From a virus, in UHGV virus genome UHGV-1579991: DNA of 64,000 bases. One strand, written 5' to 3'. Made by a program: the position numbers and the translations under genes. The notes under the pieces were generated by a model. The model did not search any database. It was given only the letters and a program-made list of their open reading frames with translations, and had not been told where the DNA came from. Below, piece after piece: positions 1-64,000 of the stretch (positions within the stretch are counted from its first letter, which is position 1; each line of letters starts with the position of its first letter).

Positions 1-180
1 ACAACTCCACTTGCGCACAATGTATCAATCACTGAACAATGTTCTTAGCATCAATGAGGTCGCCAAATTGTGCTGAGGTGGGCGACAACTCCACTTGCGC
101 ACAATGTATCAATCACTGAACAATGTTCTTAGCATCAATGAGGTCGCCAAATTGTGCTGAGGTGGGTGATGACTCCACTT
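1..180. repeat. tandem direct repeat, 84-bp unit, about 2.1 copies (1-84; 85-168 with one mismatch; partial copy 169-180)
   Basis: Read directly from the sequence. The window starts inside the array, so further copies may lie upstream. Confidence 0.85.
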
Positions 181-197
181 ACAAATAACACAAAAAT

Positions 198-223
198 GCT
201 CCACTGAGAAATCTCAGTGGAGC
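198..223 (-). terminator. rho-independent terminator-like hairpin (11-bp stem, 4-nt loop) downstream of the gene ending at 251
   Basis: gctccactgag/aaat/ctcagtggagc; on the minus strand it is followed by a T-rich run (complement of caaaaat). Confidence 0.6.
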
Positions 224-250
224 ATTGCTTATATGTGAAGCATCTGTCAG

Positions 251-773
251 TTAGCTGACTTTCTTTGCATTCTTAAGTATGATTGATACGATATCACTAT
301 TGTTAACTTTGACAGATGGGTTTGACATTGGCAATGTAAACTTATCACCAACACCCAATGGATACTGCCATGCCATAGAAGTTAACAGTATAGGATTGCC
401 ACCAGGGCTTGTGCTGTTGATGTTGGCATACGCATTGATGTTGTAAATATTGCCGGTGCCACGGCCATCTGCTGCATAACAGCCAAAGCCAATTTTTGCA
501 GCAAAGTTTGAGTAGTCATAAGCTTTTGGCATCATTAACGCACCAATGGCGTAAGTTTCACCACCGCGGCATTCCATCATTTTGATAGGAAAGCCTGACG
601 TTGGTATGTTAACTGTCACATTGTCAAGCGATATTGTACCTTGTATCGCCATTGTTTCAGTAGTGCCAAAGTTGTACAATGAAGCATCACCAATAACAAG
701 CTGCAGGTAGACTAATTTAGAGCCCCCCCGCTAGCCCTTGTTGACGCTCAAACCAAAATTGTGGAGTTTTCAT
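251..773 (-). CDS. MKT-leader family protein A; leader and body are in different frames as sequenced (poly-G switch)
   Basis: Leader ORF MKTPQFWFERQQGLAGGL* (ATG at 773, stop 717-719). Body frame is open 251-730 with no ATG (track start is TTG at 679). Frames differ by +1 at the C7 run 723-729; one fewer G fuses leader to body. Paralogous leader at 2337. Confidence 0.5.
723..729 (-). repeat. homopolymeric tract, C7 on plus strand (G7 on coding strand), at leader/body junction of gene A
   Basis: Read directly from the sequence. Confidence 0.9.
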
Positions 774-832
774 ATGTTATATGTTTGAATGTTGTAAGAT
801 ATGTACATATTACATACAAAACTCCTCAAATT

Positions 833-1220
833 ATGAACAATACAATGAACTGGGGGGGGGACACAACAAGCCCTCCGAAGTAAGGCTGTGCAAGTAACAT
901 TTCTTGACTACAATGATGGCTATGAGACTTCATTTGAAACTATTGAAGTTCGTACAAACATGCGCACAATAGCAAATCTTATGAATGAATCTATGCCATT
1001 TGCACTAAAAGATAACGAATATGTCAAACAGTTTATCTTTGACATTTTCAATGGCAATGACAGCAGCAGTGTCGAAGTTACAATAACGTACAATGGCGAA
1101 ACAATATACACGGAAGACATACCGCCACAAGAAAGCTCGACATCATTACGTGCATATCTATCACTAAGACAAACAATCATAGGTGAAACGAATATGATTA
1201 GAGTTATTGAACACCTCTAA
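833..1220 (+). CDS. MNNTMNW-leader family protein B; leader and body are in different frames as sequenced (poly-G switch)
   Basis: Leader ORF MNNTMNWGGDTTSPPK* (ATG 833, stop 881-883). Body frame is open 849-1220 (track start is GTG at 888). Frames differ by +1 at the G9 run 852-860; one fewer G gives MNNTMNWGG-TQQALRSKAVQVTF... Confidence 0.5.
852..860 (+). repeat. homopolymeric tract G9 at leader/body junction of gene B
   Basis: Read directly from the sequence. Confidence 0.9.
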
Positions 1221-1231
1221 ACATCAAAAAA

Positions 1232-1259
1232 AACTCCGCTGAAATTTCTCAGTGGAGTT
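1232..1259. terminator. bidirectional terminator-like hairpin between convergent genes B (+) and C (-)
   Basis: About 11-bp stem with one G-T pair, flanked by an A8 run upstream and a T6 run downstream. Confidence 0.6.
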
Positions 1260-1276
1260 TTTTGATGTTGTAAATA

Positions 1277-1616
1277 TCAATCAATGTAATTGAATGCGAC
1301 ATTGAAATTGGTGCTACTAAGTTTACGACTCATCTCTGCAGGTGATGGCGTTACGCCCATTAGCTGAAATTTGCATTTCATAGTTGAGTCTACTATTGCA
1401 GTAACTGTGGCGCTGCCAGTGTATTGTTCAGAACCAACGCCACTGCTAAATAGCTTAACTAATTTAGTTGCAAGCTTATTGTTGACATCATAGTACGTAA
1501 TGTTTGCTGAGCCCTGCTTTGTTGAATTACATGTCACATTGTACTTAGCAGTCTTGTACGCCGGTCCAGCTTGGAGGGCTTGTTGTGCCCCCCCCCCAGT
1601 TCATTGTGTTGTTCAT
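1277..1616 (-). CDS. MNNTMNW-leader family protein C; leader and body are in different frames as sequenced (poly-G switch)
   Basis: Leader ORF MNNTMNWGGGTTSPPSWTGVQDC* (ATG 1616, stop 1545-1547). Body frame is open 1277-1600 (track start is GTG at 1537). C10 run 1588-1597; one fewer G gives MNNTMNWGG-AQQALQAGPAYKTAKYNV... About 70 nt of 5' UTR plus leader is nearly identical to gene B. Confidence 0.5.
1588..1597 (-). repeat. homopolymeric tract, C10 on plus strand (G10 on coding strand), at leader/body junction of gene C
   Basis: Read directly from the sequence. Confidence 0.9.
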
Positions 1617-1640
1617 GATTTGAGGAGTTTTATGTGAAAC

Positions 1641-2337
1641 TTACGCATATTTAAGTGAGTTTTGAATTTCATAGACATGTATCATGCTTGACGTACCTGC
1701 AACAATTGCACTAAACGCATTCATCAAAGGCGCCACATAGTCTGACGCAACAAACTGCCATGGTTCACATGCTTGCAATGTGCCAGCTACACTGCCGCCA
1801 ATCGTGAACGCAGAATTCAATCTATTTGACGCCAATACTGCAGTAGCAGTTATTAAGTTATCACTAATCATAACTTCTGCATTGACTGATACTCGTCTTG
1901 TGAGATTTACAGAAGTTTCAATAGTGCCTGACAAAGAACCTGCACGTGAATTTGATATTGTCAATCTTGCAGAGTATAAGTCGGGGAAGTCTATATTCAA
2001 TGTCGTCCTGTTGCCATAAATGATAGTGAAACTATTTGATATTAGTGATGCATCAGCTTCGTTATTTGCATCAAGCAACGCAAAACTGTGCGGTCTTGTA
2101 GTATCACCAGCAAGTTCTTTGTATTTATTGCCACGTAGCACGAATGTCAAAGAGCCGTCTTCGAATGTAACGAAGTTTGCATTGTAGACATTACCAGTGT
2201 CTTCACAATATAGCCAAACTGGCAAGCCGCATACAGCATGGTCTGCGTTATCTGTAGCATACAATGTGATAATAGTGTCACGAAGAGCCCCCCGCGATTG
2301 ACTGCTGGCGTTCAAACCAGAGTTGAGTAGTTTTCAT
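1641..2337 (-). CDS. MKT-leader family protein D; leader and body are in different frames as sequenced (poly-G switch)
   Basis: Leader ORF MKTTQLWFERQQSIAGGSS* (ATG 2337, stop 2278-2280). Body frame is open 1641-2333 with no ATG (track start is TTG at 2315). C6 run 2288-2293; one fewer G gives ...QQSIAG-ALRDTIITLY... Confidence 0.5.
2288..2293 (-). repeat. homopolymeric tract, C6 on plus strand (G6 on coding strand), at leader/body junction of gene D
   Basis: Read directly from the sequence. Confidence 0.9.
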
Positions 2338-2406
2338 AAGCGAAAAGACTTTTGTATGTGAAATTTATTGACATATTATATATCATGCTGCACTACGCAC
2401 AAAAAG

Positions 2407-2435
2407 AAGAGCATCGGTTGAAAACCGATGCTCTT
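2407..2435 (-). terminator. rho-independent terminator-like hairpin downstream of the gene ending at 2460
   Basis: aagagcatcgg...ccgatgctctt, 11-13 bp stem; T-rich run follows on the minus strand. Confidence 0.6.
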
Positions 2436-2459
2436 TCAAGTTCTGCTGTGAACAGTTCA

Positions 2460-3074
2460 CTATGATACAGTCCACGGGCAGTTTGCAGTAACCGTAACCG
2501 TAACAGCAGGAGTACCGGCCTGAGGAATCGTGATTTCCTGCTTGTCGAGTACCAGCGTCGGGTCACCAGCAGCCTGAACGATTGCAATCTGAGCAGTCTG
2601 AGCACCGTTGGCAGTTACCAAAATCGATGTCGTACGCTCGTCAATCGTCAAGTTGGCGGGAATATCAAGCTCAATGCTGAACGCAAACTCAGCGCTAGCA
2701 CCAGGGTCACCTGTAATTGCGACGCCATTGCCGGTTTCTGCACCAGCAACTGCGTACTTTGCAGGCAGCTCAATAACGAACTCGCCACCATCAACGATGC
2801 TGAATGCCAGCTTCGATGAGTTAGATACACCAGTTACGGTAAGAGTACCACCAGCCTTGGGAGCTGACATCTCTGAGCCGTTGTCAAATGACACGAACTC
2901 AGCCTTTGCAGTCTGCTGTACATTGTACGTTGAAGGCGCTGCAATACCAGCACCCTGAACGGTTACAACACCAGTACGTGCAACACGACCAGTGTGGGCG
3001 TCAGCAGAGTTGGAAATTGAACCATTACCCGAACCAGACGTCGGGGACAGTTTCAACCATGCGGGTTTAGCCAT
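2460..3074 (-). CDS. protein with Ig/BACON-like N-terminal domain (paralog 1 of 3), 204 aa
   Basis: N-terminus MAKPAWLKLSPTSGSGNGS...AHTGR is shared with the next two genes; the pattern resembles BACON/Ig-like domains (motif-level only). Confidence 0.7.
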   Translation of the reverse strand: MAKPAWLKLSPTSGSGNGSISNSADAHTGRVARTGVVTVQGAGIAAPSTYNVQQTAKAEFVSFDNGSEMSAPKAGGTLTVTGVSNSSKLAFSIVDGGEFVIELPAKYAVAGAETGNGVAITGDPGASAEFAFSIELDIPANLTIDERTTSILVTANGAQTAQIAIVQAAGDPTLVLDKQEITIPQAGTPAVTVTVTANCPWTVS

Positions 3075-3131
3075 TGTTCAAAATTGTTTATTAAGTGAGT
3101 GTATATGTTACAAAAATTCGATGATTGCTCA

Positions 3132-3731
3132 TCAAAGAATTTTCCAAGAAGCGTTTGATGTCAAATTCATTGTGATTGTCGTGCCATCATCATCAACTGT
3201 TACAGATTCTGTACTCAGCACAAGAGTTGCTGCAGCAGCTGCTTGAGTAATGCTAACATTCAATGATTTGCCACCAGGAGTTGTCACAGTCAATACAAAT
3301 GATTTCTGTTCAATTGTCAAATTTTGCGGCACTGTAACTTCAATTGACCAAGCAAACTTTGCAATATATCCTGGGTCATTTGCAATTGCAGCATCATTTG
3401 TTGCAGCAGTGCCATTTGCAGTGTACGCAGTCGGAATGTTAAGATTCGGATTTGCAGTTGCAAATTTTAGCTTTGCTGCATTAGACTCACCAGAAACGAC
3501 AATTTTTGTGGTGGCTGCAGTCACATTGTATGATGCTGTGCCAGATACAAATTCTGCAAGAGCAGCTTGGTTGATTGTTGCTTGCTTTGTAACTGTTGGT
3601 GTGGTCTTCGTTTGCACAGTCGCAATTGTGCTACGAATGCCTCTGCCGGTATGAGCTCCTGCAGTAAATGCCAGGATGTCATTGCCCTCACCAGACATCG
3701 GTGAACACTGTGCCCATATAGCTTTTGCCAT
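3132..3731 (-). CDS. protein with Ig/BACON-like N-terminal domain (paralog 2 of 3), 199 aa
   Basis: N-terminus MAKAIWAQCSPMSGEGND...AHTGR; C-terminus is Thr/Ala-rich and variable. Confidence 0.7.
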   Translation of the reverse strand: MAKAIWAQCSPMSGEGNDILAFTAGAHTGRGIRSTIATVQTKTTPTVTKQATINQAALAEFVSGTASYNVTAATTKIVVSGESNAAKLKFATANPNLNIPTAYTANGTAATNDAAIANDPGYIAKFAWSIEVTVPQNLTIEQKSFVLTVTTPGGKSLNVSITQAAAAATLVLSTESVTVDDDGTTITMNLTSNASWKIL

Positions 3732-3802
3732 TGTTACTGTGCAATTTTTAATTGTTTGACATATTATTTATATGCATTGCTTAAGCAATGTTGAATTGAC
3801 AT

Positions 3803-6800
3803 TTATCGAACAAGGAATGACGTACCAACAACCATATTTGGGATTGCCAAGCCATTGCCAGACTGGCTTACTGCAACTGTGCCACTTGTGTAACCTGACA
3901 ATGCTGCAGTAATTGTTGCCGACCTGCTGTTATCTGAACCCCAGTTATTTGCAGCGGACAATGTCGAACCACTGATTGTGAATGCGCCATTGTTCGATGA
4001 GTACGTTGGAGTAACCGCAGCATCTGATGTTGCAGACTGACCTGTCGTGTATGTTGTGACGGTTCGACCTGTCGTAGACAATGTTGCAGTGCCACCAGCA
4101 GCTCCAAAGCTTGTAACAGTTGAGCTAACAATCAGTGTCTTCGTAGTAGAAGTCACACTGTTGGCTTCCTGTGTAGCAGTGATTGCTTTTGAGCCAGTTT
4201 GACCATTCAACGCAACCGTCATATTGACTGTTGCAGTTCTTGCAGAACCAGCTGTTGTGCCACGATTTGCAGCAGTCAATGAACCTGTTGTACTACTGTT
4301 AAGTGTAAAGCCAGTAGTTGCAGCCATACTGTATGAAATCGTACCACCAGACGTAATAGTGGTTTTTGAACCACTTGTGTACGTTGCTGTCTGCGAATAT
4401 GCTGGCGTGCCTGTTGGAGTCTTTGTTGCACCTGCTGCAGCAAATGTTGCATATGATGTTGCTGTAGTAACTGTGACTGCACTGTATGATACACTGTTAG
4501 CTGCTTGATAAACATCAAGAGCTTTTGTAGCAGTCTTAGACCCTTCACCAGTAGCAGTTGCAGTCAAAGTGCCAATCTTTGTACGAGCTTTGACTGTAGT
4601 GCCAAGCGATGATGCGCTGACTTTTGTGCTATACGTAATGCTAACTGAGCCTGCCCTTGTGCTGCCAGACGTATATGTAATTGTCTGTGATGCACTGATG
4701 CCAGACATTGATGCGACTTCACCACCGCCAGCAGGAATATCTGATACAGAACCACCAGAGATTGTTACTGCGCCATATGTCGTAATTGCATTTGCAGCTT
4801 GGTACACATCTACTGCTTTTGTTCCAGATTTGCCATTGACTGTTACAGTAACAGTAGATGTTGTAATCTTTGTGCGAACTTTAGCAGTAGTGCCAAGCGA
4901 ACTACCAGACACTGCGCCAGTAGACGTTGTTACACCAGTGCCAGACCATGATTTGCTACCACCAGATGTAACTGTCTGTGTTGAGCCACTTGACCAAGTA
5001 ACTGACTGACTGAATGACACTGTAGGCGTAACTGAACCACCACCTGCAGGAATATCGCCATAAGTCATCGAAACTGTTGGCGTGCCATATGTAGCAGCAT
5101 TAGCATTTTGAGATGCAGTAGCAGTCTTTGTTCCACTGATAGTCTTTGTGCCTGCTGCGTTGTATGATGCAGTTGGCGTCCATGTAGCCTTTACAGTCTT
5201 TGTAACTGTTGGCGATGTAGTTGCGCCACTTGCAGTAGTGCCCTTTGATGATGCTGTTATAGCACCAGTAGATGCATTGAGTGCAGTGAACAATCCTGAT
5301 GCGCCTGGCCAGCTATATGATGTTGTAGTTGACAATGAACCATACGTAGATGCTGGCGCAGTAGTTGAAGTACTGCCACTACTAAAGTGGTATGTTACTG
5401 TGTTTGCACCATTTGACGGTGTAGATGTTCCGCCGCCTGCAGCAATTGCAGGATATGACATCGAACCAACTGCAATATTGAGTGCAGTCACATAGTTGCC
5501 TGCCTGATAAATCGTGGCAGACTTGCTGGCAGATTTGCCGTTCATTGTGACTTTAACAGTCAGTGTACCTGCAGTAGTCTGGTTAGATATTGTAGTACCC
5601 TTTGATTGCACAGTGACTGTCGATGTATACTCAATTGTTCCGCCGCTTGTCAGTGTTTCTGTCGTCTTTTCACCAGTAGCATATGTCGTAGTTTTGACCT
5701 GCGAGTAAGTTACTGTGCCAGATTTTACAGAACCGCCGCTTGCTGCAATGATAGTTGCAGACGGTGTCAAGTTAACTGTGATATCGCTATATGTAACTGT
5801 GCCGGCAGATTGAGCTGCTTGATAAACATCTGCAGCTTTTGATGCAGACTTACCATTGAGTGCTACTGTGACAGTCAATGTGCCAATCTTTGTTCGTGGC
5901 TTAACTGTTGTGCCAAGTGATGATGCAGTGATACCTGCTGCTGGACTGTATGAAATTGTTGCACCAGTAGTGATGTTCTGTGTTGAAGTTGATGTGTATG
6001 TTGCAGTCTGCGAATATGACACATTGCCGCTCTTAATTGTACCACCAGTTACAGGAATATCTGCTACAGTGAAGCTTGAAATTGTAACTGCGCCATATGA
6101 CACAGTGTTTGCAGCTTGCTTGACTGTGCAAGAACCAGTTTTTGTAACACCGCCCTCAGTGTATGAGCCGGAAATTGTAATGCTGCGTTCTGCGCCTACG
6201 ACTGTTGTGCGATTTGCTGCAGTTACTGTAGTAGTCGACAATGTAAAGCCAGTTGCTGAACCGCTAAGTGTTGCAGATACTGCAGCAGATGACGTTGAGC
6301 CTGATGCATATGTGTATGACGCTGTTGAAGTGATTGTAGTTGAACCGCCACCAGCTGCCAATGTTGCAGCGCCAGGTGTCAATGTCAAGCCATTCAGCGT
6401 CTTTGAGTTTGCAGTTTGTGTTGCAGTAGCAGTTTTTGTAGCAGATTTGCCATTGATTGCTACCGTAACTGTGACAGCATTTGAAGCATCAGTAGAGCCT
6501 ACATATGATGTGCCCATTGACGTTACAGTCAATGCGCCACTTGTTGTATTCAATGTCCAGCGTGACTTAGCAGTCATTGCATAAGACAATGTAGCGCCAC
6601 TTGTCAATGTGCCACCTGAGCCAGCTACACCATTCCAAGTCCAAACTTGTGAATATGAAACAGTTGGATTTGATGTACCACCAGCCGGAGCAATATTTGC
6701 ATATGAGAATGTTCCAATGACAGGCGTTTCATAGACTTTAACGCCTGCAGCTTGGTTGAACGTAATATCTTTTGATGCAGACTTGCCATTTGCAGTGACT

Positions 6801-8131
6801 GTCAAGGTAACAACAAATCCATTACGTGCAGCAGTAGAATTGTTGTTTGTCACTGTGACATTCAAGCCAGATAAGCTATAGCCTGTTACAGCAGTTTTAA
6901 CCACAGCAGTCCATGTGCCACCTGATGCATTACTATCAGTCGAGCCACTGCTATATGTCATTGACTGCGTAAATGTTGCAGATGCATTGACTGCAACAGT
7001 TTGACCTGCTACTGCAAGAGCAACTGGTGTTGTCTTTGTAATGACTGGCGTACCATACGTAATGCTGTTAGCAGCTTGTGTAATCGATACAGTAGCAGTT
7101 GCATTGCCATATGACGCTGTGCCACTAAATGACCGAGCATCACCGACAGTCTTGCCACGATTTGCAGATGTTACAGAATTTGCAGATATCGTAAATCCTG
7201 TTGCTGTGCCTGTAATTGTTGGCTTGACATTTGTTTCAGTAGATGTAACAACACCGTTCCATGTCACAGTGTACGTACCAGTGATGGTTGATGTTCCACC
7301 TGCTGCAGTATGACTTGTTGAATATGTGTTCAAAGCAAGCTTGTACACAACTGAACCAGCTGCTTGCGAGCATTTAACAGTCTTCGACAAACTATGACCA
7401 CTTACAGTCAATGTGGGCGTAACTGCTGCAGTTGATGCGTTGTTTGGCGTGTTAACTGTAATTGTTGCAGGACCTGTGCCAGATGCTTTTGAGACTGACC
7501 AACCTGCAGGTACACCCGAAATTGTCCATGCAAAGTCAGGATTACAAGAAATTGCGAATGTCTTCGATTCACCTTTTGCAACAAATGACAAAGTTTCTGG
7601 TGATACTGCCAATGTTGCACTTGCACCAGCTTGATTTACAGTGAATGTTGCAGATTTGCCACCAGGCGTTGACAATGTGAAAGTGAATGCCTTTGCAGCG
7701 ATTGCAGTATGTGCAGCAATCTGCACTCGTACAATGACTTCAAATTCTGCATTGACACCAGGGTCATTGTCAAAGTTTGTGTTGAGCGCATAATATTTGC
7801 CTGCAACAGTCACGCCAAGCACTGTGCCACTTGCAGTGCCGCCAGTACTGCCAAGCACAAGTTTTTGTGCATTTGTGACACATTTCAATGTTGCAATAGT
7901 GCCACCATTTGACGCAATGTTTGTAGATGCAACTGTAGCTCGTATAGTTTCACCAGGAGACTCTTGCAATACTGCACAGTTTTCAGTTACTACTGGTGAA
8001 CCTGTAGTTGTTTGTGCAGTAAAGCTGCCAGACCTGTTGTTTCGACCAGTATGCACAAATGCTTTGACAGACAACTGCGAGTTGCCTGTGCCAACATCAG
8101 GTGTAACTGTCAACCAAGTAGGCTTTGCCAT
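3803..8131 (-). CDS. large Thr/Ser/Gly-rich multi-repeat Ig-like protein (paralog 3 of 3), 1442 aa; likely virion surface, fibre or adhesin
   Basis: N-terminus MAKPTWLTVTPDVGTGNS...HTGR, followed by more than 10 repeats each ending in a x-Q-A-A-N type motif (VYQAAN, ITQAAN, VKQAAN, ATQTAN, TFNQAAG). Confidence 0.8.
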   Translation of the reverse strand: MAKPTWLTVTPDVGTGNSQLSVKAFVHTGRNNRSGSFTAQTTTGSPVVTENCAVLQESPGETIRATVASTNIASNGGTIATLKCVTNAQKLVLGSTGGTASGTVLGVTVAGKYYALNTNFDNDPGVNAEFEVIVRVQIAAHTAIAAKAFTFTLSTPGGKSATFTVNQAGASATLAVSPETLSFVAKGESKTFAISCNPDFAWTISGVPAGWSVSKASGTGPATITVNTPNNASTAAVTPTLTVSGHSLSKTVKCSQAAGSVVYKLALNTYSTSHTAAGGTSTITGTYTVTWNGVVTSTETNVKPTITGTATGFTISANSVTSANRGKTVGDARSFSGTASYGNATATVSITQAANSITYGTPVITKTTPVALAVAGQTVAVNASATFTQSMTYSSGSTDSNASGGTWTAVVKTAVTGYSLSGLNVTVTNNNSTAARNGFVVTLTVTANGKSASKDITFNQAAGVKVYETPVIGTFSYANIAPAGGTSNPTVSYSQVWTWNGVAGSGGTLTSGATLSYAMTAKSRWTLNTTSGALTVTSMGTSYVGSTDASNAVTVTVAINGKSATKTATATQTANSKTLNGLTLTPGAATLAAGGGSTTITSTASYTYASGSTSSAAVSATLSGSATGFTLSTTTVTAANRTTVVGAERSITISGSYTEGGVTKTGSCTVKQAANTVSYGAVTISSFTVADIPVTGGTIKSGNVSYSQTATYTSTSTQNITTGATISYSPAAGITASSLGTTVKPRTKIGTLTVTVALNGKSASKAADVYQAAQSAGTVTYSDITVNLTPSATIIAASGGSVKSGTVTYSQVKTTTYATGEKTTETLTSGGTIEYTSTVTVQSKGTTISNQTTAGTLTVKVTMNGKSASKSATIYQAGNYVTALNIAVGSMSYPAIAAGGGTSTPSNGANTVTYHFSSGSTSTTAPASTYGSLSTTTSYSWPGASGLFTALNASTGAITASSKGTTASGATTSPTVTKTVKATWTPTASYNAAGTKTISGTKTATASQNANAATYGTPTVSMTYGDIPAGGGSVTPTVSFSQSVTWSSGSTQTVTSGGSKSWSGTGVTTSTGAVSGSSLGTTAKVRTKITTSTVTVTVNGKSGTKAVDVYQAANAITTYGAVTISGGSVSDIPAGGGEVASMSGISASQTITYTSGSTRAGSVSITYSTKVSASSLGTTVKARTKIGTLTATATGEGSKTATKALDVYQAANSVSYSAVTVTTATSYATFAAAGATKTPTGTPAYSQTATYTSGSKTTITSGGTISYSMAATTGFTLNSSTTGSLTAANRGTTAGSARTATVNMTVALNGQTGSKAITATQEANSVTSTTKTLIVSSTVTSFGAAGGTATLSTTGRTVTTYTTGQSATSDAAVTPTYSSNNGAFTISGSTLSAANNWGSDNSRSATITAALSGYTSGTVAVSQSGNGLAIPNMVVGTSFLVR

Positions 8132-8186
8132 TTTATGTCGTTTTATTATTTTCTGTGATATTTACACACACAATGTAACCTGCATT

Positions 8187-10115
8187 TTATCGAACATGCC
8201 AAAGAGTGTTCGACTTCACATTTACAGAGCTCTTAAAGTTATTATGACTGCACAACCAAACATGTGACTTATCAAGTTCTACATAAGCATCTGACTTTAA
8301 GAATGCTTCAGAAGATTTGCTTGTCTGTTGCTTTGTCATTGATGCATCACCTACAAGCATTGCAGTCGAACCTTTGTACACTTGTTGTGCATCATCTGCA
8401 ATCAACGTAGCTTCAAATGGCTGTTGCTGCATAAGCAATGCAAGCGTAGACCTACATGCATCTTTGTCTACTCGTATATGTGTGATTTTGCCAGCAAAAC
8501 CATACAGCTGAACAATGTCTGAGTCATTTGACCAGTCATGCAAAATTGATGTAGACTTAACAACTTCTGTCAAGATTTGCATGTCATTGACTGCGGTCGA
8601 TGTTGACAAACTCAGTACAAGTTCAACGTCACCATTGTTAAGATTGCGTTGTCTAATGACTACGCCGTTCCAGCTCTTGCAAATCTTATCATCTACGCTT
8701 GCTAAGCTTTCGCCAGTTTTGACATCAAGCACATGTAACAAGCCAGATGACACTATAAGCATCAATCTGCCAAGTCGCATCAGTTGCCATGATGCTGCTT
8801 GAGCTTTTGCATTGTCTTCAAGCATAAACAAGCAACATGCAGACCAATCTGACACATCAAGTGATTTGACATACTCAACTGCGATGTCATTGCCAACAGC
8901 ATTCATATCATAAAACGCACCAGACACTGGCACATATTTGAATGACAGCGGTGATTCATTTACACTGACCGCTTTATGAACAAATCTGCGATTTGTCTCA
9001 TACATACTCAAGTCAACATGAGTATCATTAACAAACATATTGAGAGCGATGTCTTCAACTTGTTCGGTCGCAATTTTGTCTGCATCAAAAGCATCGAATG
9101 TTTTTGTGAGCTCGTCCAAATTAAGCATCTCTTTTACATCATCAGCAACTTGCATCTTAGACTCGTCACGATATTCAGGTCGATGCTCATATGACTTCAA
9201 TGTCAGCTCATAATATGGTGTCGATAACATAATGCCATCTGGATGCTGCACAGATGCGACTTCAAGCATTCGATTTGCTATTGGCACATAGCAATAATCG
9301 AATTGCTGTGGTTGTTTGCCAATGCCAAACACTCGTTCATATTCTGCTTTTGGCACATGAGCCGTTATACCTTGTTCAAAGTCAATGTCAAATGTGTCAT
9401 ATGTGACTTTGTTCGTGCTAAATTCATTGTCAACAACCATCAGCTTCAGCCACTTAACTGCACCAGTATGAATCAAGTCATATGCACGTAATGATGCTAC
9501 ACGATGCTCATCTGACACTTCATGGCTGAACCAGATAACAACATGACCAAGCTGACGATTCACAGCATTTACAATGTTGTCTTGCAATGCTATAGCATCT
9601 TGCATGTGCGTGTATGGATTGTACAAATGATTGTCTGACTCAATGACAATTGACGCATGTTTTGCTGGTGCAAAAATCTCGTCAGCATATGTGACATTGT
9701 CAACAGACTCTTCATTGACTTTGATGTCTTCAAGCACATATGAGTCATGACGAACATTTGCTGCATCTGTCCATTGCTTGCGCCATGCAACATCAACAAT
9801 CATAATGAACTTAACATGTACAGGCTCATCTGCAGTTGCATATGCAAGCACGAATTCATTCAAATGTGTTGCAGCATCGTACACAGAACCAGGTTCAGAC
9901 CATGTCTTGCCAGCATCTACAGACCATTTGAACTGCACATTGAGCATTGCACGACATTGCTCAGCATTATCAACAAGCTCAATATTATTCAATGAGCCTT
10001 TGATATCTGCAGCAAATTCAAGATACAGTGTAGAATCTTGTCTTACGATGATGCAATCGTCATCAGCCTTTTGTGACACTGACTGCTTTGTTGATTCGTT
10101 TGATGACTTTGCCAT
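8187..10115 (-). CDS. hypothetical protein, 642 aa (structural block)
   Basis: Long ORF co-directional with its neighbours; no motif recognised. Confidence 0.7.
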   Translation of the reverse strand: MAKSSNESTKQSVSQKADDDCIIVRQDSTLYLEFAADIKGSLNNIELVDNAEQCRAMLNVQFKWSVDAGKTWSEPGSVYDAATHLNEFVLAYATADEPVHVKFIMIVDVAWRKQWTDAANVRHDSYVLEDIKVNEESVDNVTYADEIFAPAKHASIVIESDNHLYNPYTHMQDAIALQDNIVNAVNRQLGHVVIWFSHEVSDEHRVASLRAYDLIHTGAVKWLKLMVVDNEFSTNKVTYDTFDIDFEQGITAHVPKAEYERVFGIGKQPQQFDYCYVPIANRMLEVASVQHPDGIMLSTPYYELTLKSYEHRPEYRDESKMQVADDVKEMLNLDELTKTFDAFDADKIATEQVEDIALNMFVNDTHVDLSMYETNRRFVHKAVSVNESPLSFKYVPVSGAFYDMNAVGNDIAVEYVKSLDVSDWSACCLFMLEDNAKAQAASWQLMRLGRLMLIVSSGLLHVLDVKTGESLASVDDKICKSWNGVVIRQRNLNNGDVELVLSLSTSTAVNDMQILTEVVKSTSILHDWSNDSDIVQLYGFAGKITHIRVDKDACRSTLALLMQQQPFEATLIADDAQQVYKGSTAMLVGDASMTKQQTSKSSEAFLKSDAYVELDKSHVWLCSHNNFKSSVNVKSNTLWHVR

Positions 10116-11613
10116 TGCGAGGATTTATAATTGCAAGTTCAATATCATAGTCGCCGATATGACGAAAATGATGTCTAAAAAGATATTTGTCAGATGTAGC
10201 TTCAATGACTCCACCAGATATTGCATTGCGATATGTGCATGTCCATTTGATGTCATGCGGAGCATAAGCATATGACAGCTCATCTGGGAAGCAGCACACT
10301 TGACTCCCAACTGTCACAGTTGCGCCATTGTCAATCTTGCAGAACCTTGTGTCATTTGGTCTACGTTGCACTGCATAGTGATGCTGACATTCAAACATGT
10401 CTGATTTGATTGACAAAGTTTGCCAAGGTGATTCAACAAGATACCGAGGTTTTTGAGACTCTTCACTTACAAGTTTACAATGCAGCCCAAGATTTTTAAG
10501 CTCTTCAACAAGTTGAGTGTTTGCAATGTGTAGGGTGTAGTGTTTGTCATTTGTGTGTATTTCCACATCATACTCAGTAGTGTCAACGACATCTGCAATG
10601 ATTGTCGCAGGCCAGTTGCCAGTCAGCTCAAAATCATCAAATGCAAAATGCAAGTCGGTGTTAACATGCAATTGTGCTCTGCTCATAGGCTCTTTGCTGT
10701 ACGCATACAATGCCCATTGCATTGAATTGTCAAGCATCTGAATTTCTTGCACAGACCATGTAAACTTTGCAAATTGTGAATCTGCATGCAATTCACAGTA
10801 GTCATTGATTTGCTTAAGCAAGTCTTTAACATCTGCATATGCAATGTTGACTTCATCTGCGTCAACTTGAACGCCATCGACATCGACAAACTCAGACATC
10901 GACATTGCAAATGTGCCAGCATCTTCAATATCAATTTGCATGTTCAGATATGTTGAGCCGTACTGCAACAATCGCATGCAATCAGAATCAATAAGTTTGA
11001 TGTCATTCAAATGGTCAAGCCATAGAACATTTGATTGCACCTTGTCAAGATTGTAGAGCCATTTTATGATTGAGTCGTCTTTTTTGACATTTTCTGGGTC
11101 AAATACGTTAGGGTCTGGGTAGCTCATGAAATCTGGCACACCCAATGCTTTGCGTGTGCTATAGTACAATGTAGCATTGTTCATGCCTGCAATGTCAATT
11201 GACTCATCAGGCTCTTGAAGCTTTGCAGCAATTTGAGACAATGAATTGCCAGCATATGACTGCTCAAGTGAATGTAGTTTGTTGTCTGCAATAGCAATGA
11301 CGAAGTTTGCTTGCAATTCTACGATGTTCAGTGTGCGTTTGAACACTTGCACTTGACCATAGCAATCTTTGAGAGTCAACACAAGTTCATATGCACCTGC
11401 AGTTGTTATGCCAAGCTTAAGATGCTGTTGAACATCAAGATACGTTCTGTCAAACACAAGCTTGCCAGATTCATCATAGATTTCATATGTAGCTTCTCTG
11501 CAATTTTGTATAAGCGCAGATAAGTCTGCGTCTTTTGATGACCATGCTGCAATTGAAATGTCTATAATTGCTACATTGTCTCTATAAAAAAGCCCTATAG
11601 GTTGTGGATTCAT
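10063..11613 (-). CDS. hypothetical protein, 516 aa (structural block)
   Basis: Long ORF; its 3' end overlaps the next gene's start by about 50 nt. Confidence 0.7.
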   Translation of the reverse strand: MNPQPIGLFYRDNVAIIDISIAAWSSKDADLSALIQNCREATYEIYDESGKLVFDRTYLDVQQHLKLGITTAGAYELVLTLKDCYGQVQVFKRTLNIVELQANFVIAIADNKLHSLEQSYAGNSLSQIAAKLQEPDESIDIAGMNNATLYYSTRKALGVPDFMSYPDPNVFDPENVKKDDSIIKWLYNLDKVQSNVLWLDHLNDIKLIDSDCMRLLQYGSTYLNMQIDIEDAGTFAMSMSEFVDVDGVQVDADEVNIAYADVKDLLKQINDYCELHADSQFAKFTWSVQEIQMLDNSMQWALYAYSKEPMSRAQLHVNTDLHFAFDDFELTGNWPATIIADVVDTTEYDVEIHTNDKHYTLHIANTQLVEELKNLGLHCKLVSEESQKPRYLVESPWQTLSIKSDMFECQHHYAVQRRPNDTRFCKIDNGATVTVGSQVCCFPDELSYAYAPHDIKWTCTYRNAISGGVIEATSDKYLFRHHFRHIGDYDIELAIINPRNGKVIKRINKAVSVTKG

Positions 11614-11624
11614 TGTATTGCAGT

Positions 11625-12074
11625 CTATTGATGATTGTTGTTATCACACTTGTTGAGCAACTGGTCATAGTACGTTTGCTCTGTCTTACGTTGCTGCTCT
11701 ATCAAAATAATGATTTGTTCCATTTGAATTTCAAATGCAGTGTTTTTGCGAACAAGTGCTTTATGTTGCTCAGTAGTTAATGCTGCGTCAAGAATGTCCA
11801 ACATATCTGCATGATATGCAGCAATAATTTTGTTGTATTGCTGCATAGCAGTTTGCAAAGATTCAAATGACTGGTCAGATAGTGTTGACAAAATCTGGAC
11901 ATGCATTTTGTCAGTCAAGTCAATTTTTGCTTGCAACAAATCACGTTCTGCTGAATGCTTTCTGTCAATGTTGATGATAAACATCATCAAAATCATCAAT
12001 ACAAAAGCTATAACAGTCTTGTAGTTCTTGTCATCAATGAATCGCAGCAAAAATATGTCTAAAAACTTTTCCAT
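11625..12074 (-). CDS. hypothetical membrane-anchored coiled-coil protein, 149 aa
   Basis: Hydrophobic segment VIAFVLMILMMFIINI followed by a Q/E/K-rich helix-like region. Confidence 0.55.
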   Translation of the reverse strand: MEKFLDIFLLRFIDDKNYKTVIAFVLMILMMFIINIDRKHSAERDLLQAKIDLTDKMHVQILSTLSDQSFESLQTAMQQYNKIIAAYHADMLDILDAALTTEQHKALVRKNTAFEIQMEQIIILIEQQRKTEQTYYDQLLNKCDNNNHQ

Positions 12075-12077
12075 TGC

Positions 12078-13427
12078 TCATTCTGCGATTTCCCAGATTC
12101 GTGTTCGTTTGTTTGCTATGCTTCGTACTATAGCATTGTCACCTATGCGAACATCCCATGCTCGATTTGATGTCAATGTGATATTCTTTGTGCCACCAGG
12201 CTGTTCAAATGACAAGTTTGCTTTGTCAAGTTCAAGCAATGGGGCCAAGTCCATGCTTTGGTCAATAAGCCAATCAAAGTACTCAGCGTCAATTTGCGAC
12301 GTGTCAATGTCTGCTTCAGTGACTACAAAAATGTCATTAAGCTTGTTTGGTCTAACAGTGTCACCAATTGGCTCAAATGCAGTGCTTGGCAGAAGCATTG
12401 TATGTGGACGAATGTAAATGATGTCTTCATCTACAAATGCATTCATATCTTTGACGACAATTTGTGCTGCAGGAGTGTATGGCTTTGACGTTACAATTTC
12501 TGCATTGTCTAAGCCATACAAGTATCGAGCCGTGTATGATGCAAAAACATCAATGCTGACATCTGCAAAATGAATGTGCTCTGGCAAAAATACATCTTCA
12601 AGAATCATGACAAGATACTGCAGCTTCAGCAACAAATCTTGATTGTCTGCCATGTTCTTGACAAATTCAGGCATGCCACAGTTCAGATATTTGCCAGATG
12701 CTTCATTGTATTCATAAGTCAGTTGCAGCAAATTTGTGCGCTTATACATGCCTGCGTATGGTGAAATGTCATCTTGCAATGGCAGCAATGTTCTGTTGTT
12801 GCCATCAAGTGATTTGAGCACTTCATAGATGCGAACAGCTTCACTGTAGCCAAGCCAGTCTAATGCAGCATGCAACCCATTGTATGTGCCAAGCTTGCTG
12901 TCAATATCATCTCGTCGTATAAGCCACTCTCTTGCTTTGCTATTCTGCAATATGAAGTCAACGACATCTTGTCGAATGTCATTCAGCATCAATGCTTTGT
13001 TGTAGTACTCAAGATAGTCATGACCCATATTAGACATCATGACAAGCAAGCGTTCATCTGCGTCAACGACTGTAGCAGTCACATTGACATGCAATGCAAT
13101 GCCATCAACGACAACTTCAATTGCACAAACGTTATTGCCAACATCAACAGCATTGAATATGATGTTTGCAATCATGTCATCGTTGACAAGATGTCGAGTG
13201 GTCTTATCTACAAGCAGCAATTCATTGTTATCGTCAACCATAAAGAAACTCAATGCAGACGATAGCAATCTGACTGTGCATTCAACATTGTCTGAAAACA
13301 ATGATGCAATGTTATATGTGCCCTTTGACACATTGCCAAGCTCTATGTTAGCACCGTCATAGATGCGCTTGCCGAATCTGTCAAAAATGTTTATTGCAGC
13401 CATGTTACAGTTTCTTATCAATGTCAA
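12078..13427 (-). CDS. hypothetical protein, 449 aa
   Basis: Long ORF; no motif recognised. Confidence 0.7.
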   Translation of the reverse strand: MTLIRNCNMAAINIFDRFGKRIYDGANIELGNVSKGTYNIASLFSDNVECTVRLLSSALSFFMVDDNNELLLVDKTTRHLVNDDMIANIIFNAVDVGNNVCAIEVVVDGIALHVNVTATVVDADERLLVMMSNMGHDYLEYYNKALMLNDIRQDVVDFILQNSKAREWLIRRDDIDSKLGTYNGLHAALDWLGYSEAVRIYEVLKSLDGNNRTLLPLQDDISPYAGMYKRTNLLQLTYEYNEASGKYLNCGMPEFVKNMADNQDLLLKLQYLVMILEDVFLPEHIHFADVSIDVFASYTARYLYGLDNAEIVTSKPYTPAAQIVVKDMNAFVDEDIIYIRPHTMLLPSTAFEPIGDTVRPNKLNDIFVVTEADIDTSQIDAEYFDWLIDQSMDLAPLLELDKANLSFEQPGGTKNITLTSNRAWDVRIGDNAIVRSIANKRTRIWEIAE

Positions 13428-13666
13428 AGTTTCTTGTCAATATCAAAATATGACGTAAAGCGATTCACAAATTCAACAAACAAAATCGACAATGCATCAC
13501 ACATACCAATGAGAGTTGATACGCCAAAATACGCTGCAACTCTTGTGCTCTTATTGAACACTACTCTACTATATACACCACTCTGCCATGATGGCTTTGC
13601 GGTGACAAGCATTGATTGCTTGATTTTGTCTCTTGTTGTGAAATTCGATTGCATATTTGTGAATCA

Positions 13667-15277
13667 TCAACATTCTACATACGAGCCATCAGTGTTTTCA
13701 ACAAGCACTTTGATGCTCAAGCCCACATCTGTGCCTTGCTGACTTCTTATCAATGGCACAATGTTTTTTGATCGTGGTGCAATGTTGCCCATATTGTCAA
13801 TGTGCACGTCATTGCCAATGAACTGCACATCTACTGATTTGATGACATCAAGCTCTTCAAGTTTTGCGATTGCAGCAGAACGACTAACGAATGTCGATGC
13901 ATTTGACCATGAGTCTTCTACAAATGCTTTTGCAGCATCAAGTAATTGTTGCTTGACGTCTTCTATATTTTGCAGTACTGCAGTCTTTTTGACAAGAATG
14001 AGCATCTGATAAAATTCAAGTTGCACAGTGTCAAATTGCACATCAGTTAGCAGCACATAGTCACCAGTGTTTTCAATAGCATTGTTCAGATATTGTCTAT
14101 CTATAGAGTCAATCGTAAATTCTGCTATTGGCAATGACCAGTAGTCATACACTATTGAGCCCGCTTTGACATACTTGTCTGCAATGTTAGGCACCAACAC
14201 GACATGAATTGTCTGAGTCTCTGTATTTGACCAGACATCAAGTATCTTGTACTGACCAAAACGTGACATGAATGCTCTGATTGAATCTGCTGAGTGCAAC
14301 ACAAGTGCCCTGTTAATTGAGCCTGCATGTGAACGTATAGATTCGATGTCTTCACCATTGTAACCACCTACAATGTCTGTCAGCTGTTCAATGACTAATA
14401 CACCCTTTGGACTTACTGCAGTAGTGTTTGCATCATACATACCATTGACCCATTCAAATGTTGCATCATTGTCAATCAAAATGTTTCCTGCATAGCCCTC
14501 ACATGCAGTGTATTCTACATTGACGACTGCATTTTGTGCAGGAATTTGACCAGCAGTGCCATTGCCAAACACAATCTGTAGTTTGCCATCATATGACCAG
14601 CGTTCAATGTATCCCTTGCTGTATCGGTCCATTTCATCAAACCCTGCATAGCGAGTCCACAGTTCATTACCAACTGTGACAGTCAATGAATCTTCAGATA
14701 CAATCAAGTTGCGTTCTTCGATAGTGAATGTTGTCATTGACTCACCATCAGAAATATATTGCTGAGACTTGCGTTCACCTTGTCTGACTGCGAATTCATA
14801 TCGTACACCTGTCAACTCATTGTTGATGTTGAGTTGCGCAAAGTCTTGATGTATATCGATGTAGTACATCAATGAGTTCTCTTTGCATTTAATTGCTGCG
14901 TATCGTTTAATGAACACAGTTGGACCAAGCTCTTTGACTGCGTCATATGAAAAACTCAATGCAATTTTGCCTGATGCTGCAATGCCACCAACGCATTTGT
15001 AACATGCAAGCTGCGCAAGGCCTCGTACAGATGCAGTTTGTTCTGCAGTAAGCAAGTTGTTTTCTTTTGTGCCTACTACAATTTGCGTAAAGATGAGTGA
15101 CGCAAGTTCTCTGAAACTCTGAACAAGAATTCCAAAAATTGTGTACTTACCATATTGTTTCTTTGTAGAGTTCAGCAAATTCTGCAGCCAAGTATCTATA
15201 GACTGTGACACACCTGAATATGACATTTGCATTTTCTGCATCCATGTCATATTGTCACGAGTGTTATTTGTGCGCAT
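13667..15277 (-). CDS. hypothetical protein, about 537 aa; start trimmed
   Basis: Track ORF 13667-15400 reads through the terminator hairpin and tandem repeats; start moved to the first ATG after the repeats (15277). Start is uncertain. Confidence 0.65.
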   Translation of the reverse strand: MRTNNTRDNMTWMQKMQMSYSGVSQSIDTWLQNLLNSTKKQYGKYTIFGILVQSFRELASLIFTQIVVGTKENNLLTAEQTASVRGLAQLACYKCVGGIAASGKIALSFSYDAVKELGPTVFIKRYAAIKCKENSLMYYIDIHQDFAQLNINNELTGVRYEFAVRQGERKSQQYISDGESMTTFTIEERNLIVSEDSLTVTVGNELWTRYAGFDEMDRYSKGYIERWSYDGKLQIVFGNGTAGQIPAQNAVVNVEYTACEGYAGNILIDNDATFEWVNGMYDANTTAVSPKGVLVIEQLTDIVGGYNGEDIESIRSHAGSINRALVLHSADSIRAFMSRFGQYKILDVWSNTETQTIHVVLVPNIADKYVKAGSIVYDYWSLPIAEFTIDSIDRQYLNNAIENTGDYVLLTDVQFDTVQLEFYQMLILVKKTAVLQNIEDVKQQLLDAAKAFVEDSWSNASTFVSRSAAIAKLEELDVIKSVDVQFIGNDVHIDNMGNIAPRSKNIVPLIRSQQGTDVGLSIKVLVENTDGSYVEC

Positions 15278-15304
15278 ATCAGTTAATTTGTTTGTATATG
15301 TATT

Positions 15305-15377
15305 CGAATGTGCACACATGAGAATAGGTCTCTTCGAATGTGCACATATGAGAATAGTCTCTTCGAATATGCGCACA
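15305..15377. repeat. tandem direct repeat, about 30-bp unit x 2.5 (cgaatgtgcacacatgagaataggtctctt)
   Basis: Read directly from the sequence; lies between a terminator hairpin and the next gene start. Confidence 0.7.
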
Positions 15378-15381
15378 AAAA

Positions 15382-15407
15382 GAAGAGCTTGCATATGCAA
15401 GCTCTTC
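15382..15407 (-). terminator. perfect palindromic hairpin (gaagagcttgcat/atgcaagctcttc) downstream of the gene ending at 15450
   Basis: About 12-bp stem; T-run follows on the minus strand. Confidence 0.55.
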
Positions 15408-15449
15408 CATCACCAAAACCTATCTAATTATGGAAACACCTCTGAAAGG

Positions 15450-15860
15450 TCAAATTATGAATCGTTTTGTGATTGGCCTGAAGTCTTCTGGCAAATCATA
15501 ACGTTTTGTGATTGTTACATCGCAAACAAGCAAATCGTTCATTTGTGTAGCAGATTTTGTAATGAAACAGTTGACAGACCATTCAAACAAATGCTGCGTA
15601 ACGCTATAGTTTTTGAGTGCTGTGATGATATGCGACTGAATTGTTGCTGTCGAAATGCTTCTGTGATAAAGTGCAGCGTCAATCTTCTCGACATCAAACA
15701 TAATGTCAATTTCATTCAAAAAGACACGCAATGAATCTGTTGTTTGCAATTCGTCGTCTTCTTGAGTTTCTACAAAGTCAATGCCTTGCAGCTCTTGTGA
15801 CATTTGTGATGTATCGAAACGATTATCTGGCATGATATATTTATGCTGTTTGTTGAACAT
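15450..15860 (-). CDS. hypothetical protein, 136 aa
   Basis: ORF in the co-directional array. Confidence 0.55.
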   Translation of the reverse strand: MFNKQHKYIMPDNRFDTSQMSQELQGIDFVETQEDDELQTTDSLRVFLNEIDIMFDVEKIDAALYHRSISTATIQSHIITALKNYSVTQHLFEWSVNCFITKSATQMNDLLVCDVTITKRYDLPEDFRPITKRFII

Positions 15861-17151
15861 TGACAGTCACAAGCACCTGTTTACCAGGTTCTTGTGATTT
15901 CATTTGACGTGACACTTCAATGAATGCATCAAGCAATTGCGCAGGTGAAACAGTCATGCCTTGTTCCATAAGCTGCTTGCGCAACGCTGCAATTTGCTGA
16001 CTTGCATTTTGGTCATTGCCAATTGACAACATTAGTGAATCAAGTCGACGTCCAAGTTCTGCAACTTTAAGCTGAATTGACTGCAATTGTGATGCTGAAT
16101 CTGCAAGTTGACTGATGGCTTGCATGTACAAATCAAGCGATACGCCATCAATATTCGATACTTCAATGGGCGCAAGCCCAACATTGCATGAGCTTACTCG
16201 AGTGCAAATGCGAAATGCAATTGCGTTTGCAGAGCCGTCATCAGACATTGCTTTCTTAACAAAGCGTTGCATGCTATAACCTCTGCCACCTGATTCTTCA
16301 TATCGATTGACAAAGAACAATGAATGCAAGCATCGTGTTTTGACAGATGGATTTGACTGCAGCCAAACATCGCAATACAATGCAATGCAATTGAATTCAA
16401 TGTCTTCGTTGAATGTTTCATAATCTGAGAACTGCAGCTTCAATCTGTCAACTGCACGACTCAGACTGTATCGACTTGCAGGTTCTACAATATCTGCATT
16501 GTCATAGATAGCTTTTGTGAATGTTGTGTCGCCATCTTCAAGACCCTGAGCATTTTCTTGAAATGCTTCTGGCACATAGCCAACTTCAATGCCTGGATAT
16601 GTTGCAGCAGTCCACTTTGCATTGCATCGCTTTGCATTTGCAGGTATGTACAGATACTGTTCTGTGTATGACATGCCATTAAGCTCAACTACACCAAAAT
16701 CTATCGCATTGCCAATGTATGTGACAAGCGGCTGCCAATCTGAACGTTGCACGAATGCTGCGCCATCTGCAGTAGACTCAAGTTCAAGAGCAGAAGCTTT
16801 TTGAAACATCTTCCACAACGCAGATTCTGCAAATGTTTCATTAGCAGACTCAAGCAATGAAGTTGCAAGCAATGAGCAGTTGTCGAGGTAGTTTTGACAC
16901 AATGCTGGCACAAGAGCATTTGCATCTTCGACCATCGTAGTGTCATTGAACTCTGATGGATGCACAAAGAACTTTTGCCCATTATGCTCAGCATCATTGT
17001 ACCAGTCTGGAATGTTCAAACAAGCAAACACAGATGGTGATATGACAATGTCATGATTCAATGTTGCATTTGTCAACAATGTATTTGTGTCAGTGAACAC
17101 AAGTACAGTGCCTTGTGTTAACTTTAATGGGTCGAAAATGGAAACTCTCAT
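15841..17151 (-). CDS. hypothetical protein, 436 aa
   Basis: Long ORF; no motif recognised. Confidence 0.7.
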   Translation of the reverse strand: MRVSIFDPLKLTQGTVLVFTDTNTLLTNATLNHDIVISPSVFACLNIPDWYNDAEHNGQKFFVHPSEFNDTTMVEDANALVPALCQNYLDNCSLLATSLLESANETFAESALWKMFQKASALELESTADGAAFVQRSDWQPLVTYIGNAIDFGVVELNGMSYTEQYLYIPANAKRCNAKWTAATYPGIEVGYVPEAFQENAQGLEDGDTTFTKAIYDNADIVEPASRYSLSRAVDRLKLQFSDYETFNEDIEFNCIALYCDVWLQSNPSVKTRCLHSLFFVNRYEESGGRGYSMQRFVKKAMSDDGSANAIAFRICTRVSSCNVGLAPIEVSNIDGVSLDLYMQAISQLADSASQLQSIQLKVAELGRRLDSLMLSIGNDQNASQQIAALRKQLMEQGMTVSPAQLLDAFIEVSRQMKSQEPGKQVLVTVNVQQTA

Positions 17152-17153
17152 TG

Positions 17154-17588
17154 TTATGAAATTGTCAATCGATGTTCTGCATCAGTTTGCTCACTACTGA
17201 ATGTCACTGTTACTGAGTGCTCAGTGTCATTGAAACTTGCAATGCACTCATGCTCAATGCCAGCGATTCGCAAATGCACATCAGCAAAAGTCTTGTCAAT
17301 TGTTGATTTGATGACATACGCATATTGCGGTACATGTGATTCAAGTCGAGTAACAGTCACATATTGATTGTATACTTGCTCTTCACTATTTACAAGCTCA
17401 GTCAATGTTGGCTTTACTACACTGACATGTGCAAACTGCAATGCTTTAAGTACTGCTTTGCTTCTTGAATCTACTTGTTGCTGATTTGACACCAGCAGTT
17501 TGATTGCAGAGTATGGTGTCTCTACATTAGCATCAATAGTATTGAGTGCAATAGGCTTTACAGTAGCCAAAAATTCTGCAAGTGTCAT
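17154..17588 (-). CDS. hypothetical protein, 144 aa
   Basis: ORF tightly packed with its neighbours. Confidence 0.55.
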   Translation of the reverse strand: MTLAEFLATVKPIALNTIDANVETPYSAIKLLVSNQQQVDSRSKAVLKALQFAHVSVVKPTLTELVNSEEQVYNQYVTVTRLESHVPQYAYVIKSTIDKTFADVHLRIAGIEHECIASFNDTEHSVTVTFSSEQTDAEHRLTIS

Positions 17589-17589
17589 A

Positions 17590-18090
17590 TTATGAAAGCT
17601 GAGCCGTAGTGTACCAAGTTAAGTCAGATTCATTGTACGTCAATGCAATTGTAAGAGCTTGACCAAGTTGCTGTGACAATTGCTTACATGAATCAATGAA
17701 TGCTTGCATATCTGCATATGACTTTGTGTAGAACATGCACCATTCTGTTGTATTGACTGCGACATTATGAACATCTGCAAGATGACAGACTTCTACAGAT
17801 GATACATTAAAGTCTGAGCCATCTTCATCAACATGATGCACATTGTTTGCGCACCAATATTGATACAGACGAGCTTTGTCTGATGCAGTCATGTCAAACT
17901 GCATGCGTTGAGCAATTGATTCATCGATGTTATTAATGAATTGCTTTGCTGATTTTGACTCAAGCATCGCATGATGCAGTGTATGATTTGCATGCCAGTC
18001 TGGAGTGCCGATTGCTACGCTAAGCTGATTTTCAAACACAAACTGCTGTGCTTGAGCTTCTTCGTAGCATTGTGTCCATGTCTTTGTCAT
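17590..18090 (-). CDS. hypothetical protein, about 166 aa; start trimmed
   Basis: Track ORF ran into the sigma gene; start moved to ATG 18090 (MTKTWTQCYEEAQ...). Confidence 0.55.
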   Translation of the reverse strand: MTKTWTQCYEEAQAQQFVFENQLSVAIGTPDWHANHTLHHAMLESKSAKQFINNIDESIAQRMQFDMTASDKARLYQYWCANNVHHVDEDGSDFNVSSVEVCHLADVHNVAVNTTEWCMFYTKSYADMQAFIDSCKQLSQQLGQALTIALTYNESDLTWYTTAQLS

Positions 18091-18208
18091 GTTGTTTATC
18101 TTAAGTTTGTATATGTACAAATAATGTTGATGTTGTATTGAAGCATCGCAAAATAAGGCCAGACTACTCGGTTGAGCTTGCCTGACCTTTTCAAATGCAT
18201 TTTGCTTA

Positions 18209-19105
18209 TTACAGTGTTCCGCAAAGCAATTCACGTAAATCCATGCCAGCTTGTGTACTATACTGAGCAATAAGATTACGTTCTGAATCAGACATGCTCC
18301 AATAAATCTTATGCTGAGCTCTACGAATAATAGTATGAATGCCAGATGTGCTACAATTGAACTTCTTTGCAAGTTCTGCATGAGTTAGCAAATCAGCATC
18401 ACCAAGGCCATACACATGTGTGAGTACAAGCTTTTCATTTTGAGTGAGTTGTTCAAATGCTCTTTGCAGAATCTTTGTGTTGCGTTTGTGAGCATCCTCG
18501 ATTTCAAGAACTTCTTGGCCTGTTTTGAAGTCTGACCTCAAATCATTCTGAACTGGTGACCATGCATCACCATCTTTGTCAAGTGTAGTGTCATCCTTGC
18601 TGGTGAATTGTTTGCCTTCAAGAGCTCTTTCATATGCTCCACGAATGCCAGTAGATAATTGTTGACTTGTCAAATTGAGTTCATCAAGTACATATTTCTT
18701 AATCCAAGGATATGCATATGTGCTAAACTTTGCTTCACGAACTCCTGCAGGCAATACGCCTTCTACATAATTCTTGGCTGCTATTGACAATCCAAGATTG
18801 CCTGCTTGAATGACATCATCCAGCGGAACTGAGCGTTTGCCAGATGCGAACCATAAGCTTCGTGCAACTGATATGACCAGTCTTAAGCAAGATTTGATAA
18901 GAGCTTCACGATTTTCTTGAGTCTTCTTGAATCGAGTAACATCACAATATCGCTTTGCAGTAGCCAGCGATTTGACTTCTTCAGGAGTAAGCTCATTCTC
19001 CATCCTCATTTGCTTGAGCTCCTCCTTTGTGTATAGACGTTCTCTTGTTATTCTACCTACGTCCTTTACGTAGCCTTGATTGATTTGTGAATTTGAACCT
19101 GCCAT
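18209..19105 (-). CDS. sigma-70 family RNA polymerase sigma factor, 298 aa
   Basis: Region-2-like FSTYAYPWIKKYV and region-4-like HTH (LTHAELAKKFNCSTSGIHTIIRRAQHKI). Confidence 0.65.
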   Translation of the reverse strand: MAGSNSQINQGYVKDVGRITRERLYTKEELKQMRMENELTPEEVKSLATAKRYCDVTRFKKTQENREALIKSCLRLVISVARSLWFASGKRSVPLDDVIQAGNLGLSIAAKNYVEGVLPAGVREAKFSTYAYPWIKKYVLDELNLTSQQLSTGIRGAYERALEGKQFTSKDDTTLDKDGDAWSPVQNDLRSDFKTGQEVLEIEDAHKRNTKILQRAFEQLTQNEKLVLTHVYGLGDADLLTHAELAKKFNCSTSGIHTIIRRAQHKIYWSMSDSERNLIAQYSTQAGMDLRELLCGTL

Positions 19106-19133
19106 GGTTGTGTAACTTATTTAGTTTTAATTT

Positions 19134-19162
19134 GTTATATAAATTTAATCATTTTTTGTCAC
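19134..19162 (-). promoter_or_regulatory. sigma70-like promoter candidate (GTGACA-N17-TATAAC) upstream of the sigma factor gene
   Basis: Hexamers read on the minus strand with 17-nt spacing, about 30 nt upstream of ATG 19105. Confidence 0.4.
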
Positions 19163-19208
19163 ACGTGAAAATGTTTTGCACATTATTTTCATATAAAGTG
19201 TAAAAAAG

Positions 19209-20267
19209 TTATGAACATTTTGTTAACAATGCATGACCACAATCATAAACTGCAACATAGCCAGTGTTAAGCATCTCTTGCTCATCTTGGCCGGCGTCTA
19301 CAATATGTTCTTTGCTGTTAAGTTTGACCCAGTGCTTGCAGATTGTTGACTTATCATCTGACAATTTAGGGTTAATGCAGAAGTCTGTTGAGCTTATTGT
19401 GTTGTCGAGATGCTGTTTGATGATATTGACAACTTGTTCAGGCGTCATCCAATCAAACACTGTTATGCAAGTGTAGCCATGCTTGAGGGCAAGCTGAGTT
19501 TTGTTGAAGTGATAGTCGAATGGGAGCGCATAGTTATGCTTAGACTTGCCAATTGCATATGCATAGCCATACGTAGAGTTGTGACTGATTGTTGGGCAAA
19601 TTTCAATCAGCAAATGCTTATAATGCAGGTCATATGACTGGCGTTCAATATTGACGTCATCACAGTCAAATGCAAGCCCAAGTTCTTGTAGCAGCAAAGT
19701 TTGCCATCGTTTGTTTGTAGCTGATATGACATTTTTGTGAGCATTGCGACATTTTTGATGCATACAAAAGAATGGGACACCATATTTTTGCTGCATCAAT
19801 TTAGTGTCAATGCCTGCTGCATTGCCATAACGTTCAAGCTTCGTTGCTCTAATTTTGTCAGCATCACCCCAAATGTTGCCATATCGTTTGCGCTTTGTGT
19901 CTTGAGACTTCTTAATGTTGCCACTGCGGTTGCCATAAATAAGTTCCTTTGATTGACACGCATGTTCAGCAGCATCTGGCCCATATATGTGACCGTATTT
20001 TTGAAGCTTAATTTCATTGATACGTTCTACTGGGCCATTTGGATGACCATAGCGTTCTTGTTTGATGCGTTTTGTGTGCTCAATTGTTGACTTTAATGCA
20101 AGCTTTGACGTAACGCCAAATTTGCGCAAACAGCCTATTCTAATATTGAAACTACGTTTAATATGCGATGCTTCTATTTTTGTAACAGCCAATTGCAATG
20201 CAGCATCACGTTCAGTTTCAAGCATGCAAATTTGTTCATCAATTGTCATAGCATCAAACCATTTCAT
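19209..20267 (-). CDS. repeat-rich (RYG-x-G) putative free-standing homing endonuclease or DNA-binding protein, paralog 1
   Basis: Tandem roughly 18-aa (R/K)YG repeats and a conserved C-terminal domain (LIEICPTISHNSTYGYAYAIGKSK) shared with 35445-36719 and 48935-50126. Confidence 0.7.
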   Translation of the reverse strand: MKWFDAMTIDEQICMLETERDAALQLAVTKIEASHIKRSFNIRIGCLRKFGVTSKLALKSTIEHTKRIKQERYGHPNGPVERINEIKLQKYGHIYGPDAAEHACQSKELIYGNRSGNIKKSQDTKRKRYGNIWGDADKIRATKLERYGNAAGIDTKLMQQKYGVPFFCMHQKCRNAHKNVISATNKRWQTLLLQELGLAFDCDDVNIERQSYDLHYKHLLIEICPTISHNSTYGYAYAIGKSKHNYALPFDYHFNKTQLALKHGYTCITVFDWMTPEQVVNIIKQHLDNTISSTDFCINPKLSDDKSTICKHWVKLNSKEHIVDAGQDEQEMLNTGYVAVYDCGHALLTKCS

Positions 20268-21837
20268 TCAACTTGTCAACATTCTTTTTGGCATCTGCAC
20301 TTTGTACAAATGCATAGACGTTGTCATAGACTTTGCTAATTGCTGCATCTGTATAGTCATAGAAGTTGTGTCGAGTTCTTGAAGTTCTACCACCTTTGAT
20401 GCCGAGTGATGTTTTGTCAGAATCTGATGGTTTCCAATATGTTCGCCCAAACCCAGTAGATAAAATCATACTTTCCACACCAGACCTATCTCGAGGCATA
20501 GCATGCTTCAAATGGCAAGTTACAATGAAGTCAGTTGGAAAGTCATCATAGCCAAGCTCACTTGATGCGGGTTGTATGTCGGTCTTCGTCAAGATAAGAT
20601 TGCCAATGCTTGCTATTGGTCGAAGTGGGTTTCCTAATAGCAAGTGCCATTCGCCGATGGCGTCGCCCTTCAACAAACTATTCATAACTGGAATTGCTGG
20701 CCGACCAATAGTGTTCAAGAATTTTGCGACTGCAAAGCGCTGAAATGCAAGTTTAGCAATCTGTTGCAATTTTTGTTTTGCTGCTTCTTTTCCACCACCG
20801 CTTGCATTCATAATGTTTTGGGCAATACCTTTGAAGAAGTCTGTGATTGAGTTGAATGAACCATCAAGTGCATCTTGAATAACTGCAGATTCAAGTTCAA
20901 GCGCTTTGTTCCAGAATATTGAAGGCTGACCGCCGACCCAATATCGACCCCCACCCCAAAACTTTGCATCATTGTATGTGCATTGCATCACATTGCTCAA
21001 CAAGTCAAGCATTGCTGTTTTGGGATTGATTCCATCAATTGACTTCAATGAATAAAAGAATTTGACAGTCAATTCATGCTCAAAATTCAAGCCGACATCA
21101 CGAATATGTGTTTGCGTAATTGAATCAATCGGGCCATAAACTTTGTTATGGTCATGTGTAGGGTCTATTGACAGTCGTGCTTTGCCACGCATTTGGTCTT
21201 TTGCATACACTGGGTCCATCAATTTTGCTACTCGGCCCATCCAGCCACTGATGCCATAATTGCCTCCACTGTCACCACGCATTTCGCCTTGCTCCAATGC
21301 TGCAGACAATTCTTTCCAACGCATGCCAAAACTGAAGCTCAACAAATCTTCAAGTTTGTTGTTTTCGCCATCAAACCACGTAATCATATGGGCGATTTCT
21401 GGTGTTTGCTGAACTGTTGTGTTGAAGATGTCATCTTGGCATGGCTCAGCAAATCTGCGCAATGTTATGAGTCTGTTGTTCGGGATTTGACCAAGAAATC
21501 TACAATACGCAAAGTCTTGCCAATCATATGTTGATGCGCCAATGGGGTTGTTGATGATATTTGCTGCAGTAGGCGTCAAGTATTGCAGGCCTTGCAAGTC
21601 TTGGTCAAAGTACACAGTTTTGCCATCAGGCAATTGCGGTGCTGCAAATAGATTCCATGCATTGAACAATGATTGCACACCTTGTTTTGATGCGTCTTCT
21701 GCACCACGAGGCATATCCGCATTGAGCTTCTTTTCATAAAAACCATGCTCATAATCTGTTTCTTGTGCAAATGCGCCAGTCAGAGTGCTACTATCTGCAT
21801 TGAGCTTATTGTCTTTTGGCGGAGCTATTGTAGCCAT
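20254..21837 (-). CDS. hypothetical protein, 527 aa (possibly a virion structural protein)
   Basis: Long ORF; no motif recognised. Confidence 0.7.
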   Translation of the reverse strand: MATIAPPKDNKLNADSSTLTGAFAQETDYEHGFYEKKLNADMPRGAEDASKQGVQSLFNAWNLFAAPQLPDGKTVYFDQDLQGLQYLTPTAANIINNPIGASTYDWQDFAYCRFLGQIPNNRLITLRRFAEPCQDDIFNTTVQQTPEIAHMITWFDGENNKLEDLLSFSFGMRWKELSAALEQGEMRGDSGGNYGISGWMGRVAKLMDPVYAKDQMRGKARLSIDPTHDHNKVYGPIDSITQTHIRDVGLNFEHELTVKFFYSLKSIDGINPKTAMLDLLSNVMQCTYNDAKFWGGGRYWVGGQPSIFWNKALELESAVIQDALDGSFNSITDFFKGIAQNIMNASGGGKEAAKQKLQQIAKLAFQRFAVAKFLNTIGRPAIPVMNSLLKGDAIGEWHLLLGNPLRPIASIGNLILTKTDIQPASSELGYDDFPTDFIVTCHLKHAMPRDRSGVESMILSTGFGRTYWKPSDSDKTSLGIKGGRTSRTRHNFYDYTDAAISKVYDNVYAFVQSADAKKNVDKLNEMV

Positions 21838-21890
21838 ATCTTCAAATTGTATTTAGGATATGTACCAAACAAACAAAAAGCTTGACTTAT

Positions 21891-22379
21891 TCAGTCAAGC
21901 TTTTGTTCAGAAAGTTCAATAATTTGTGTTTCGTATAGTCGTCTTAGTTCATCAAATCTTACACAGTTTTTGTCATACAGTGTAGCAAGGCCTTGCAATG
22001 CTTGTTGTTTGCTTGTCCATATGATGTCAGCAGTCAAATCCCATAGCCACTTTTGTGCATAATAGAACTTCCAGTCATGCCAAAATGTCTGTGCAGTAAT
22101 TTGTTGTTCTTTGTCATCGATGTAGATGAAGTGATGTGTTGGATTGCCACTTTCAAGGTCTACAAATCTGAATGTCTTATTTGCTACATGTTCAGCAACC
22201 CATTCATTAGATGCAATGACTTCTTGCAATGCACATTGATAATAGTAACGCTTTGCAATGTCAAAGTGTCGAACTACTACACCACGAAACAACGTCCATA
22301 GCCATGGCTCTTCTTCTGAACTTCTAATCCAATAAACTTCTTGATTTACTGGTAGAAAATTGTAGTGAACGAGGTCCAT
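21891..22379 (-). CDS. hypothetical protein, 162 aa
   Basis: ORF in the array. Confidence 0.55.
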   Translation of the reverse strand: MDLVHYNFLPVNQEVYWIRSSEEEPWLWTLFRGVVVRHFDIAKRYYYQCALQEVIASNEWVAEHVANKTFRFVDLESGNPTHHFIYIDDKEQQITAQTFWHDWKFYYAQKWLWDLTADIIWTSKQQALQGLATLYDKNCVRFDELRRLYETQIIELSEQKLD

Positions 22380-22382
22380 TGC

Positions 22383-23000
22383 TTACAAATGCACATTAAC
22401 GCTTGTAACAAGGTCGCAATCAATCAATGCTTTGAGCGTGTCAATTTCATTGTATCCGAATGCGCGTGTAGCAGCAAGCACGTGATTGACATCGACTGCA
22501 GCAGTAATGTCAACTACAACAGTCTTGTCATCTTCAAGTGGCTGCAAACGCTTGATGAGTTGATGCAGCATATCATCTGCTGGTACACTTGGCTGTTGCA
22601 CAGATTCAGCAACATAAGTGGTTTTGACTGGCTGTTGAGCAGGATACGTGGGCACAGGTGACACGGGTTCAATGGGTCGTTCTGTTTGCGGTGCTACAAT
22701 TGGCTGAGTTGGCAAAATGGTCTCTGACACAGTGCTGCCATCTGCTGCAGTTGTAGATACACTTGGAATCACTATTGGTTGAGAAAACACGTCATCTTGA
22801 GGGCGATTCCAAGTTTCAATTTCAGACAATGCATAAAGACGATTTTGACTGTCCCATGCCTTGTCAGCTTCTTCGTCAATTGCAACAATTGTCCGAATTT
22901 CTGCCGTTGCTGGTCTATCGCCATTTTCAAGCTGTTCAATGACTCTGATAGGCGCTATTGATGTTCGTGCCATATTTGGATGGTTTTTTATATTGTACAA
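22383..23000 (-). CDS. hypothetical protein with Pro-rich linker, about 200 aa
   Basis: ORF; true start may be the internal MARTS methionine. Confidence 0.55.
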   Translation of the reverse strand: MYNIKNHPNMARTSIAPIRVIEQLENGDRPATAEIRTIVAIDEEADKAWDSQNRLYALSEIETWNRPQDDVFSQPIVIPSVSTTAADGSTVSETILPTQPIVAPQTERPIEPVSPVPTYPAQQPVKTTYVAESVQQPSVPADDMLHQLIKRLQPLEDDKTVVVDITAAVDVNHVLAATRAFGYNEIDTLKALIDCDLVTSVNVHL

Positions 23001-23098
23001 CGCAAAGCATGCTTTTGCATCTGTGCATGCTATTTTATGCTAAGTACCCTGTGTAAAATAGTGAAATGCTTATTTTACGCAGGGTGCATCAAGTTAAA

Positions 23099-26000
23099 CT
23101 ATCGTACGATAAAGGGCTTGCTGATATCTTCAATAATCATTGAGCCGATGCCATGCAGCTCTTGAGTAACCTCGACAGATACATCTTGTGCAGTGTTGTA
23201 TGAGCACTTGAATGCTGCAACTCGACTAAATGCGTCAATGTCTGAATAACTGAGTTCATCAACTTGTATTGAGATTTCACCAATTGCTGGCGTAGTCTTT
23301 GATGGTGTAATTGTGATGTCATGTAGCCAGCCCGGATTGCCAACTATGACTGCTGTCAATGATTCGCCATCAATTGGGTTGATGATTTCATAGTTGAAGC
23401 TTAAAGTCTTTGCAGTATCATCAGTTGTTGCTGATGCAGGCGTAATGTTTATTGTTGTTACGCCCTTAGCAGCTTGGATTACTTGTGCAGTGACATCTTG
23501 AGCATTGATGTGAGAGAACTTAACTGAGCAGCTACGTTGTTCTGTTGTTAAGTTGCGGTCACATTCAATAGTCAAGTAGCCCTTGCCAGTGTTGTCATCA
23601 TATTCAAAGTTTGTATCGATAAATGCACCATCATTGTCAAGAACTGCATATGACAATTGCTGACCTGCAATTGGATTGCCAACAGTGATTTCGAATTGTG
23701 CTTGAGTGTCAGTTGACTTCAATTGAGCTGTCATTGGCTCAACAATTATCGTTGATACACCTTGAGCTGCTTGTGTGATGCTGACCGTTACATTGTCAGC
23801 AGTCATGTATGACAGTCTCAAGTATAAGTTACGAGTAGCTGTTGCAGTGTTGATGTCAAGCGCAAATTGTATTGTGCCAGCTGACATGTTTACTGCAGGT
23901 TCGCCAACAAAGCCAGAGCCCTCTGCTGCAACTGTTAATGTTTCGCCTTCAATAGGATTGCTGATGTTAAAGTTAACTGTGAATGAACCACCATTAGCTG
24001 CTGCATTGATTGTCAGTGGTTCAGCATTGATAACTGTAGCTTCTTTAGCTGCCTGAGTAAGCAAGACTGCTACATTGTCAGCAGTTGGATATTGCAGTAC
24101 AATGTTTGCTGTACGAGCACTTGTTTGCAATGTCTTGTCATAATCAAATGTAATCTTGCCATCAGCAACTTGAACATTGTGAATCCAGCTTTCTGTTGCA
24201 TATGCAGTGACTGCAGCACCAGCATAGCCATTACGAATTTGATATGTAATTTCAGATGAACCGCCAGCAGCATTAAGTGACATAGAGCTTGTGACAATGA
24301 TTTCAGGCCTTGTTGATGCACCTGTACTGTATTGAACTACAGATGCAATTACACGAGGCTCAAATATGACAGCATTTGCAGAGCCGCCAAATGTCGGTGT
24401 TGCAATCACATAGATTGGCCAAACGCCACTTGATGCGACATTACGTAAGATTGCTTGATAATGCAGTTCATTGCATGCATCTTGCAATTCACTCCACGTT
24501 TTTGCAGTGTCAATTGATGTCAAGCATGCTGGCAATACTGCGCATGTTGATGGCTTATCAGCATCAATTTGTGTTGCAGCGCCACCTGATACTGGTCTGT
24601 AGCTCAAGTCGACTTTAACAGATGCATAGCCATTGCCATACACAATGAATGGCACAGTGATATCAAGTAAAATATCAACAGTCGCAGGCATGTTCAGATA
24701 TGCTGGCAGCGGTACAAGTGTTTGCATTGCTGTCGTGCCTGGCACATGGTCATCAAATGATTCGACATACACAGGTGGCGTCAAATCATCTTTGTGAGCA
24801 TATTCTGCATGAGTGTGGTCTGAATGTGACACTGTGCTTGCATAGCCAGACCCAGCAAAGTCTTTGTTGAATGCAGACTTCTTTGCTTCTTCAGTCAATC
24901 TGCCGGAGCCATCATATGCCAGCACAGTATTTGATGCGCCGACACCTGCTGCAAGATGATTTGAGCCATCAATGAAGACATGTTTGTATTGACATTCAAA
25001 CAAATGAGCATCAAAATTGTCAAATATCGAATTGAACAACTTTTTGACTGCAGATGCTGTAGGCAGATGCTTGTTTGCATTTGCGCCATCGATAATGATG
25101 CTTGACCAATTGTCTGAGCTCTTGAAGATGCTAAGAAGCATATCAACAACTTTGCCAGTAGCATCTGTGCCAAGAACACTTGCACCGGGCAGTTTCATCA
25201 ATTGCAAGTCGACTGTTGCAGCAAGTTTAAGCAACTGCTTTGTCAATGTCAGAATGTCTGTGACAACTCCAGCATCTGACAATGCTGCAATGCGATATGA
25301 CTGATTGATGAGTTGCGCAAACTTGTATGCACGAATGAATGATTCTCGCTTTGATTCTGCATCCAAGCCTTTTGCTAAGAACAACTCATCGTACTTCAGA
25401 TTTGCATATGACAATATGTCAAGCTCATTGACTGCAGATGTAAAATGGTTGCGAAGCCTAATGCCCTCATATGACTGCCACAATGTAGCCAAATCAGCAA
25501 ATGACTTGACATGCGAATCATCTGATGCAAAGCCAAACACAAGACCACTATTAAAGTCATTTTGCAGCAGCATATGTGGAAATGCATCAAGACCTGGCAA
25601 CTGGTTCTTTTTGTCAGCATCAAGACGATTCAATGTTCTTTGCGTGAGGTCATAATAGTAATATGGATTGCCCAATATCTGCACGACAGGCTTTGCTGCT
25701 TTGTTGTTTGCATTGCCAAGACCATCAATTTGTGTATCACTCGGTGCAAGCAGAATAACTGAGCTATCGACATTATTATATCGAGGCACGCTTTCAAGCC
25801 CTATTGATAAAGCTCCTGTATGTTTGTTTGAGTAGTTGTTGTCGATTTCTGCACCAGGCTGACCATCTGCTGCAATGTTGAACATCGCTGCATATGACTT
25901 GATTGTACCGCCGTACTTTGTTTTGATGAGCTCTTCAATGATTTGCGTAATGATGACATTCAAGTTATCATTGTCACTCGTCAACAACTGCAAGCCTGTG

Positions 26001-26506
26001 AATTGCCACCATTGTGCATCATCTGATGACGCGTCATACCAGTACACTTTGCCATCTGGTGCAATGACCCAGTCTGCGTATGACAAAGCGTCTGTATGCA
26101 AAATGTTGCAAAACGCAGGTTTGTTTGCATCTGAACAGAACTCATTGAATGCTGCAGCATCGACAACTTTTGCAGTACCTGCGTCATTTTGCGTAGCTGA
26201 CCAATCACTGCCAAATGTTGCATTGATATCAGCAAGTGATGCATACATAATGCGGTTGCCTCGATAGCCATCGAAGCCAGGCAAACCACGGTCACCAGTT
26301 TCACCAATACGCCCCTTAAATAGGGGTGAATTCACTATACGTGAAAAGTTATAGTTGAGCGCCTCGATAAGCGCTGGGTACGAATCAACTTGTAACTTTT
26401 TCAGTACAATTGGCTGTGCTTTATGTTCTGCAGACATATTGTTCAGATATTTTGCTTTGTATATGTATTCGAGACTTTGTTGAGAATCGTCTGTCACTAT
26501 GTGCAT
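23099..26506 (-). CDS. fibre-like protein, 1135 aa: short collagen-like Gly-X-Y stretch plus C-terminal Ig-like repeats
   Basis: GRIGETGDRGLPGFDGYRGN near the N-terminus; 4-5 C-terminal repeats ending in TQAAK/TQAAQ, the same inter-domain motif as the 1442-aa protein. Confidence 0.7.
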   Translation of the reverse strand: MHIVTDDSQQSLEYIYKAKYLNNMSAEHKAQPIVLKKLQVDSYPALIEALNYNFSRIVNSPLFKGRIGETGDRGLPGFDGYRGNRIMYASLADINATFGSDWSATQNDAGTAKVVDAAAFNEFCSDANKPAFCNILHTDALSYADWVIAPDGKVYWYDASSDDAQWWQFTGLQLLTSDNDNLNVIITQIIEELIKTKYGGTIKSYAAMFNIAADGQPGAEIDNNYSNKHTGALSIGLESVPRYNNVDSSVILLAPSDTQIDGLGNANNKAAKPVVQILGNPYYYYDLTQRTLNRLDADKKNQLPGLDAFPHMLLQNDFNSGLVFGFASDDSHVKSFADLATLWQSYEGIRLRNHFTSAVNELDILSYANLKYDELFLAKGLDAESKRESFIRAYKFAQLINQSYRIAALSDAGVVTDILTLTKQLLKLAATVDLQLMKLPGASVLGTDATGKVVDMLLSIFKSSDNWSSIIIDGANANKHLPTASAVKKLFNSIFDNFDAHLFECQYKHVFIDGSNHLAAGVGASNTVLAYDGSGRLTEEAKKSAFNKDFAGSGYASTVSHSDHTHAEYAHKDDLTPPVYVESFDDHVPGTTAMQTLVPLPAYLNMPATVDILLDITVPFIVYGNGYASVKVDLSYRPVSGGAATQIDADKPSTCAVLPACLTSIDTAKTWSELQDACNELHYQAILRNVASSGVWPIYVIATPTFGGSANAVIFEPRVIASVVQYSTGASTRPEIIVTSSMSLNAAGGSSEITYQIRNGYAGAAVTAYATESWIHNVQVADGKITFDYDKTLQTSARTANIVLQYPTADNVAVLLTQAAKEATVINAEPLTINAAANGGSFTVNFNISNPIEGETLTVAAEGSGFVGEPAVNMSAGTIQFALDINTATATRNLYLRLSYMTADNVTVSITQAAQGVSTIIVEPMTAQLKSTDTQAQFEITVGNPIAGQQLSYAVLDNDGAFIDTNFEYDDNTGKGYLTIECDRNLTTEQRSCSVKFSHINAQDVTAQVIQAAKGVTTINITPASATTDDTAKTLSFNYEIINPIDGESLTAVIVGNPGWLHDITITPSKTTPAIGEISIQVDELSYSDIDAFSRVAAFKCSYNTAQDVSVEVTQELHGIGSMIIEDISKPFIVR

Positions 26507-26536
26507 TTTGCATCACGAAGTGCATTTTGCATATCA

Positions 26537-29500
26537 TCATTGCCACTCTACAATGCACATTGCAGCGCCTTGTTGAGCTTCAAATTGCACTGTGACATAT
26601 GAATTTGAACTGTCTCTGTTCAATGCAATTGGCATGATGAGCTGACCTGTAAAGACATCATAGAATGTCAACGTTGGCTGTGGCAGTTTCGAAATCAAGT
26701 AATTTGCATATTGCATTGATTTTGCATTGTCACCAAGCAATTTTGCAAGTGCTGCTACAAGCGATAAACGTTGTTCTGCGCCAGCAACATCAGGCAATTG
26801 TAGTTCTGCTGTTTTTGTTGTAGCAACGGACATAATTGCTGCGAACATGCAAAGTTCAAACACTGTAGGGCCTGCGATATGCTCAAATGCGCCATCAAGC
26901 CAAACTCTCGACAATTGCGTTGACAATGGGCTAATGACTTGTTCTACTGTAAGAACTTCATTGTCAATCAATGACCACAAATGAACTGAACTTGACTGAG
27001 CAAATGCTACTTTGTGTTGCAAAGACTCATCATCATTTGCAAGCGCAGACCATTGCGTAACTTGAGTCAATTCAGGCAAACAATATGCACCATATCGAGT
27101 CAAATTGACAAGCAGCTTATTTGTTGGACTTGCATTTGCAGGGTCTGCATCAATGATTTGCTGCTGCATAAACTTTTGCATTACTGCAATTCCGTCAAGC
27201 GCATTGATTGCATCACGTTGATTGTAGAATGCTATTGGCGCGAATCTATGAATCATTGTCTGCATTGTTGGCATAACTTGCATTACAATGCTTGTCATCA
27301 TTGACTCAAGAATTCGTGGTCTAACAGAGCCCTCAATAAATGCATCGACGTCATTGTCAAATGTCACAGCAAGTTCTGTTTGTATCATATGTCGAGGCCA
27401 ACTGTATGTTTCACCAGACTCGTATTCAATTGATGGAATGATGTCTTTGACCCAGATGATTGCTTCTGTGTCATTCAGCAAGTTCACTTCAATCACATCA
27501 AACAGTTGTACAACTGCAGTCTTATATGCTACTGCACTTGTCCAGTTTGTTATGTCAAGTTTGACATTTGTGCCTACAATGAAGATGTCCTTAATTGAGA
27601 ACAAGTTTTGCAATGCAATAACTTTGATTGCAATATCAATTGAGCCATCATCATTTATGACGATTGGCTTGTCTACTGTAGCGCCTTTGTATGGAAAGCT
27701 CGCGACAGTTTTGCTAAGTGGATAACAGTTGAATGCAATATCTACTTGTGTAATTTTGCTGTCATCAAGAGCAACAATGTTTGAATTGTCATAGTAGATG
27801 CTTTTGTCAATTGCAGATGTCTGCAAAATGCCATCAAGATTGACAAGAGACTGGTCAATAACTTTGAATGGCAATGCAACTGTCAATGTTTTGAACTTGT
27901 TATTGATAATAAGCTGCGGTTTGCATTCAAATATGCTGTCACCATCTACTCTGACTACTGCAAAACGCCAGCCGACATATGATGATGACACACTGTATTC
28001 AACACCCTTAAACAACGCAAATGCTGTGATATGGTCTGGCTTGGCGTAGCAGTATGTGTAGCATGGCACTTCAAGAAGTGCTTTGTCAGTTATAGCAAAT
28101 TTATGTGTCAGCTTTGTATCAAACACGTCGATAGTAGTGTCAGCAAACTCTTTTATGTCAATTGCTTCTGTAGCATATGACTTACAAAGCAGTTTTGCGT
28201 GTTGATGTTGCAGCACATAGTCAGGGCAGCCAGACCCTTCAACAAACCAGCTGTAATTAAATGAATCTAATGCAATGCCTGTCAAGCGTTCATATGGCGC
28301 AAAACCAGTGCAGTTGAATGCTATTGAATTGTTTACTCTGTATTGCTTGTTCAACGCATCAGTAGCTTCAACTGCAGCAAAATGACATTGACGAATGTTT
28401 GGCTTATTGTCCTCATCATTGATTGCGAGGTCATCAAATCTGTCATAGACAGAATCAGAAAATATCAATGCAGAGTCTTTTGACTCAAGAGTTTTGATTG
28501 CATTTGGCTGTGAGTTGCCTTGCAATTGCTTAACATGTTGGGCTATTGCATCAGCATATTGTAGTCGTTTAGACTTTTCTGCTGCAGCAGTCATGCTGGT
28601 TGCCCATGCATCAATGTCAAACTCTGTGTTTGTTGTCAGTCTCAATTCTGACTCATAGAAGCCTGACCAGTCATACACATCATGCAATCTGCAAAGTCTG
28701 GCTTGTGCAGCTTGAATTTGCAGCATGTCAAATGCAATTTTGACTGCAATGTCTGGTAGCACATCATCTACAAGCACTACAAGCGAATCAGTAGTTGTCA
28801 ATGACTCATCAATTTCTGCAAGAGTCATCAATTGACGAATTCGTACTTTGATTGCATCGGTGTCATTAAGATGCAGCAACAATGCATTTGCAGTTTGCAA
28901 GTATTGTCGCATTGTAGCACTAATGACAAGTGAATTATTGACAGTAACTGCTGCATCAAATTGCACTGTTTGACTGCTGTATGTACTTTTCTTGTACATC
29001 GACCACGGCAGCAAAACTTCAATGTTGACGTCATTTGAGTTGCAATTTGTCTCAATTCGCAGTCTTGGATTGCTTTCTGCACTATACTTTGACGATGGCA
29101 ACACTGTTACAGCGTAGTCATATGTAGACTTTGCTGAAGCATTTTTGAATGCTTCAATGAATCTGTCAATGCTTTCTTGCCAGTTTAGACCAAACAAGAA
29201 TTGATTGTCATCGACTGTTTGGCCATCTTCCCATGCATACAGACGTTCGCCATCGATGCCAGCATCTTTCATCTGACAAACAACTTGCACATCGACCTTG
29301 CCATCTACAATGATTTCGAATTTTTCACCAGGCGTCATTTTGCCCGTCAATTCCAAATCAAGTGTTCGCTTTCGTGTAAATGTGTTTGGCTTAAGCCCAT
29401 CATTTGCAGAAAATGATGCTACAACAGTTTCTGCATACAGCTTAGATGAATCAAGCAATGTAGGCAATTTGACAGTGTAGCCATCAATGTATGTCAGCAA

Positions 29501-30340
29501 GCCAAGCGCATCACCAGATACATATGCATCAATGAATGGTAAATGTGACAATGACATCGTTGGCGTCCACTCTGTCATTTGAGCATCTGACACATACAAG
29601 CCGACATATCGATGCTCACCTGGAGTGACATCTTCAAATTCAAATGACAAGTTGACAATTTGCGAGCATATCAGACCATTGTCTCGCCAAGCTTCTGATA
29701 ATGCAGCGTCAAAGTCATATGGTGACAATTCTGTATCATCAATATTTGGCACACCAAGTGTAGCATCTTTATATTGCGCAGTGACTGCATCAAAGCCCCA
29801 CACACGACTTTGCTGATTGCTGCTATGTGACACAAAACATGCAGCTTCAGACATTGATGCTTGATGCTTTGTCAACTCAACAATGTCTTTCAATCGCCAT
29901 TGATGAACAAGTACAGCGTCTTTTATGATGCTTTGCCAATCTGTTGCAGTTAAGTTATCTGAACGCAATACAACAAAGTATTGTGGCATATCTGTCTTTG
30001 ACAGCAACAATGGTGCAAAATATCTGAACACATTGAGTCGCTTCGTATATCTGCAGCCACACACATATGTCATATCGAACTGTTTTGCAAGTTCGTCATT
30101 TTGCTGCATGCCAATGAGTGTGCTTTGTTGCACATTGCAAATCTTCGATATGCCCCACTTAAGACGAGACCACATTGCAGCAGCATTGTCTGCATATGAG
30201 CCTGCATTCGAGTCAAACTCAAGTGAACTTGAATTTGTAAGTGGCGCAAACTTGACTTTGCTATACATGTCTACAATGCATTGTACATCGCCAGACAGCA
30301 ATGTATTTGTGCGAAACAGTGCTTTTGATTCGTGTATCAT
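26537..30340 (-). CDS. large hypothetical virion or tail protein, 1267 aa
   Basis: Long ORF immediately downstream of the tape-measure-like gene. Confidence 0.75.
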   Translation of the reverse strand: MIHESKALFRTNTLLSGDVQCIVDMYSKVKFAPLTNSSSLEFDSNAGSYADNAAAMWSRLKWGISKICNVQQSTLIGMQQNDELAKQFDMTYVCGCRYTKRLNVFRYFAPLLLSKTDMPQYFVVLRSDNLTATDWQSIIKDAVLVHQWRLKDIVELTKHQASMSEAACFVSHSSNQQSRVWGFDAVTAQYKDATLGVPNIDDTELSPYDFDAALSEAWRDNGLICSQIVNLSFEFEDVTPGEHRYVGLYVSDAQMTEWTPTMSLSHLPFIDAYVSGDALGLLTYIDGYTVKLPTLLDSSKLYAETVVASFSANDGLKPNTFTRKRTLDLELTGKMTPGEKFEIIVDGKVDVQVVCQMKDAGIDGERLYAWEDGQTVDDNQFLFGLNWQESIDRFIEAFKNASAKSTYDYAVTVLPSSKYSAESNPRLRIETNCNSNDVNIEVLLPWSMYKKSTYSSQTVQFDAAVTVNNSLVISATMRQYLQTANALLLHLNDTDAIKVRIRQLMTLAEIDESLTTTDSLVVLVDDVLPDIAVKIAFDMLQIQAAQARLCRLHDVYDWSGFYESELRLTTNTEFDIDAWATSMTAAAEKSKRLQYADAIAQHVKQLQGNSQPNAIKTLESKDSALIFSDSVYDRFDDLAINDEDNKPNIRQCHFAAVEATDALNKQYRVNNSIAFNCTGFAPYERLTGIALDSFNYSWFVEGSGCPDYVLQHQHAKLLCKSYATEAIDIKEFADTTIDVFDTKLTHKFAITDKALLEVPCYTYCYAKPDHITAFALFKGVEYSVSSSYVGWRFAVVRVDGDSIFECKPQLIINNKFKTLTVALPFKVIDQSLVNLDGILQTSAIDKSIYYDNSNIVALDDSKITQVDIAFNCYPLSKTVASFPYKGATVDKPIVINDDGSIDIAIKVIALQNLFSIKDIFIVGTNVKLDITNWTSAVAYKTAVVQLFDVIEVNLLNDTEAIIWVKDIIPSIEYESGETYSWPRHMIQTELAVTFDNDVDAFIEGSVRPRILESMMTSIVMQVMPTMQTMIHRFAPIAFYNQRDAINALDGIAVMQKFMQQQIIDADPANASPTNKLLVNLTRYGAYCLPELTQVTQWSALANDDESLQHKVAFAQSSSVHLWSLIDNEVLTVEQVISPLSTQLSRVWLDGAFEHIAGPTVFELCMFAAIMSVATTKTAELQLPDVAGAEQRLSLVAALAKLLGDNAKSMQYANYLISKLPQPTLTFYDVFTGQLIMPIALNRDSSNSYVTVQFEAQQGAAMCIVEWQ

Positions 30341-30345
30341 GTCTC

Positions 30346-33300
30346 TTATTTGTGTACTTTTATGCCTGCGCCTTCAAGCAATTCGAAGATGTCAATCAAT
30401 ATCGACATTACAGGATTTGACGGGTCATCAGCAAACTCTGCATACTTGTCTGCGCCTTCTACAGGATTGCTTTCAGTGCCAAGCTTGAGCATAGGCTGCA
30501 TTACACCAGCAGTTGCAGGCAATGCATTCATTGAGCTGAAGTTGTCTTTGTCAGTGTCCTTGTTCAAGAATGACTCAAGAGTGTCGAACAGCTTCTTGAG
30601 TGATTGAACAAGCGGCCCTTCTATCGTTGCTGCGACTTGTTTCAAACCTGCAATCATTTCTTGAGACTGCAATGACTTATATTGCATGTCGAGCTTTGTT
30701 AGCTTTTCAAAGTTGAGTGAATTGATTGCAGTTTGAATGTTCTCGATGTTTGTTGCAGTAGATTGCAGTTCTTTATTGCGCTTATCCAGGTCACCATCGG
30801 CAAGAACATCAAAGAATGCATCAAGCGCTTTGCCAGTATCTTTGACTCTGCTTGTATCAATGCCTTGCATGTCATCAAACATCGATACAATAGCGCCTAC
30901 TGCTGCTTTTGCTGTTGGCGCAAAAGTCTTTTCAATATAATTGACATCAAGTTTTTGTTGCGAGAAGCCTGTTATGAGATTGACAAGTGGGTCAAGTATT
31001 GTGCCAATTCCATCAAAGCCAGCTTTTGCTTGTCGCATACGCTTCTTGAAATCTTCACGTTCAGCTGCGTTTATGCAAGCATTTACAAGAGAATCAATAA
31101 CTGATTCAAGGCCTACACCAACTTTTGGCAATGCTTCAGACAAATCAATTGTGCCGACAACTACGAGTTCACCATTTCGAGCTTCATATTTTGGGAACAC
31201 AAGAGTCGCCATGCCCTTGATGCCCTCAGACAATTGATATACGAGATTGCCAAGACCTGACAATGCATTGATTGCTTTCTTAGCACCCTTTGCTTTGTCT
31301 TCAACACCATCAAGAGCATCAACCATAACCTTGATGAATGTTGCAAGATTGTTGCCAATGCTTACAAGTTCAGCATCAGTTAAGTTGACTTCTGACATTG
31401 TCTTGATTGTCTTTGCAAAATTAAGCATTGACAATCCAACTGCGCCAAGTGCTGCAGCACCTGCAAGTGTAAATGGTAACGTGAATGGGTTGCCTGTTAC
31501 AGTAGCAACGCCTACAAGAGCTGCTACAGTGCCAGCAATTGAAGCAATGTCAAGGTCTTTGACTGTCTGCATCTTTTCAAGTGCAGCAGCAAAGACATAT
31601 GTCGCCGCACCTGTAGCAGCCATTGCACCAGCGCCAAGCAACGCTAATGGGCCAACCAAGCCAAGTGCAGTTGCTGCAGCAGTTACTGTAACTACAAATG
31701 CGCCAAGAGCAAGCATTGTAGTGCCATCAACAGATTGAGCTTTGACAAGAGCGTTTGCATACATTGTAGTGCCGACTGCAGATAATACAAGTGCAGCGCC
31801 ACCAAGCAATGCAGTCGCACCCATATTACCCAGAATTGCGATTGCACCCACATTTGCTGCAATAAACAAGCCCATCATGATAGCAGTTTCACTATCAACT
31901 GCATTTGCAATAAGCAATGCACCAGCAAGTAACGCAACACCAACAGAAGTTACAATGAGTGCACCTGCAGCAACCAATGGTGAGCCTTTACTTGATAGAG
32001 CCATCAATGCTGCAAGTGCACCAGTTACAACTGCAAGTGCTGCACCAGCTTTGCTCATGTCTTCCCAATCAAGCAATTTATATGGCAACATTGCAATGCC
32101 AAGAATGCCGACTGCTGCAGCCATGACAACAACACCAGTAGCAATTGACATAACTTGTTTGCTATCTTTTGCAACTCTTGTCATTACTGCGAAAATCGTA
32201 GCAAGTACGCCGATGCCAAGCGCAGCTTTACCCATGTCTTCCCACTCGACAATTCGCCAAGCAAATATGCTAAGTGCAAGTACGCCAACCGCTGCAGACA
32301 TTGCAAGCACGCCTAAGCCAAGCTTTTGCATATCGCCATCTTTGCCAGCAAGATGATTTGCGCCAGCCATTGCCAATGCAAGTGTAGTGATTGTTATTGC
32401 AGGCGCAAATGCATATGTGTAATCAGGGATGAGTTCGTGCCAAGCCCAAATTGACAATGCAAGCACCGCTATTGAACCTGCAATCATCATCATTTGAGCA
32501 CCAATGCCACCCTTGAGATTTGAGCCCTCTGTCTGCATTTTGCTGAACGCTTCGGCATTACCTTTGCCAGCAAGCGTCATACCAAGACCTGCGCCTGCAG
32601 ATGATATGCCATTTGCAAAGCCGATTGCAAGACCCAATGCAACAATGACACCAAAGATTAAGCCAACAGATTCCCAGCTTGCTTCCATCAATTCACCTGC
32701 AGCAACCACTGCAAGCACAAACAGAGCAATTGAACCTGACAGCATCAACATTTCTTTGCCCACTGCATTCTGCTGTCCTTTCTTGCCGCCGCCTGAACCA
32801 AACAGCGATTCACCAGACAACGCCTTGCCAAGTACCCAGATTGCTCCGCTAACTGCAAGCAAAGCAACTGAACCCATAACAACACCGCCCCACGACACAT
32901 TACTAAACAGCATCATTGACAATGCTACCATGCTAAGTGCGCCTGCAATCATCATGACATTCTTTGCACCAGCTGATGCATCTTTGTCAGTAATTTTGCC
33001 AATTGCCCAATATGCTGCAATGAATGTCAATGTGCCAAGCGTGAACATTCCAAGAGCTTCAAATGTCACAAGTTGACCAAATGACCATATTGTAAGACCC
33101 ACAAGAGCAATTGCTGCAGCAGCTTTCATGACAACCTCTGTCGTTCTATCAAGAGATGCCACAAGTGATTCAACTTGGCTGACCATGTCAGCCACTGCAG
33201 TCATTGACTCTTTATGAGATTTCAGAGTTTCAGCAGCATTCAAATACGAATCGACAAGCTTATTCAAGGCAGCCTCAAATCTTGGAGCAGCCTTTTCAAG

Positions 33301-34068
33301 CCTGTCGACAATCAAATCGATAGCTTCAAGACCGCTTTCAAGCTGCAACCGTTTGACAGGCGACATATTTGTCAAAGAGTCAATGATTGTCGCAAAAGCA
33401 GTAGCTATCGTGCCCATTTTTGGGTCAATGTTGGGCGCATTGCTTGCATTGGCCTTGATGTTTGCGATTGAGTCTTTTTCTTGACGTTCTGCAATGACGT
33501 CTGCAAATGTTGTCAGGTCATCAAGTTTTGATGACATCAATGCAAAGATGTTGCGTTGATTTTCCTCGATAACTTCAAGATAGACTCTTACAAGATCGCA
33601 ATGTTGTGTAAATTCAGTATGTTGTGATTCAACATGCTCTGCAATCACATCAAGCAAAACAGAAGCATCTGATATGTTTGTTGCAGCAGCTTTGTTTTCA
33701 ATATGCTCTGCAATGATTTCGAGCAATGCGTTTGTGTCAGACAATAATGCAGATACTGATGTTGCTGAAGATGATTCGTCTGTTTGCAGTTCAGATATGA
33801 TTTGAGCAAGACCTGCAAACATATTTGTTTCTGCACTCGAATCTTTTTCTTTCCATGATTGATACAAAACTGCACCAACAGTTGAGCACAATGACGCAAC
33901 AATAGTGTCATTGCCAACAATTGACATGAAAGTGTTTTCAAGCTTTGTCAGCTCATCATCACTGACATCAGTCGAAGATGCTAACGATGTGTCAGCATCT
34001 TCGAACTCTTGCCAGTTTGTTGGCTTGTCGCCTGTAGAATCATAGACGTTTGTTTTGTCTTCAGCCAT
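30346..34068 (-). CDS. tail tape-measure-like protein, 1240 aa
   Basis: Very long Ala/Gly-rich protein with many hydrophobic helices and coiled-coil-like N-terminal region, typical of tape measure proteins; inference from composition. Confidence 0.55.
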   Translation of the reverse strand: MAEDKTNVYDSTGDKPTNWQEFEDADTSLASSTDVSDDELTKLENTFMSIVGNDTIVASLCSTVGAVLYQSWKEKDSSAETNMFAGLAQIISELQTDESSSATSVSALLSDTNALLEIIAEHIENKAAATNISDASVLLDVIAEHVESQHTEFTQHCDLVRVYLEVIEENQRNIFALMSSKLDDLTTFADVIAERQEKDSIANIKANASNAPNIDPKMGTIATAFATIIDSLTNMSPVKRLQLESGLEAIDLIVDRLEKAAPRFEAALNKLVDSYLNAAETLKSHKESMTAVADMVSQVESLVASLDRTTEVVMKAAAAIALVGLTIWSFGQLVTFEALGMFTLGTLTFIAAYWAIGKITDKDASAGAKNVMMIAGALSMVALSMMLFSNVSWGGVVMGSVALLAVSGAIWVLGKALSGESLFGSGGGKKGQQNAVGKEMLMLSGSIALFVLAVVAAGELMEASWESVGLIFGVIVALGLAIGFANGISSAGAGLGMTLAGKGNAEAFSKMQTEGSNLKGGIGAQMMMIAGSIAVLALSIWAWHELIPDYTYAFAPAITITTLALAMAGANHLAGKDGDMQKLGLGVLAMSAAVGVLALSIFAWRIVEWEDMGKAALGIGVLATIFAVMTRVAKDSKQVMSIATGVVVMAAAVGILGIAMLPYKLLDWEDMSKAGAALAVVTGALAALMALSSKGSPLVAAGALIVTSVGVALLAGALLIANAVDSETAIMMGLFIAANVGAIAILGNMGATALLGGAALVLSAVGTTMYANALVKAQSVDGTTMLALGAFVVTVTAAATALGLVGPLALLGAGAMAATGAATYVFAAALEKMQTVKDLDIASIAGTVAALVGVATVTGNPFTLPFTLAGAAALGAVGLSMLNFAKTIKTMSEVNLTDAELVSIGNNLATFIKVMVDALDGVEDKAKGAKKAINALSGLGNLVYQLSEGIKGMATLVFPKYEARNGELVVVGTIDLSEALPKVGVGLESVIDSLVNACINAAEREDFKKRMRQAKAGFDGIGTILDPLVNLITGFSQQKLDVNYIEKTFAPTAKAAVGAIVSMFDDMQGIDTSRVKDTGKALDAFFDVLADGDLDKRNKELQSTATNIENIQTAINSLNFEKLTKLDMQYKSLQSQEMIAGLKQVAATIEGPLVQSLKKLFDTLESFLNKDTDKDNFSSMNALPATAGVMQPMLKLGTESNPVEGADKYAEFADDPSNPVMSILIDIFELLEGAGIKVHK

Positions 34069-34077
34069 AGTGTATCA

Positions 34078-34332
34078 TCAGAACTTTGGCAGTTCAAAAT
34101 TGTTGTTGAACTTTGGCATTGGCAGACTTGTTGGCATCATTGACTTTGCTTTGCGCATATATGCGTCTTGCTGAGCCTTGATACTTTTCTGAGTACTGCC
34201 TTGCGAATCGCCATCGCCTTTTCGAGCTTCTTCTTCAGTTTTGATAAGCTCAAGTACATCATCCAACAGCCATTGATATTCATAGTATGGCAATGCGTCC
34301 AATTCAGAAAACTGAAGAGGGCATTTTTGCAT
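34078..34332 (-). CDS. hypothetical small protein, about 84 aa; start trimmed
   Basis: Track ORF 34078-34476 overlaps the upstream gene; an internal ATG at 34332 lies just after that gene's stop. Confidence 0.5.
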   Translation of the reverse strand: MQKCPLQFSELDALPYYEYQWLLDDVLELIKTEEEARKGDGDSQGSTQKSIKAQQDAYMRKAKSMMPTSLPMPKFNNNFELPKF

Positions 34333-34348
34333 GATGTATATGCGATTC

Positions 34349-35371
34349 TTACAAAAGTTCCGATTCGAGATTTTGAACTGGTTGAAAAATCTGCTTGATT
34401 CCCTCTGGAAATCGAAACGGGGCTTCACCCTCCATGTGACACTTCGGGCAAGTGAACTTGATATTGTTAGATGCAAGAATCATGCACTTAGACAAAATCT
34501 TCAGTTTAAGCGGCAATTCTTTGAATGCATCCATTGCTTGGAACGACTGACAAATTTGCTCAGCTTTCTTGACATTAAGACCTCGCCAATCAGGTGTAAG
34601 CCACTGAGCTGCAAGAATATATGTCTTTGCATTCATCAATGTGTCTTTGTCAAGTGTTCGCATGTACTCTGCAAAAACTTTGCCAACGCCGATTGTCGAT
34701 GGCTTGAGTACAAGTTCGCCATACGAACGAGTTTGAACTCGATAGCAGCCGGTTTCAGAATCAATGTACTTGTCCATTGACTCATCGGGCTCATCCCAAG
34801 TCATGTTATCAGCAGTCAAGTCAAGCTTAAAATTATGCTTGCAAGTGCCTGATGAAATTTCCAGCGTAATTGGATTTGTCAGCTCAGAGTTCTCAGGGAA
34901 TGTGAGGTCGTGAATCAACATTATTAAGCGCCACTTGTCATGTTCGTATATATCATCAACTGACCAATGATTCATACCAGACTTGCTGACACATCGAACA
35001 CATACCTTGACAATGTCGTTCAAATATGTTGCTGCTTCAGCTGGATTTGCATTGTCATCAAGATTTGACCAGTGACGAATTTCACCTGCTCGGCAAGCTC
35101 GATAGATAATTTGCAAATCACTTGGGTACAGTCGGCCTTGCTTAGCAAGCTTCGTCATGTCAACATTGAACCAGCCAGTATCTGTAACTTCTGATTGACG
35201 CGCTCTTTCTGCAATGCGCTCTTGAGCTACTTCAGTTGCAGCGTCAATTGCGCTGTCATTGATTTTTGTAGCTGCTTCAGCTTCTTCTACTGCAGATGCA
35301 AGTGGATTGTTTCGACCTGCATTCTCACCACCATCTGCTGGAATGCTAAGACGTTTTCTTTCTTGTGGCAT
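34349..35371 (-). CDS. hypothetical protein, 340 aa, with C-terminal Cys motif (FTCPKCHMEG)
   Basis: ORF upstream of the tape-measure-like gene. Confidence 0.65.
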   Translation of the reverse strand: MPQERKRLSIPADGGENAGRNNPLASAVEEAEAATKINDSAIDAATEVAQERIAERARQSEVTDTGWFNVDMTKLAKQGRLYPSDLQIIYRACRAGEIRHWSNLDDNANPAEAATYLNDIVKVCVRCVSKSGMNHWSVDDIYEHDKWRLIMLIHDLTFPENSELTNPITLEISSGTCKHNFKLDLTADNMTWDEPDESMDKYIDSETGCYRVQTRSYGELVLKPSTIGVGKVFAEYMRTLDKDTLMNAKTYILAAQWLTPDWRGLNVKKAEQICQSFQAMDAFKELPLKLKILSKCMILASNNIKFTCPKCHMEGEAPFRFPEGIKQIFQPVQNLESELL

Positions 35372-35444
35372 ATTGTAATGTATTTGAATGGTTTTGTTTT
35401 GTTTTTGCTATCGCATTTCAAAGACAAATGATATAATCATTTGT

Positions 35445-36719
35445 TTATATATTTGACAGCTGTTTGCGTTGCAAAATTGCATGACCGCAGTCATATACTG
35501 CAACATAACCTGCATCAATCATCTCTTGCTCATTTTGTCCGCAGTCTTCAATATGTTCTTTTGTCTTTAAATGACACCAGTGTTTGCGAATTGTTGACTT
35601 GTCATCTGACAGTTGCGGATTAAGTGCGAAGTTAGTTGAGTCTACTGGTTCACCTGCAAGATGCTTTCGAATGACATCAATGACTTCATTGTCATCCATC
35701 CATTCGAATATTGTAATGCAAGTGTAGCCAAGCTTAAGAGCAAGCTGAGTTTTGTCGAAGTGATAGAATTTGCTAACATGCTTATTGTGTGTAGTACGGC
35801 CAATTAAATATGCAAAACCATATGTTGAATTGTGTGACCAAGTTGGATTGATTTCAATCAATAATTTGCAATGTTCATTACTGTAATTGAGGTCATATGA
35901 CCATCGCTCAAGATTGACATCATCAAGCCCACAATCAATCCCAAGTTCTTGCAGCAATTTGTCATGCCACCAATGGTTTGCTCGTGATTTTACATGACCT
36001 TGAGCATCACGACATTTAGCAGTCATACAAAAATATGGGACACCATAGCGTTGCATGTTAGTTGACGCAATTTTTTGCAAATCGCCTGCAGCAGACCCAT
36101 ATTTTTGTCGTTTTGTTGCAACTGCTACTGCAATATTGCCAAATTTGTTGCCATATCGTTTCTGTTTAGTTTCAAGTGCTTTGTCAATATTTATGATGCC
36201 TCTTGTACCATGTTCTTTTTCACGTTTAGCTAAAATTGTTTGCATGTCGCCAAGTTTGTTGCCATATCGTTGCAATTTAGTTTCATGCATTTTTGCAATA
36301 TTTGTCCAACTATCACCATAATGTTGTCTATGTGTTGCAGCGCAACGTGCTTTGTCACCAAACATGTGTCCAAACTTTGCTAAACGACGCTCAACAAATT
36401 TTTGCATGTCACCCATGCCATTACCATATCGTTTCTGCTTAGTTGCAACAGCCTTTTGCATATTGACACCTCGATAGCCATAACGCATTTCTATTGTTGT
36501 AGTAATTTTATCACTGATGACTTTTGATTGCTGAGCATACTCAAAACCATATTTACGCAAGCAGCCAATTCGCTTATTATATTTCAAACGAATTTTACCA
36601 TGTGATGTCTTCTTTGGGCCATACCATTCATATGGCGTTTCTGCAATCAATTTATCACGTTCAGCTTCAAGTTCTTTTATTCGAGCTTCAAGAGCTTCAC
36701 CTATTAATTGTGTTGCCAT
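35445..36719 (-). CDS. repeat-rich (RYG-x-G) putative homing endonuclease or DNA-binding protein, paralog 2, 424 aa
   Basis: Same repeat architecture and C-terminal domain (LIEINPTWSHNSTYGFAYLIGR) as the gene at 19209-20267. Confidence 0.7.
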   Translation of the reverse strand: MATQLIGEALEARIKELEAERDKLIAETPYEWYGPKKTSHGKIRLKYNKRIGCLRKYGFEYAQQSKVISDKITTTIEMRYGYRGVNMQKAVATKQKRYGNGMGDMQKFVERRLAKFGHMFGDKARCAATHRQHYGDSWTNIAKMHETKLQRYGNKLGDMQTILAKREKEHGTRGIINIDKALETKQKRYGNKFGNIAVAVATKRQKYGSAAGDLQKIASTNMQRYGVPYFCMTAKCRDAQGHVKSRANHWWHDKLLQELGIDCGLDDVNLERWSYDLNYSNEHCKLLIEINPTWSHNSTYGFAYLIGRTTHNKHVSKFYHFDKTQLALKLGYTCITIFEWMDDNEVIDVIRKHLAGEPVDSTNFALNPQLSDDKSTIRKHWCHLKTKEHIEDCGQNEQEMIDAGYVAVYDCGHAILQRKQLSNI

Positions 36720-36728
36720 TATAAAATA

Positions 36729-36757
36729 TTGAGATATTCAATATATGTACATATAAT
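36729..36757 (+). promoter_or_regulatory. sigma70-like promoter candidate TTGAGA-N17-TATAAT upstream of terL
   Basis: Hexamers with 17-nt spacer; -10 element ends about 21 nt before ATG 36779; a 7-bp inverted repeat (atattga-N5-tcaatat) overlaps the -35 element. Confidence 0.45.
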
Positions 36758-36778
36758 ACGAATATTCAAATTAAACAT

Positions 36779-38770
36779 ATGTCTGAAGTTAAGCATCAAG
36801 TATATGACCCTGTAGCACAATTCAAATCTGCAGAAGAAAAGGAAGCTGCAAGAGTCGTGTGGTGTTCAGAAAGTGTGCGTCGTGCATATGCAGCAGTTGA
36901 CCAAGGCCTGCCATTACGGTCGAATCCCTGGTTCTTTGGCAATATTGCATTGCGTAAGCCAGGACTATTGTATAGATACTCTGACGTAGAGCTACGTGAA
37001 TGGCTTAGATGTGCTTATGATATACTGTACTTTGCCAACACATACGCTACACTCATGACACCTGCAGGTGTGCGAATGCATATTACGTTGCGACCATATC
37101 AGAAAAAAATGCTTCGTGCGTATCAAAAGCAAAAGTACATTATAAGTTTGTGTGGACGACAAATAGGCAAAACTACGACTGCTGCAATTTTCCTCGCTTG
37201 GGCTGTCATTTTCAATCGTGAGCTCAACATAGCAGTACTTGGCGACCGCTTGGCTACATCAAGTGAAAACCTGAACAAAACAAAAGACATCATAAACAAT
37301 CTGCCATTCTTTATGAAGCCTGGTGTGTTTGTTTGGAATGGTGGAATGGTCGCATTTGACAATGGCTGCAAAATTATCACAGGTACTGCTCAAAAGTCAT
37401 CACTTGTCGGTAAAACAATTCACATCTTGTATCTTGATGAGCTCGCAATTCCGCCTGCTCAGCAATCAAAGACTCTTGTAGACTATGCATTGCCCACAAT
37501 TGCATCATTGCCAACTGGCAAAGTTATCGTAACATCTACGCCATCTGGTGATAATGTGTTCAAGACTTTGTGGCTTGGTGCAATTAACAAAACAAATGGA
37601 TTCTTTCCAATTCAAGTAAACTGGTGGGACATTCCAGGTCGTGATGAAAAGTGGAAAGCTGAACAAATTGCAATTCTTGGTGAAGATGCTTTCAATGAGC
37701 AATACAACTGCGTGTTCTTGTCAGGTGCAACGTCAATTTTCAATTCAAGAGCAATTGATGATATTGCAAGACGACAACAAAAGTATGAATTTGTTGCTGA
37801 TGAGCGTCTTGAATCGCTGCTCAGATTTTTCATTGCTGATTCAGATGTTGGCACTGAACCTGAGCCGCATTCATTTATGACTTGGCGTGCAGATATTGAC
37901 CCAGCGACACTCAAAAATGAAACATGTATCATCAACATCGACATCGCTGAAGGCTTATCTGGCGACTTTTCTGTCATACATGTGCATCGTATAGTTGACA
38001 TTGCAAAAGATGCTGAACTTGAACTTGATGCAAGCAATCTGTATGATATGTTTGACGATGACAAAAAATCATTGTTTGCAAAAGCAGTTGAAATGCAACG
38101 TCAAATGTCGGCAACACAAGCTCAAGATGATGACGATGATGACGATGACGACTGGTTTGGCGCAGACGATGATGTTGCTCAAGGAGTCGATGCATATCAA
38201 GATTATGCGAATGCTGCAGTAGAAGAGATTGGCTTGTGGCGCTCAAATGTGACGTCAATTAAAGTCATGGCTCTGTATTTGCAGTTCTTAATGACATATG
38301 TGTTTGACGCAAACAAAACAAAGATTATCTATGAACGCAACAAATATGGTGGAGAGTTTCGTTCATATTGTTTGTCTGAACGTGCACGCAATATTGCAAT
38401 TGATGAAGAGAGCTTCGTAAGCTTCCAACGAACTCTTGGTTCAGAACAACTTGCACCAGGCTGTTCAATTACGCCTGGCACCAAACCAGTGTACGTAAGA
38501 CAGCTCAAAGACCTTATTGAAACTGGCAAGATTCTTGAAAACAATGCAGATACGCAAAGAGAGCTTACATACTTTGGCGGTGTCAAAGGCAAGAATGGTC
38601 ATGTGTCATATCAGGCATCACCAGGCTTCCATGATGACATTGCAATGACTCTTGTATCTCTTGCAGCATTTATGGACACTCGATGCAACGATTGGCTTGA
38701 ACTGCTTGATGTGTTCTACAATGGCAGCAGTCAAACAAGTTCTGATGATGACGATGATGACTGGATTTGA
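36779..38770 (+). CDS. terL: terminase large subunit, 663 aa, with unusual poly-Asp insertions
   Basis: Walker A GRQIGKTT and Walker B ILYLDE in the N-terminal ATPase domain; acidic runs QAQDDDDDDDDDWFGADDD and C-terminal SSDDDDDDWI. Confidence 0.9.
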   Translation: MSEVKHQVYDPVAQFKSAEEKEAARVVWCSESVRRAYAAVDQGLPLRSNPWFFGNIALRKPGLLYRYSDVELREWLRCAYDILYFANTYATLMTPAGVRMHITLRPYQKKMLRAYQKQKYIISLCGRQIGKTTTAAIFLAWAVIFNRELNIAVLGDRLATSSENLNKTKDIINNLPFFMKPGVFVWNGGMVAFDNGCKIITGTAQKSSLVGKTIHILYLDELAIPPAQQSKTLVDYALPTIASLPTGKVIVTSTPSGDNVFKTLWLGAINKTNGFFPIQVNWWDIPGRDEKWKAEQIAILGEDAFNEQYNCVFLSGATSIFNSRAIDDIARRQQKYEFVADERLESLLRFFIADSDVGTEPEPHSFMTWRADIDPATLKNETCIINIDIAEGLSGDFSVIHVHRIVDIAKDAELELDASNLYDMFDDDKKSLFAKAVEMQRQMSATQAQDDDDDDDDDWFGADDDVAQGVDAYQDYANAAVEEIGLWRSNVTSIKVMALYLQFLMTYVFDANKTKIIYERNKYGGEFRSYCLSERARNIAIDEESFVSFQRTLGSEQLAPGCSITPGTKPVYVRQLKDLIETGKILENNADTQRELTYFGGVKGKNGHVSYQASPGFHDDIAMTLVSLAAFMDTRCNDWLELLDVFYNGSSQTSSDDDDDDWI

Positions 38771-38776
38771 TTTGTG

Positions 38777-38836
38777 GCACATCATCACAAAACAAGCCAG
38801 CAGAATTGTCTGCTGGCTTGTTTTGTGATGATGTGC
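38777..38836. terminator. 28-bp perfect inverted repeat with 4-nt loop between convergent terL and DHFR genes
   Basis: gcacatcatcacaaaacaagccagcaga/attg/tctgctggcttgttttgtgatgatgtgc; no strong U-tract on either side. Confidence 0.6.
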
Positions 38837-38838
38837 TG

Positions 38839-39342
38839 TCATCGTTTTCGATGGAAGACTTTGAATTTGTATCGTAACGTTCTGTCATTATCTGTGCATG
38901 TGTATAGTGCAGACTCAGATTTTTTAGTCCACATTCGCCAATTGACTGCAGGAAATCGAACGTCGCCCTCAACATAATTGTCAATCATCGTCAAGTACAT
39001 TCTGTCTGCATAAATCATTGCTTCTTCAAACAACTTAGAACCGCCGATGATAAACATGTTAGACGCAAATGCAGACTTGCAATATGCTATTGCATTGGCT
39101 AGCGTGCTAAATACGAAATAGTCGCTTGTTGGCTGCAATGTAGAGCTTATAACAATGTTAATTCTGTCAGGCAAGGGTTTGCAATTCATCGACTCAAAAG
39201 TCTTACGACCCATGATGACAATGTGATTCTTTGTGAGTTTCTTGAAGTGCTGCAAGTCATATGGAATATGCCAGGGCAAATCACCATTGCGACCTATGAC
39301 ATTGTTATTTGATACTGCTGCTATGATATTGATGTATTGCAT
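38839..39342 (-). CDS. folA: dihydrofolate reductase, 167 aa
   Basis: IAAVSNNNVIGRNGDLPWHIPYDL, VIMGRKTFES and IIGGSKLFEE motifs typical of DHFR. Confidence 0.85.
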   Translation of the reverse strand: MQYINIIAAVSNNNVIGRNGDLPWHIPYDLQHFKKLTKNHIVIMGRKTFESMNCKPLPDRINIVISSTLQPTSDYFVFSTLANAIAYCKSAFASNMFIIGGSKLFEEAMIYADRMYLTMIDNYVEGDVRFPAVNWRMWTKKSESALYTCTDNDRTLRYKFKVFHRKR

Positions 39343-39357
39343 TGTTGATGAAGTTGT

Positions 39358-39669
39358 TTATAATGAGTCAGACACTACAGATGCATATTGCAAGACCTGT
39401 TTGCGAATATCACTGCCAATCAGTCGTTCATATTGCAGACGCAGTTCTGTAACTGTCATATTATCTGGCAGCTCTTTGACTTTGATAAAGATGCCTGCAG
39501 TGTCACCTTTAGCAATATAGCCTGTTTTCTCGCACATGTTACGCAAACAGTCAATATATGAATGTCGCTCAGATTTGACTGCACATAGCATTTGCTGCCT
39601 GCTAAATGACTCACCTACTGCAATGCTTGCAATGAATGACTTAAATGCATGCCAACGTGTCATTGTCAT
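39358..39669 (-). CDS. hypothetical protein, 103 aa
   Basis: ORF in the array. Confidence 0.5.
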   Translation of the reverse strand: MTMTRWHAFKSFIASIAVGESFSRQQMLCAVKSERHSYIDCLRNMCEKTGYIAKGDTAGIFIKVKELPDNMTVTELRLQYERLIGSDIRKQVLQYASVVSDSL

Positions 39670-40124
39670 TACAGATTTGATTTGTATGTTTCACAGCGTT
39701 TCCAATCTGTTGCAGCTTTCAGACCCTTCAAGTATTCTACATACATTGGATGTTCCCATGCAGGGTCATCAGTTACAGCAACATAGCCTTTGCTATGCTT
39801 GTCTTTGTCAATAAGCATCTCTGCATATTTTGGCGCAAGCAGTCGTTTGTTTGCAGCCCAAGCAAAATGACATTTGATAAAGTGTCGCGTAATTCTTGTG
39901 TATGCCGCTTTGACAGACTTTAGCATATCAGGGTCTGCAATAACATCTGCCAAATTCTGTGGCGCTGCTGCAATGAAAACTGCTTCGCAGTCTTTATGCT
40001 TTGCAGCTATTTGCTGCAATAAGTCTTTATGTGAATTGAGATGCAGAATTGTCGAACAAATGACTACAATGTCTGTTGCAGGTTCAATTCGTTTTGCTTG
40101 TTCTTTAAGAGATGGTTGTTCCAT
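39669..40124 (-). CDS. hypothetical protein, 151 aa
   Basis: ORF in the array. Confidence 0.55.
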   Translation of the reverse strand: MEQPSLKEQAKRIEPATDIVVICSTILHLNSHKDLLQQIAAKHKDCEAVFIAAAPQNLADVIADPDMLKSVKAAYTRITRHFIKCHFAWAANKRLLAPKYAEMLIDKDKHSKGYVAVTDDPAWEHPMYVEYLKGLKAATDWKRCETYKSNL

Positions 40125-40130
40125 GTTGTG

Positions 40131-40385
40131 TCAGATTTTGATATGTCGTAGCAAAATTTTATGCAAATTCAACAATGATTGCGCTGCATATGCTGGATTT
40201 GGTTGAAGCTCTTTGCAGTTGTCGCATTTCAATGACTGCTCAGTTATTTGAGCATCTGTGTCAATGTTAATTGCAGTTTGACAAACTATGCATTGCCATT
40301 TAAGCGTATGCGTATGTAAGTTGTCTACGAACAATGTAGAGCCAAACTTATCTTGCCAGTCTTCTGCGCATTTTGGATGAAACAT
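40131..40385 (-). CDS. small Cys-rich zinc-ribbon-like protein, 84 aa
   Basis: C-x2-C ... C-x2-C spacing (CIVCQ ... CDNCK). Confidence 0.5.
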   Translation of the reverse strand: MFHPKCAEDWQDKFGSTLFVDNLHTHTLKWQCIVCQTAINIDTDAQITEQSLKCDNCKELQPNPAYAAQSLLNLHKILLRHIKI

Positions 40386-40389
40386 ATTG

Positions 40390-41397
40390 TTATGCGTTGT
40401 GAGCCCAGTTCAGCCAAACGTCATCTATTGACTGTGTAGTGTATTCACAATCATACAAGAAATTTACAAGAGCATCATAATTGCGTCTGCCCCACAATTT
40501 GTGCTTCAAACTGCCGATTTCTTCGTCTTTCTTGTAATTGTTGTAGATTCGTTCAAGCATTGCTGAAGAGCCTGCTTTTGTGTCATATTCTGCCTCAAAC
40601 AAACAGCCACAACTTGCTTTCTTTACAATTATGCGGTCATACATTGACACTACTGCTCTCAAAATGCTTTTTGACTGCAATCGTAACACATCAAGTTTAT
40701 TGCATTGAGACTCCCATTTTTTGTACAATGTGTTGAATGATGGATTGTCAAGCAGCTTGTCTGCAATTGCGTATGCAAACGACATTGCATGCCAATCATC
40801 TGTTCTGAAGTCCTCTGTGTTATGCTTATTGTAATATGCGCCAGTCGGTGCACAACCAATAAATGCTTCAAGTTGTCCAGCGTCATTTCGCAATATACGC
40901 AATGAATGCTTATTAAAGAATGACACCCATATGCGATTATGCGCAACTATCACAGAATACTTGTTTTCACATTTTGCTGCAGCATCGCTTATTGAACGAC
41001 AATCAATCTGCTTGCAAATTGATGTTATGAATGCTGCAAACTCTTCATGCTTCTTGAGCTTGTTTTGCGTGACGTCATATAGATGCAACAAACCATTGAC
41101 AACAGAGTCAAGCTTAGCTTCATCAGACTCAAAACTACCAAATGTTTCAAAGACTCGCATCTCTTTGTCAACAAGCATTTCTACGATTGCGTCAATATCT
41201 TTGCTAAGCAGTGTTTTGGGTTCTAACGTTGCATGCATAAATGTCAATTGAAGCAGCGCATTCGCAGTTTGTTCAGACAGCACGTCATTTGCGCGCGCAA
41301 TGTCGATTGCAGCTTTAAGTTCTGTTCGTTTGACTTCAAAATATCGTTGCAGCTGTAGTTTAAGTTGCTGAGAATAGACATTATTTGGTCTGAGCAT
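40390..41397 (-). CDS. hypothetical protein, 335 aa
   Basis: Long ORF; no motif recognised. Confidence 0.65.
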   Translation of the reverse strand: MLRPNNVYSQQLKLQLQRYFEVKRTELKAAIDIARANDVLSEQTANALLQLTFMHATLEPKTLLSKDIDAIVEMLVDKEMRVFETFGSFESDEAKLDSVVNGLLHLYDVTQNKLKKHEEFAAFITSICKQIDCRSISDAAAKCENKYSVIVAHNRIWVSFFNKHSLRILRNDAGQLEAFIGCAPTGAYYNKHNTEDFRTDDWHAMSFAYAIADKLLDNPSFNTLYKKWESQCNKLDVLRLQSKSILRAVVSMYDRIIVKKASCGCLFEAEYDTKAGSSAMLERIYNNYKKDEEIGSLKHKLWGRRNYDALVNFLYDCEYTTQSIDDVWLNWAHNA

Positions 41398-41500
41398 ATT
41401 TGGGATGGACTCTTACGTTTATTTAAGAATAAAGTACCACAAGTTGTCAAGTTTTGCTAACTTTGACGACTTGTGGTACGTCTGTTTTATGCATGCACTG

Positions 41501-41869
41501 TTATTTGATTGCGCGTTCAAACATTCTGCAGCACCAGTCTTTATATGCTGGATTGCCCTTAACATCTGCTCGGAATGCACAGTTGATAAGAGTCTTCTCT
41601 TCATCAACAAAGCATGCATAACGACAGTTTGCACAGCAACGAGCATCTTCTTGCTTAGTACAGAATGCTGCACATGTCATGTCATCTTCTGTGTTGCGAA
41701 TTGTTTTTGTTGGCGTGTATTCATAAGTGCACTGACAAATGCCATTATGTTCACGATGAAAGAAGCAATTTTTGCAAACATGCGCAACTTCTTCAACTGG
41801 TGCTGATGCTGCATATGTTTGTTCTTGCTCTACTGCAGACTGTGCAGCAGCTTTAGTCTTTTTTGCCAT
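41501..41869 (-). CDS. Cys-rich small protein, about 122 aa; start trimmed
   Basis: Track ORF started inside the tandem repeat (TTG); first ATG is at 41869 (MAKKTKAAAQ...); 14 Cys residues. Confidence 0.55.
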   Translation of the reverse strand: MAKKTKAAAQSAVEQEQTYAASAPVEEVAHVCKNCFFHREHNGICQCTYEYTPTKTIRNTEDDMTCAAFCTKQEDARCCANCRYACFVDEEKTLINCAFRADVKGNPAYKDWCCRMFERAIK

Positions 41870-41894
41870 TGTATCAAATGTTTGTATTTGTAAG

Positions 41895-41970
41895 TTGTTT
41901 TGATGCAAAATGCAAAACAATATAAAATTGTTTTGATGCAAAATGCAAAACAATATAAAATTGTTTTGAT
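41895..41970. repeat. tandem direct repeat, 33-bp unit x about 2.3 (ttgttttgatgcaaaatgcaaaacaatataaaa)
   Basis: Read directly from the sequence; intergenic, upstream of the Cys-rich gene; each unit carries two TGCAAAA half-sites. Confidence 0.8.
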
Positions 41971-41972
41971 AT

Positions 41973-43877
41973 CTACAAAGATTTGAACAATTCCTCGTAT
42001 GTTACAATTTTCTTGCCTTTTGCAAGTGCTGCTTTCATTTTGTTCGACAGCTTGTTGACATCATTTGTGACAACATAGTCACATGCATCAATGTTTGCAC
42101 CGACATCTTCAAGCTTACCATTTGCTGCATCAATAAATGCACCTTTTGTTGCCCAAGTAGGCTTAGGCGAGCCTGTCATGACAACCTTGATTGTGTTAGC
42201 ATGCGCAGATGCTTCTTTATGCATTTCATTGAACATCACGAAGCATTGTGGAAAGCGCTTGAGTAATCTTTGTATGACATTCAACTTTATGAGCCTGTCA
42301 ATTGGCTCCATGCTCAAGCCCTTAAAGTCATACTGGCAATTGCTAAAGTACGCAGACAACTGATATGCAGCTTTACCACCGAGACCAGGAATCTGCATGC
42401 ATTCAATGAAATGCGACAAGTGAATGCTACTGAAGCGTTCACGTAAGCCTGCAATGACTGTACGGTCATTTTTGCTGTTTGTGTCAAACTGCAGCAGCTC
42501 AAACAGTCGTTCATTGTCAACTTCTTGCACAATGCAGAACAAGTCTTCAATTGTGGGCGCATCAGAGAATGTCAACATGACATCAAGATTGTCTTGTGCA
42601 ATAAGCAATGCTTCACAAATTTTCGTAGCATAAACCCAGCCAAGCCCATCAATATTAAGCTTGCAAACGCCTTTGATAAACCTCGTGCATCTTGCAAATT
42701 CCTCAGGCATCATCAAGTGAATGCCATCGACATATGCATGTACAGGAATGTCAGCTTTGCTGCTATCACCAGGTTCAATACATTCTTGAATGTCTGGAAT
42801 AATGTCACCGCCCTTTTCAATACGAACAAGAGCGCCTGGCCAAATACCATTTGCATGCAAAAAGCCATAGTGAAATGCTGAAGCTGCTTTTACTGTAGTG
42901 CCATCAAGCTCAACAGGCTCAAGTTCAACTCTCGGAAAAAGCTCACCATTGATTCGCTGACGCCAATCAATTCGAGTCACTCGAGTTACAGCAGACATTG
43001 CGTCAAGCTTCAATGCAACCATGTTTGCATATTCTGCTGCATTTGCAAACTGCTGCTCAATCCACAAGTCATCTGCAAAAGGCTTGACTACAATGCCATC
43101 AATGCGATATTTGAATTCTGAACGCCCATTGGCAATTTTTGTGCAAGTTTCTGCAAACTCATTGTAATCAGTGACTTCAAAGACTTCTGCAATGAATTCT
43201 GCAGGCCAGCCAACTTTAGCAAGAGCATCTGCAGGATTGGTTTGCTCATATGTTTTGCCATCAAGTGTGTCAGTCAGCATGTATGCCATAGGGTCAATGT
43301 CTTCCATGCCACACATGTCTAATGACTTCACAAATGCTGCAGCAGTATTGCGCTCATTTTTGTATTTGACAGAGCCATCAGCATTGAAATGATATTTTTG
43401 TGCAAAAATGTCTTTTGCAATGACAGCCTCAAAGCGAATTTGATATGGCTGTTCTGCTGCAGCAAGCTGCATCGGCACTTTGCCTGCTACAACAAATTTG
43501 CGCGTGACATCATAGCCCGTATAGCCATCACCACGAGTAACAACTTTTAGCAATCTGCCATCAGTGTCGTAATGTGCTTCACAGCCCATGCCATCATACT
43601 TGTGCATAAGCAGCATTTCATGACCAACAATGTTGCACACAGTATCATGCAACGCAGTTGTAAACTGTGACTTTGTATGAATTGCAGCAAGACTCAATGC
43701 AGGTGTAAGATGCTTAACTTCTTGTTTATTTGACTCTTCAAAGCGAATCTTATGTTTAATGTCGCTATTTGCAAGAAGCTGCTGTTCAAGAGCATCAAAT
43801 GCCTCATCAGACATTATCGGATTGCCTGCATAATACGCAGCTATTGCGTCATGGTACATATTGAGTGTATCAGTCAT
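41973..43877 (-). CDS. ligA: NAD-dependent DNA ligase-like protein, 634 aa
   Basis: N-terminal Ia-like segment (AYYAGNPIMSDEAFDALEQQL) and adenylation motif KYDG with downstream TRGDG; motif-level call. Confidence 0.65.
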   Translation of the reverse strand: MTDTLNMYHDAIAAYYAGNPIMSDEAFDALEQQLLANSDIKHKIRFEESNKQEVKHLTPALSLAAIHTKSQFTTALHDTVCNIVGHEMLLMHKYDGMGCEAHYDTDGRLLKVVTRGDGYTGYDVTRKFVVAGKVPMQLAAAEQPYQIRFEAVIAKDIFAQKYHFNADGSVKYKNERNTAAAFVKSLDMCGMEDIDPMAYMLTDTLDGKTYEQTNPADALAKVGWPAEFIAEVFEVTDYNEFAETCTKIANGRSEFKYRIDGIVVKPFADDLWIEQQFANAAEYANMVALKLDAMSAVTRVTRIDWRQRINGELFPRVELEPVELDGTTVKAASAFHYGFLHANGIWPGALVRIEKGGDIIPDIQECIEPGDSSKADIPVHAYVDGIHLMMPEEFARCTRFIKGVCKLNIDGLGWVYATKICEALLIAQDNLDVMLTFSDAPTIEDLFCIVQEVDNERLFELLQFDTNSKNDRTVIAGLRERFSSIHLSHFIECMQIPGLGGKAAYQLSAYFSNCQYDFKGLSMEPIDRLIKLNVIQRLLKRFPQCFVMFNEMHKEASAHANTIKVVMTGSPKPTWATKGAFIDAANGKLEDVGANIDACDYVVTNDVNKLSNKMKAALAKGKKIVTYEELFKSL

Positions 43878-44109
43878 CGTCTTCTTCTGTTAAATCATTT
43901 TCTTCTACCAATGTGTCAGTTGTGTCAATATCTGGAAATTCGTAGTTGTTAGGTCGTTTTACGCTAATGTCATGCAAATGCTTCATAAGTTCATCACGAG
44001 TCATAAAGAACGTGTTATTATTGTCATTTGCATACATTAAAGACTTTGCTGTAGATTCATATGTAGTTGCCGTGCACATATACAACGGCAAGCCATTCAG
44101 TGTTGGCAT
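43870..44109 (-). CDS. hypothetical small acidic protein, 79 aa
   Basis: ORF; C-terminal EENDLTEEDDD. Confidence 0.45.
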   Translation of the reverse strand: MPTLNGLPLYMCTATTYESTAKSLMYANDNNNTFFMTRDELMKHLHDISVKRPNNYEFPDIDTTDTLVEENDLTEEDDD

Positions 44110-44110
44110 T

Positions 44111-44554
44111 TCATTGCAATTGTTTTTGATACGCTATCAATTCATTAAGCAGTTCATCTGCATGACATTGAACAAGTAGTTGCCACGTTTTTGAATCAAT
44201 GTCTTCAGTTTGCATGTACAAGTCTACTACTCGTTTGTCAAACTTGTTTATTGCATCTATAGTAGCATTACTTACAGGCTTGTCAACTTTCTTACCGCTG
44301 ATAAAAGACCATTTTGGCTGTCTTGCATTACTAAGTTCTCTATGATAAGCATTCATAACTTGTGTCATGTCCATACCGAGTTTGTTGAATGCTTGAGCAA
44401 TCTGCGGAAAGGCTATGGCAACATTGCGATTTGTCATGAATGCATTGTCTGCTTTTTGTTTTGCAGTCAACTTATCATAATCGCTATCACGAACATACAG
44501 CAACTCCTTAAATTTGAAGAAGTCTACTTTTTGTGTGATGAATTGTTCTGCCAT
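44111..44554 (-). CDS. hypothetical protein, 147 aa
   Basis: ORF in the array. Confidence 0.55.
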   Translation of the reverse strand: MAEQFITQKVDFFKFKELLYVRDSDYDKLTAKQKADNAFMTNRNVAIAFPQIAQAFNKLGMDMTQVMNAYHRELSNARQPKWSFISGKKVDKPVSNATIDAINKFDKRVVDLYMQTEDIDSKTWQLLVQCHADELLNELIAYQKQLQ

Positions 44555-44608
44555 TGAAGTTTATTGTTATATAGTGATATAATACAACAAAAATCTCAAA
44601 TTTGCACA

Positions 44609-45118
44609 CTACGATGGCTTTTTGTCATCAAATTTGAAAATGACTGGCATTGCAGAATCAGGCTTTATGTCGCCTTTGTTAACTGCGTCATTTAAGCATT
44701 CTACAATCTTTTTGCCAAGGTCTTTTACTTCTGCAGGAATTTTCTCGTATGGCACATTTGATGACAGTTGAAGCTCATTTTGCTGATGCTCGTTTTGTTG
44801 AAGCTCTGCTGTTTCAGATAGCTGCTTGTCAATTCGAGTAAACATCAATTCATCACGTGCATCAATAAATTCTTGAATTGCTTGCAGCTGCTCAATGCTG
44901 CATATGACAACACATTGCAATAAGTTTGATGCATCATAGAATGACATGCCAATAATTCGTGTAGTGTCACAATCGAATGCGCAATTGATGTCTTTCAATG
45001 TGTCCATAAATGACATTGATAAGTCTTCAATGCCTGATACATCTGCAATGCTGAACACAAATTGTGTGCTGCCAACGCATTCATGCTCATCTGAAAATAT
45101 GAGCTTATCTACTGTCAT
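44609..45118 (-). CDS. hypothetical protein, 169 aa
   Basis: ORF in the array. Confidence 0.55.
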   Translation of the reverse strand: MTVDKLIFSDEHECVGSTQFVFSIADVSGIEDLSMSFMDTLKDINCAFDCDTTRIIGMSFYDASNLLQCVVICSIEQLQAIQEFIDARDELMFTRIDKQLSETAELQQNEHQQNELQLSSNVPYEKIPAEVKDLGKKIVECLNDAVNKGDIKPDSAMPVIFKFDDKKPS

Positions 45119-45330
45119 TTCGTAGTTGCTTTTGTGATGATGCCCTTTGCAAGCATCTTTTTGTATGTGTCATAGCCGATAATGTCAATTGTTGTGTCGT
45201 TTACTCGCCGAACAATCAACTCTGCTTTATCTGCAGCAGACATGATGTTATCTGCAGCTTCTTTGTTTGCAGTGATAGCAGACCATTTACCATTACCGAG
45301 CTTAGTTATGTTTGCTTTGATTGATGTCAT
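45115..45330 (-). CDS. hypothetical small protein, 71 aa
   Basis: ORF with 4-nt overlap to the downstream gene. Confidence 0.45.
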   Translation of the reverse strand: MTSIKANITKLGNGKWSAITANKEAADNIMSAADKAELIVRRVNDTTIDIIGYDTYKKMLAKGIITKATTK

Positions 45331-45335
45331 TGTTG

Positions 45336-46679
45336 TCAGAATTGAAACATGTTATTGATAAATGCGTCGCCAAACTGCGCATCTGCAGCTTTTGACGTTG
45401 TGTCATACGTTGCTGCATTGATGCCAAGTGCAGTTATTGTTGATTGCGCATCTACAAGTTCATACACTTTGCAGCTCGGCTTTGTAATGTCTGTAAACGA
45501 CATTGTGTACATGAAGTTTTCAAAGATATGTCTTGGTACTTCACGTGCATTCAAACATGCAAGTTGTCTATTTTCTGCAAATCGCGCCTTGAGCCATTCA
45601 AAGTCATCTGCAGGTACTGAGTCAACATTCATGAATGTCTTATATGCTGCAGTCAAAAACATTGCAATGACTTCGTCATCATACAAATCTTCACCAAGCA
45701 TATATCGCATGCCAGGTTCCAACTGTTTTGCATTGTTAGTTTCAATACCAAGAGACTTCAATGCATCGTAGATTTGGCCTACAGATAAATGCGACCAATT
45801 GTTGCCACGTTTCTTGAGCTTGCCAAACAATTCTGGGATGTTGTCACCAGCATCACCAAGCACAATCTTGTAAAACAAGAAACTTGGCACATGTTCATGA
45901 ATCTCAGCATCAACATACTCAAGCAATGCTGCATATGGGTTGTCAAGAATACGTGTTTTAACTTGAGCACCAGCAAAGCTGTCGAAGATGCTGCCGCCGA
46001 CATTCTGCGACTTTTCACCAGCAAGTTCTTTGATGTGTTCAAGCACAAACTTGTCGCCCATCAGTACTCGAGACTTCTGCCACCCATTTGCTTTGCAGCC
46101 ATTTTTGATGATTGCATATGCTGAACATGCGCCAGTGTTTGTGTTGACACATACACATTGAGTCAAGTCTTTATCAGTGCCTTGATACAGCACATTGCGG
46201 CCTTTTGATGTTGCATATCTACTAAGCATGAAGATGACATCATCAGCCTCTGCTTCAGAAAGCTTGATGTGACGAATGCCATGTACTTCTTGCATCAACT
46301 TAAGCCATTCAAAATATACACCATAAACTTTGAGCCAGTTGATTGTCTGGTCATACGTTCGAGTGCCTTTGTAACCAGCATCTTCACCTTGTTCAAAGCC
46401 TTCTCTTGTCAAATATTGATGCTTTGAGCGCCACAAATTCGACTTTTTGTCATCGACAGCAATAATGACATCATCAACGACATCTTCAAGTCTACGAAGC
46501 TCATTACAAAGGTCGAGCGTTAACTTGGATATCAAAGACAGTCTTGATGCATTCTCATTCTTTTCGAATGACAAGTCTGTACCTGATTTTGCTAATACTG
46601 GCACTCTGCTCTTAACCCACCAGCTCCCGTCAATTACGTAAATGAACTTGTGATTATGAGTATTGTCAAGCTTTGTCAT
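45336..46679 (-). CDS. 5'-3' exonuclease / flap endonuclease (FEN, RNase H-like), 447 aa
   Basis: FIYVIDGSWW, SEAEADDVIFML and GDAGDNIP motifs matching the 5'-3' exonuclease family. Confidence 0.8.
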   Translation of the reverse strand: MTKLDNTHNHKFIYVIDGSWWVKSRVPVLAKSGTDLSFEKNENASRLSLISKLTLDLCNELRRLEDVVDDVIIAVDDKKSNLWRSKHQYLTREGFEQGEDAGYKGTRTYDQTINWLKVYGVYFEWLKLMQEVHGIRHIKLSEAEADDVIFMLSRYATSKGRNVLYQGTDKDLTQCVCVNTNTGACSAYAIIKNGCKANGWQKSRVLMGDKFVLEHIKELAGEKSQNVGGSIFDSFAGAQVKTRILDNPYAALLEYVDAEIHEHVPSFLFYKIVLGDAGDNIPELFGKLKKRGNNWSHLSVGQIYDALKSLGIETNNAKQLEPGMRYMLGEDLYDDEVIAMFLTAAYKTFMNVDSVPADDFEWLKARFAENRQLACLNAREVPRHIFENFMYTMSFTDITKPSCKVYELVDAQSTITALGINAATYDTTSKAADAQFGDAFINNMFQF

Positions 46680-46927
46680 TGTCTGAATGCTTTTGCAATT
46701 GCTGATGTTGAGAGCATTGGCACACTACCATTTTTGAAGCGAGGCTTTTTGTTTGACAACGACCACTTTTGCTTATGCCACTTTGAACAGCTTGTGCCAC
46801 GATTTGTTACATCTGCGCCGGACCTTGAGCACTTGAGTCGGAAATCTTGTGCAGATGTGCCATGCTTCTTTATTGAATGTTGACAATTATAACAGCATTT
46901 ATCGTGTCGTTCTACTGGATATCTCAT
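46676..46927 (-). CDS. small Cys/His-rich protein, about 83 aa; start trimmed
   Basis: Internal ATG of track ORF 46676-47035, placed just after the upstream gene's stop; HDKCCYNCQH motif. Confidence 0.4.
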   Translation of the reverse strand: MRYPVERHDKCCYNCQHSIKKHGTSAQDFRLKCSRSGADVTNRGTSCSKWHKQKWSLSNKKPRFKNGSVPMLSTSAIAKAFRQ

Positions 46928-46928
46928 G

Positions 46929-47396
46929 TCATTCAATGATAAGTGTATGACCAACTTCTTTCGCAAATGATACAATGCAGCCAAACAATTGCGGGTCGCA
47001 CCAAGGTTTGATGAACTGCTGCCACCAGTGAACATCAGATGACACCATCATTTCTTTGACAAGGTCTTCCTTTTCCCTGTCAAGATATGCAATATCACCC
47101 AACGCAAACATTGACTTCAAGATATTATCATCACTCATGTCAAACTTGCCAAGCCCTTGTTCGTCAACTTTTCGTGCAACTTTGATTGCATCGGGCAGCT
47201 TACATGCGCCATTTGCGCACAAACATGCTGCAAGAATTACAAATGCAGGCTTCTTATCCTGTGCAAGTCTGTATGCCCAATTGCGTGTAGCAGGAAAGTT
47301 TGGCACTCTGATGTCTACACCTTGAGGCAGATTGGATTCTTTAACTGCTTTAAGCTTGGCATCACTGCCAACCATGCCCATCTTTATTTGTGTCAT
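46929..47396 (-). CDS. hypothetical protein, 155 aa
   Basis: ORF in the array. Confidence 0.55.
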   Translation of the reverse strand: MTQIKMGMVGSDAKLKAVKESNLPQGVDIRVPNFPATRNWAYRLAQDKKPAFVILAACLCANGACKLPDAIKVARKVDEQGLGKFDMSDDNILKSMFALGDIAYLDREKEDLVKEMMVSSDVHWWQQFIKPWCDPQLFGCIVSFAKEVGHTLIIE

Positions 47397-47523
47397 ATAT
47401 CAATCTTGGTCAAGAAATTGTTCTTCGTCATTTGGTTGTTTCTTTGTCGACTCATCGACATTGTCTGCATCAAGCCACTTGTCATCTTGCTCGACTGTTC
47501 CAGTATCTGGTGTGTTCATATTG

Positions 47524-47919
47524 TTATCGGTTCTTTGAAAATGAAACTTGCGTTGATTGCTGTGGTCGAACATCAACAAACACTGAATCTACTGCGTCAA
47601 ACTTAAGCGTAGCAAGTGAATCAATTGTTTGCCTTGCTTTTTGCAAATTGCGTGCTTTGATGCCTGATACTGTTGCAGATTTTTCAAGCAGATATGCATC
47701 ACGAGGCGTCCAGTAGCGAGCCTGCCAACGCATATGCATAGAGTCGACAACCAAATTTTCTGCTGCAGCATCAATAATTGCTGCAGTTGATTGCTGAGTT
47801 GCATCAAGTCGTTGCTGCAATACTGCTAATTGCTTTGTGTGCTGCTGTTGATGTTTGAATACTATGCTGATTGCTCCAAATAAGAGAAACCATGCAATAA
47901 AACGCAAAAATGACTTCAT
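47524..47919 (-). CDS. hypothetical membrane-anchored protein, 131 aa
   Basis: N-terminal hydrophobic segment FIAWFLLFGAISIVF. Confidence 0.5.
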   Translation of the reverse strand: MKSFLRFIAWFLLFGAISIVFKHQQQHTKQLAVLQQRLDATQQSTAAIIDAAAENLVVDSMHMRWQARYWTPRDAYLLEKSATVSGIKARNLQKARQTIDSLATLKFDAVDSVFVDVRPQQSTQVSFSKNR

Positions 47920-48890
47920 GATTGCTGCACGAATTTTGAGAGCTCGAATGACAATGCGAGCATTGTTATGAATTGGTCAATTGACTGTTTAGACTCTACA
48001 CTGTATTTGTGAGCTGCAATGACAATGTCTCCAAGTCGTGCAACAAAACCAGGCGTATTCTTTGAGAGCTTTGCATAGCACCAATTTGCAAAGTCAGTTG
48101 AGAGAGCATTGATGACTTCAGTTTCACGACCTTTGTATTGTGACAATGTTTTGTAAAATTCACGCGGGTCTTTGCATGCGACAATGAAGTCATACAGTTC
48201 TTCAAACTTTGCTGACATGCCCTTTGTGACATGCTCAAGCGTTATATGACGCTCACCTTGATTGAAGACAAAGTAGCAAATGTTCAGAATTTTGCGGAAG
48301 TCTGGATAGTTATCTTGAATTAGCTTGATGAGCGCTTCTTTTTCAATGGTGCATTCATTTTCCTTCAAGATATTGTAGACGCGAACCATGCACTTCTTCA
48401 TCAACTGTTCTGCAATATCATCAGAAAAGTCGAATGACAGCATTTTGAGACGAGATTGAGCAATTGATGCATCAATACGGTCTGGATAATTGCAAGTTGC
48501 AATGAAAAACGCAATGCCTGCAAACTCTTCAATGGTGCCTCGCAAAGCCATCTGGCTTTGTGTCGATAGATAATCCATTTCATCAAGCAGCACAACCTTT
48601 ACGCCACTTGACGACAATGACATATGCTGACAGAATTCTGAAATTGTGTTGCGAACTGTGTCAATGCCAGAATTCTTTGAGCAGTTGATTTGCAGAATTG
48701 AACGTCTATCAGTCCACTTCAATGCCAATGCTCTTGCTGCGGTTGTTTTTCCACTTCCTGGTGCTCCTGCGAACAAATAATTTTGCGGCTGACCATTAAA
48801 TGCCGCAGCATAATCATCAGGCACAATTAACTCTTCGACTTTTGTTGGCCTGTAGCGTTCTAACCAAGTTCTATCTTTAAGGGATGCCAT
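47916..48890 (-). CDS. clamp loader subunit (RFC / gp44-like AAA+ ATPase), about 324 aa; start trimmed
   Basis: WLERYRPTKVEEL ... LFAGAPGSGKTT (Walker A) ... LLDEMDYL (Walker B); start moved to ATG 48890 (MASLKD). Confidence 0.75.
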   Translation of the reverse strand: MASLKDRTWLERYRPTKVEELIVPDDYAAAFNGQPQNYLFAGAPGSGKTTAARALALKWTDRRSILQINCSKNSGIDTVRNTISEFCQHMSLSSSGVKVVLLDEMDYLSTQSQMALRGTIEEFAGIAFFIATCNYPDRIDASIAQSRLKMLSFDFSDDIAEQLMKKCMVRVYNILKENECTIEKEALIKLIQDNYPDFRKILNICYFVFNQGERHITLEHVTKGMSAKFEELYDFIVACKDPREFYKTLSQYKGRETEVINALSTDFANWCYAKLSKNTPGFVARLGDIVIAAHKYSVESKQSIDQFITMLALSFELSKFVQQS

Positions 48891-48934
48891 TTGTTGTTTG
48901 TTGATATATGTAAAAATATTGTACAACAATACTG

Positions 48935-50126
48935 TCATTTTTGCACAGCATGGCCGCAATCGTACACAGGCACATAACCAGCGTCAAGCATTTGTTGTTC
49001 ATCTACTTCTGCAGTATGCGCAGCATACAGTCGCTTCTTGTAATTCCACCAATGTTTTCTAATAGTCAATTTGTCATTGCATATGACAGGATTTTTTGAC
49101 AAGTCTGTGCTATCTACACGTTCATTGCATAAATGCTGTCGTATGATTTCTACAACGTCATCAGGGTTATCCCAATCCCATATTGTAATGCATATGTAGC
49201 CTGCTGTAAGTGCTGCTTGAGTTTTTCTAAAATGTCTATCATTAGGAATTGGCAAATTGCGTTTAGATTTGCCAATTGCATATGCAAAGCCAAATGCAGC
49301 ATTATGTGAAAACGATGGGTTGATTTCTATTAGTAGATGCTTATAATGCAAATCATAAGAAAATCTGCCAATATTGACATCATCAAATGTGCAATCAATG
49401 TTAAGTCGTTGCAGCAAAAAATCATGCCACCAACGATTAACCGTTGTAATGGTGCGCCCATTAGCATGCCGACAACGCTCAGTCATAACAAACCAAGGTA
49501 CACCATAGCGTTCAAGATTTGTTTGCATGCGTTTTGCAGTGCCACCATATTCATCACCGTATCGTAATCTGCGTGTATGAACTGCTTTTAATGGGTTGCC
49601 AGCAGAATTGCCATATCGTAGCATCTTTGTTTGCTGCGCTTTAGCAGTAATTACACCATGGTCAGGATAGTGTTCGCGTATTGTTTGCTGCACTTTAGTA
49701 GCATTCCATGTGCGATAGCCGTACTTGTGTAATTTTGTTTGCTGGGCTTTTTGCATGTTGTTATAATATGGGTCGCCATAGCGTTCTTCTTTAATTTTGC
49801 ACATTAACTGTTGGTCGCCAAATGCATTGCCATATTTTGCAAGTTTTGTTGCCTTAAATTTAGTCATGTCGCCAAGCCCATTGCCATATCTTTCTCGTTT
49901 TGTTGCGACACCTTTGTTTGTAAATTCTTTTTAATTGCGCAGTGTTTTCAACACCATATTTACGCAAATTGCTTATACGACTGTTATATGTACGTTTGCA
50001 AATTGTGTATTGTGAGTAGCGTTTATGCTGAGGTCGTTCTTTAGACGCAGTTTGCAATATCACATCTCTTTCCTCTTCAAGTTCTTTTATGCGAGCTTCA
50101 AGAGCTTCTCCAGTTAATGGTTCCAT
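48935..50126 (-). pseudogene. repeat-rich (RYG-x-G) homing-endonuclease-like gene, paralog 3, split by a frameshift
   Basis: Two overlapping ORFs (49860-50126 and 48935-49867); homology to paralog 2 continues across a T5 run at about 49928-49932 only if one base is removed. Confidence 0.6.
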
Positions 50127-50155
50127 ATGTCATTTGTGTAAATGTCAACAAAAAT

Positions 50156-50192
50156 AGCGCAGCAGTGTAATCTCACGACTAACTGCTGCGCT
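50156..50192 (-). terminator. terminator-like hairpin (10-bp stem agcgcagcag/ctgctgcgct, 17-nt loop) downstream of the helicase gene
   Basis: T-run follows on the minus strand (atttttgttg). Confidence 0.5.
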
Positions 50193-50362
50193 TGAACATT
50201 GTGCTATGAAAGAATGACCATCCCAAACACCCAAACAAGCACAAATGTTCCGACACAAGAAAACGGAAGAACCCGAAAGAAGCGAGGAGCACGCTTTGTT
50301 TGTGACTGGATTATGTTATCAATGTATGTACTTATAGGGTGTTTGTTCGTGGGTTCTTGTCA

Positions 50363-53300
50363 TCAAAAGCCTCGATTCATCAGTTCATCAGCAAGTCGTT
50401 CAAGTTCAGTAGCAGCTTTTTGTCGCTTGGCTTCTCTTTCTGCTTCAACATCTGCTTTGCTTACTGGCGATTCCAAGTCTTTTGCAGGTGCATCTTCAAT
50501 AACAGTCAAATTGTTGTCATCAAACTTGTTGTCAATGTCAACTCGTTTGAATGATATGATGCCTGATGACACCTGAGCTTCTACTTGTTGTTTGTCAAAT
50601 ACAAGACTACTAATCGTTGATTGCAGTTTTGTAGATGCCAGCAATCGTTCTGTGTTATCTGCAAAAATGTCATCAGTAAACAATACATGCAGCATTTGAG
50701 CAATCGAATCACGACTTCTGCTGTAGCCACTGTCAAATGCAGGCAACTGCTTAATTGCATAGATGTCGCCATCATGTACAGTAATTGCATTGAACATGCG
50801 TCTTGCAATTGATGCCACCGAATCAAGTACATCTGGTGATTGCGGCGTGTAGCCTCGTGAATCAAAGTATATGAGTGCAGAGTTCTTAACAATTTGATCG
50901 ACTACTTCTGATGCAATTGAGACTGCATCTTTGCTGTTATTGAAGACATCATTTAGCATATATGACACAATCTTGATGTTCGACTCATGCATTGTGCCAC
51001 TTGAGCCAGCATCAAATATTGACACTGCGTCTTTGATTGATTTGAGTCTTGCAAGTCGATACATGTCTTTGTTATCAATGACATACATATCGATAGTCTT
51101 CATAATTGTGTCGAACAAGTAATGATGCGATAGTGTTCGCAATGCATGTCGCCAATCATCAAATACTCGTCTGTCTTCTACAAGATATGCAAGCTTGCCA
51201 TTTTTCTTGACAAGTTCAAATCTGTCTGATTCTTGAATTTGCTCTGCCGGCAAATTCATGATGACTTCGAATGTAGCCTGATTGACAAATGATGCAAACA
51301 TTTTGCCAATCTTGCTGTTCTTTTCTTGACGGTACTCTGCTCGAGCTTCTTTTGCAGCATTGAGAACTTGAGCAATCATCATGTCATCTGCAACAACATC
51401 TTGCACGACTTTGCATTCATAGCCATACGATGACAATGTGTTCTGAATGATGACAAGCTGAGTAGCCCATTGTCGCCATTTCTGCTCAAACATATTGAGC
51501 TTATACGCAGTCAAGTGAATCTTGATTTCACCTGTGTACGGGTCACGATAAAAGTACGGTGCATTGAATGCCCATTCAAAGAAATCAAAGAGACTTCTTG
51601 AGTCATTGCGCTTTGTCTGCATTTGCAAAATGTCCCAGAATGTCAACTTTTCAACATTTGTTAATGTCAAGTCAAGCTCATCATATGCAGTGATGTTTCG
51701 TGGGTCACCATTCGCTTTTGTCATACTGAAATACACATATGACTGAATGGATATTTTGCGAAGTCGTGAGTTGAACTGCTCAATTTCTTGACCAGTGAAT
51801 GCCTCGTCATAAATGACATCGAATTCGTAGCTGTCATTGATATCAATGCCAACTGACAAGTAATTTGTGCAGAATAGCAGTTCAATATCACCGATTGTGC
51901 CAGATTCATTGATTGATTGAACAAAGTCATGCATTGCATTGTCACGCTTGTAGTACTTGACTTTTGGATTTCTGCCAAGCATCATTCGAACTGCACCAAC
52001 AATTGCATGAGTAAATGCATCGCCTTTGTTTGTTGGGAACAGAATTCGTTTGCCTGCTTTAATTGCTGTTGAGATATGTGATGCAAGTTTTGTAATCTTG
52101 TCGCCGTCATGTTTGCAGCAGACAAATCTGACACCTTTGTTGTAATTAAGTGGCTTATCGCAGAATACGACAGTATCAAAATGACAGAACATGTGTTCAG
52201 CTACAGGTGTGCCTGTCATCAAAATGACTTTTGTCTGTAACTTTGTTAAGTTGTCAATCACATTTGCAGGTACAACATCACGATATGCAGACATTGTCAA
52301 CAAGTGCGACTCGTCGACGACGACGTAGTCATATAAAATTGACACTTCCTCTGGGTCAGCTAATGTAAATTTATCGAATGTCAAAGCTACATTGACATGC
52401 TTAGACAATTCAAGACCACGCTGACCAAATGAGCAATACATGCCAAGGTCTGACATCTCAATCTTTGATTGCAAGATTGATGTGTATGGTTCAATCAGCA
52501 TGACTCGTTTTCCATCACGAGTAAGCTGTTTGATGAATTCTGTCTTGCCTGAACCTGGTCGTGCAATCAAATAGTTGATGCCAGTTACAAATGCTTCTTC
52601 AAGTTCATGCTTGTATGTCGACAAATACTCATTTTCTGCAAGTTTGAAGACATGCGTATGTCGAAGTTCAAAGTCTTTTTGCTGTGCAACTTTCGACATA
52701 ATGTATTGACTGATTGCGTCTTCTGTATTGTGTTCAGCAATCAGTTCATTGACAGTTACAGACGACTTGTTAGCAAACTTGAATTTGAAGCCATGTTTTT
52801 CACGAAGTTCTTTGACAGATGACCATACACATGGACAAGTGCCTGCTGCATTACGTTCAACTGCAGACCTGAATGAGTTTGCCCAGCTGTTATGCTCTGC
52901 ATTGAACTTTGGATTGCCCGAACACATTTGCAAGAACATTTGCAACACATGTTGATATTGTGCAGAAGTCGTTGATTGCAAATCATATAAAAATGCTAAA
53001 GTATATGCAAGTCTGTATCTACCAGTGTTATCGTAGTTTTGTGGAGTGATTGTGAGCATTGTGCCCTCTTCAATCATTGTGATGTCGTCACGTTGAGTAA
53101 AGACTTGCTCGCCGTCAGTCATTGCAGTCATATGAGACTTCGGTGCATAATCAAAACGACCACGAAGTCTATCAAACATTGTCTTCAGTTTGTCGATGCA
53201 GAATTTTGCATCAACTGAAGCATAAATGCTAACATCAAACTCTGGTTGCTCAATGAATTGCGCGTTTTGATTGATGATGACATCTTTATCTCGTGCAACA

Positions 53301-53962
53301 AATAGTGGCTGACTAATTTTGCAAACAGACGCATCAACTACTCGAGATTCAGACATTTGACCTGACTTTTCAAGTCGTCTTGACAATGTATTGTTGACAG
53401 GATGCACTTCTCGAGCCATGTCATGATTGCCCTCTGATTCAAGCTGGTCACTCAGCAACACAAGGCATTTCCAAATGACATACAGTTTTGCCTCATATGC
53501 ATCAAGATATACTTTCTTTGCTGCAGAAGCATTTTCAGATGACACAAATACAGCATCTTCAGTTTGAATTGACAGAGGCTTTGAGATTGTATAGACGTGC
53601 AAGCCTGAACCAGAAGTCGACTTAAGCACAGCAACACACCACGGATATTTGCAAAGCATTGCAGCCAAACGTGGTTTAATGACTTCTACAAGTTCTTTTG
53701 AGTGAAAGTCCAAATCGACTGGCTGTAAGCCTGACCAAGTCAAGTAGTCATGAACTTGTTGTTTTGGTCGAGCAAACATTGTCGATTGCGACACAAAGGG
53801 ACGATGCGCTTTATCTACTGTGTCAAGTGACTCATCATTTGCAACTTTCATGATGAGGTCATACAATGAAATTTGTTGCTTATTGACAGTGTCTTCTGTT
53901 TTACGAACACTGTCGCCCATCATGAACTTTATGCCACTGAGCAAATCTTTGACGTTTGACAT
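50363..53962 (-). CDS. P-loop NTPase helicase (DExH-type), possibly primase-helicase, about 1199 aa; start trimmed
   Basis: Walker A ARPGSGKTEF and Walker B VVVDESHLL; start moved to ATG 53962 because the track N-terminus overlaps the upstream gene. Confidence 0.6.
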   Translation of the reverse strand: MSNVKDLLSGIKFMMGDSVRKTEDTVNKQQISLYDLIMKVANDESLDTVDKAHRPFVSQSTMFARPKQQVHDYLTWSGLQPVDLDFHSKELVEVIKPRLAAMLCKYPWCVAVLKSTSGSGLHVYTISKPLSIQTEDAVFVSSENASAAKKVYLDAYEAKLYVIWKCLVLLSDQLESEGNHDMAREVHPVNNTLSRRLEKSGQMSESRVVDASVCKISQPLFVARDKDVIINQNAQFIEQPEFDVSIYASVDAKFCIDKLKTMFDRLRGRFDYAPKSHMTAMTDGEQVFTQRDDITMIEEGTMLTITPQNYDNTGRYRLAYTLAFLYDLQSTTSAQYQHVLQMFLQMCSGNPKFNAEHNSWANSFRSAVERNAAGTCPCVWSSVKELREKHGFKFKFANKSSVTVNELIAEHNTEDAISQYIMSKVAQQKDFELRHTHVFKLAENEYLSTYKHELEEAFVTGINYLIARPGSGKTEFIKQLTRDGKRVMLIEPYTSILQSKIEMSDLGMYCSFGQRGLELSKHVNVALTFDKFTLADPEEVSILYDYVVVDESHLLTMSAYRDVVPANVIDNLTKLQTKVILMTGTPVAEHMFCHFDTVVFCDKPLNYNKGVRFVCCKHDGDKITKLASHISTAIKAGKRILFPTNKGDAFTHAIVGAVRMMLGRNPKVKYYKRDNAMHDFVQSINESGTIGDIELLFCTNYLSVGIDINDSYEFDVIYDEAFTGQEIEQFNSRLRKISIQSYVYFSMTKANGDPRNITAYDELDLTLTNVEKLTFWDILQMQTKRNDSRSLFDFFEWAFNAPYFYRDPYTGEIKIHLTAYKLNMFEQKWRQWATQLVIIQNTLSSYGYECKVVQDVVADDMMIAQVLNAAKEARAEYRQEKNSKIGKMFASFVNQATFEVIMNLPAEQIQESDRFELVKKNGKLAYLVEDRRVFDDWRHALRTLSHHYLFDTIMKTIDMYVIDNKDMYRLARLKSIKDAVSIFDAGSSGTMHESNIKIVSYMLNDVFNNSKDAVSIASEVVDQIVKNSALIYFDSRGYTPQSPDVLDSVASIARRMFNAITVHDGDIYAIKQLPAFDSGYSRSRDSIAQMLHVLFTDDIFADNTERLLASTKLQSTISSLVFDKQQVEAQVSSGIISFKRVDIDNKFDDNNLTVIEDAPAKDLESPVSKADVEAEREAKRQKAATELERLADELMNRGF

Positions 53963-54029
53963 ATTTTGTTGATGCTTTTGTTTGGTCAAAATTATATTGA
54001 ATATGATACAACACTTGTGACATTTTTGC

Positions 54030-54671
54030 TTAGAATGCGACACCGACATGTGCGCCAATCATAGCAGCTTTTGAGTCAACTTGCTTCATGCAGCCAGCAT
54101 CAATACCGACACGCCATTGTAAACTACCTTTGCCAAATTGACGAGTGTATGACAGCCAATACATGTCAATTGATTGCTTGTCAAATGTGCCAAATGCATA
54201 ATGAAAGTCTACATTATTTCGTGGCGCATCATGGTCAATGACTTTAATTGTCGTAGTTTGCACTTCACGAATGACTGTGTCTGCTTTGAACATCAAAACG
54301 TCCCAATCACGTTGCTTAATTGCGTTTTGTGTGACATAGTCTTTTATTGCTATTTGCAGTTTGTCTGACTTCAATGTGTCTGCGTACTCATATTGTGCAA
54401 AGTAGTCATTAACATAATGCATAAGCTTTGTTGTGTCAATGTCAACTACAAGAGTCGTGTCACAATACACTGGCACTGGTATTGTCTTGCCAGGTATATG
54501 AACTGTGTCGTGTTTAATGAATGTGTCAACTTTGACAATTGGCTCTGCATTTATAGCATCTTGATATGTTTGCCAGTCTTTTGGGCTGACAAAATGCCAA
54601 TCTTTGAAAATCATGACAGCAGTCAATACAATGACTGCTGTCATGACTATGATTTTGAGTGTCTTCAACAT
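54030..54671 (-). CDS. membrane-anchored protein, 213 aa
   Basis: N-terminal transmembrane segment IIVMTAVIVLTAVMIF. Confidence 0.55.
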   Translation of the reverse strand: MLKTLKIIVMTAVIVLTAVMIFKDWHFVSPKDWQTYQDAINAEPIVKVDTFIKHDTVHIPGKTIPVPVYCDTTLVVDIDTTKLMHYVNDYFAQYEYADTLKSDKLQIAIKDYVTQNAIKQRDWDVLMFKADTVIREVQTTTIKVIDHDAPRNNVDFHYAFGTFDKQSIDMYWLSYTRQFGKGSLQWRVGIDAGCMKQVDSKAAMIGAHVGVAF

Positions 54672-54677
54672 GGTTGC

Positions 54678-56273
54678 TTATGCTTTTGCAGTTACAGATG
54701 ATAAGACAATTCGCTGTAGGAAATTGCCCGTAGTGTCCATGATGTCCCAAGTAGTACTTGAGCCCTCATTGTTTGACAATGTAAATCTGATGTAATTCGA
54801 TGTTCTTGTCAATTCATCGCGAATGATATTGTTGCCTGAACGTGCAATGTAACTACCAAATTTCTGCAATGCAATTTGAGCATTGTCTGTGTCAAGCAAT
54901 GCAATTGATATGTCTACAGAAGAGCCTTTTGGACAGTTAATTGTCTTGACAACGAACAATGATTGAGCATCATCATTTATCACAAGCTTGCTGATAAGCG
55001 TAGGCACTGGTCTGTCAATCTGCAAGACTCTATCTACGCCTGCTTTAGCATTGCCAATGACAGTCTTTTGATTGATAACTTTATGCACAATGTCATATGA
55101 TTCAAATTTGACTTGAGGCTTACGATGCCAGCAAAGCATTGCAATGTCGTCTTCAGACAGAATCAATTGCATTGAACGACTTATACGCACTTGTCCAAGA
55201 GTCGACACGTAATCAAGTACAGCAGTAACATACACAAGAGCCATTTTTGGCTTGTTATCTGGATTGTCATTATCTACAATGATGGGTGACCATTCAACTG
55301 CTTGTGTCGCATTGTCAACATTTGCAAATTGCATATGTCGTATGCTTGAGTCTATGAGAGAGCCTTCTGCATTGTATGCTTGCAAGATGACGTCATATGT
55401 TACATTCGCATCATCAATCAACTCAAGTCTTGAAATCCAATCTGACAATTGCATTGTGCGATGCTTCATCTGCATTTCAATACATGCAGGCGCGTATTCG
55501 GATTCTTGTCTAAGTACTACATCTGCATACAAAGTCTCATCTTCATTGCCGGTCAACAGCAATGCTTGTTTGATTTCTCGAAGAGCAAACTGAGTAAACG
55601 TTCTGACTGCACCAGATACAAGTGACTGCTCAAATGAATAGACTTTGTCATCATATACAAGGCCAATTTCTACATTGATATTTGATTGCAGTGCTCGTCT
55701 TGTAGATGTACCAAACACGAACTCACGAACTTTAGACATTTCGTCACTGTTCATTGAACACAAAAAGTCAATATCAACAATTTTGAATTCAATTTCAGTA
55801 GTGAATTGCTCATTGTCAATGACAACAATTTTGTTCTTGACAGGTGCAAACAATGAACGTGCTTTGATGTCAAGCAATGACATCAAACTGTATTTGACAT
55901 CATCAATGTCAATTGACAGTCTAAGCCAAACGCCAATGACATTTGATGCATAACGAAATCCGCTGACTGCGTATAATCTGCATGTTAGATATTGCAGTTT
56001 GTCAAGCGATGTCGTTTTATATGCTGAATCTGCAAAATTTGCAACAATTGTGTCTGTGTATGAGTCTGGTGTCAGATATGTCGGCACCTGATATGTAGTG
56101 TTTTGTGCAACTGAACTATATTCACGAACATTGTGTGTTTCTGCACCATCGGCATTCAATAAATGCACAACACCACCACTTGCAATCTTATGCAAGGGCA
56201 CATCTGTCATATCATAGACACTTGAATCACCAATCTCAAGGGCAAAATCTTCAGTCAGTCTCAGTCGTTGCAT
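54678..56273 (-). CDS. hypothetical protein, 531 aa
   Basis: Long ORF; no motif recognised. Confidence 0.7.
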   Translation of the reverse strand: MQRLRLTEDFALEIGDSSVYDMTDVPLHKIASGGVVHLLNADGAETHNVREYSSVAQNTTYQVPTYLTPDSYTDTIVANFADSAYKTTSLDKLQYLTCRLYAVSGFRYASNVIGVWLRLSIDIDDVKYSLMSLLDIKARSLFAPVKNKIVVIDNEQFTTEIEFKIVDIDFLCSMNSDEMSKVREFVFGTSTRRALQSNINVEIGLVYDDKVYSFEQSLVSGAVRTFTQFALREIKQALLLTGNEDETLYADVVLRQESEYAPACIEMQMKHRTMQLSDWISRLELIDDANVTYDVILQAYNAEGSLIDSSIRHMQFANVDNATQAVEWSPIIVDNDNPDNKPKMALVYVTAVLDYVSTLGQVRISRSMQLILSEDDIAMLCWHRKPQVKFESYDIVHKVINQKTVIGNAKAGVDRVLQIDRPVPTLISKLVINDDAQSLFVVKTINCPKGSSVDISIALLDTDNAQIALQKFGSYIARSGNNIIRDELTRTSNYIRFTLSNNEGSSTTWDIMDTTGNFLQRIVLSSVTAKA

Positions 56274-56310
56274 ATTGTCGAAATCTTGTTTGTGTTATAT
56301 GTACACAAAA

Positions 56311-56336
56311 CTGCACCAGCAAAATTGCTGGTGCAG
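56311..56336 (-). terminator. rho-independent terminator-like hairpin (ctgcaccagc/aaaatt/gctggtgcag)
   Basis: 10-bp stem; T-run follows on the minus strand; sits between stop 56340 and next start 56273. Confidence 0.55.
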
Positions 56337-56339
56337 TCG

Positions 56340-56597
56340 TTAATTGTTGAGATACTGCTGAAGCTCGGCTTCTGTTGCAAGTCTACATTGCTTAATATTG
56401 AACACTGTCATAATATGACAACTCTTGCATTTATGCCAAATTTCAGCAACAGCAGTTTGTGTGTTCTTTGGCAATGAGTGTCTGTACTTGACAATGTCTG
56501 TAGTACCGCAGCATTTACATGTGCCAAGCACTACATACAATTTTGAGTTAGTCGCGCTCAATTGTGACATGTCTAACTTCTGCTTCTTCATAGCCAT
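56340..56597 (-). CDS. small zinc-ribbon-like protein, 85 aa
   Basis: CKCCG ... CKSCH motifs. Confidence 0.5.
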   Translation of the reverse strand: MAMKKQKLDMSQLSATNSKLYVVLGTCKCCGTTDIVKYRHSLPKNTQTAVAEIWHKCKSCHIMTVFNIKQCRLATEAELQQYLNN

Positions 56598-57969
56598 GCT
56601 CTCTTAGCTTTTCAATGAGCGCTTCAACATCTGCTCGATAAGTATCGCGATTGTCGGAACGTTCAACTATTTTGTACTCTTTCTTAAGTTCTACAATCTT
56701 TGCTTTAAGCTTTTTCTGTTCATCTTGAGTCAATCTGCTGACTGCAATTTCAAGAACTTTGTGATTGATTGAATGCTCATCAAGAATAGACTTGACTTGC
56801 TTAGTCGTCATTTTGTGCAGCACAATGACTTCGTCAAGCACAAGTTGAATGAACTTCATGATGTCTTCATACCACTGAATTGTAGTACGAATGTCTTCAA
56901 GTCGTTTTTGCTTGCGAATTTCATAGAATTGCAAACGCCACTCGACAAATCGCATAATGAGTGAACCGACTGTTTTGTATCGACGAATCTTGTCATCGAA
57001 GTCAATGACAGTCAAGTTGTCACGTTCAATTCTGCAGAACATTGCAAGAGTCCAGTATAATGAATCTTTTGCAAGCAACTCAGCAAGTTTTGCTTTCGTA
57101 AACTTTATCTCATACAGAATCTTGTCTTTGTGAGAGTAATTTGTCCATGCTTCAATAATGTCACGGTCAAGCAGCATATTGAGATGGTTTTCATAGCCAT
57201 CGAATGTGTTGTTGTATGGGATTGCAGTTACATTGACTGTAGTGTCATCAACAACTTCCATTCGACCATGATGCTCATATACACCATTGACAAGTCGCCA
57301 TTCTCCTTGCAAGCCTTTGACATATGGCGTAATTTTACGTTCAGAAATATCTTCGCCATCAAGAGCATCAATAACAGCATTGCAAACTTCAATTGGATTA
57401 CGATTGATAATTGTGCTTGAGTAGCCAACCGCAATGCCCATAATTGAATTTAGCAAAATTGTGGGCACAATTGGCAGATAAAATTGCGGCTCAACTTCAA
57501 TGCCCTCTTGCCAACGATTTGTAAGCAACTCATTGTCTTTCATAAGCAACTCAAATGCATCTGACAATCGAACAAAGATGTATCGAGGCGCACCTGCATA
57601 TGGGCTATAGAACGTACCAAACTGGCCTTCACCAATAAAATATGGAATGTTCTGCTTAAAGTCCTGAGACATGATTGTGATATTGCCCTCAAGACTTGTC
57701 TGGCCGTGTTCGTAACCACCCTCTGCTTTTACATAGCCTGCAAATGCACCTACAGTTTGCTTAACGCCACCTTTAAGACGCTTGAGTGCAACATACATGA
57801 TTTTTCGTGCAGTAGGCTTAAAGCCATCACGAACATCAGGTATCGCACGTTCAAATGCTGTGTGTAATGCGTACTCTTTATATCGAGTATTCAAAAATTC
57901 CGCAATGGAAATTTGAATATCTTGTTCTGTCAATGGTTCTGTGTAAACTTCTTGTTTTCGTCGTGCCAT
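56548..57969 (-). CDS. type IIA topoisomerase A-subunit-like protein (GyrA / ParC / T4 gp52-like), about 473 aa; start trimmed
   Basis: AFERAIPDVRDGFKPTARKIMY and FGTFYSPYAGAPRYIFVRL (active-site Tyr context) match GyrA N-terminal motifs; track start is TTG, first ATG at 57969. Confidence 0.75.
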   Translation of the reverse strand: MARRKQEVYTEPLTEQDIQISIAEFLNTRYKEYALHTAFERAIPDVRDGFKPTARKIMYVALKRLKGGVKQTVGAFAGYVKAEGGYEHGQTSLEGNITIMSQDFKQNIPYFIGEGQFGTFYSPYAGAPRYIFVRLSDAFELLMKDNELLTNRWQEGIEVEPQFYLPIVPTILLNSIMGIAVGYSSTIINRNPIEVCNAVIDALDGEDISERKITPYVKGLQGEWRLVNGVYEHHGRMEVVDDTTVNVTAIPYNNTFDGYENHLNMLLDRDIIEAWTNYSHKDKILYEIKFTKAKLAELLAKDSLYWTLAMFCRIERDNLTVIDFDDKIRRYKTVGSLIMRFVEWRLQFYEIRKQKRLEDIRTTIQWYEDIMKFIQLVLDEVIVLHKMTTKQVKSILDEHSINHKVLEIAVSRLTQDEQKKLKAKIVELKKEYKIVERSDNRDTYRADVEALIEKLREHGYEEAEVRHVTIERD

Positions 57970-58016
57970 TGTAGCTAATTTGATTTTATTTCCTATATTA
58001 TTGTACAACGATGTTG

Positions 58017-58190
58017 TTAGATTTGCATCATTTGAATATCTTCAAATCTGCAAAGCTGCGCAGTAGACTGAATACGGAATACTAAGAATACACCGCAATC
58101 AGTGACACGTTTAACAAGTGCATCTTCATTTGTAGGCGTATACAGTACAACATCCCAAGGTTCGAGTTGTTTTGCTTCTTCTGCTGTCAT
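58017..58190 (-). CDS. possible small ORF, 57 aa, below the track cut-off
   Basis: ATG at 58190 to TAA at 58017-58019 fills the gap between neighbouring genes: MTAEEAKQLEPWDVVLYTPTNEDALVKRVTDCGVFLVFRIQSTAQLCRFEDIQMMQI. Confidence 0.3.
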   Translation of the reverse strand: MTAEEAKQLEPWDVVLYTPTNEDALVKRVTDCGVFLVFRIQSTAQLCRFEDIQMMQI

Positions 58191-58205
58191 ATTTGTAGTA
58201 ATGTT

Positions 58206-59174
58206 TTAGTCGAGCCAATGCAGCATATTCTCGTCATCAAAACGAGATTCAAGCTCTGCTGTCGTAATGAATGCAAGTTTGTTCAGCATATACTGCTGCA
58301 ATTCACGTTTGCGAATTGATTCAAATCTGACAAATGTTTCAGGCACTTCAAGCTCACCATCAGCATCATATGTTGCAACAGAAGTGTCAACATTGATGTT
58401 GTGAATCTTTTCGCATGACACTCTGTACTTTGTCAAGTCAAAGCCTGGTTTGCCATCATTACGAGGCAACAAACTCCACATAGCAAAGTTTTCTACAGCT
58501 TCAGCAACAAATGCAAGAGCTTCATGCATGTCAACACTGTAGTCTTCTATAAGATTTGCGTATAGTGTAGCTACAATGTTTTGATGTGTCGCAAGGTCAA
58601 GCTTATTGCTAATTGCATGCTCAAAAATGTCTTTGAAGTTCTCATACATAGTAAAGTTCTTCAAGACAAGTCGCTGTAATGCTGTGCGGTCTTCAAGAGC
58701 TGCATATGCAGTGTCATCATGCATTGCAGAAGCCGCTGCTTGCTGAGCATTCAGTACAACTGATACGTCATGAATGACAAATTTTGAGTCAATCAGCACT
58801 GACACTGCAATAAACGGTGCAACAGACTTTGAGTCTTTTTGAGCAAAGTCAATCTCAATGTGAAATGAATTGCCTTGTCGCGATTGCACCGAATGATAAA
58901 TTTCATAGTCATTGACGTACAGCTTAAAGTGCTGCTTAATTGCGTCATTGACTGCATTGATGCCCGCATCATAAATGTTGCCAATCACTTCAAGTGCACG
59001 AGTGTTAAGTGTATGTGCAAGAAATGCTACATTTTGATAGTTGACGAGTTTGTGAGACAAATCAGTCGTGTTGTTAAGTTGTCTCATCAAATCATGCAGT
59101 GCATCATATGACAGTTTGATGTCATCTAACGTGTTGCACTCATGTATTGCGTTAATTTGCTGTGTCAGAGTCAT
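58206..59174 (-). CDS. hypothetical protein, 322 aa
   Basis: ORF in the array. Confidence 0.65.
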   Translation of the reverse strand: MTLTQQINAIHECNTLDDIKLSYDALHDLMRQLNNTTDLSHKLVNYQNVAFLAHTLNTRALEVIGNIYDAGINAVNDAIKQHFKLYVNDYEIYHSVQSRQGNSFHIEIDFAQKDSKSVAPFIAVSVLIDSKFVIHDVSVVLNAQQAAASAMHDDTAYAALEDRTALQRLVLKNFTMYENFKDIFEHAISNKLDLATHQNIVATLYANLIEDYSVDMHEALAFVAEAVENFAMWSLLPRNDGKPGFDLTKYRVSCEKIHNINVDTSVATYDADGELEVPETFVRFESIRKRELQQYMLNKLAFITTAELESRFDDENMLHWLD

Positions 59175-59418
59175 TTTGTGTATGTTCTTGATTTGCTTGT
59201 TCTGCTAAGTTGTTTATGAATGCTTTGAGCAATTCAATGATTGTTGTTAGTAACTGAATTTGAAACAATACAATGCTAAACATGACAATTGCTACAATGC
59301 AAATTGAAATGAAGAGCATATTGATGTCAAATTTGTTTGCTATCAATGTTTGCAGCCAAGTTATGACTGCAAACATTGAAATCAGTATGAATACTTTGTG
59401 CTGTGATAACGATTTCAT
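59152..59418 (-). CDS. small membrane protein with two predicted TM helices, 88 aa (holin-like topology, speculative)
   Basis: Hydrophobic segments VFILISMFAVITWL and FISICIVAIVMFSIVLF. Confidence 0.45.
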   Translation of the reverse strand: MKSLSQHKVFILISMFAVITWLQTLIANKFDINMLFISICIVAIVMFSIVLFQIQLLTTIIELLKAFINNLAEQANQEHTQNDSDTAN

Positions 59419-60134
59419 TTGAAATGTGCGGATGTCGGATTAGTGTCGGTCATTCTAATGTGCCAGTCATAAATGAACCATCTTGCGAGGTCATCATTTT
59501 TGATGTTATGAGTTTTGACATACTGTTCAGGGCCTAATGCCTCGCCGGTTTCAGGATTGACTGCGAAGTGGGATTCATCTACATTAGTAGACTTGTTTTT
59601 GATGTTTGAGATTCGGAGCTTTGTATGCAGTTCAGTGCCATCAGATTGCAGTGTTTTGACATAGAATGCAGTTTTTGTCGTTGCTTCATTGTCAAGCCAT
59701 ACACCGAACTTAACTCCGTGCGATTTCCAGTATGCATTGTCAGCATCCCTGATTGCTTTGAAGTTCGGGTCATCAAGCCAAGGCTTGAAGACATATACAG
59801 CATGTTGTTCCTTTCGAGTGATTTCGCCTTTGCCTTCACAAACTGTATGATACAGCCGCATTGCAGTTTCTTCATCGAAATAATAAGTCAGATTGCCTGG
59901 CTTATCGAATGTGCCAAACTGCTGACCATCGATTACGAGAATGAATGTGTAACGTGAATCCTTGAAGAACTCTACTCGTACAGGCTGTTTGTGCTGTCTG
60001 CTGTTAAGCAGTCTGTCAATTGTAATGACTGCCCAGTTGGTGCCTGTCTTTGTTTTGTTGCCGTGAAACAGTTCAGGATATGAAACTGTGTAAGGCAATG
60101 CTTTGTACTTCCAATGTTCATTAAAACTTTTCAT
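59415..60134 (-). CDS. hypothetical protein, 239 aa
   Basis: ORF in the array. Confidence 0.6.
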   Translation of the reverse strand: MKSFNEHWKYKALPYTVSYPELFHGNKTKTGTNWAVITIDRLLNSRQHKQPVRVEFFKDSRYTFILVIDGQQFGTFDKPGNLTYYFDEETAMRLYHTVCEGKGEITRKEQHAVYVFKPWLDDPNFKAIRDADNAYWKSHGVKFGVWLDNEATTKTAFYVKTLQSDGTELHTKLRISNIKNKSTNVDESHFAVNPETGEALGPEQYVKTHNIKNDDLARWFIYDWHIRMTDTNPTSAHFK

Positions 60135-60235
60135 ATGTAGAGATTTTTGTAGTTTGTATCAATTGCATTCTATATCAATTGCATCTTGTATCAAATACAT
60201 TATATTGATATATGATAATTGTACTACAAAAATCC

Positions 60236-60339
60236 CAAATTTGCACACTTTGATAATCAAAAGTGCAAACAAAATTCAAAGTTATATTGTACATCATAAA
60301 GTGCAAATTTGCACTTTATGATGCTGCAAAATGTTTGCA
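60236..60339. promoter_or_regulatory. cluster of TTTGCAC/GTGCAAA half-sites including a 20-bp perfect palindrome aaagtgcaaatttgcacttt (about 60298-60317)
   Basis: Read directly from the sequence; AT-rich intergenic region that also carries two atcaattgcat direct repeats (about 60158-60184). Confidence 0.4.
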
Positions 60340-60349
60340 TAAAAAAATA

Positions 60350-60373
60350 AGCAGCTTAGATTGCTAAGCTGCT
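60350..60373 (-). terminator. terminator-like hairpin (agcagcttag/attg/ctaagctgct) downstream of the membrane protein gene
   Basis: 10-bp stem; followed on the minus strand by a T7 run. Confidence 0.5.
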
Positions 60374-60397
60374 GTCATTGTATGTATGCAGTCACTG

Positions 60398-60883
60398 TCA
60401 TTTGTAGTGTTCAGTTATGTATGCAGAGCATAGCAAAACAACTGATACACAAATGACAATGTATGTTGGCGTAATCAGTGTCACATTGAATAACAATGCA
60501 GTCAATGCGCATACTGTTACTGATATGAGTGTTGAAATGAATGCAGCATATGCACTAAACTTGCTTTTTAACAAACGTTCGATGATATATGTTGTCGCAA
60601 CAGACAGTAAGACTACACATGCAAATAACAACAGCCAAGTTGAGTTTGACGTTGTCGGCTCTTCAATAAACTGCAATGTTGCTGATGGCACTTCAATATT
60701 GTTTGATGCTTGTAATGTGCCACTTGCAGCATCTGCGTACATCACAGTTAAGTAGTGTCGTTGAATTTCTGCTGCGTCTACTTTATAGATTCTATGCCAT
60801 GCAACATCTGATATGATGTATGTTGCAGCCATAAATGCAGCAATGCATAGCATATAAGAGCCAAACTTTGCAATCGGTTTCAT
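60398..60883 (-). CDS. multi-pass membrane protein, about 161 aa; start trimmed
   Basis: Several hydrophobic helices; first ATG with a sensible N-terminus is at 60883 (MKPIAKFG). Confidence 0.55.
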   Translation of the reverse strand: MKPIAKFGSYMLCIAAFMAATYIISDVAWHRIYKVDAAEIQRHYLTVMYADAASGTLQASNNIEVPSATLQFIEEPTTSNSTWLLLFACVVLLSVATTYIIERLLKSKFSAYAAFISTLISVTVCALTALLFNVTLITPTYIVICVSVVLLCSAYITEHYK

Positions 60884-61258
60884 GCAAATATATTTTTGTT
60901 TGTATATGTACATAAAAGAGCAAGTTCTCCACATTGAGAACTTGCTCAGCTGACCTGTTACCAGGTGAAAGCGTGGTGCAGCACCTTGTGCTGCAATGGC
61001 TATGCTGCCATCGCCATAACGGGCTGAGCATTGCCCAGCATCATTACACGACCAGCTGCATTAAGCGTACGCTTTGCTTTGTTGAAAAATTTGCCAGTTA
61101 TCTGGTATCTGCACATCTATTCAAGCGACCTACTATGCAATCAAATGCCTGTCGAGCCCAATGTTTGAGCAGTTGTTTGTCAGATGCTCAGCTGACTGCA
61201 GTCTTTCTGAGTGTATCAAGTTCAGCGATTCTGCATCTTTGCTAAATGGCAATGGTTC

Positions 61259-61300
61259 AGGTGGACTCGCCGAGAATCGAACTCGGGTCTTACATAGCGC
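61259..61300 (-). other. tRNA 3'-half-like element (T-arm plus acceptor 3' strand) with no 5' partner
   Basis: CCGAG/TTCGATT/CTCGG T-arm followed by CGAGTCC-A-CC; no complementary 5' acceptor strand was found upstream. Confidence 0.2.
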
Positions 61301-61342
61301 ATCCTTGACTTGGTCCTGTAAACAGGGTTGTCAACATGCATT

Positions 61343-61413
61343 GCAATACGACAGGACTCGAACCTGCGACCTCGGATTGGACGTCCGCGCTCTTACCGCT
61401 GAGCTACGTATTC
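61343..61413 (-). tRNA. tRNA-like gene with canonical D- and T-arms but non-canonical anticodon arm (possible pseudo-tRNA)
   Basis: GCTC/AGCGGTAA/GAGC D-arm and GCAGG/TTCGAGT/CCTGT T-arm; acceptor stem 6 of 7 pairs; the region GTCCAAT could not be folded into a standard anticodon stem-loop by hand. Confidence 0.35.
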
Positions 61414-61506
61414 TTATCAATTGACTGCACTGCAATGCAATCAATCGTGCCAATGATATTTGACACGCATAATTGCAGTTATGCGTAACAATTCAAATGT
61501 CATTTG

Positions 61507-61579
61507 AGCCAACTGCAGGAATCGAACCTGTAACCTGCTGAGTACAAATCAGCTGCTCTACCAATTGAGCTAAGTTGGC
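61507..61579 (-). tRNA. tRNA-Thr (anticodon TGT)
   Basis: Hand-folded cloverleaf: 7-bp acceptor stem GCCAACT/AGTTGGC, D-arm GCTC..GAGC, anticodon stem GCTGA/TCAGC with loop TTTGTAC, T-loop TTCGATT; CCA not encoded. Confidence 0.8.
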
Positions 61580-61584
61580 ATAAA

Positions 61585-61658
61585 GTCGTTGGGCCATTGC
61601 AACCCAAACCTATCATCTTTGCCTAACCAAAGATGCAAGCGCTCTCTTACACCACGAC
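61585..61658 (-). other. tRNA-like element with irregular arms (possible degenerate tRNA)
   Basis: Acceptor-like pairing GTCGTGG/CCAACGAC (6 of 7) and a long hairpin CATCTTTG/GTTAGG/CAAAGATG; T-loop atypical. Confidence 0.2.
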
Positions 61659-61661
61659 TTG

Positions 61662-61733
61662 TAGCCGAACTTGGAGTCGAACCAAGCTTTCGAGAATGAA
61701 AATCTCGCGTCCTAACCGATAGACGAAACGGCC
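61662..61733 (-). tRNA. tRNA-Glu (anticodon TTC), with two mismatches in the acceptor stem
   Basis: D-stem GTCT/GGAC, anticodon stem CGAGA/TCTCG with loop TTTTCAT, T-arm CTTGG/TTCGACT/CCAAG; acceptor 5 of 7 pairs. Confidence 0.55.
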
Positions 61734-61916
61734 AAGAGCAGTTCAAGTCTGCAGCATTGAACTGCGGAAACAATGCCTGTACGGGCAACCAATTGTGCAG
61801 ATACAGCGACATTGCAAAATCACACCGAACCAAGTTTGTGGCTCTTCTGTCTCATAAAAACAAGTAATCATTACACTTGGCACCAATGATTTTGATGTAA
61901 AAATCGGTGTGTTACG

Positions 61917-62001
61917 CGGAGAGTAAGGGATTCGAACCCCTGGTACGTTGCCGTACAGTGGTTTTCAAGACCACCGCCATCGACCGCTCGGCCAACTCTC
62001 C
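61917..62001 (-). tRNA. tRNA-Ser (anticodon TGA), type II with long variable arm
   Basis: Acceptor GGAGAGT/ACTCTCC, D-arm GCCGAGCGGTCGATGGC, anticodon stem GTGGT/ACCAC with loop CTTGAAA, long variable arm, T-loop TTCGAAT. Confidence 0.8.
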
Positions 62002-62194
62002 ATAAAACATTGCATAAGCATTCTTATCTCTTGATGAGGCCAAGTAGCTAATTTGGCAAGTTTGTTATATCTATCGTGACTGTTGCAGTTTGTTGTCACT
62101 CAATACACAAAACTTTCGAACATTCATTGACAACACTGCAATATCGCTTTTTAAGCTCAGCCATCAATGTATTTATGCAATGTATAACAATTCG

Positions 62195-62276
62195 TAGCCA
62201 AACCGGGACTTGAACCCAGACTCCTAATGGAACAACATTTTGAGTGTTGCGTGTCTACCAATTCCACCATTTGGCC
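62195..62276 (-). tRNA. tRNA-Leu (anticodon CAA), type II
   Basis: Acceptor GGCCAAA/TTTGGCT, anticodon stem CAACA/TGTTG with loop CTCAAAA, 13-nt variable arm, T-loop TTCAAGT. Confidence 0.75.
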
Positions 62277-62373
62277 ATTTGCAAATGCAAGCTGTTTCAC
62301 AACTGTTTGCATTTGCATTTGCATTGTTTAACACACTAAAATATGATTCATCTAATCAAAAACCAGAGAATTG

Positions 62374-62446
62374 TCGAGAATGTGCGATTTGAACGCCAAT
62401 TATACGTCCCAAACGTATCGTGTTACCGGATTACACTACATTCTCG
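62374..62446 (-). tRNA. tRNA-Pro (anticodon TGG), with irregular D-arm and T-stem
   Basis: Acceptor CGAGAAT/ATTCTCG perfect; anticodon stem ATACG/CGTAT with loop TTTGGGA; T-loop TTCAAAT. Confidence 0.6.
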
Positions 62447-62453
62447 TTAATTG

Positions 62454-62524
62454 TTGAACTGTCTGGACTCGAACCAGAAATATATCATCCAAAGTGATAT
62501 GTGTTACCATTACACCACAGCTCA
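62454..62524 (-). tRNA. tRNA-Gln (anticodon TTG)
   Basis: Acceptor TGAGCTG/CAGTTCA (one G-T pair), D-stem GTGT/ACAC, anticodon stem TATCA/TGATA with loop CTTTGGA, T-arm TCTGG/TTCGAGT/CCAGA. Confidence 0.8.
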
Positions 62525-62629
62525 GTATATAATGTATGCTTGTGTTATTATGTATATTTGTTAGTAATTATATGAATAATATACTACATTTATTTATGAT
62601 TTGCACCATATACTGCAACTTTGTATCAC

Positions 62630-62992
62630 TTAATTGCACAATGTGACTCTGTCTTTAAGTTTATGCATGTGTAGCACGTTTGCAATATCTACTGGCAACT
62701 TATATGACCCATCAGATATTGCAAATGCTGCAAGTTGCATAATCAAATCTGCATTGTCTGTAAGAACTTCTGCAAATTTACTGGCATCACAACATGCGTA
62801 ATACTTGCGAATTGTTGCTGCTTGCTTTTGTATGATGACACGCACATATACAGTTTGAGCAATGACTGCGCGTCGTAAATCAACTTTGACAATACACATA
62901 GTGTCATCGTCGTCTTTCACGACATGTCGCCATACGCCGTCATTGCAAATGCCATGCTGTGCTATAAGTGTTTTAGTGATATCAGACATCAT
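62630..62992 (-). CDS. hypothetical protein, 120 aa
   Basis: ORF downstream of the tRNA cluster. Confidence 0.55.
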   Translation of the reverse strand: MMSDITKTLIAQHGICNDGVWRHVVKDDDDTMCIVKVDLRRAVIAQTVYVRVIIQKQAATIRKYYACCDASKFAEVLTDNADLIMQLAAFAISDGSYKLPVDIANVLHMHKLKDRVTLCN

Positions 62993-63037
62993 CTCTACTC
63001 AAATATAATTTTTTGATAATAAAATTCCATACAAATA

Positions 63038-63535
63038 TCATTCGATGTTACCAGATAATATCCGAATGGCATCCAATGCATTTTCTCGTATCAAGCCAAA
63101 CTTACCTATAACTTGAACAAAATGTTTGTCATTTTCAAATGTTGAGTCATCAAGAATGACATATTGTTTGATGTTATGTTTCTCAACAAGCGCAGGCACT
63201 GCAGCAAATCTGTCATGAAAGCCCTCAGCATAAATTGATGGCAACAAATAGCCTGGCATATTGCGCTTAAGCCACATTATCTTGCAGTCATCAAGAATAG
63301 CCCAACTGCTTATTAAGCATATTGCACCAACATCTGACATTTGACAAATGTATCTCAACCAGCCAACACAACGTTCATCGAACAATTGGCCAAACTCATC
63401 TTTTGACTGCACATCCATGTTTGCACGATGCTTTGACATGTGCAACATATTGAGATTATCTTGGCTATTCAGAACACCATCAATGTCCAAGAATATCACT
63501 TTGTCAGGCCAAATCACTTTGTTTGTTGTGTTCAT
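63038..63535 (-). CDS. HAD-superfamily hydrolase-like protein, 165 aa (phosphatase or nucleotidase type)
   Basis: Motif I FLDIDGVLN (DxDG) and C-terminal VILDDS. Confidence 0.55.
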   Translation of the reverse strand: MNTTNKVIWPDKVIFLDIDGVLNSQDNLNMLHMSKHRANMDVQSKDEFGQLFDERCVGWLRYICQMSDVGAICLISSWAILDDCKIMWLKRNMPGYLLPSIYAEGFHDRFAAVPALVEKHNIKQYVILDDSTFENDKHFVQVIGKFGLIRENALDAIRILSGNIE

Positions 63536-64000
63536 GACGATGTTTTGTTATGTCTTCTACTGTTAGCTTGAGTTCAGGCCAAGTGTCAAACACTTTCTGC
63601 AGCTGCTCATCTGACTTGTTAAGAAGCTTCTTGTATATTGTGTGTATTGATTGATAATGAGCATCAAGAGCTTTGCCGATGTGCACAAACGGTATTTGCA
63701 AATGCACAATGCAATGCAGTATGAATGCTTGTTTACGAAGTCTTTGAACACCGCCATCCAAACGCCAAATTTGTAGTACACCTGCATTCAGTGCATCTTC
63801 ATACAATGACTGTACAACTTGTATGTTATGTTCTGCTGTAGCACGTTTGTTATCGCGCTTTGCTGCTGCAAGCGACCTACGTGAATCTGGCATTGCTCTT
63901 GTGTGCTTAGTAGTCTGTACTGTGACATCATTGATATGACTATGAATGTTCTCAACATCAATGAATTCAGTACGATGTTCTTTTGCTGCAGTTTTTCGTC
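63504..64000 (-). CDS. hypothetical protein, 5'-partial at the window edge
   Basis: Frame of track ORF 63504-63893 stays open upstream to the end of the window, so the gene probably starts beyond position 64000. Confidence 0.5.
   Translation of the reverse strand, partial: RKTAAKEHRTEFIDVENIHSHINDVTVQTTKHTRAMPDSRRSLAAAKRDNKRATAEHNIQVVQSLYEDALNAGVLQIWRLDGGVQRLRKQAFILHCIVHLQIPFVHIGKALDAHYQSIHTIYKKLLNKSDEQLQKVFDTWPELKLTVEDITKHRHEHNKQSDLA

What the first reader, a model, noticed from the sequence alone, without database searches (positions are those of the whole stretch)
38777..38836. Perfect 28-bp inverted repeat immediately after terL
A 60-nt element with a 28-bp perfect stem and 4-nt loop starts 6 nt after the terL stop and ends 2 nt before the convergent DHFR stop. 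It is much longer than the 10-13 bp terminator stems elsewhere and lacks a clear U-tract, so beyond a bidirectional terminator it could be a protein-binding or cleavage site. Its palindromy also generates mirror-image spurious ORFs on both strands.
Basis: seen in the sequence. Interest (0 to 1): 0.4.

Follow-up and report, generated by a model that had tools for sequence, protein, structure and literature searches.

The report
Two-way terminator hairpin after terL
The perfect 28-bp hairpin between the phage's terminase and dihydrofolate-reductase genes is real. Its conserved core is an ordinary two-way transcription terminator whose U-tracts lie inside the long stem, and the outer part that makes it unusually long is a strain-specific extension.

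Summary
Arms 38777-38804 and 38809-38836 are 100% complementary around the loop ATTG. The element starts 6 nt after the terL stop and ends 2 nt before the convergent DHFR stop, and it is far beyond chance.

The claim that it lacks a U-tract is wrong. The anatomy is [GCACATCATCAC][AAAACAA][GCCAGCAGA]-ATTG-[TCTGCTGGC][TTGTTTT][GTGATGATGTGC]. That is a 9-bp GC-rich core followed on either strand by TTGTTTTGTG. The window's other 10-15-bp terminators use the same stem-plus-TTTTGTG format. Because the two tails are complementary, they pair and lengthen the stem.

Five alleles from related strains keep the inner 22 pairs, apart from a 3-nt deletion in one allele. The outer 6 pairs are mostly unpaired in the other alleles. 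Two alleles carry the loop as its exact reverse complement (CAAT). The arms occur nowhere else in the window or in IMG/VR, and there is no Rfam match. More distant terL relatives carry unrelated 12-16-bp A/T-flanked hairpins at the same convergent junction.

Best reading: a canonical bidirectional intrinsic terminator with a non-essential stem extension, probably made by template switching. Nothing supports a packaging or cleavage site. Interest is low.

The parts
36779..38770 (+). terL (large terminase, T4-type N-terminal ATPase). It is the only long + strand gene in a long run of - strand genes and forms the upstream unit terminated by the hairpin.
   Evidence: ORF list; PF03237 at E 2.4e-22 and phrog_5989/phrog_2.
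36729..36757 (+). Candidate terL promoter: TTGAGA-17-TATAAT, 11 of 12 matches. It overlaps the conserved palindromic motif ATATGTACATATAAT in the 59-nt divergent spacer.
   Evidence: Best-scoring promoter-like site in 34-44 kb. The motif block is conserved in L001, L002 and L012 and enriched in the window. Its function is inferred only.
38777..38788 (.). Outer left arm GCACATCATCAC. This is the strain-variable extension of the stem, and its outermost 6 nt differ in every allele.
38786..38795 (-). CACAAAACAA on the + strand, read as the U-rich tail UUGUUUUGUG of the DHFR (- strand) transcript. On the + strand it is the A-tract. Predicted - strand 3' ends lie at about 38787-38789.
   Evidence: Read from the sequence. 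The tail format matches the window's other - strand terminators. Invariant in all 5 alleles.
38796..38817 (.). Terminator core: 9-bp GC-rich stem GCCAGCAGA/TCTGCTGGC with the 4-nt loop ATTG (38805-38808). Its free energy is -15.6 kcal/mol.
   Evidence: This is within the -13.9 to -26.1 kcal/mol range of the window's other terminator hairpins. The stem is invariant in 5 alleles and the loop is inverted (CAAT) in two.
38818..38827 (+). U-rich tail of the terL transcript, TTGTTTTGTG (7 T of 10). Predicted + strand 3' ends lie at about 38824-38826.
   Evidence: Conserved except for a 3-nt deletion in the L012/L013 allele, which leaves TTGTTTGATG.
38825..38836 (.). Outer right arm GTGATGATGTGC. Its last 6 nt read ATGTGC here and in L001, but CCTTGC or ACTTGC in the other alleles.
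38839..39342 (-). Dihydrofolate reductase, the last gene of the convergent - strand unit.
   Evidence: PF00186 at E 1.2e-50; phrog_316.

Best explanation
The element is a canonical bidirectional intrinsic (Rho-independent) transcription terminator. It separates the monocistronic + strand terL unit from the convergent - strand unit that ends with DHFR.

On either strand, RNA polymerase transcribes the 9-bp GC-rich hairpin GCCAGCAGA-loop-TCTGCTGGC and then the U-rich stretch UUGUUUUGUG, and it releases the RNA within that stretch. Each strand's U-tract is the other strand's A-tract, so the two tails are complementary. In the DNA sequence they therefore appear as about 10 further stem pairs.

The remaining outer pairs (6-9 bp) are not part of the terminator. 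A transcript that terminates in the U-tract never contains the outer 3' arm, so the 28-bp helix can form only in read-through RNA or as a DNA cruciform.

The outer extension is a strain-specific state of an unconstrained or mutation-prone spacer. It was most likely made perfect by a replication template-switch (quasipalindrome-correcting) event. The same class of event explains the exact inversion of the loop in sister strains. The extension may also keep the terminator core clear of ribosomes stopping 2-6 nt away (inference).

Shown here: the anatomy, the conservation pattern, and the match to the phage's other terminators. Inferred: actual termination, the positions of the 3' ends, and the template-switch origin.
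For: 1. Anatomy. A GC-rich 9-bp core with a 4-nt loop at -15.6 kcal/mol, followed on both strands by TTGTTTTGTG.

2. House style. The window has 11 perfect hairpins of at least 10 bp, against 0.48 expected. At least seven of them (195-226, 2407-2435, 15382-15407, 21876-21904, 56310-56337, 60350-60373, 60918-60947) lie in or at the edge of spacers between - strand genes; five of these begin 25-43 nt past, or overlap, a - strand stop codon, while 56310-56337 lies 211 nt past the nearest listed stop and 60918-60947 far from any. On the - strand they are followed by TTTGTGTT, CTTTTTGTGC, TTTTTGTGCG, TTTGTGTACA, TGTTTGTTTG, TATTTTTTTA or TTTTATGTAC. This is the same stem-plus-TTTTGTG format as the core here.

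3. A second case in the window. Hairpin 1228-1263 begins 8 nt after the stop of a short unannotated + ORF (888..1220) that faces - strand genes, and it has the same design: A6 tract, core, T6 tract.

4. Position. The element fills the 68-nt gap between two convergent stop codons.

5. Conservation across five alleles from strains that are 94-99% identical in the flanks. The inner 22 pairs never vary apart from one 3-nt deletion. The outer 6 pairs are unpaired in 3-4 of the 5 alleles.

6. Positional analogues. Phages whose terL is 54-55% identical carry unrelated 12-16-bp hairpins with A- and T-rich flanks between terL and a convergent gene. An example is AAAAGAAGCCTGCATG-loop-CATGCAGGCTTCTTTT in L048.

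7. The same 11-bp stem, AAGCCAGCAGA/TCTGCTGGCTT, recurs in 29 unrelated metagenome loci, many of them with A- or T-rich flanks. It is a generic terminator-type hairpin.

8. Literature. Hairpins of bidirectional terminators are flanked by A's on one side and complementary T's on the other, and the lower half of an apparent long stem can be the two tails hybridising (PMC1852404). Phage LUZ7 T50, between convergent genes with an A-tract and a U-tract, terminates over 96% in both orientations (PMC10204088). Template switching creates perfect stems, multi-base compensatory changes and loop inversions (PMC8794818).
Against: There are no transcript 3'-end data.

The host and its RNA polymerase are unknown. 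The nearest isolates infect Chryseobacterium, Tenacibaculum and Sphingomonas, at 32-41% terL identity.

The U-tract is interrupted by G's, with 7 T in 10.

The generic terminator scanner did not call the site. This is understandable, because it takes the maximal stem and then looks for T's after it.

The model gives the outer 6-9 pairs no function.

Covariation statistics are uninformative with five close alleles.
Confidence: 0.8

Rival explanations
1. The element is an RNA-processing or fail-safe site layered on the terminator. Only read-through transcripts contain both outer arms and fold into the 28-bp perfect dsRNA. RNase III or a similar dsRNA nuclease then cleaves it, destabilising read-through or antisense RNA, in the manner of lambda sib retroregulation. 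This is compatible with the terminator model rather than exclusive of it.
For: The full stem is 28-29 bp of uninterrupted duplex at -50.9 kcal/mol. That is longer than the roughly two helical turns RNase III needs (my own knowledge). The outer 3' arm lies downstream of the predicted termination point, so the long helix would be specific to read-through RNA (inference).
Against: The long helix is not conserved. Alleles C and D have 22 perfect pairs, and allele E has 15 plus a bulge, in strains whose flanking sequence within about 500 nt is 94-99% identical. No RNase III gene or host is identified. No other terminator in the window is extended this way.
Confidence: 0.1
2. The element is a DNA-level protein recognition site next to terL, such as a packaging initiation (pac/cos) site, a nicking or cleavage site, or an operator bound by a dimeric protein.
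For: It is a perfect palindrome immediately beside the terminase gene. The loop inversion between strains suggests the inverted repeat takes part in DNA transactions.
Against: The outer half of the palindrome is not conserved among close strains. The conserved part is a generic terminator hairpin that also occurs in unrelated genomes. The terminase is T4-type (PF03237), a type associated with headful packaging without a fixed end site (my own knowledge). Assemblies of sister genomes break at different places, none of them at the hairpin. More distant relatives with the same convergent junction carry unrelated hairpins, or none at all: MA9V-1 has only a 7-nt spacer.
Confidence: 0.04
3. The element is a mobile or recombination-associated palindrome: a REP/MITE-like element, an attC-like or IS200/IS605-type hairpin, or a scar marking inversion of the terL cassette.
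For: terL is the only long + strand gene in the region. The neighbouring gene 35445..36719 has a weak homing-endonuclease-like match: phrog_3339 at E 1e-5, and DUF7487 below its cut-off.
Against: It is single copy. No second copy of an arm occurs in the window at up to 3 mismatches beyond chance. In IMG/VR the pattern is found only at the same locus in the two sister contigs. In metagenomes only one further hit is homologous, and it is the same locus. There is no transposase or integrase next to it. The terL-against-convergent-gene arrangement is ancestral to the group, down to 40% terL identity.
Confidence: 0.02

Closest known systems
Canonical bidirectional intrinsic terminators between convergent genes, for example phage LUZ7 T50 (PMC10204088) and the class handled explicitly by TransTermHP (PMC1852404)
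   Same: A GC-rich hairpin with a short loop, an A-tract on one side and a complementary U-tract on the other. It sits directly between two convergent stop codons, and the tails can hybridise and lengthen the apparent stem.
   Different: Here the pairing continues 6-9 bp beyond the tails in this strain, giving a perfect 28-bp stem. The U-tract is G-interrupted (UUGUUUUGUG), which is the style of this phage's other terminators. Activity has not been measured.
Lambda tI/sib retroregulation (a terminator hairpin that becomes an RNase III site only in read-through RNA); cited from my own knowledge
   Same: The geometry is the same. The terminated RNA carries only the short hairpin, and only read-through RNA can form the long duplex.
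   Different: There is no evidence of cleavage. The long duplex is not conserved in sister strains, and the stem here is perfect rather than containing internal loops.
Template-switch (quasipalindrome) mutations that perfect stems and invert hairpin loops (PMC8794818, PMC7202029)
   Same: Clustered multi-base changes in one arm (CCTTGC or ACTTGC to ATGTGC) make it the exact complement of the other arm. The 4-nt loop is replaced by its exact reverse complement (ATTG to CAAT) between strains.
   Different: The event is inferred from five alleles without an outgroup, so its polarity is not proven. It has been described mainly for rRNA, miRNA and E. coli reporter loci. I did not look for earlier reports in phage terminators.

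Membership tests
Bidirectional intrinsic (Rho-independent) terminator | A stable GC-rich stem-loop with a short (3-8 nt) loop | tested here: met
   Core GCCAGCAGA-ATTG-TCTGCTGGC has 6 GC pairs of 9 and folds at -15.6 kcal/mol (-18.1 with the AA/TT pairs).
Bidirectional intrinsic (Rho-independent) terminator | A U-rich tract immediately 3' of the hairpin on the first strand | tested here: met
   38818-38827 reads TTGTTTTGTG, 7 T of 10. The tail motif is the same as in the window's other terminators.
Bidirectional intrinsic (Rho-independent) terminator | A complementary A-tract 5' of the hairpin, giving a U-tract on the opposite strand | tested here: met
   38786-38795 reads CACAAAACAA, the exact complement of the + strand tail.
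Bidirectional intrinsic (Rho-independent) terminator | Location between convergent transcription units, downstream of both stop codons | tested here: met
   The terL stop is 38768-38770 and the DHFR stop is 38839-38841. The element fills the 68-nt gap between them.
Bidirectional intrinsic (Rho-independent) terminator | The core is conserved in relatives while non-functional flanks drift | tested here: met
   The inner 22 pairs are invariant in 5 alleles apart from one 3-nt deletion. The outer 6 pairs are mostly unpaired. There are too few alleles for a statistical test.
Bidirectional intrinsic (Rho-independent) terminator | Transcript 3' ends in the U-tracts, or measured termination in both orientations | not testable with these tools
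   This needs Term-seq, ONT-cappable-seq or a terminator-trap assay.
RNase III processing site | About 20 bp or more of continuous dsRNA in the transcript | tested here: inconclusive
   Met for read-through RNA of this strain (28-29 bp). Sister strains have only 22 bp, or 15 bp plus a bulge. It is absent from RNA terminated in the U-tract.
RNase III processing site | Demonstrated cleavage, or dependence of RNA ends on RNase III | not testable with these tools
   No expression data are available.
Phage packaging (pac/cos) or cleavage site | A sequence conserved among close relatives over the recognised length | tested here: not met
   The outer arms differ in every allele, and the loop is inverted in two.
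Phage packaging (pac/cos) or cleavage site | Virion DNA termini or read-start pile-ups at the site | not testable with these tools
   No reads are available. Contig ends of sister assemblies do not fall at the hairpin.
Dispersed palindromic repeat (REP/MITE-like) | Multiple homologous copies in the genome or in related genomes | tested here: not met
   It is single copy in the window. In IMG/VR it is found only at the orthologous locus. The other metagenome hits share only the 11-bp stem, in unrelated contexts.
Known structured RNA family (Rfam 15) | A match at gathering threshold | tested here: not met
   The whole-window cmscan found only 7 tRNAs at 61.3-62.5 kb and nothing near 38.8 kb.

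The most novel reading that the evidence does not exclude
The long perfect stem is not a neutral by-product but a second layer of control. Transcripts that escape the terminator core in either direction fold into a 28-bp dsRNA, which a dsRNA nuclease cleaves. This acts as a sib-like fail-safe that prevents antisense interference between terL and DHFR. Recurrent template-switch conversion keeps regenerating the perfect palindrome, and the loop flips seen between strains are the footprints of those conversions.
Probability: 0.08. Interest if true: 0.4.

Novelty: new member of a known kind. Interest (0 to 1): 0.15.

Why it matters
The main value is for annotation. It shows how a bidirectional terminator can look like an over-long hairpin with no U-tract, because its two tails pair with each other. 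The simple stem-then-T-run scanner missed it for exactly that reason.

It defines terL as a self-contained transcription unit: a candidate promoter at 36729-36757 and the terminator at 38786-38827. This unit lies opposite to the rest of this roughly 175-180-kb uncultured phage.

The strain comparison also gives a clean small example of hairpin micro-evolution. The loop is exactly inverted, and one arm is homogenised to the other by clustered changes, consistent with replication template switching. It does not open a new question.

Tried and rejected
1. Megablast of terL through DHFR against 50,697 phage records found no match. Protein-level search shows only distant isolates: Chryseobacterium MA9V-1 at 41%, then Sphingomonas PAU and Tenacibaculum PTm1.

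2. Mobile-repeat idea. Arm searches in the window and a pattern scan of IMG/VR found only the orthologous locus, so this was rejected.

Only L039 is homologous. The rest are unrelated hairpins sharing the stem, many with A- or T-rich flanks. This is useful as evidence that the stem is generic, but it yielded only one new allele.

4. Covariation test on five alleles. One both-sides change was seen (A-U versus G-C at alignment columns 11/62), and it is not distinguishable from shuffles. There are too few and too similar sequences.

5. More distant terL relatives. L015 and L046 are not syntenic downstream. The L014 contig ends 50 nt after the terL stop. MA9V-1 has a 7-nt spacer with no hairpin.

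6. Rfam at gathering threshold found nothing at the site.

7. Assembly artefact. A perfect inverted repeat with arms longer than k minus the loop length makes loop orientation ambiguous in a de Bruijn graph (my own reasoning). However, the CAAT alleles have only 22-bp perfect arms. They were recovered by two independent assemblies with the same linked arm variant. The ATTG and 28-bp allele was also recovered by a k119 MEGAHIT assembly. This was rejected.

8. Coding potential of the ORFs crossing the palindrome (38774..38977 + and 38618..38842 -). They are mirror translations of the palindrome running antisense into DHFR and terL, so they are spurious.

Full report
**Observation.** The window holds a perfect inverted repeat with arms at 38777-38804 and 38809-38836. 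Each arm is 28 nt, they are 100% complementary, and the spacer is the 4-nt ATTG.

The 663-aa ORF 36779..38770 (+) is a large terminase (PF03237 Terminase_6N at E 2.4e-22, and several terL PHROGs). The 167-aa ORF 38839..39342 (-) is a dihydrofolate reductase (PF00186 at E 1.2e-50).

It is far beyond chance. Twenty shuffles of the window gave longest perfect hairpin stems of 8-11 bp. The folding z-scores are -11.0 and -12.3 on the two strands.

The mirror ORFs are real but trivial translations of the palindrome. The identical 66-nt intergenic sequence occurs in two further assemblies, Logan ERR1136811 and an ENA 181-kb k119 contig. It is not an assembly artefact.

**Context.** Nearly every long ORF in the 64 kb lies on the - strand, and terL is the lone long + strand gene. 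The - strand genes include a baseplate wedge and a tape-measure-like protein upstream, and a DHFR and an NAD-ligase downstream.

The best promoter-like site in 34-44 kb is TTGAGA-17-TATAAT at 36729-36757. It sits in the 59-nt divergent spacer just before terL. terL therefore looks like a one-gene unit running head-on into the - strand unit that ends with DHFR.

The phage is uncultured. Sister contigs are 175-181 kb, from human-gut-type assemblies. The nearest isolates by terL are Chryseobacterium phages MA9V-1 and MA9V-2 (41-49% over the aligned part), Sphingomonas PAU and Tenacibaculum PTm1.

**Anatomy.** Read from the loop outward, the stem has three zones:

| Zone | Left arm | Right arm |
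|---|---|---|
| Outer extension | GCACATCATCAC | GTGATGATGTGC |
| A-tract / T-tract | AAAACAA | TTGTTTT |
| GC-rich core | GCCAGCAGA | TCTGCTGGC |

The loop between the two core arms is ATTG.

The 9-bp GC-rich core with its tetraloop folds at -15.6 kcal/mol. On the + strand it is followed by TTGTTTTGTG. On the - strand it is followed by the same ten bases, because the upstream CACAAAACAA is their complement.

The statement that the element lacks a U-tract is therefore incorrect. The U-tracts are inside the stem. The generic scanner also missed the site, because it takes the maximal stem and then looks for T's beyond it.

**The phage's other terminators.** The window has 11 perfect hairpins of at least 10 bp with 3-8-nt loops, against 0.48 expected. 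At least seven of them lie in or at the edge of spacers between - strand genes. Five of these begin 25-43 nt past, or overlap, a - strand stop codon; 56310-56337 lies 211 nt past the nearest listed stop, and 60918-60947 lies far from any listed stop. On the - strand they are followed by T-rich tails of one recognisable style:

| Hairpin | Tail on the - strand |
|---|---|
| 195-226 | TTTGTGTT |
| 2407-2435 | CTTTTTGTGC |
| 15382-15407 | TTTTTGTGCG |
| 56310-56337 | TTTGTGTACA |
| 21876-21904 | TGTTTGTTTG |
| 60350-60373 | TATTTTTTTA |
| 60918-60947 | TTTTATGTAC |

Their hairpin energies run from -13.9 to -26.1 kcal/mol.

The core of the terL hairpin has the same stem size, the same loop size and the same TTTTGTG tail. 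The only difference is that it carries the tail on both sides.

A second hairpin, at 1228-1263, begins 8 nt after the stop of a short unannotated + ORF (888..1220) that faces - strand genes. It shows the same two-sided design: A6 tract, core, T6 tract.

Kingsford et al. describe exactly this. Bidirectional terminator hairpins are flanked by A's and complementary T's, and the bottom half of an apparent long stem can be the two tails hybridising (PMC1852404). A measured phage example is LUZ7 T50, which lies between convergent genes, has an A-tract and a U-tract, and terminates over 96% in both orientations (PMC10204088).

**Relatives.** I recovered five alleles of this locus, shown here in the terL orientation:

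| Allele | Source | Left outer arm | Loop | Right outer arm | Perfect stem |
|---|---|---|---|---|---|
| A | window, L051-L054 | GCACATCATCAC | ATTG | GTGATGATGTGC | 28 bp |
| B | L001 | ACACATCATCAC | ATTG | GTGATGATGTGC | 27 bp |
| C | L002 | ACACGTCATCAC | CAAT | GTGATGCCTTGC | 22 bp |
| D | L039 | ACGCATCATCAC | CAAT | GTGATGCCTTGC | 22 bp |
| E | L012, L013 | ACACAACATCAC | ATTG | GATGACTTGC | 15 bp |

In allele E the right arm reads TTGTTT-GATGACTTGC. It has lost 3 nt, which leaves 15 perfect pairs and then a bulge.

The flanking 400-500 nt are 94-99% identical between these strains. The per-pair count shows that the inner 22 pairs never vary, apart from the deletion. Four of the six outermost pairs are unpaired in 3 or 4 of the 5 alleles. 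The terminator part is kept, and the part that makes the hairpin remarkable is not.

With five close sequences the covariation statistics carry no weight.

Phages whose terL is 54-55% identical keep the arrangement of terL facing a convergent gene. At that junction they carry unrelated hairpins of 12-16 bp with A- and T-rich flanks, such as AAAAGAAGCCTGCATG-loop-CATGCAGGCTTCTTTT in L048. Chryseobacterium phage MA9V-1 has only a 7-nt spacer there.

**Single copy and generic core.** No second copy of an arm exists in the window. In IMG/VR the pattern is found only at the same locus in the two sister contigs.

One (L039) is this locus. The other 29 are unrelated contexts in which the same stem often has A- or T-rich flanks, including one just after a tRNA-like 3' end. 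That stem is simply a good terminator hairpin that has arisen repeatedly.

Rfam has no family at this position.

**Micro-evolution of the hairpin.** Two features point to DNA-level template switching rather than stepwise point mutation.

First, the loop in alleles C and D is the exact reverse complement of the loop in A, B and E. All four bases differ, in strains that differ by only a few percent elsewhere. The orientation is linked to the arm variant and was reproduced by independent assemblies, which argues against a graph-orientation artefact.

Second, the right outer arm reads ATGTGC in A and B where the others read CCTTGC or ACTTGC. That is two or three adjacent changes, and every one of them creates a Watson-Crick pair with the left arm.

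Mönttinen and Löytynoja describe both patterns as signatures of template-switch mutations: multi-base compensatory changes that perfect a stem, and loop inversion (PMC8794818). Quasipalindrome correction is well studied in E. coli (PMC7202029). The polarity of the change is inferred, because I have no outgroup allele.

**Mechanism.** The following is my best-supported account, and it is inferred. RNA polymerase coming from terL forms the GC core hairpin as it enters the UUGUUUUGUG stretch and releases the RNA at about 38824-38826. Polymerase coming from DHFR does the mirror-image reaction and releases at about 38787-38789.

RNA that terminates this way lacks the outer 3' arm. The 28-bp helix therefore cannot be what terminates transcription. 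It can form only in read-through RNA or as a DNA cruciform.

Ribosomes stopping 6 nt and 2 nt from the stem would occupy part of the outer arm. The outer zone may therefore also act as a spacer that keeps the core free. This is an inference.

**Rivals.**
- **Sib-like RNase III fail-safe acting on read-through RNA.** This is geometrically attractive, but the long helix is not conserved, and I cannot test cleavage.
- **Packaging, cleavage or operator site.** This is disfavoured for four reasons. The outer palindrome varies among close strains. The conserved part is generic. The terminase is T4-type. Sister assemblies never break at the hairpin.
- **Mobile palindrome.** This is excluded by the single copy number.
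- **Assembly artefact.** This is excluded by replication across assemblies.

**Verdict.** The reasons offered for looking beyond a terminator fall away. This is a new member of a well-known kind, with a neat but minor population-genetic footnote.

Noticed in passing
window 38805-38808, compared with L002 3894-3897 and L039 (reverse strand): The 4-nt loop of the hairpin is ATTG in the window, L001, L012 and L013. In L002 and L039 it is CAAT, its exact reverse complement. The orientation is linked to the right-arm variant GCCTTG. This is a loop inversion between strains whose sequence around the hairpin is 94-99% identical (90-96% across terL), consistent with a template-switch or arm-recombination event.
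   Followed up: partly
window 796-813, 18108-18125, 36740-36757, 49983-49997, 56294-56311, 60901-60918: The palindromic motif ATATGTACATAT(AAT) is enriched: 16 matches at up to 3 mismatches against 4.4 expected, with 0 of 100 shuffles reaching 16. One copy sits in the divergent spacer before terL and is conserved in sister strains. Others lie directly after a - strand terminator hairpin and about 35 nt before the next gene start. It is a candidate phage promoter or operator.
   Followed up: partly
window 1228-1263: This is a second bidirectional-type terminator: AAAAAACTCCGCTGA-AATTTC-TCAGTGGAGTTTTTT. It begins 8 nt after the stop of a short + strand ORF (888..1220) that faces - strand genes. 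Its A6/T6 tails pair to give a 15-bp stem.
   Followed up: partly
window 41895-41968: Tandem AT-rich hairpin units CAAAACAAT-ATAAA-ATTGTTTTG occur twice, separated by ATGCAAAATG spacers, immediately upstream of the NAD-dependent DNA ligase gene (41973..43877, -). They are conserved in L001 and L002. Their function is unknown; they may be a regulatory or origin-like repeat.
   Followed up: no
window 61343-62524 (-): This is a cluster of seven tRNA genes (Gly, Thr, Glu, Ser, Leu, Pro, Gln). ARAGORN also calls a permuted tmRNA at 60909-61351, which Rfam does not support at gathering threshold and which is probably a false positive.
   Followed up: partly
window 60292-60323: This is a 32-nt near-perfect palindrome, CATCATAAAGTGCA-AATT-TGCACTTTATGATG. 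It has no T-rich tail on either strand and lies between the terminator at 60350-60373 and gene 59415..60134. It does not look like a terminator and was not examined further.
   Followed up: no
window 35445-36719 (-): The 424-aa protein encoded divergently from terL has only weak matches to a homing-endonuclease PHROG (E 1e-5) and to DUF7487 (26.6 bits, below the 27-bit cut-off). It is conserved next to terL in sister strains.
   Followed up: no
L016-L045 (metagenome loci): The 11-bp stem AAGCCAGCAGA/TCTGCTGGCTT recurs in 29 unrelated metagenome loci from human-gut, freshwater and marine samples. Many have A- or T-rich flanks, which suggests convergent reuse of one good terminator hairpin sequence.
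   Followed up: partly
window versus L001, L002, L012 and L039, terL and 1.5 kb downstream: Pairwise identities change rank along the locus. For example, window-L001 is 91.7% across terL, 98.5-99% around the hairpin, and 90.1% further downstream. This indicates mosaic recombination among co-circulating strains.
   Followed up: partly

What the first reader, a model, noticed from the sequence alone, without database searches (positions are those of the whole stretch)
41895..41970. 33-bp tandem repeats form the promoter region of a Cys-rich protein gene
About 2.3 copies of ttgttttgatgcaaaatgcaaaacaatataaaa lie between the ligase-like gene and the 14-cysteine small protein gene (ATG 41869). The ORF track extended the protein through the repeat, but the real start is the ATG after it. 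The arrangement suggests multi-site regulator binding.
Basis: seen in the sequence. Interest (0 to 1): 0.35.

Follow-up and report, generated by a model that had tools for sequence, protein, structure and literature searches.

The report
Strain-variable palindromic repeat between phage genes
The 33-bp tandem repeat is real, but it is an optional AT-rich palindromic minisatellite present in 0 to about 3 copies among strains of one gut phage, sitting between the ligase gene and a small Cys-rich gene beside the signals that are actually conserved, so it is a modest, fairly ordinary feature.

Summary
Window 41895-41970 holds 2.3 perfect copies of a 33-bp unit (21% G+C), 0 expected by chance. It lies between the TAG of an NAD-dependent DNA ligase gene and ATG 41869 of a 122-aa Cys-rich ORFan, both on the minus strand.

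Homologues at 62% and 27% identity begin MAK(K/N)K, and the commonest allele has an in-frame stop in the upstream extension.

The repeat is not a conserved promoter or operator. Among about 35 loci of the same phage species I found 11 spacer alleles carrying 0, 1.3, 2.2-2.3 or 3.2 units. Relatives at 62% and 48% have no repeat.

Two other features are conserved:
- A phage-wide gene-start motif (TACATATACAAAC family). A one-mismatch copy lies at 41880-41892, 23 nt before the ATG.
- An unusually strong complementarity (-13.1 kcal/mol) between the last 18 nt of the ligase ORF and the 19 nt ending in the A and U of the AUG. It brackets the array.

Best reading: a slippage-prone palindromic minisatellite tolerated in the loop of this stem, at most modulating expression. 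A regulator-binding array remains possible but unsupported. A coding reading was tested and refuted. Interest is low to moderate.

The parts
41973..43877 (-). NAD-dependent DNA ligase gene (634 aa), stop TAG at 41975-41973
   Evidence: Pfam PF01653 and PF03120, PHROG 3869 at 2.7e-82. All 15 listed members of the 39-member homologue cluster are 634-635 aa.
41974..41991 (-). 5' arm of a long-range inverted repeat (AUUGUUCAAAUCUUUGUA), made of the last codons of the ligase plus the U and A of UAG
   Evidence: Inverted repeat I13. Outer stem of the minimum-energy fold in all 10 alleles. Duplex of -13.1 kcal/mol, the strongest of 23 junctions, reached by 2 of 2000 shuffles. Invariant in 30 loci. 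Coordinates.
41895..41970 (-). 33-bp tandem array, 2.3 perfect copies. Read on the coding strand it is orphan arm CAAAACAA followed by 2 x [S1 TTTTATA | A TTGTTTTG | S2 CATTTTGCAT | A' CAAAACAA].
   Evidence: TRF, pattern search, 11 alleles with 0 to 3.2 units.
41913..41935 (.). 23-bp palindrome CAAAACAAT-N5-ATTGTTTTG (A'-S1-A), promoter-proximal copy. It would form an RNA hairpin of -6.3 kcal/mol.
41946..41968 (.). The same 23-bp palindrome, ligase-proximal copy
41895..41920 (.). 26-bp inverted-repeat module TTGTTTTG-N10-CAAAACAA (A-S2-A'), promoter-proximal copy. This is the best-conserved part of the unit.
   Evidence: Variation per nucleotide is about 5 times lower than in S1, by my count of the alleles.
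41928..41953 (.). Second copy of the 26-bp module
41880..41892 (-). Promoter-like gene-start motif TACAAATACAAAC, one mismatch from the phage's TACATATACAAAC, 23 nt before the ATG
   Evidence: 3 exact, 2 one-mismatch and 2 two-mismatch copies, all on the coding strand. TACATAT has 11 of 20 coding-strand hits in the 10.5% non-coding DNA (p 1e-6) and lies 22-30 nt before ATGs. GTACATATAAC precedes the homologous gene in the 48% clade.
41868..41886 (-). 3' arm of the long-range inverted repeat (UACAAACAUUUGAUACAAU), the leader of the Cys-rich gene up to the A and U of AUG
   Evidence: The only variant among 30 loci falls on the unpaired CxC position.
41501..41869 (-). Cys-rich ORFan gene (122 aa, 13 Cys), true start ATG 41869
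   Evidence: No Pfam or PHROG family. Only 2 clusters among 1.84 billion representatives. Homologue starts.
41425..41479 (-). Strong intrinsic terminator after the Cys-rich gene: 46-nt hairpin 41434-41479 (-23.2 kcal/mol) followed by a T-run at 41425-41433
   Evidence: Conserved in other strains (alignment).

Best explanation
The array is an accessory, strain-variable minisatellite built from a 33-bp AT-rich palindromic unit. It has expanded in the short spacer between the ligase gene and the Cys-rich gene of an uncultivated gut phage of about 175 kb, probably with a Bacteroidota host.

Its alternating arms (CAAAACAA / TTGTTTTG) make it prone to replication slippage and hairpin-mediated template switching. 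That would account for units being gained, lost and trimmed at the palindrome centre, but this mutational mechanism is inferred.

The array is not the promoter and is not required. Two flanking elements are conserved:
- a phage-type promoter-like core, TACAAATACAAAC, 23 nt before the ATG;
- a long-range stem that pairs the last 18 nt of the ligase reading frame with the Cys-rich leader up to the A and U of its AUG.

On a ligase-to-Cys-rich read-through transcript the array would sit in the apical loop of that stem and fold into its own small hairpins. The stem is predicted to form equally well with 0 to 5 units, so copy number can drift freely.

The likely role of the stem is to mask the Cys-rich start site until a ribosome finishing the ligase ORF melts it (translational coupling). 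Transcripts that begin at the internal promoter-like core would lack the 5' arm and escape that control. The array itself would at most fine-tune this junction.

Shown here: the repeat, its polymorphism, the conserved motif, the complementarity and the start codon. Inferred: the slippage origin, co-transcription, translational coupling and near-neutrality of copy number.
For: - Presence/absence and copy-number polymorphism. There are 11 spacer alleles of 33, 37, 71, 96, 103 (four variants), 106 (two variants) and 139 nt among conspecific loci whose Cys-rich proteins fall in one 90% cluster.
- Copy-number classes are interleaved in clustering based on the flanks. L159 has flanks identical to the window over 1,269 nt but one arm substitution.
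- Relatives at 62% (L005/L006) and 48% (L137/L139) keep the gene but have no repeat.
- Indels concentrate at the palindrome centre: TTTTATA, TTTTACA, TATA, CATA. One variant is a perfect 20-bp palindrome.
- The array hairpins are weak, -4.5 to -6.3 kcal/mol, against -17.7 to -23.2 for this phage's real terminators.
- The gene-start motif is enriched on the coding strand in non-coding DNA (p 1e-6) at 22-30 nt from ATGs. The copy here is at 23 nt.
- The outer stem appears in the minimum-energy fold of all 10 alleles and has P about 0.96 with 0 to 5 units.
- The duplex is -13.1 kcal/mol, against a next-best -7.5 and a median of -4.4 across 23 junctions. Only 2 of 2000 shuffles reach it.
- Both arms are invariant in 30 loci, and the single leader variant falls on the unpaired position.
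- Ribosome-assisted unfolding of intercistronic structure is an established coupling mechanism (PMC4538824).
Against: - Where the array is present its sequence is very well conserved. Only 7 of 97 ungapped spacer columns vary, against 30% of third codon positions (Fisher p 3e-7) and 17% of the downstream non-coding spacer. The proximal 52 nt are almost invariant between lineages that differ by 5-9% in the flanks. That fits selection on the unit better than pure neutrality, unless the array is young and was spread by recombination.
- The long-range stem is species-specific. It is weak and not significant in the 62% relative (-7.8 kcal/mol, 270 of 2000 shuffles) and absent in the 48% clade.
- The 5' arm is coding and the 3' arm overlaps the promoter-like core and the start region, so their invariance has other possible causes.
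- Shuffled inserts preserve the stem about as often as the native array, so the palindromes are not explained by the stem.
- Six of the alleles come from single short-read contigs, so assembly error in those cannot be excluded. The 33-nt allele and two of the 103-nt alleles recur in independent samples (5, 14 and 2 loci; the other multi-locus entries are repeat fetches of one contig).
- There are no expression data.
Confidence: 0.5

Rival explanations
1. Operator array. Each 26-bp module TTGTTTTG-CATTTTGCAT-CAAAACAA is a binding site for a dimeric DNA-binding protein encoded by the phage or the host. Two to three adjacent sites abutting the promoter-like core would repress or activate the Cys-rich gene cooperatively, much as the tandem operators of lambdoid phages do.
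For: The inverted repeats are perfect, with a constant 10-bp centre (S2), and lie 33 bp apart, about three helical turns. The proximal module ends 2 nt from the promoter-like core. By my count of the alleles, the module varies about 5 times less per nucleotide than the S1 linker, as expected if operators are constrained and the linkers between them are free. Substitution diversity in the spacer is as low as at codon positions 1-2.
Against: The module is unique within 64 kb, and the exact 23-bp palindrome occurs only at this locus in the two IMG/VR contigs that carry it, so no regulon is visible. Conspecific strains and relatives that keep the same gene and motif lack it entirely. The number of sites varies from 0 to 3, spacing varies between 30 and 33 bp, and the distal copy in the commonest allele carries 3 substitutions, one in an arm. 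No candidate regulator was identified. The Cys-rich protein could not be modelled (pLDDT 39).
Confidence: 0.2
2. Functional RNA hairpins. When transcribed from the ligase operon, the units would fold into stem-loops placed 4 nt after the ligase stop. They could act as a weak attenuator, an RNase processing site, or a barrier to 3'-exonucleases that stabilises ligase mRNA, as REP/BIME elements do in bacteria. Copy number would set the strength.
For: The position directly after a stop codon, with each hairpin followed by CAUUUUG. The arms are kept while the loop (S1) varies in length and sequence. The L159 arm change C to U still allows a G-U pair in RNA. The junction folds better than shuffles: z = -2.5 with 1 of 200 shuffles at least as good, and z from -2.5 to -4.2 across the array-bearing alleles.
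Against: The stems are AU-rich and weak, -4.5 to -6.3 kcal/mol, three to four times weaker than the phage's real terminators. The U-run is only four residues. Two of the three arm substitutions (L007, L158) break pairs without compensation, and no compensatory double change was seen. No Rfam family matches; all hits are far below gathering scores. The element is absent from many strains and relatives. Under this reading the conservation of S2 has no explanation.
Confidence: 0.15
3. Replication origin element. The AT-rich direct and inverted repeats next to replication genes would act as iterons or as a DNA-unwinding element.
For: The unit is 21% G+C in a genome of about 40%. It combines direct and inverted repeats. 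It sits in the replication module alongside ligase, exonuclease, clamp loader and topoisomerase.
Against: It is dispensable in conspecific strains and absent in relatives. There are only 2.3 units. Cumulative GC skew runs straight through 41.9 kb with no inflection. No initiator gene is evident next to it.
Confidence: 0.04
4. The 'spacer' is translated, either by read-through of the ligase TAG giving a C-terminal extension ISKQFYIVLHFA..., as an N-terminal extension of the Cys-rich protein, or as a small ORF.
For: In the first six alleles every indel was a multiple of three. Four of five substitutions were synonymous in the ligase frame, and that frame stayed open until a TGA 4 nt before the ATG. 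Spacer variability resembled codon positions 1-2.
Against: Further alleles differ in length by -70, -32 and -7 nt. L159 has a TAA in the ligase frame, and the commonest allele has a TAG in the Cys-rich frame. TAG is an ordinary stop here, used by 5 of 51 genes, the other four with short downstream extensions. Relatives have no such extension. Homologues start at MAKK.
Confidence: 0.01

Closest known systems
Bacterial VNTR / minisatellite loci in intergenic DNA, including promoter-proximal 'contingency' repeats
   Same: Head-to-tail perfect copies of a unit tens of bp long in non-coding DNA just upstream of a gene. Copy number differs between very close strains (0, 1.3, 2.2-2.3, 3.2 units) and the changes are recurrent.
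   Different: The unit is itself a palindrome. The locus is in a virulent-type phage genome. No link between copy number and expression has been shown, so a contingency function is only conjecture.
PeSL (promoter-early stem-loop) cassettes of T4-type phages (PMC2839356, PMC4122927)
   Same: A composite stem-loop plus promoter-like element in the spacer in front of a small ORFan gene in a large myovirus-like genome. The junction looks like a recombination boundary: identities of the ligase and the Cys-rich gene are discordant between strain pairs, and one relative has a gene inserted at this junction.
   Different: PeSLs are dispersed, sequence-similar copies at many junctions. Here only the promoter-like core is dispersed, and the repeat unit is unique to this one spacer and tandem. 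Its stems are far weaker than this phage's terminators.
Tandem operators of temperate phages (such as lambda OR1-3 / OL1-3); comparison from my own knowledge
   Same: Two to three adjacent inverted-repeat sites separated by short AT-rich linkers, next to a promoter.
   Different: There is no cognate repressor, no second operator region elsewhere, no conservation in relatives, and the number of sites is variable and dispensable.
REP/BIME extragenic palindromes of enterobacteria; comparison from my own knowledge
   Same: Palindromic units of about 30-35 bp immediately after a stop codon, in tandem with alternating arm orientation and strain-variable copy number. A possible role at the RNA level.
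   Different: REPs occur in hundreds of dispersed copies and are G+C-rich with stable stems. This unit is single-locus and AU-rich (-6 kcal/mol), and it is absent from 185,579 bacterial and archaeal species genomes.
BrickBuilt, a MITE with an internal minisatellite in Porphyromonas gingivalis (PMC4596501)
   Same: A minisatellite of perfect tandem units bracketed by short inverted repeats, intergenic, in a Bacteroidota-associated genome, with promoter-like content.
   Different: BrickBuilt is multi-copy (19 per genome). Here there is one locus. The bracketing arms are present in array-less alleles too, and one arm is ligase coding sequence, so this is not an inserted mobile element.
Translational coupling through ribosome-unfolded intercistronic RNA structure (PMC4538824; the classic MS2 coat-replicase case is from my own knowledge)
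   Same: Predicted pairing between the end of the upstream ORF and the start region of the downstream ORF, including part of the AUG.
   Different: The spacer is long (33-139 nt) and variable rather than short. There is an internal promoter-like core. The structure is only predicted and is restricted to this species.

Membership tests
Variable-number tandem repeat (minisatellite) | Head-to-tail copies of one unit, more than chance would give | tested here: met
   TRF reports period 33, 2.3 copies, 100% matches. None of 100 shuffles gives a match.
Variable-number tandem repeat (minisatellite) | Copy number differs among closely related genomes | tested here: met
   0, 1.3, 2.2-2.3 and 3.2 units in 11 alleles, interleaved on the flank-based clustering.
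Intrinsic (Rho-independent) terminator | Stable G+C-containing stem followed by a U-run | tested here: not met
   Array hairpins are -4.5 to -6.3 kcal/mol with 2 G-C pairs and a 4-U run, against -17.7 to -23.2 for the phage's own terminators. The terminator scan does not flag them.
Tandem operator array for a dimeric regulator | Inverted-repeat sites with fixed half-site geometry | tested here: inconclusive
   The A-S2-A' reading has a constant 10-bp centre in 17 of 18 units. The A'-S1-A reading has a centre that varies from 4 to 7 nt.
Tandem operator array for a dimeric regulator | Sites conserved wherever the regulated gene or promoter is conserved, or present at several promoters | tested here: not met
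   Unique in the window. Absent from array-less conspecific strains and from the 62% and 48% relatives.
Tandem operator array for a dimeric regulator | A cognate DNA-binding protein | not testable with these tools
   No candidate was found. The Cys-rich protein model is unusable (pLDDT 39).
PeSL cassette (T4-type phages) | Dispersed, sequence-similar stem-loop plus promoter copies at many gene junctions | tested here: not met
   The repeat unit and its palindrome occur only here. Only the promoter-like core is dispersed.
PeSL cassette (T4-type phages) | Flanks variable or ORFan genes and marks recombination boundaries | tested here: inconclusive
   The downstream gene is an ORFan. Identities either side of the junction are discordant, and a gene is inserted at the junction in L137. 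No formal breakpoint test was done.
MITE with internal minisatellite (BrickBuilt-like) | Multiple copies per genome, with terminal inverted repeats that come and go together with the element | tested here: not met
   Single locus. Both arms are present in array-less alleles, and the 5' arm is ligase coding sequence.
Iteron-type replication origin | An array required for replication, next to an initiator, with a skew inflection | tested here: not met
   Dispensable in strains. No inflection of cumulative GC skew near 41.9 kb.
Protein-coding sequence (read-through or N-terminal extension) | Open frame kept in all alleles, with indels in multiples of three | tested here: not met
   Length differences of -70, -32 and -7 nt. 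TAA (L159) and TAG (L007) stops fall in the candidate frames.
Translational-coupling stem (upstream ORF end pairs with downstream start region) | Significant complementarity between the two segments that covers the start codon region | tested here: met
   -13.1 kcal/mol, the strongest of 23 junctions, reached by 2 of 2000 shuffles. The A and U of AUG are paired. P is about 0.96.
Translational-coupling stem (upstream ORF end pairs with downstream start region) | Both cistrons on one transcript, and downstream translation dependent on upstream translation | not testable with these tools
   This needs RNA-seq and reporter assays. A strong terminator is seen only after the Cys-rich gene, not before it.
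Translational-coupling stem (upstream ORF end pairs with downstream start region) | Conservation or covariation in relatives | tested here: not met
   Invariant within the species. Not significant in the 62% relative and absent in the 48% clade. No compensatory changes were available to test.

The most novel reading that the evidence does not exclude
The array is a copy-number-tunable cis-regulatory device, a phage 'contingency locus'. Slippage between 0 and about 3 palindromic units would rapidly reset the expression of an ORFan Cys-rich protein, through regulator sites or through the geometry of the coupling stem. Phage populations would then carry standing expression variants of a gene that might act in host takeover or counter-defence.
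Probability: 0.12. Interest if true: 0.5.

Novelty: new member of a known kind. Interest (0 to 1): 0.25.

Why it matters
In practice the result corrects annotation. Gene callers run the Cys-rich ORF, and at 15.3 kb the baseplate-wedge ORF, through tandem repeats, and the true starts lie after them.

It also yields a usable gene-start motif, (TTTTTGT…)(G)TACATATA(A/C)C, for an uncultivated clade of gut phages of about 150-180 kb. And it flags one junction with unusually strong pairing between the end of one ORF and the start region of the next, which could be tested as translational coupling in a host group that lacks Shine-Dalgarno sequences.

The repeat itself is a useful strain marker (VNTR) for this phage in gut metagenomes. 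If copy number were shown to change expression, it would be an example of contingency-type regulation in a phage. Nothing here shows that yet.

Tried and rejected
1. Megablast of the 4.5-kb locus against deposited phages found no match. The best tblastn hits for the ligase are only about 29% identical, from Chryseobacterium phages.
The exact 26-nt module is absent from 185,579 bacterial and archaeal species genomes.
3. The Bacteroidota consensus promoter (TTTG-N19-21-TAnnTTTG) is not enriched in this phage's spacers and is absent here. The sigma-70 scan gave no more hits than shuffles; its two hits in the repeat are on the non-coding strand.
4. An ungapped search for the composite motif failed because the spacing varies, so I used k-mer enrichment instead.
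5. Rfam gave only chance-level hits far below gathering scores.
6. I took the coding or read-through hypothesis seriously after the first six alleles. Further alleles refuted it.
7. The idea that palindromic units are needed to keep the outer stem together is not supported, because shuffled inserts do as well.
8. The second tandem array at 15.3 kb is not hypervariable in the three strains checked, so strain-level instability is not a general property of this phage's arrays.
9. The structure prediction of the Cys-rich protein gave pLDDT 39 and pTM 0.23, which is unusable, so I ran no fold search. The protein has no Pfam or PHROG family and only two clusters among 1.84 billion representatives.
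10. The MITE reading was rejected because the arms are single-copy and present in array-less alleles.

Full report
**Observation**

Tandem Repeats Finder gives 41895-41970, period 33, 2.3 copies, 100% matches, score 152. The 33-mer occurs twice with no mismatch, and no shuffle of the window produces even a 3-mismatch copy.

All genes here are on the minus strand. The array lies between the stop codon (TAG, 41975-41973) of a 634-aa NAD-dependent DNA ligase and ATG 41869 of a 122-aa ORF rich in cysteine. The ligase matches Pfam PF01653 and PF03120 and PHROG 3869. The Cys-rich protein has 13 cysteines, not 14.

**Anatomy**

On the coding strand the spacer reads as follows:

TAG ATAT CAAAACAA [TTTTATA TTGTTTTG CATTTTGCAT CAAAACAA]x2 CT TACAAATACAAAC ATTTGATACA ATG

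- The unit is 21% G+C and is built from alternating complementary arms.
- One reading gives two 23-bp palindromes, CAAAACAAT-N5-ATTGTTTTG, at 41913-41935 and 41946-41968.
- The other reading gives two 26-bp inverted repeats, TTGTTTTG-N10-CAAAACAA, at 41895-41920 and 41928-41953.
- Neither recurs anywhere else in the 64 kb.

**Genome context**

The window is part of a large tailed-phage genome.
- Nearly all genes are on one strand. It carries baseplate, tape-measure-like and terminase genes, and a replication module with DHFR, ligase, exonuclease, clamp loader and topoisomerase II. There are seven tRNA genes.
- Near-identical contigs of 174-177 kb come from gut metagenomes.
- Gene starts lack Shine-Dalgarno sequences, and the nearest cultured-phage ligases are from Chryseobacterium phages. 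A Bacteroidota host is therefore likely, though this is inferred.

**Start codon**

- Homologues at 62% identity (P0002) and 27% identity (L139/L137; BLASTP E 4e-7 over the full length, same synteny) begin MAKKN / MAKNK and align from residue 1.
- The extension through the repeat is a gene-caller artefact that relies on TTG starts.
- In the commonest allele that frame contains a TAG.
- In array-less alleles there is no start codon between the ligase gene and the ATG.

I collected the junction from about 35 loci of the same phage species, in which the Cys-rich proteins fall in one 90% cluster and the flanks are 88-100% identical. Eleven spacer alleles emerged:

| Spacer length | Content | Loci |
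|---|---|---|
| 33 nt | no repeat | 5 loci, 5 samples |
| 37 nt | no repeat | L157 |
| 71 nt | 1.3 units | L155 |
| 96 nt | two 30-bp units | L158 |
| 103 nt (four sequence variants) | 2.3 units | see note below |
| 106 nt (two variants) | one unit shortened to 30 bp, giving a perfect 20-bp palindrome | L136, L142 |
| 139 nt | 3.2 units | IMGVR contig _149023 (L002/L003/L134) |

The four 103-nt variants are the window/L156 sequence, the L001 variant, the L159 variant, and the commonest allele (14 loci). In the commonest allele the distal unit has 3 substitutions.

- Copy-number classes are interleaved when strains are clustered on their flanks.
- L159 is identical to the window over 1,269 flanking nt yet has one arm substitution.
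- The 62% relative has a 48-bp spacer with an unrelated small hairpin. The 48% clade has no repeat at all.
- The array is therefore young, dispensable and repeatedly resized. Six alleles rest on single short-read contigs, and those need validation.

**A rival I had to test: is the spacer translated?**

With the first six alleles the evidence looked coding-like.
- All indels were multiples of three.
- Four of five substitutions were synonymous in the ligase frame beyond TAG.
- Spacer variability (7 of 97 columns) matched codon positions 1-2 and was far below third positions (30%, p 3e-7).

Further alleles refute it. Length differences of -70, -32 and -7 nt appear, along with a TAA in that frame in L159. 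TAG is an ordinary stop in this genome, used by 5 of 51 genes.

**What is conserved**

(a) A gene-start motif.
- On the coding strand, TTTTTGT, GTACATA and ATATAAC are 16-26 times enriched in spacers, with this spacer excluded from the count.
- TACATATACAAAC occurs three times exactly. With the 1- and 2-mismatch variants there are seven hits in all, every one on the coding strand.
- TACATAT has 11 of its 20 coding-strand hits in the 10.5% of non-coding DNA (p 1e-6), at 22-30 nt before ATGs. Some of those starts were refined using the motif. Four were not, and they lie at 23-30 nt.
- Genes carrying the motif include a baseplate wedge and a clamp loader.
- The homologous Cys-rich gene in the 48% clade is preceded by GTACATATAAC, even where another gene is inserted between it and the ligase.
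- In the window a one-mismatch copy, TACAAATACAAAC (41880-41892), lies between the repeat and the ATG, 23 nt from the ATG. The promoter-like element is therefore beside the repeat, not in it.

(b) A long-range inverted repeat.
- The last 18 nt of the ligase ORF (41974-41991) pair with the leader up to the A and U of AUG (41868-41886).
- This outer stem appears in the minimum-energy fold of all ten alleles, whatever the insert, and has P about 0.96 with 0 to 5 units.
- Its duplex energy is -13.1 kcal/mol, the strongest of 23 comparable junctions. The next best is -7.5 and the median -4.4, and 2 of 2000 shuffles reach it.
- Both arms are invariant in 30 loci. The only leader variant is at the unpaired CxC position.
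- The stem is not conserved in the 62% relative (-7.8 kcal/mol, not significant) or in the 48% clade.

**What the array is not**

- It is not a terminator. Its hairpins are -4.5 to -6.3 kcal/mol, against -17.7 to -23.2 for the phage's real terminators, one of which follows the Cys-rich gene at 41434-41479.
- It matches no Rfam family.
- It is not dispersed or MITE-like.
- It is not at a GC-skew inflection.

**Interpretation**

The best-supported reading is a slippage- and template-switch-prone palindromic minisatellite. It has expanded in the loop of a conserved stem linking the ligase end to the Cys-rich start region, next to an internal promoter-like core.
- The stem plausibly couples Cys-rich translation to ligase translation through ribosome-assisted unfolding (mechanism as in PMC4538824). 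This step is inferred.
- The array is tolerated there and may at most modulate the junction.
- The main counter-evidence is that the unit, especially the 26-nt module and the proximal copy, is far less diverged between lineages than neutral sites. This keeps two functional readings alive: operator sites at 0.2 and RNA hairpins at 0.15.
- The variable part of the unit is the 4-7-nt S1 segment. It is either a hairpin loop or a linker between operators, and these data cannot tell which.

**Comparison with known systems**

- The locus behaves like a VNTR: both defining features were tested and met.
- Its layout resembles the PeSL terminator/promoter cassettes of T4-type phages (PMC2839356, PMC4122927), tandem operators and REP/BIME elements.
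- It fails the dispersal and conservation criteria of each of these.
- It is not a BrickBuilt-type MITE (PMC4596501).

**Verdict**

'Promoter region' is partly right, and 'multi-site regulator binding' is unsupported but not excluded. The locus is a new member of a known kind, of low to moderate interest (0.25).

Noticed in passing
window 15277-15408: A second tandem array (15303-15377, 30 bp x 2.6, 89% matches; the unit contains the palindromes ATGTGCACAT and TTCGAA) lies between a strong terminator hairpin (15382-15408) and an exact TACATATACAAAC (15290-15302), 12 nt before ATG 15277 of the baseplate-wedge gene. The mechanical ORF (TTG 15400) runs through it, the same annotation trap as at 41.9 kb. 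Copy number is the same in three strains.
   Followed up: partly
window-wide, e.g. 56296-56310, 44576-44592, 21858-21878, 18105-18117, 60898-60910, 26455-26467, 48900-48912; also L137, L139, L141: A gene-start motif found only on the coding strand, (TTTTTGT N1-9)(G)TACATATA(A/C)C, 22-30 nt before ATGs. It is conserved in the clade with about 48% ligase identity. It is probably this phage group's own promoter type, and it does not match the Bacteroidota TTTG/TAnnTTTG consensus.
   Followed up: partly
window 60154-60194, 13409-13447, 1-180: More tandem arrays (16 bp x 2.6 just upstream of ATG 60134; 19 bp x 2.1 across the mechanical TTG start 13427 of ORF 12078-13427; 84 bp x 2.1 at the window edge, coding status not established). 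With the arrays at 41.9 and 15.3 kb these are the five highest-scoring TRF arrays in the window, and most lie in or at the edge of non-coding spacers.
   Followed up: no
window 41425-41479: A strong intrinsic terminator (46-nt hairpin, -23.2 kcal/mol, then a T-run) directly after the Cys-rich gene. It would make that gene the last in a transcription unit that probably starts at the motif near 44576-44592.
   Followed up: partly
L137 4430-4480: In a relative with 48% ligase identity, a 397-aa gene is inserted between the ligase and the Cys-rich homologue. A 22-bp x 2 direct duplication (AAATTCATAATGTTGATATGAA) spans the ligase stop and the start of the inserted gene, which looks like an insertion footprint.
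   Followed up: no
ligase 3' 900 nt and Cys-rich gene across strains (window 41501-42875 and homologous loci): Identities on the two sides of the spacer are discordant between strain pairs (for example window vs L155: 92.0% in the ligase and 98.4% in the Cys-rich gene). A segment 200-350 nt from the ligase 3' end has pi of 0.16-0.21. Both point to frequent recombination with a boundary near this junction.
   Followed up: partly
window 60909-62524: A cluster of seven tRNA genes (Gly, Thr, Glu, Ser, Leu, Pro, Gln) at 61343-62524. ARAGORN also calls a permuted 'tmRNA*' at 60909-61351; its 3' end overlaps the 5' end of ORF 60398-60934 and it is probably a false positive.
   Followed up: no
window 35445-38770: The terminase large subunit (36779-38770) is the only clear plus-strand gene. 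It is transcribed divergently from a gene with a weak homing-endonuclease match (35445-36719, PHROG 3339 at 1e-5).
   Followed up: no
array-less alleles L150-L154 (33-nt spacer): In strains without the array the ligase TAG is followed directly by ATATAACAAATTA. The same 13-mer occurs at window 19128-19140, upstream of gene 18209-19105. The array-bearing and array-less haplotypes therefore carry different versions of the promoter-like element.
   Followed up: partly

What the first reader, a model, noticed from the sequence alone, without database searches (positions are those of the whole stretch)
50193..50362. 170-nt non-coding G/T-rich stretch between the helicase stop and its terminator
No plausible minus-strand ORF fits here, and the transcribed strand is G/T-rich (gggttcttccgttttcttgtgtcggaacatttgtgcttgtttgggtgtttggg) before the terminator hairpin at 50156-50192. 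It could be a long 3' UTR or a small RNA.
Basis: seen in the sequence. Interest (0 to 1): 0.2.

Follow-up and report, generated by a model that had tools for sequence, protein, structure and literature searches.

The report
Conserved structured 3' UTR after helicase gene
The 170 non-coding bases after a phage helicase-like gene are real, unusually conserved, and fold into one long hairpin ahead of a genuine transcription terminator, so this is most likely a modest new example of a structured RNA tail that controls the end or stability of a phage message.

Summary
The window is part of a ~175-180 kb uncultivated phage related to Bacteroidota phages; genes here run on the minus strand. The stretch 50193-50362 is non-coding, between the stop of a 1199-aa helicase-like gene and a terminator hairpin (50156-50192). 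It is not uniformly G/T-rich. The first ~75 nt are G-poor (G+T 29%) and the next ~75 nt are G/T-rich (75%; the quoted 53 nt reach 81%, the window maximum). The two halves pair into a ~30-bp imperfect stem spanning the whole 3' UTR. Four near-identical genomes show no substitution here, although the helicase gene differs by 3-3.5%. A relative with an 85% identical clamp loader (L012) has a homologous 262-nt gap. Its 5' arm sequence differs, but it forms the same stop-codon-to-terminator hairpin, and each lineage's arms fit only each other. L012's terminator stem carries two compensatory double changes. No ORF is conserved, there is no Rfam match, and L012 carries the element without the adjacent homing-endonuclease-like gene. 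Best reading: a lineage-specific structured 3' UTR plus an intrinsic terminator, probably a double-stranded-RNA processing or stability element. A 3'UTR-derived small RNA is not excluded. Transcript evidence is lacking. Interest is modest.

The parts
50363..53962 (-). Helicase-like gene (1199 aa from the ATG at 53962; stop TGA at 50363-50365, followed by a second TGA)
   Evidence: ORF. Walker A and DESH motifs. Homologs annotated as helicase in Tenacibaculum phages, and 41% identity to Chryseobacterium phage MA9V proteins. Pfam DEAD hit only at E 0.024.
50193..50362 (-). Non-coding 3' UTR that folds into one long imperfect hairpin (the finding)
   Evidence: MFE -44.5 kcal/mol, z -2.14 on the sense strand against z -0.45 on the antisense strand. 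No substitution across 4 genomes. Homolog in L012 at 6689-6843 with the same architecture.
50327..50363 (-). 5' arm of the basal stem (G-poor, A/C-rich); it starts inside the stop codon
   Evidence: Pair list from the MFE structure: 30 basal pairs, 2 of them G-U. Composition.
50244..50326 (-). Apical, variable domain with two small hairpins; holds the only polymorphism (a 2-nt indel at 50313-50314) and a 13-nt segment absent in L012
   Evidence: The indel lies in the unpaired apical stretch.
50206..50243 (-). 3' arm of the basal stem (G/T-rich; contains TGTTTGGG twice and the block GGGATGGTC at 50224-50216, which is conserved in L012)
50222..50274 (-).
   Evidence: G+T 81%, the maximum of the window.
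50156..50192 (-). Intrinsic-terminator hairpin (11-bp perfect stem plus an inner 5-bp stem)
   Evidence: Two pairs changed on both sides and kept in L012 (CG to UA, GC to AU) on a purely sequence-based alignment.
50146..50156 (-). U-rich tail TATTTTTGTTG. TATTTTTG also matches the Bacteroidota -7 promoter box TAnnTTTG, 30 nt before the next ATG
   Evidence: A promoter role is inference only.
48935..50126 (-). Neighbouring homing-endonuclease-like gene, split here into 88-aa and 310-aa ORFs. It is not part of the element
   Evidence: An intact 396-aa version, P0012, is 95% identical. Paralogs lie at 35445-36719 and 19209-20267. The fold matches the I-Bth0305I catalytic domain. The gene is absent in L012, which still has the UTR element.

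Best explanation
The stretch is the structured 3' untranslated region of the mRNA that ends with the helicase-like gene.

Shown: from the stop codon to about 13 nt before the terminator, the RNA can form one extended, imperfect hairpin. Its basal stem has about 30 bp in three coaxial segments and carries a variable apical domain. It is immediately followed by a Rho-independent terminator. Both the long hairpin and the terminator are maintained by selection. The element belongs to the helicase transcription unit, not to the mobile endonuclease gene downstream.

Inferred mechanism: a stem of about three helical turns is the kind of substrate that double-strand-specific RNases (RNase III type) cut, and the kind of structure that blocks 3' exonucleases. 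The element most likely sets the 3' end and the lifetime of the replication-gene transcript. It would act as a processing or stability element, or as a 'retroregulator'. Together with the terminator it would insulate that transcript from the downstream endonuclease and clamp-loader unit.

My confidence that this is a functional sense-strand RNA structure is about 0.6-0.65. My confidence in the specific RNase III or stability mechanism is about 0.3.
For: (1) Non-coding. Only 37-aa GTG/TTG ORFs exist. In L012 the conserved block GGGATGGTC is read in a different frame, no start codon gives an equivalent ORF, and cross-species frame scores are alike on both strands (61, 59, 57).

(2) Unusual placement. 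Four of the other five strong terminators on this strand begin 0-25 nt after a stop codon; this one begins 170 nt after.

(3) Conservation. There is no substitution in 170 nt among the window, L001, L003 and L018. The helicase CDS has 196 variable sites (13.8% of third positions), and no 170-nt window of the CDS has fewer than 1 variable site (mean 9.5). The only change is a 2-nt indel in the unpaired apical loop.

(4) Independent folds. The window gives dG -44.5, z -2.14. L012 gives dG -36.1, z -2.39. Both are a single stop-codon-to-terminator hairpin. The antisense strands fold worse (z -0.45 and -1.17). L012 uses 10 G-U pairs out of 50.

(5) Co-evolved arms. Native arm-arm duplexes are -33.8 and -29.6 kcal/mol (z -3.9 each, 0 of 1000 shuffles as good). 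Swapped arms give -15.7 (z +0.8) and -20.8 (z -1.95).

(6) Pair mapping. Mapping pairs through the alignable 3' arm is collinear, with 6 double compensatory and 4 one-sided changes among 22 shared pairs.

(7) Covariance model. A model built only from the window lineage finds L012 as the best non-self hit (17.9 bits, E 0.02 in 171 kb, 0.003 in 29 kb). On that alignment 14 of 48 pairs are changed on both sides and kept, and 96% of cells are paired, against 38-48% when partners are slid.

(8) Terminator covariation on an unbiased alignment.

(9) Independence from the endonuclease gene. L012 has the element without that gene, and the two other paralogs in the window lack the element.
Against: Only two diverged lineages are available, so covariation rests essentially on one comparison.

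The MAFFT plus RNAalifold consensus does not recover the long hairpin (covariation term -1.37). It proposes a local hairpin in the 3' half instead.

Structure adds only 4.7 bits over a sequence-only model (17.9 against 13.2).

The CM-fitted and pair-anchored alignments lean towards the structure, and I defined the arms for the duplex test from the MFE folds.

Whole-UTR z-scores are modest (-2.1 and -2.4).

In the window lineage the stem is almost all Watson-Crick (2 G-U in 30 pairs), so a DNA-level inverted repeat is not excluded there.

There is no transcript, cleavage or termination data, and the RNase III step is pure inference. Relatives at about 60% identity lack the element, so it is not essential to this phage group.
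Confidence: 0.6

Rival explanations
1. A 3'UTR-derived small RNA. The hairpin, or its G/U-rich 3' arm, is released together with the terminator by processing of the helicase mRNA and acts in trans on phage or host messages. The invariant GGGAUGGUC block would be a possible seed.
For: The element shares a terminator with the mRNA. It shows strong conservation, and one 9-nt block is identical in both lineages inside an otherwise ~65% identical arm. The structure is sense-strand specific.
Against: No TAnnTTTG promoter box lies inside the stretch. There is no Rfam family. In both folds GGGAUGGUC is largely base-paired or lies in an internal loop, not in an exposed single strand. No target search was possible because the host is unknown.
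Confidence: 0.2
2. A neutral spacer or scar. The helicase/clamp-loader junction is a hotspot where accessory genes come and go, and the 170 nt would be left-over, function-less DNA. Its inverted repeat would be incidental.
For: The junction content differs in every relative: a 53-58 nt gap, a 162-aa gene, three small genes, a 170-aa gene, or endonuclease alleles. Relatives at about 60% identity have no such element.
Against: No substitution in 170 nt, where 9.5 are expected at the CDS rate and about 23 at the third-position rate. The arms co-vary between lineages. There is no detectable similarity to the genes occupying the site in relatives; DNA and protein scores equal those of shuffles.
Confidence: 0.1
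3. A DNA-level element: an imperfect inverted repeat bound by a protein or extruded as a hairpin. It could be a replication origin or primer-forming site next to the replication genes, or a recombination site.
For: The location is between helicase-like and clamp-loader genes. The motif TGTTTG occurs twice on each strand. In the window lineage the stem is nearly all Watson-Crick. The G-rich non-template strand would favour RNA-DNA hybrids; this is inference from ColE1 RNA II and T4 origin biology, recalled from memory.
Against: There is no GC-skew inflection at 50.2 kb. L012 needs 10 G-U pairs, and its antisense strand folds poorly (-24.3 against -36.1). The repeated TGTTTG units are not conserved in L012. 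Other intergenic regions of this phage that look like protein-binding sites are perfect palindromes, unlike this one.
Confidence: 0.07
4. A small hydrophobic protein gene: the 37-aa GTG ORF at 50292-50179, or the 37-aa TTG ORF at 50258-50145.
For: The ORFs exist, and an A-rich leader precedes the GTG.
Against: G/T-rich DNA yields hydrophobic codons in any frame. L012 has no equivalent ORF with a start codon. Conserved nucleotides are read in different frames because of compensating +1/-1 indels. Forward and reverse frame scores are alike. Every minus-strand gene checked for its upstream region starts with ATG except one TTG start.
Confidence: 0.03
5. Part of the mobile homing-endonuclease cassette: its promoter, regulatory leader or target-site remnant.
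For: It is directly upstream of a hypervariable endonuclease-like gene. TATTTTTG lies 30 nt before its ATG.
Against: L012 has the homologous UTR and terminator but no endonuclease gene. In the window lineage the gene is inserted about 20-30 nt downstream of the terminator. The two paralogs at 36719 and 20267 have no such upstream region.
Confidence: 0.03

Closest known systems
Intrinsic (Rho-independent) transcription terminators
   Same: A GC-rich perfect stem followed by a U-rich tract, on the coding strand downstream of a stop codon, with the stem kept by compensatory changes.
   Different: This applies only to 50146-50192, not to the 170 nt of the finding. The terminator sits 170 nt after the stop, whereas four of the other five strong terminators on this strand sit 0-25 nt after one.
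RNase III processing sites of phage T7 early mRNA (R0.3-R1.3) and similar intergenic processing hairpins (established knowledge, from memory)
   Same: Imperfect hairpins with internal loops between phage genes on a polycistronic sense transcript. After cleavage they leave a stabilising 3' stem. The predicted coaxial stem of about 30 bp exceeds the roughly 20 bp needed.
   Different: T7 sites are about 50-60 nt; this one is about 160 nt with a branched apical domain. There is no sequence similarity. It lies before a terminator, not between co-transcribed genes. Cleavage is untested, and the host and its RNase III specificity are unknown.
Lambda sib / tI retroregulator of int (established knowledge, from memory)
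   Same: A structured element downstream of the regulated gene, adjacent to a terminator, that controls mRNA decay from the 3' end.
   Different: In lambda the RNase III substrate forms only on read-through of tI and overlaps the terminator. Here the long hairpin is upstream of the terminator and separate from it.
3'UTR-derived bacterial small RNAs (for example CpxQ, SroC, DapZ; established knowledge, from memory)
   Same: They share the mRNA's terminator, are conserved beyond neutral expectation, and lie directly after a stop codon.
   Different: Those are enterobacterial and Hfq-dependent, usually with an exposed seed. No processing site, promoter or target is identifiable here, and there is no Rfam match.

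Membership tests
Intrinsic terminator (50146-50192) | Stable GC-rich stem-loop | tested here: met
   11-bp perfect stem with 7 GC pairs; dG -24.3; z -5.0.
Intrinsic terminator (50146-50192) | U-rich tract immediately 3' of the stem | tested here: met
   UAUUUUUGUUG. L012 has CUUCUUUUAUG.
Intrinsic terminator (50146-50192) | Stem maintained by compensatory substitutions in relatives | tested here: met
   Two pairs changed on both sides and kept on a MAFFT alignment.
Intrinsic terminator (50146-50192) | Transcripts end there | not testable with these tools
   Needs Term-seq or 3' RACE.
Any Rfam family | Covariance-model score at or above the gathering threshold | tested here: not met
   The whole-window scan at gathering threshold finds only 7 tRNAs. 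The permissive scan of 50100-50420 gives only chance hits (E 2.4 and 5.4).
RNase III processing / stability hairpin | At least ~20 bp of coaxial, imperfect double-stranded RNA on the sense transcript | tested here: met
   Prediction only. The basal stem has 30 bp in segments of 4+5, 3 and 9+9 bp. The same architecture appears in L012.
RNase III processing / stability hairpin | Structure conserved by covariation | tested here: inconclusive
   Supported by the arm-swap test, pair mapping and CM-fitted counts. It is not recovered by the sequence-based RNAalifold run, and only two lineages are available.
RNase III processing / stability hairpin | Cleavage by RNase III, and an effect on upstream mRNA half-life | not testable with these tools
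   Needs an in-vitro cleavage assay or an rnc-mutant host.
3'UTR-derived small RNA | Discrete short transcript sharing the mRNA terminator | not testable with these tools
   No transcript data.
3'UTR-derived small RNA | Own promoter or defined processing site | tested here: not met
   No TAnnTTTG box and no sigma-70-like promoter inside 50193-50362. A processing site cannot be assessed.
Protein-coding small gene | ORF and reading frame conserved in relatives | tested here: not met
Homing-endonuclease cassette component | Co-occurs with the endonuclease gene and is absent where the gene is absent | tested here: not met
   L012 has the element without the gene. Two paralogs have the gene without the element.
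Degraded remnant of the gene found at this site in relatives | Residual DNA or protein similarity above chance | tested here: not met
   Scores equal those of shuffles. tblastx finds nothing significant.

The most novel reading that the evidence does not exclude
The G-rich 3' arm of the transcript, held in a hairpin until needed, forms a persistent RNA-DNA hybrid with the C/A-rich template. This would provide the primer or R-loop for a replication origin placed between the helicase-like and clamp-loader genes. That is ColE1 RNA II / T4 oriF logic in a Bacteroidota-type large phage. The terminator would define the primer's 3' end.
Probability: 0.06. Interest if true: 0.6.

Novelty: new member of a known kind. 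Interest (0 to 1): 0.3.

Why it matters
If the reading is right, this is a previously undescribed structured RNA motif in the replication module of an uncultivated large phage lineage whose relatives infect Bacteroidota. Regulatory RNAs and mRNA-processing signals are almost unknown in such phages. It would give one concrete, testable case of 3'-end control of a replication-gene transcript.

Its reach is limited. It occurs in only two closely related lineages, it belongs to a well-known class of elements (intergenic hairpins and terminators), and no new principle is implied. For the genome scan, the practical point is that the odd base composition is explained by a hairpin with one G-poor arm and one G/U-rich arm.

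Tried and rejected
- Near and distant BLAST of the region against 50,697 phage records found nothing meaningful.
- Self-BLAST found no other copy in the window.
- Exact and degenerate DNA patterns in IMG/VR found only the two near-identical contigs.
- The metagenome scan with a helicase C-terminal alignment returned only 4 loci, none with the element. The protein search with the helicase C-terminus returned one fragment.
- I tested whether the 170 nt is a remnant of the 162-aa gene (L002) or the 170-aa gene (MA9V) found at this site in relatives. Scores equal those of shuffles, and those two genes are not even related to each other.
- I tested for an origin by GC skew and found no inflection.
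- I tested small ORFs; they are not conserved.
- I looked for a Bacteroidota -7 box inside the stretch and found none.
- Sequence-based RNAalifold did not recover the long hairpin. I report this as evidence against.
- The first CM alignment (A8) included two likely chance hits in the window (59219-59384 and 3003-3059), so I discarded its counts in favour of A9.
- A scripted fold survey of all gaps timed out. I replaced it with three single folds.
- The endonuclease homologs P0004 and P0007, on large contigs, turned out to sit at a different locus.

Full report
**Context.** The window is a gene-dense stretch, almost all on the minus strand, of a large uncultivated phage. The closest sequences are IMG/VR contigs of 175 kb (L001 and L003, 98-99% protein identity in the helicase C-terminal query) and an ENA contig (L018). 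More distant relatives are L002/L008 (64%), and Chryseobacterium phages MA9V-1/2 (41%) and Tenacibaculum phages (24-29%) in the large ORF. The ORF ending at 50363 encodes a 1199-aa protein with Walker A and DESH motifs. Its only family evidence is a sub-threshold DEAD hit, plus homologs annotated as helicase. I therefore call it helicase-like.

**The observation.** The coordinates are right. The stop TGA lies at 50363-50365. The terminator-like hairpin lies at 50156-50192 (perfect 11-bp stem, dG -24.3, z -5.0 with flanks) and is followed by TATTTTTGTTG. The next ATG is at 50126.
- The 236-nt gap is among the largest in the window.
- Of the other five strong terminator-like hairpins on this strand, four begin 0-25 nt after a stop codon, so 170 nt of extra sequence is an outlier.
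- The quoted 53 nt (50274-50222) have G+T 81%, the maximum of the whole window.
- The 170 nt as a whole are 51% G+T. The first 75 nt are G-poor and A/C-rich (G+T 29%, lowest 0.16% of windows) and the next 75 nt are 75% G+T.

There are two compositionally opposite halves.

**Anatomy.** The two halves are complementary. The sense-strand RNA from the stop codon to about 13 nt before the terminator folds into one long imperfect hairpin.
- The basal stem has 30 pairs in coaxial segments. The 5' arm is 50363-50327 and the 3' arm is 50243-50206.
- The apical domain has two small hairpins.
- The fold gives dG -44.5 and z -2.14, against z -0.45 for the antisense strand.
- With the terminator included, z is -4.9.
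- No Rfam family matches, at gathering or permissive thresholds. No copy exists elsewhere in the window or in the phage record collection.

**Not coding.** The only ORFs are 37-aa GTG/TTG frames and short antisense frames. The 2-nt indel in L001 and L003 changes the antisense frames. In the diverged homolog L012 the conserved block GGGATGGTC is read in a different frame, because compensating +1/-1 indels lie within 39 nt. No start codon gives an equivalent ORF. Frame-by-frame similarity scores are the same on both strands (61, 59, 57), which is what nucleotide-level conservation produces and protein-level conservation does not.

**Not part of the neighbouring mobile gene.** The gene downstream (48935-50126) is split here into 88-aa and 310-aa ORFs. 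An intact 396-aa version (P0012) is 95% identical.
- It has KYG repeats (DUF7487, just below threshold). Its C-terminal domain model best matches the catalytic domain of homing endonuclease I-Bth0305I (3r3p: probability 1.0, target TM 0.69, E 0.02).
- Two paralogs lie in the window at 35445-36719 and 19209-20267.
- Four near-identical genomes carry four different alleles at this junction: 396 aa frameshifted, 455, 343 and 374 aa.
- Neither paralog has a comparable upstream region.
- The relative L012, found through its 85% identical clamp loader, has no endonuclease gene at all. It still has a 262-nt non-coding gap between helicase and clamp loader that is homologous to the window's UTR plus terminator.

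Comparison of the flanks places the endonuclease insertion about 20-30 nt downstream of the terminator.

More distant relatives have other contents at this junction: a 53-58 nt gap (L016, L017), a 162-aa gene (L002/L008), three small genes (L014/L015), or a 170-aa gene (MA9V). The junction is thus a turnover hotspot, and the UTR element is specific to the window-plus-L012 subclade. The 170 nt show no residual similarity to those genes.

**Evidence for selection.**
- *Close clade.* Among the window, L001, L003 and L018 the helicase CDS differs by 3.1-3.5% per pair from the window, with 196 variable sites in total and 13.8% of third positions variable. The 170 nt have no substitution. No 170-nt window of the CDS has fewer than one variable site (mean 9.5). 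The sole change is a 2-nt indel in the unpaired apical stretch.
- *Between lineages.* The 3' half is about 65% identical and the 5' arm is barely alignable. L012 nevertheless folds into the same stop-codon-to-terminator hairpin (dG -36.1, z -2.39; antisense -24.3, z -1.17; 10 G-U pairs out of 50).
- *Pair mapping.* Mapping pairs through the alignable 3' arm gives a collinear correspondence of 22 pairs. Six are changed on both sides and four on one side.
- *Arm swap.* Arm-arm duplex energies are -33.8 and -29.6 kcal/mol for native combinations (z -3.9 each; 0 of 1000 dinucleotide shuffles as good). Swapped arms give only -15.7 (z +0.8) and -20.8 (z -1.95).
- *Covariance model.* A model built from the window lineage alone finds L012 as the best non-self hit (17.9 bits). 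On that alignment 14 of 48 pairs are changed on both sides yet kept, and 96% of cells pair, against 38-48% when partners are slid.
- *Terminator.* The terminator stem shows two double compensatory changes on a purely sequence-based alignment.

**Limits.**
- There are only two lineages.
- The sequence-based MAFFT plus RNAalifold run does not recover the long hairpin and proposes a local hairpin in the 3' half instead.
- Structure adds only 4.7 bits over a sequence-only model.
- The structure-anchored alignments are biased towards the structure, and I chose the arms from the MFE folds.
- In the window lineage the stem is nearly all Watson-Crick, so strand specificity rests mainly on L012.
- There is no transcript evidence.

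**Interpretation.** The most economical reading is a functional, structured 3' UTR of the helicase-operon mRNA followed by a genuine intrinsic terminator. A stem of about 30 bp with internal loops is the class of structure used by phages as RNase III processing sites and 3' stabilisers (T7 R-sites; lambda sib as a 3' retroregulator; established knowledge). I propose that function with about 0.3 probability.

Rival readings are as follows.
- A processed 3'UTR-derived small RNA is the main rival (about 0.2). No host-type TAnnTTTG box lies inside the stretch, so any such RNA would arise by processing.
- A neutral scar is made unlikely by the conservation and co-variation.
- A DNA-level origin or binding site is not supported by GC skew or by the G-U dependence in L012, but it is not excluded.
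- A small protein and a role as part of the endonuclease cassette were tested and not supported.

**Verdict.** The finding is a real and non-random feature. It is a new, narrowly distributed member of a known kind of element, and interest is modest (0.3).

Noticed in passing
window 48935-50126, 35445-36719, 19209-20267 (all minus strand); L001 4573-5940; L003 4573-5604; L018 4001-5125: A multi-copy, hypervariable gene family. It has an N-terminal coiled coil, KYG repeats (DUF7487, near threshold) and a C-terminal domain whose model best matches the homing endonuclease I-Bth0305I catalytic domain. Four near-identical genomes carry four different alleles at the helicase/clamp-loader junction. 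The window copy is frameshifted (88 + 310 aa against an intact 396-aa P0012).
   Followed up: partly
helicase/clamp-loader junction: window 48891-50362; L012 6689-6950; L016 3924-3976; L017 1585-1642; L014 4463-6000; L002 4351-4976: This junction is a gene-turnover hotspot across relatives. Its content ranges from nothing (53-58 nt), through a non-coding structured element, one unrelated 162-170-aa gene and three small genes, to a homing-endonuclease-like gene.
   Followed up: partly
window 60135-60397 (minus strand): This intergenic region holds a terminator hairpin and several long perfect palindromes, for example CATCATAAAGTGCAAATTTGCACTTTATGATG. The fold z-score is -8.5. It looks like an operator/promoter control region.
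   Followed up: no
window 41807-41972 (minus strand): Two tandem ~33-nt units (CAAAACAATTTTATATTGTTTTGCATTTTGCAT), each containing a palindrome. This is a possible pair of repeated protein-binding sites.
   Followed up: no
window 60909-61351 and 61343-62524: ARAGORN calls a tmRNA-like gene (marked tmRNA* in its output) next to an array of 7 tRNA genes. The Rfam gathering scan reports the tRNAs but no tmRNA, so the tmRNA call is unsupported.
   Followed up: no
window 53994 and 50156 (minus strand): TAnnTTTG, the Bacteroidota -7 promoter box, lies 32 nt upstream of the helicase ATG and 30 nt upstream of the endonuclease ATG. The second copy overlaps the terminator's U tract and is absent in the endonuclease-free relative L012. 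The motif is otherwise not enriched upstream of genes (4 of 30 occurrences).
   Followed up: partly
window 56274-56547 (minus strand): Another large, structured gap (z -3.9). It contains a 13-bp hairpin (CTGCACCAGCAA/TTGCTGGTGCAG) followed by TTTTGTGTACATATAACACAAAC, which resembles the sequence after the 50156 terminator (TTTTTGTTGACATTTACACAAAT). It may also hold an 85-aa ORF (56340-56597).
   Followed up: no
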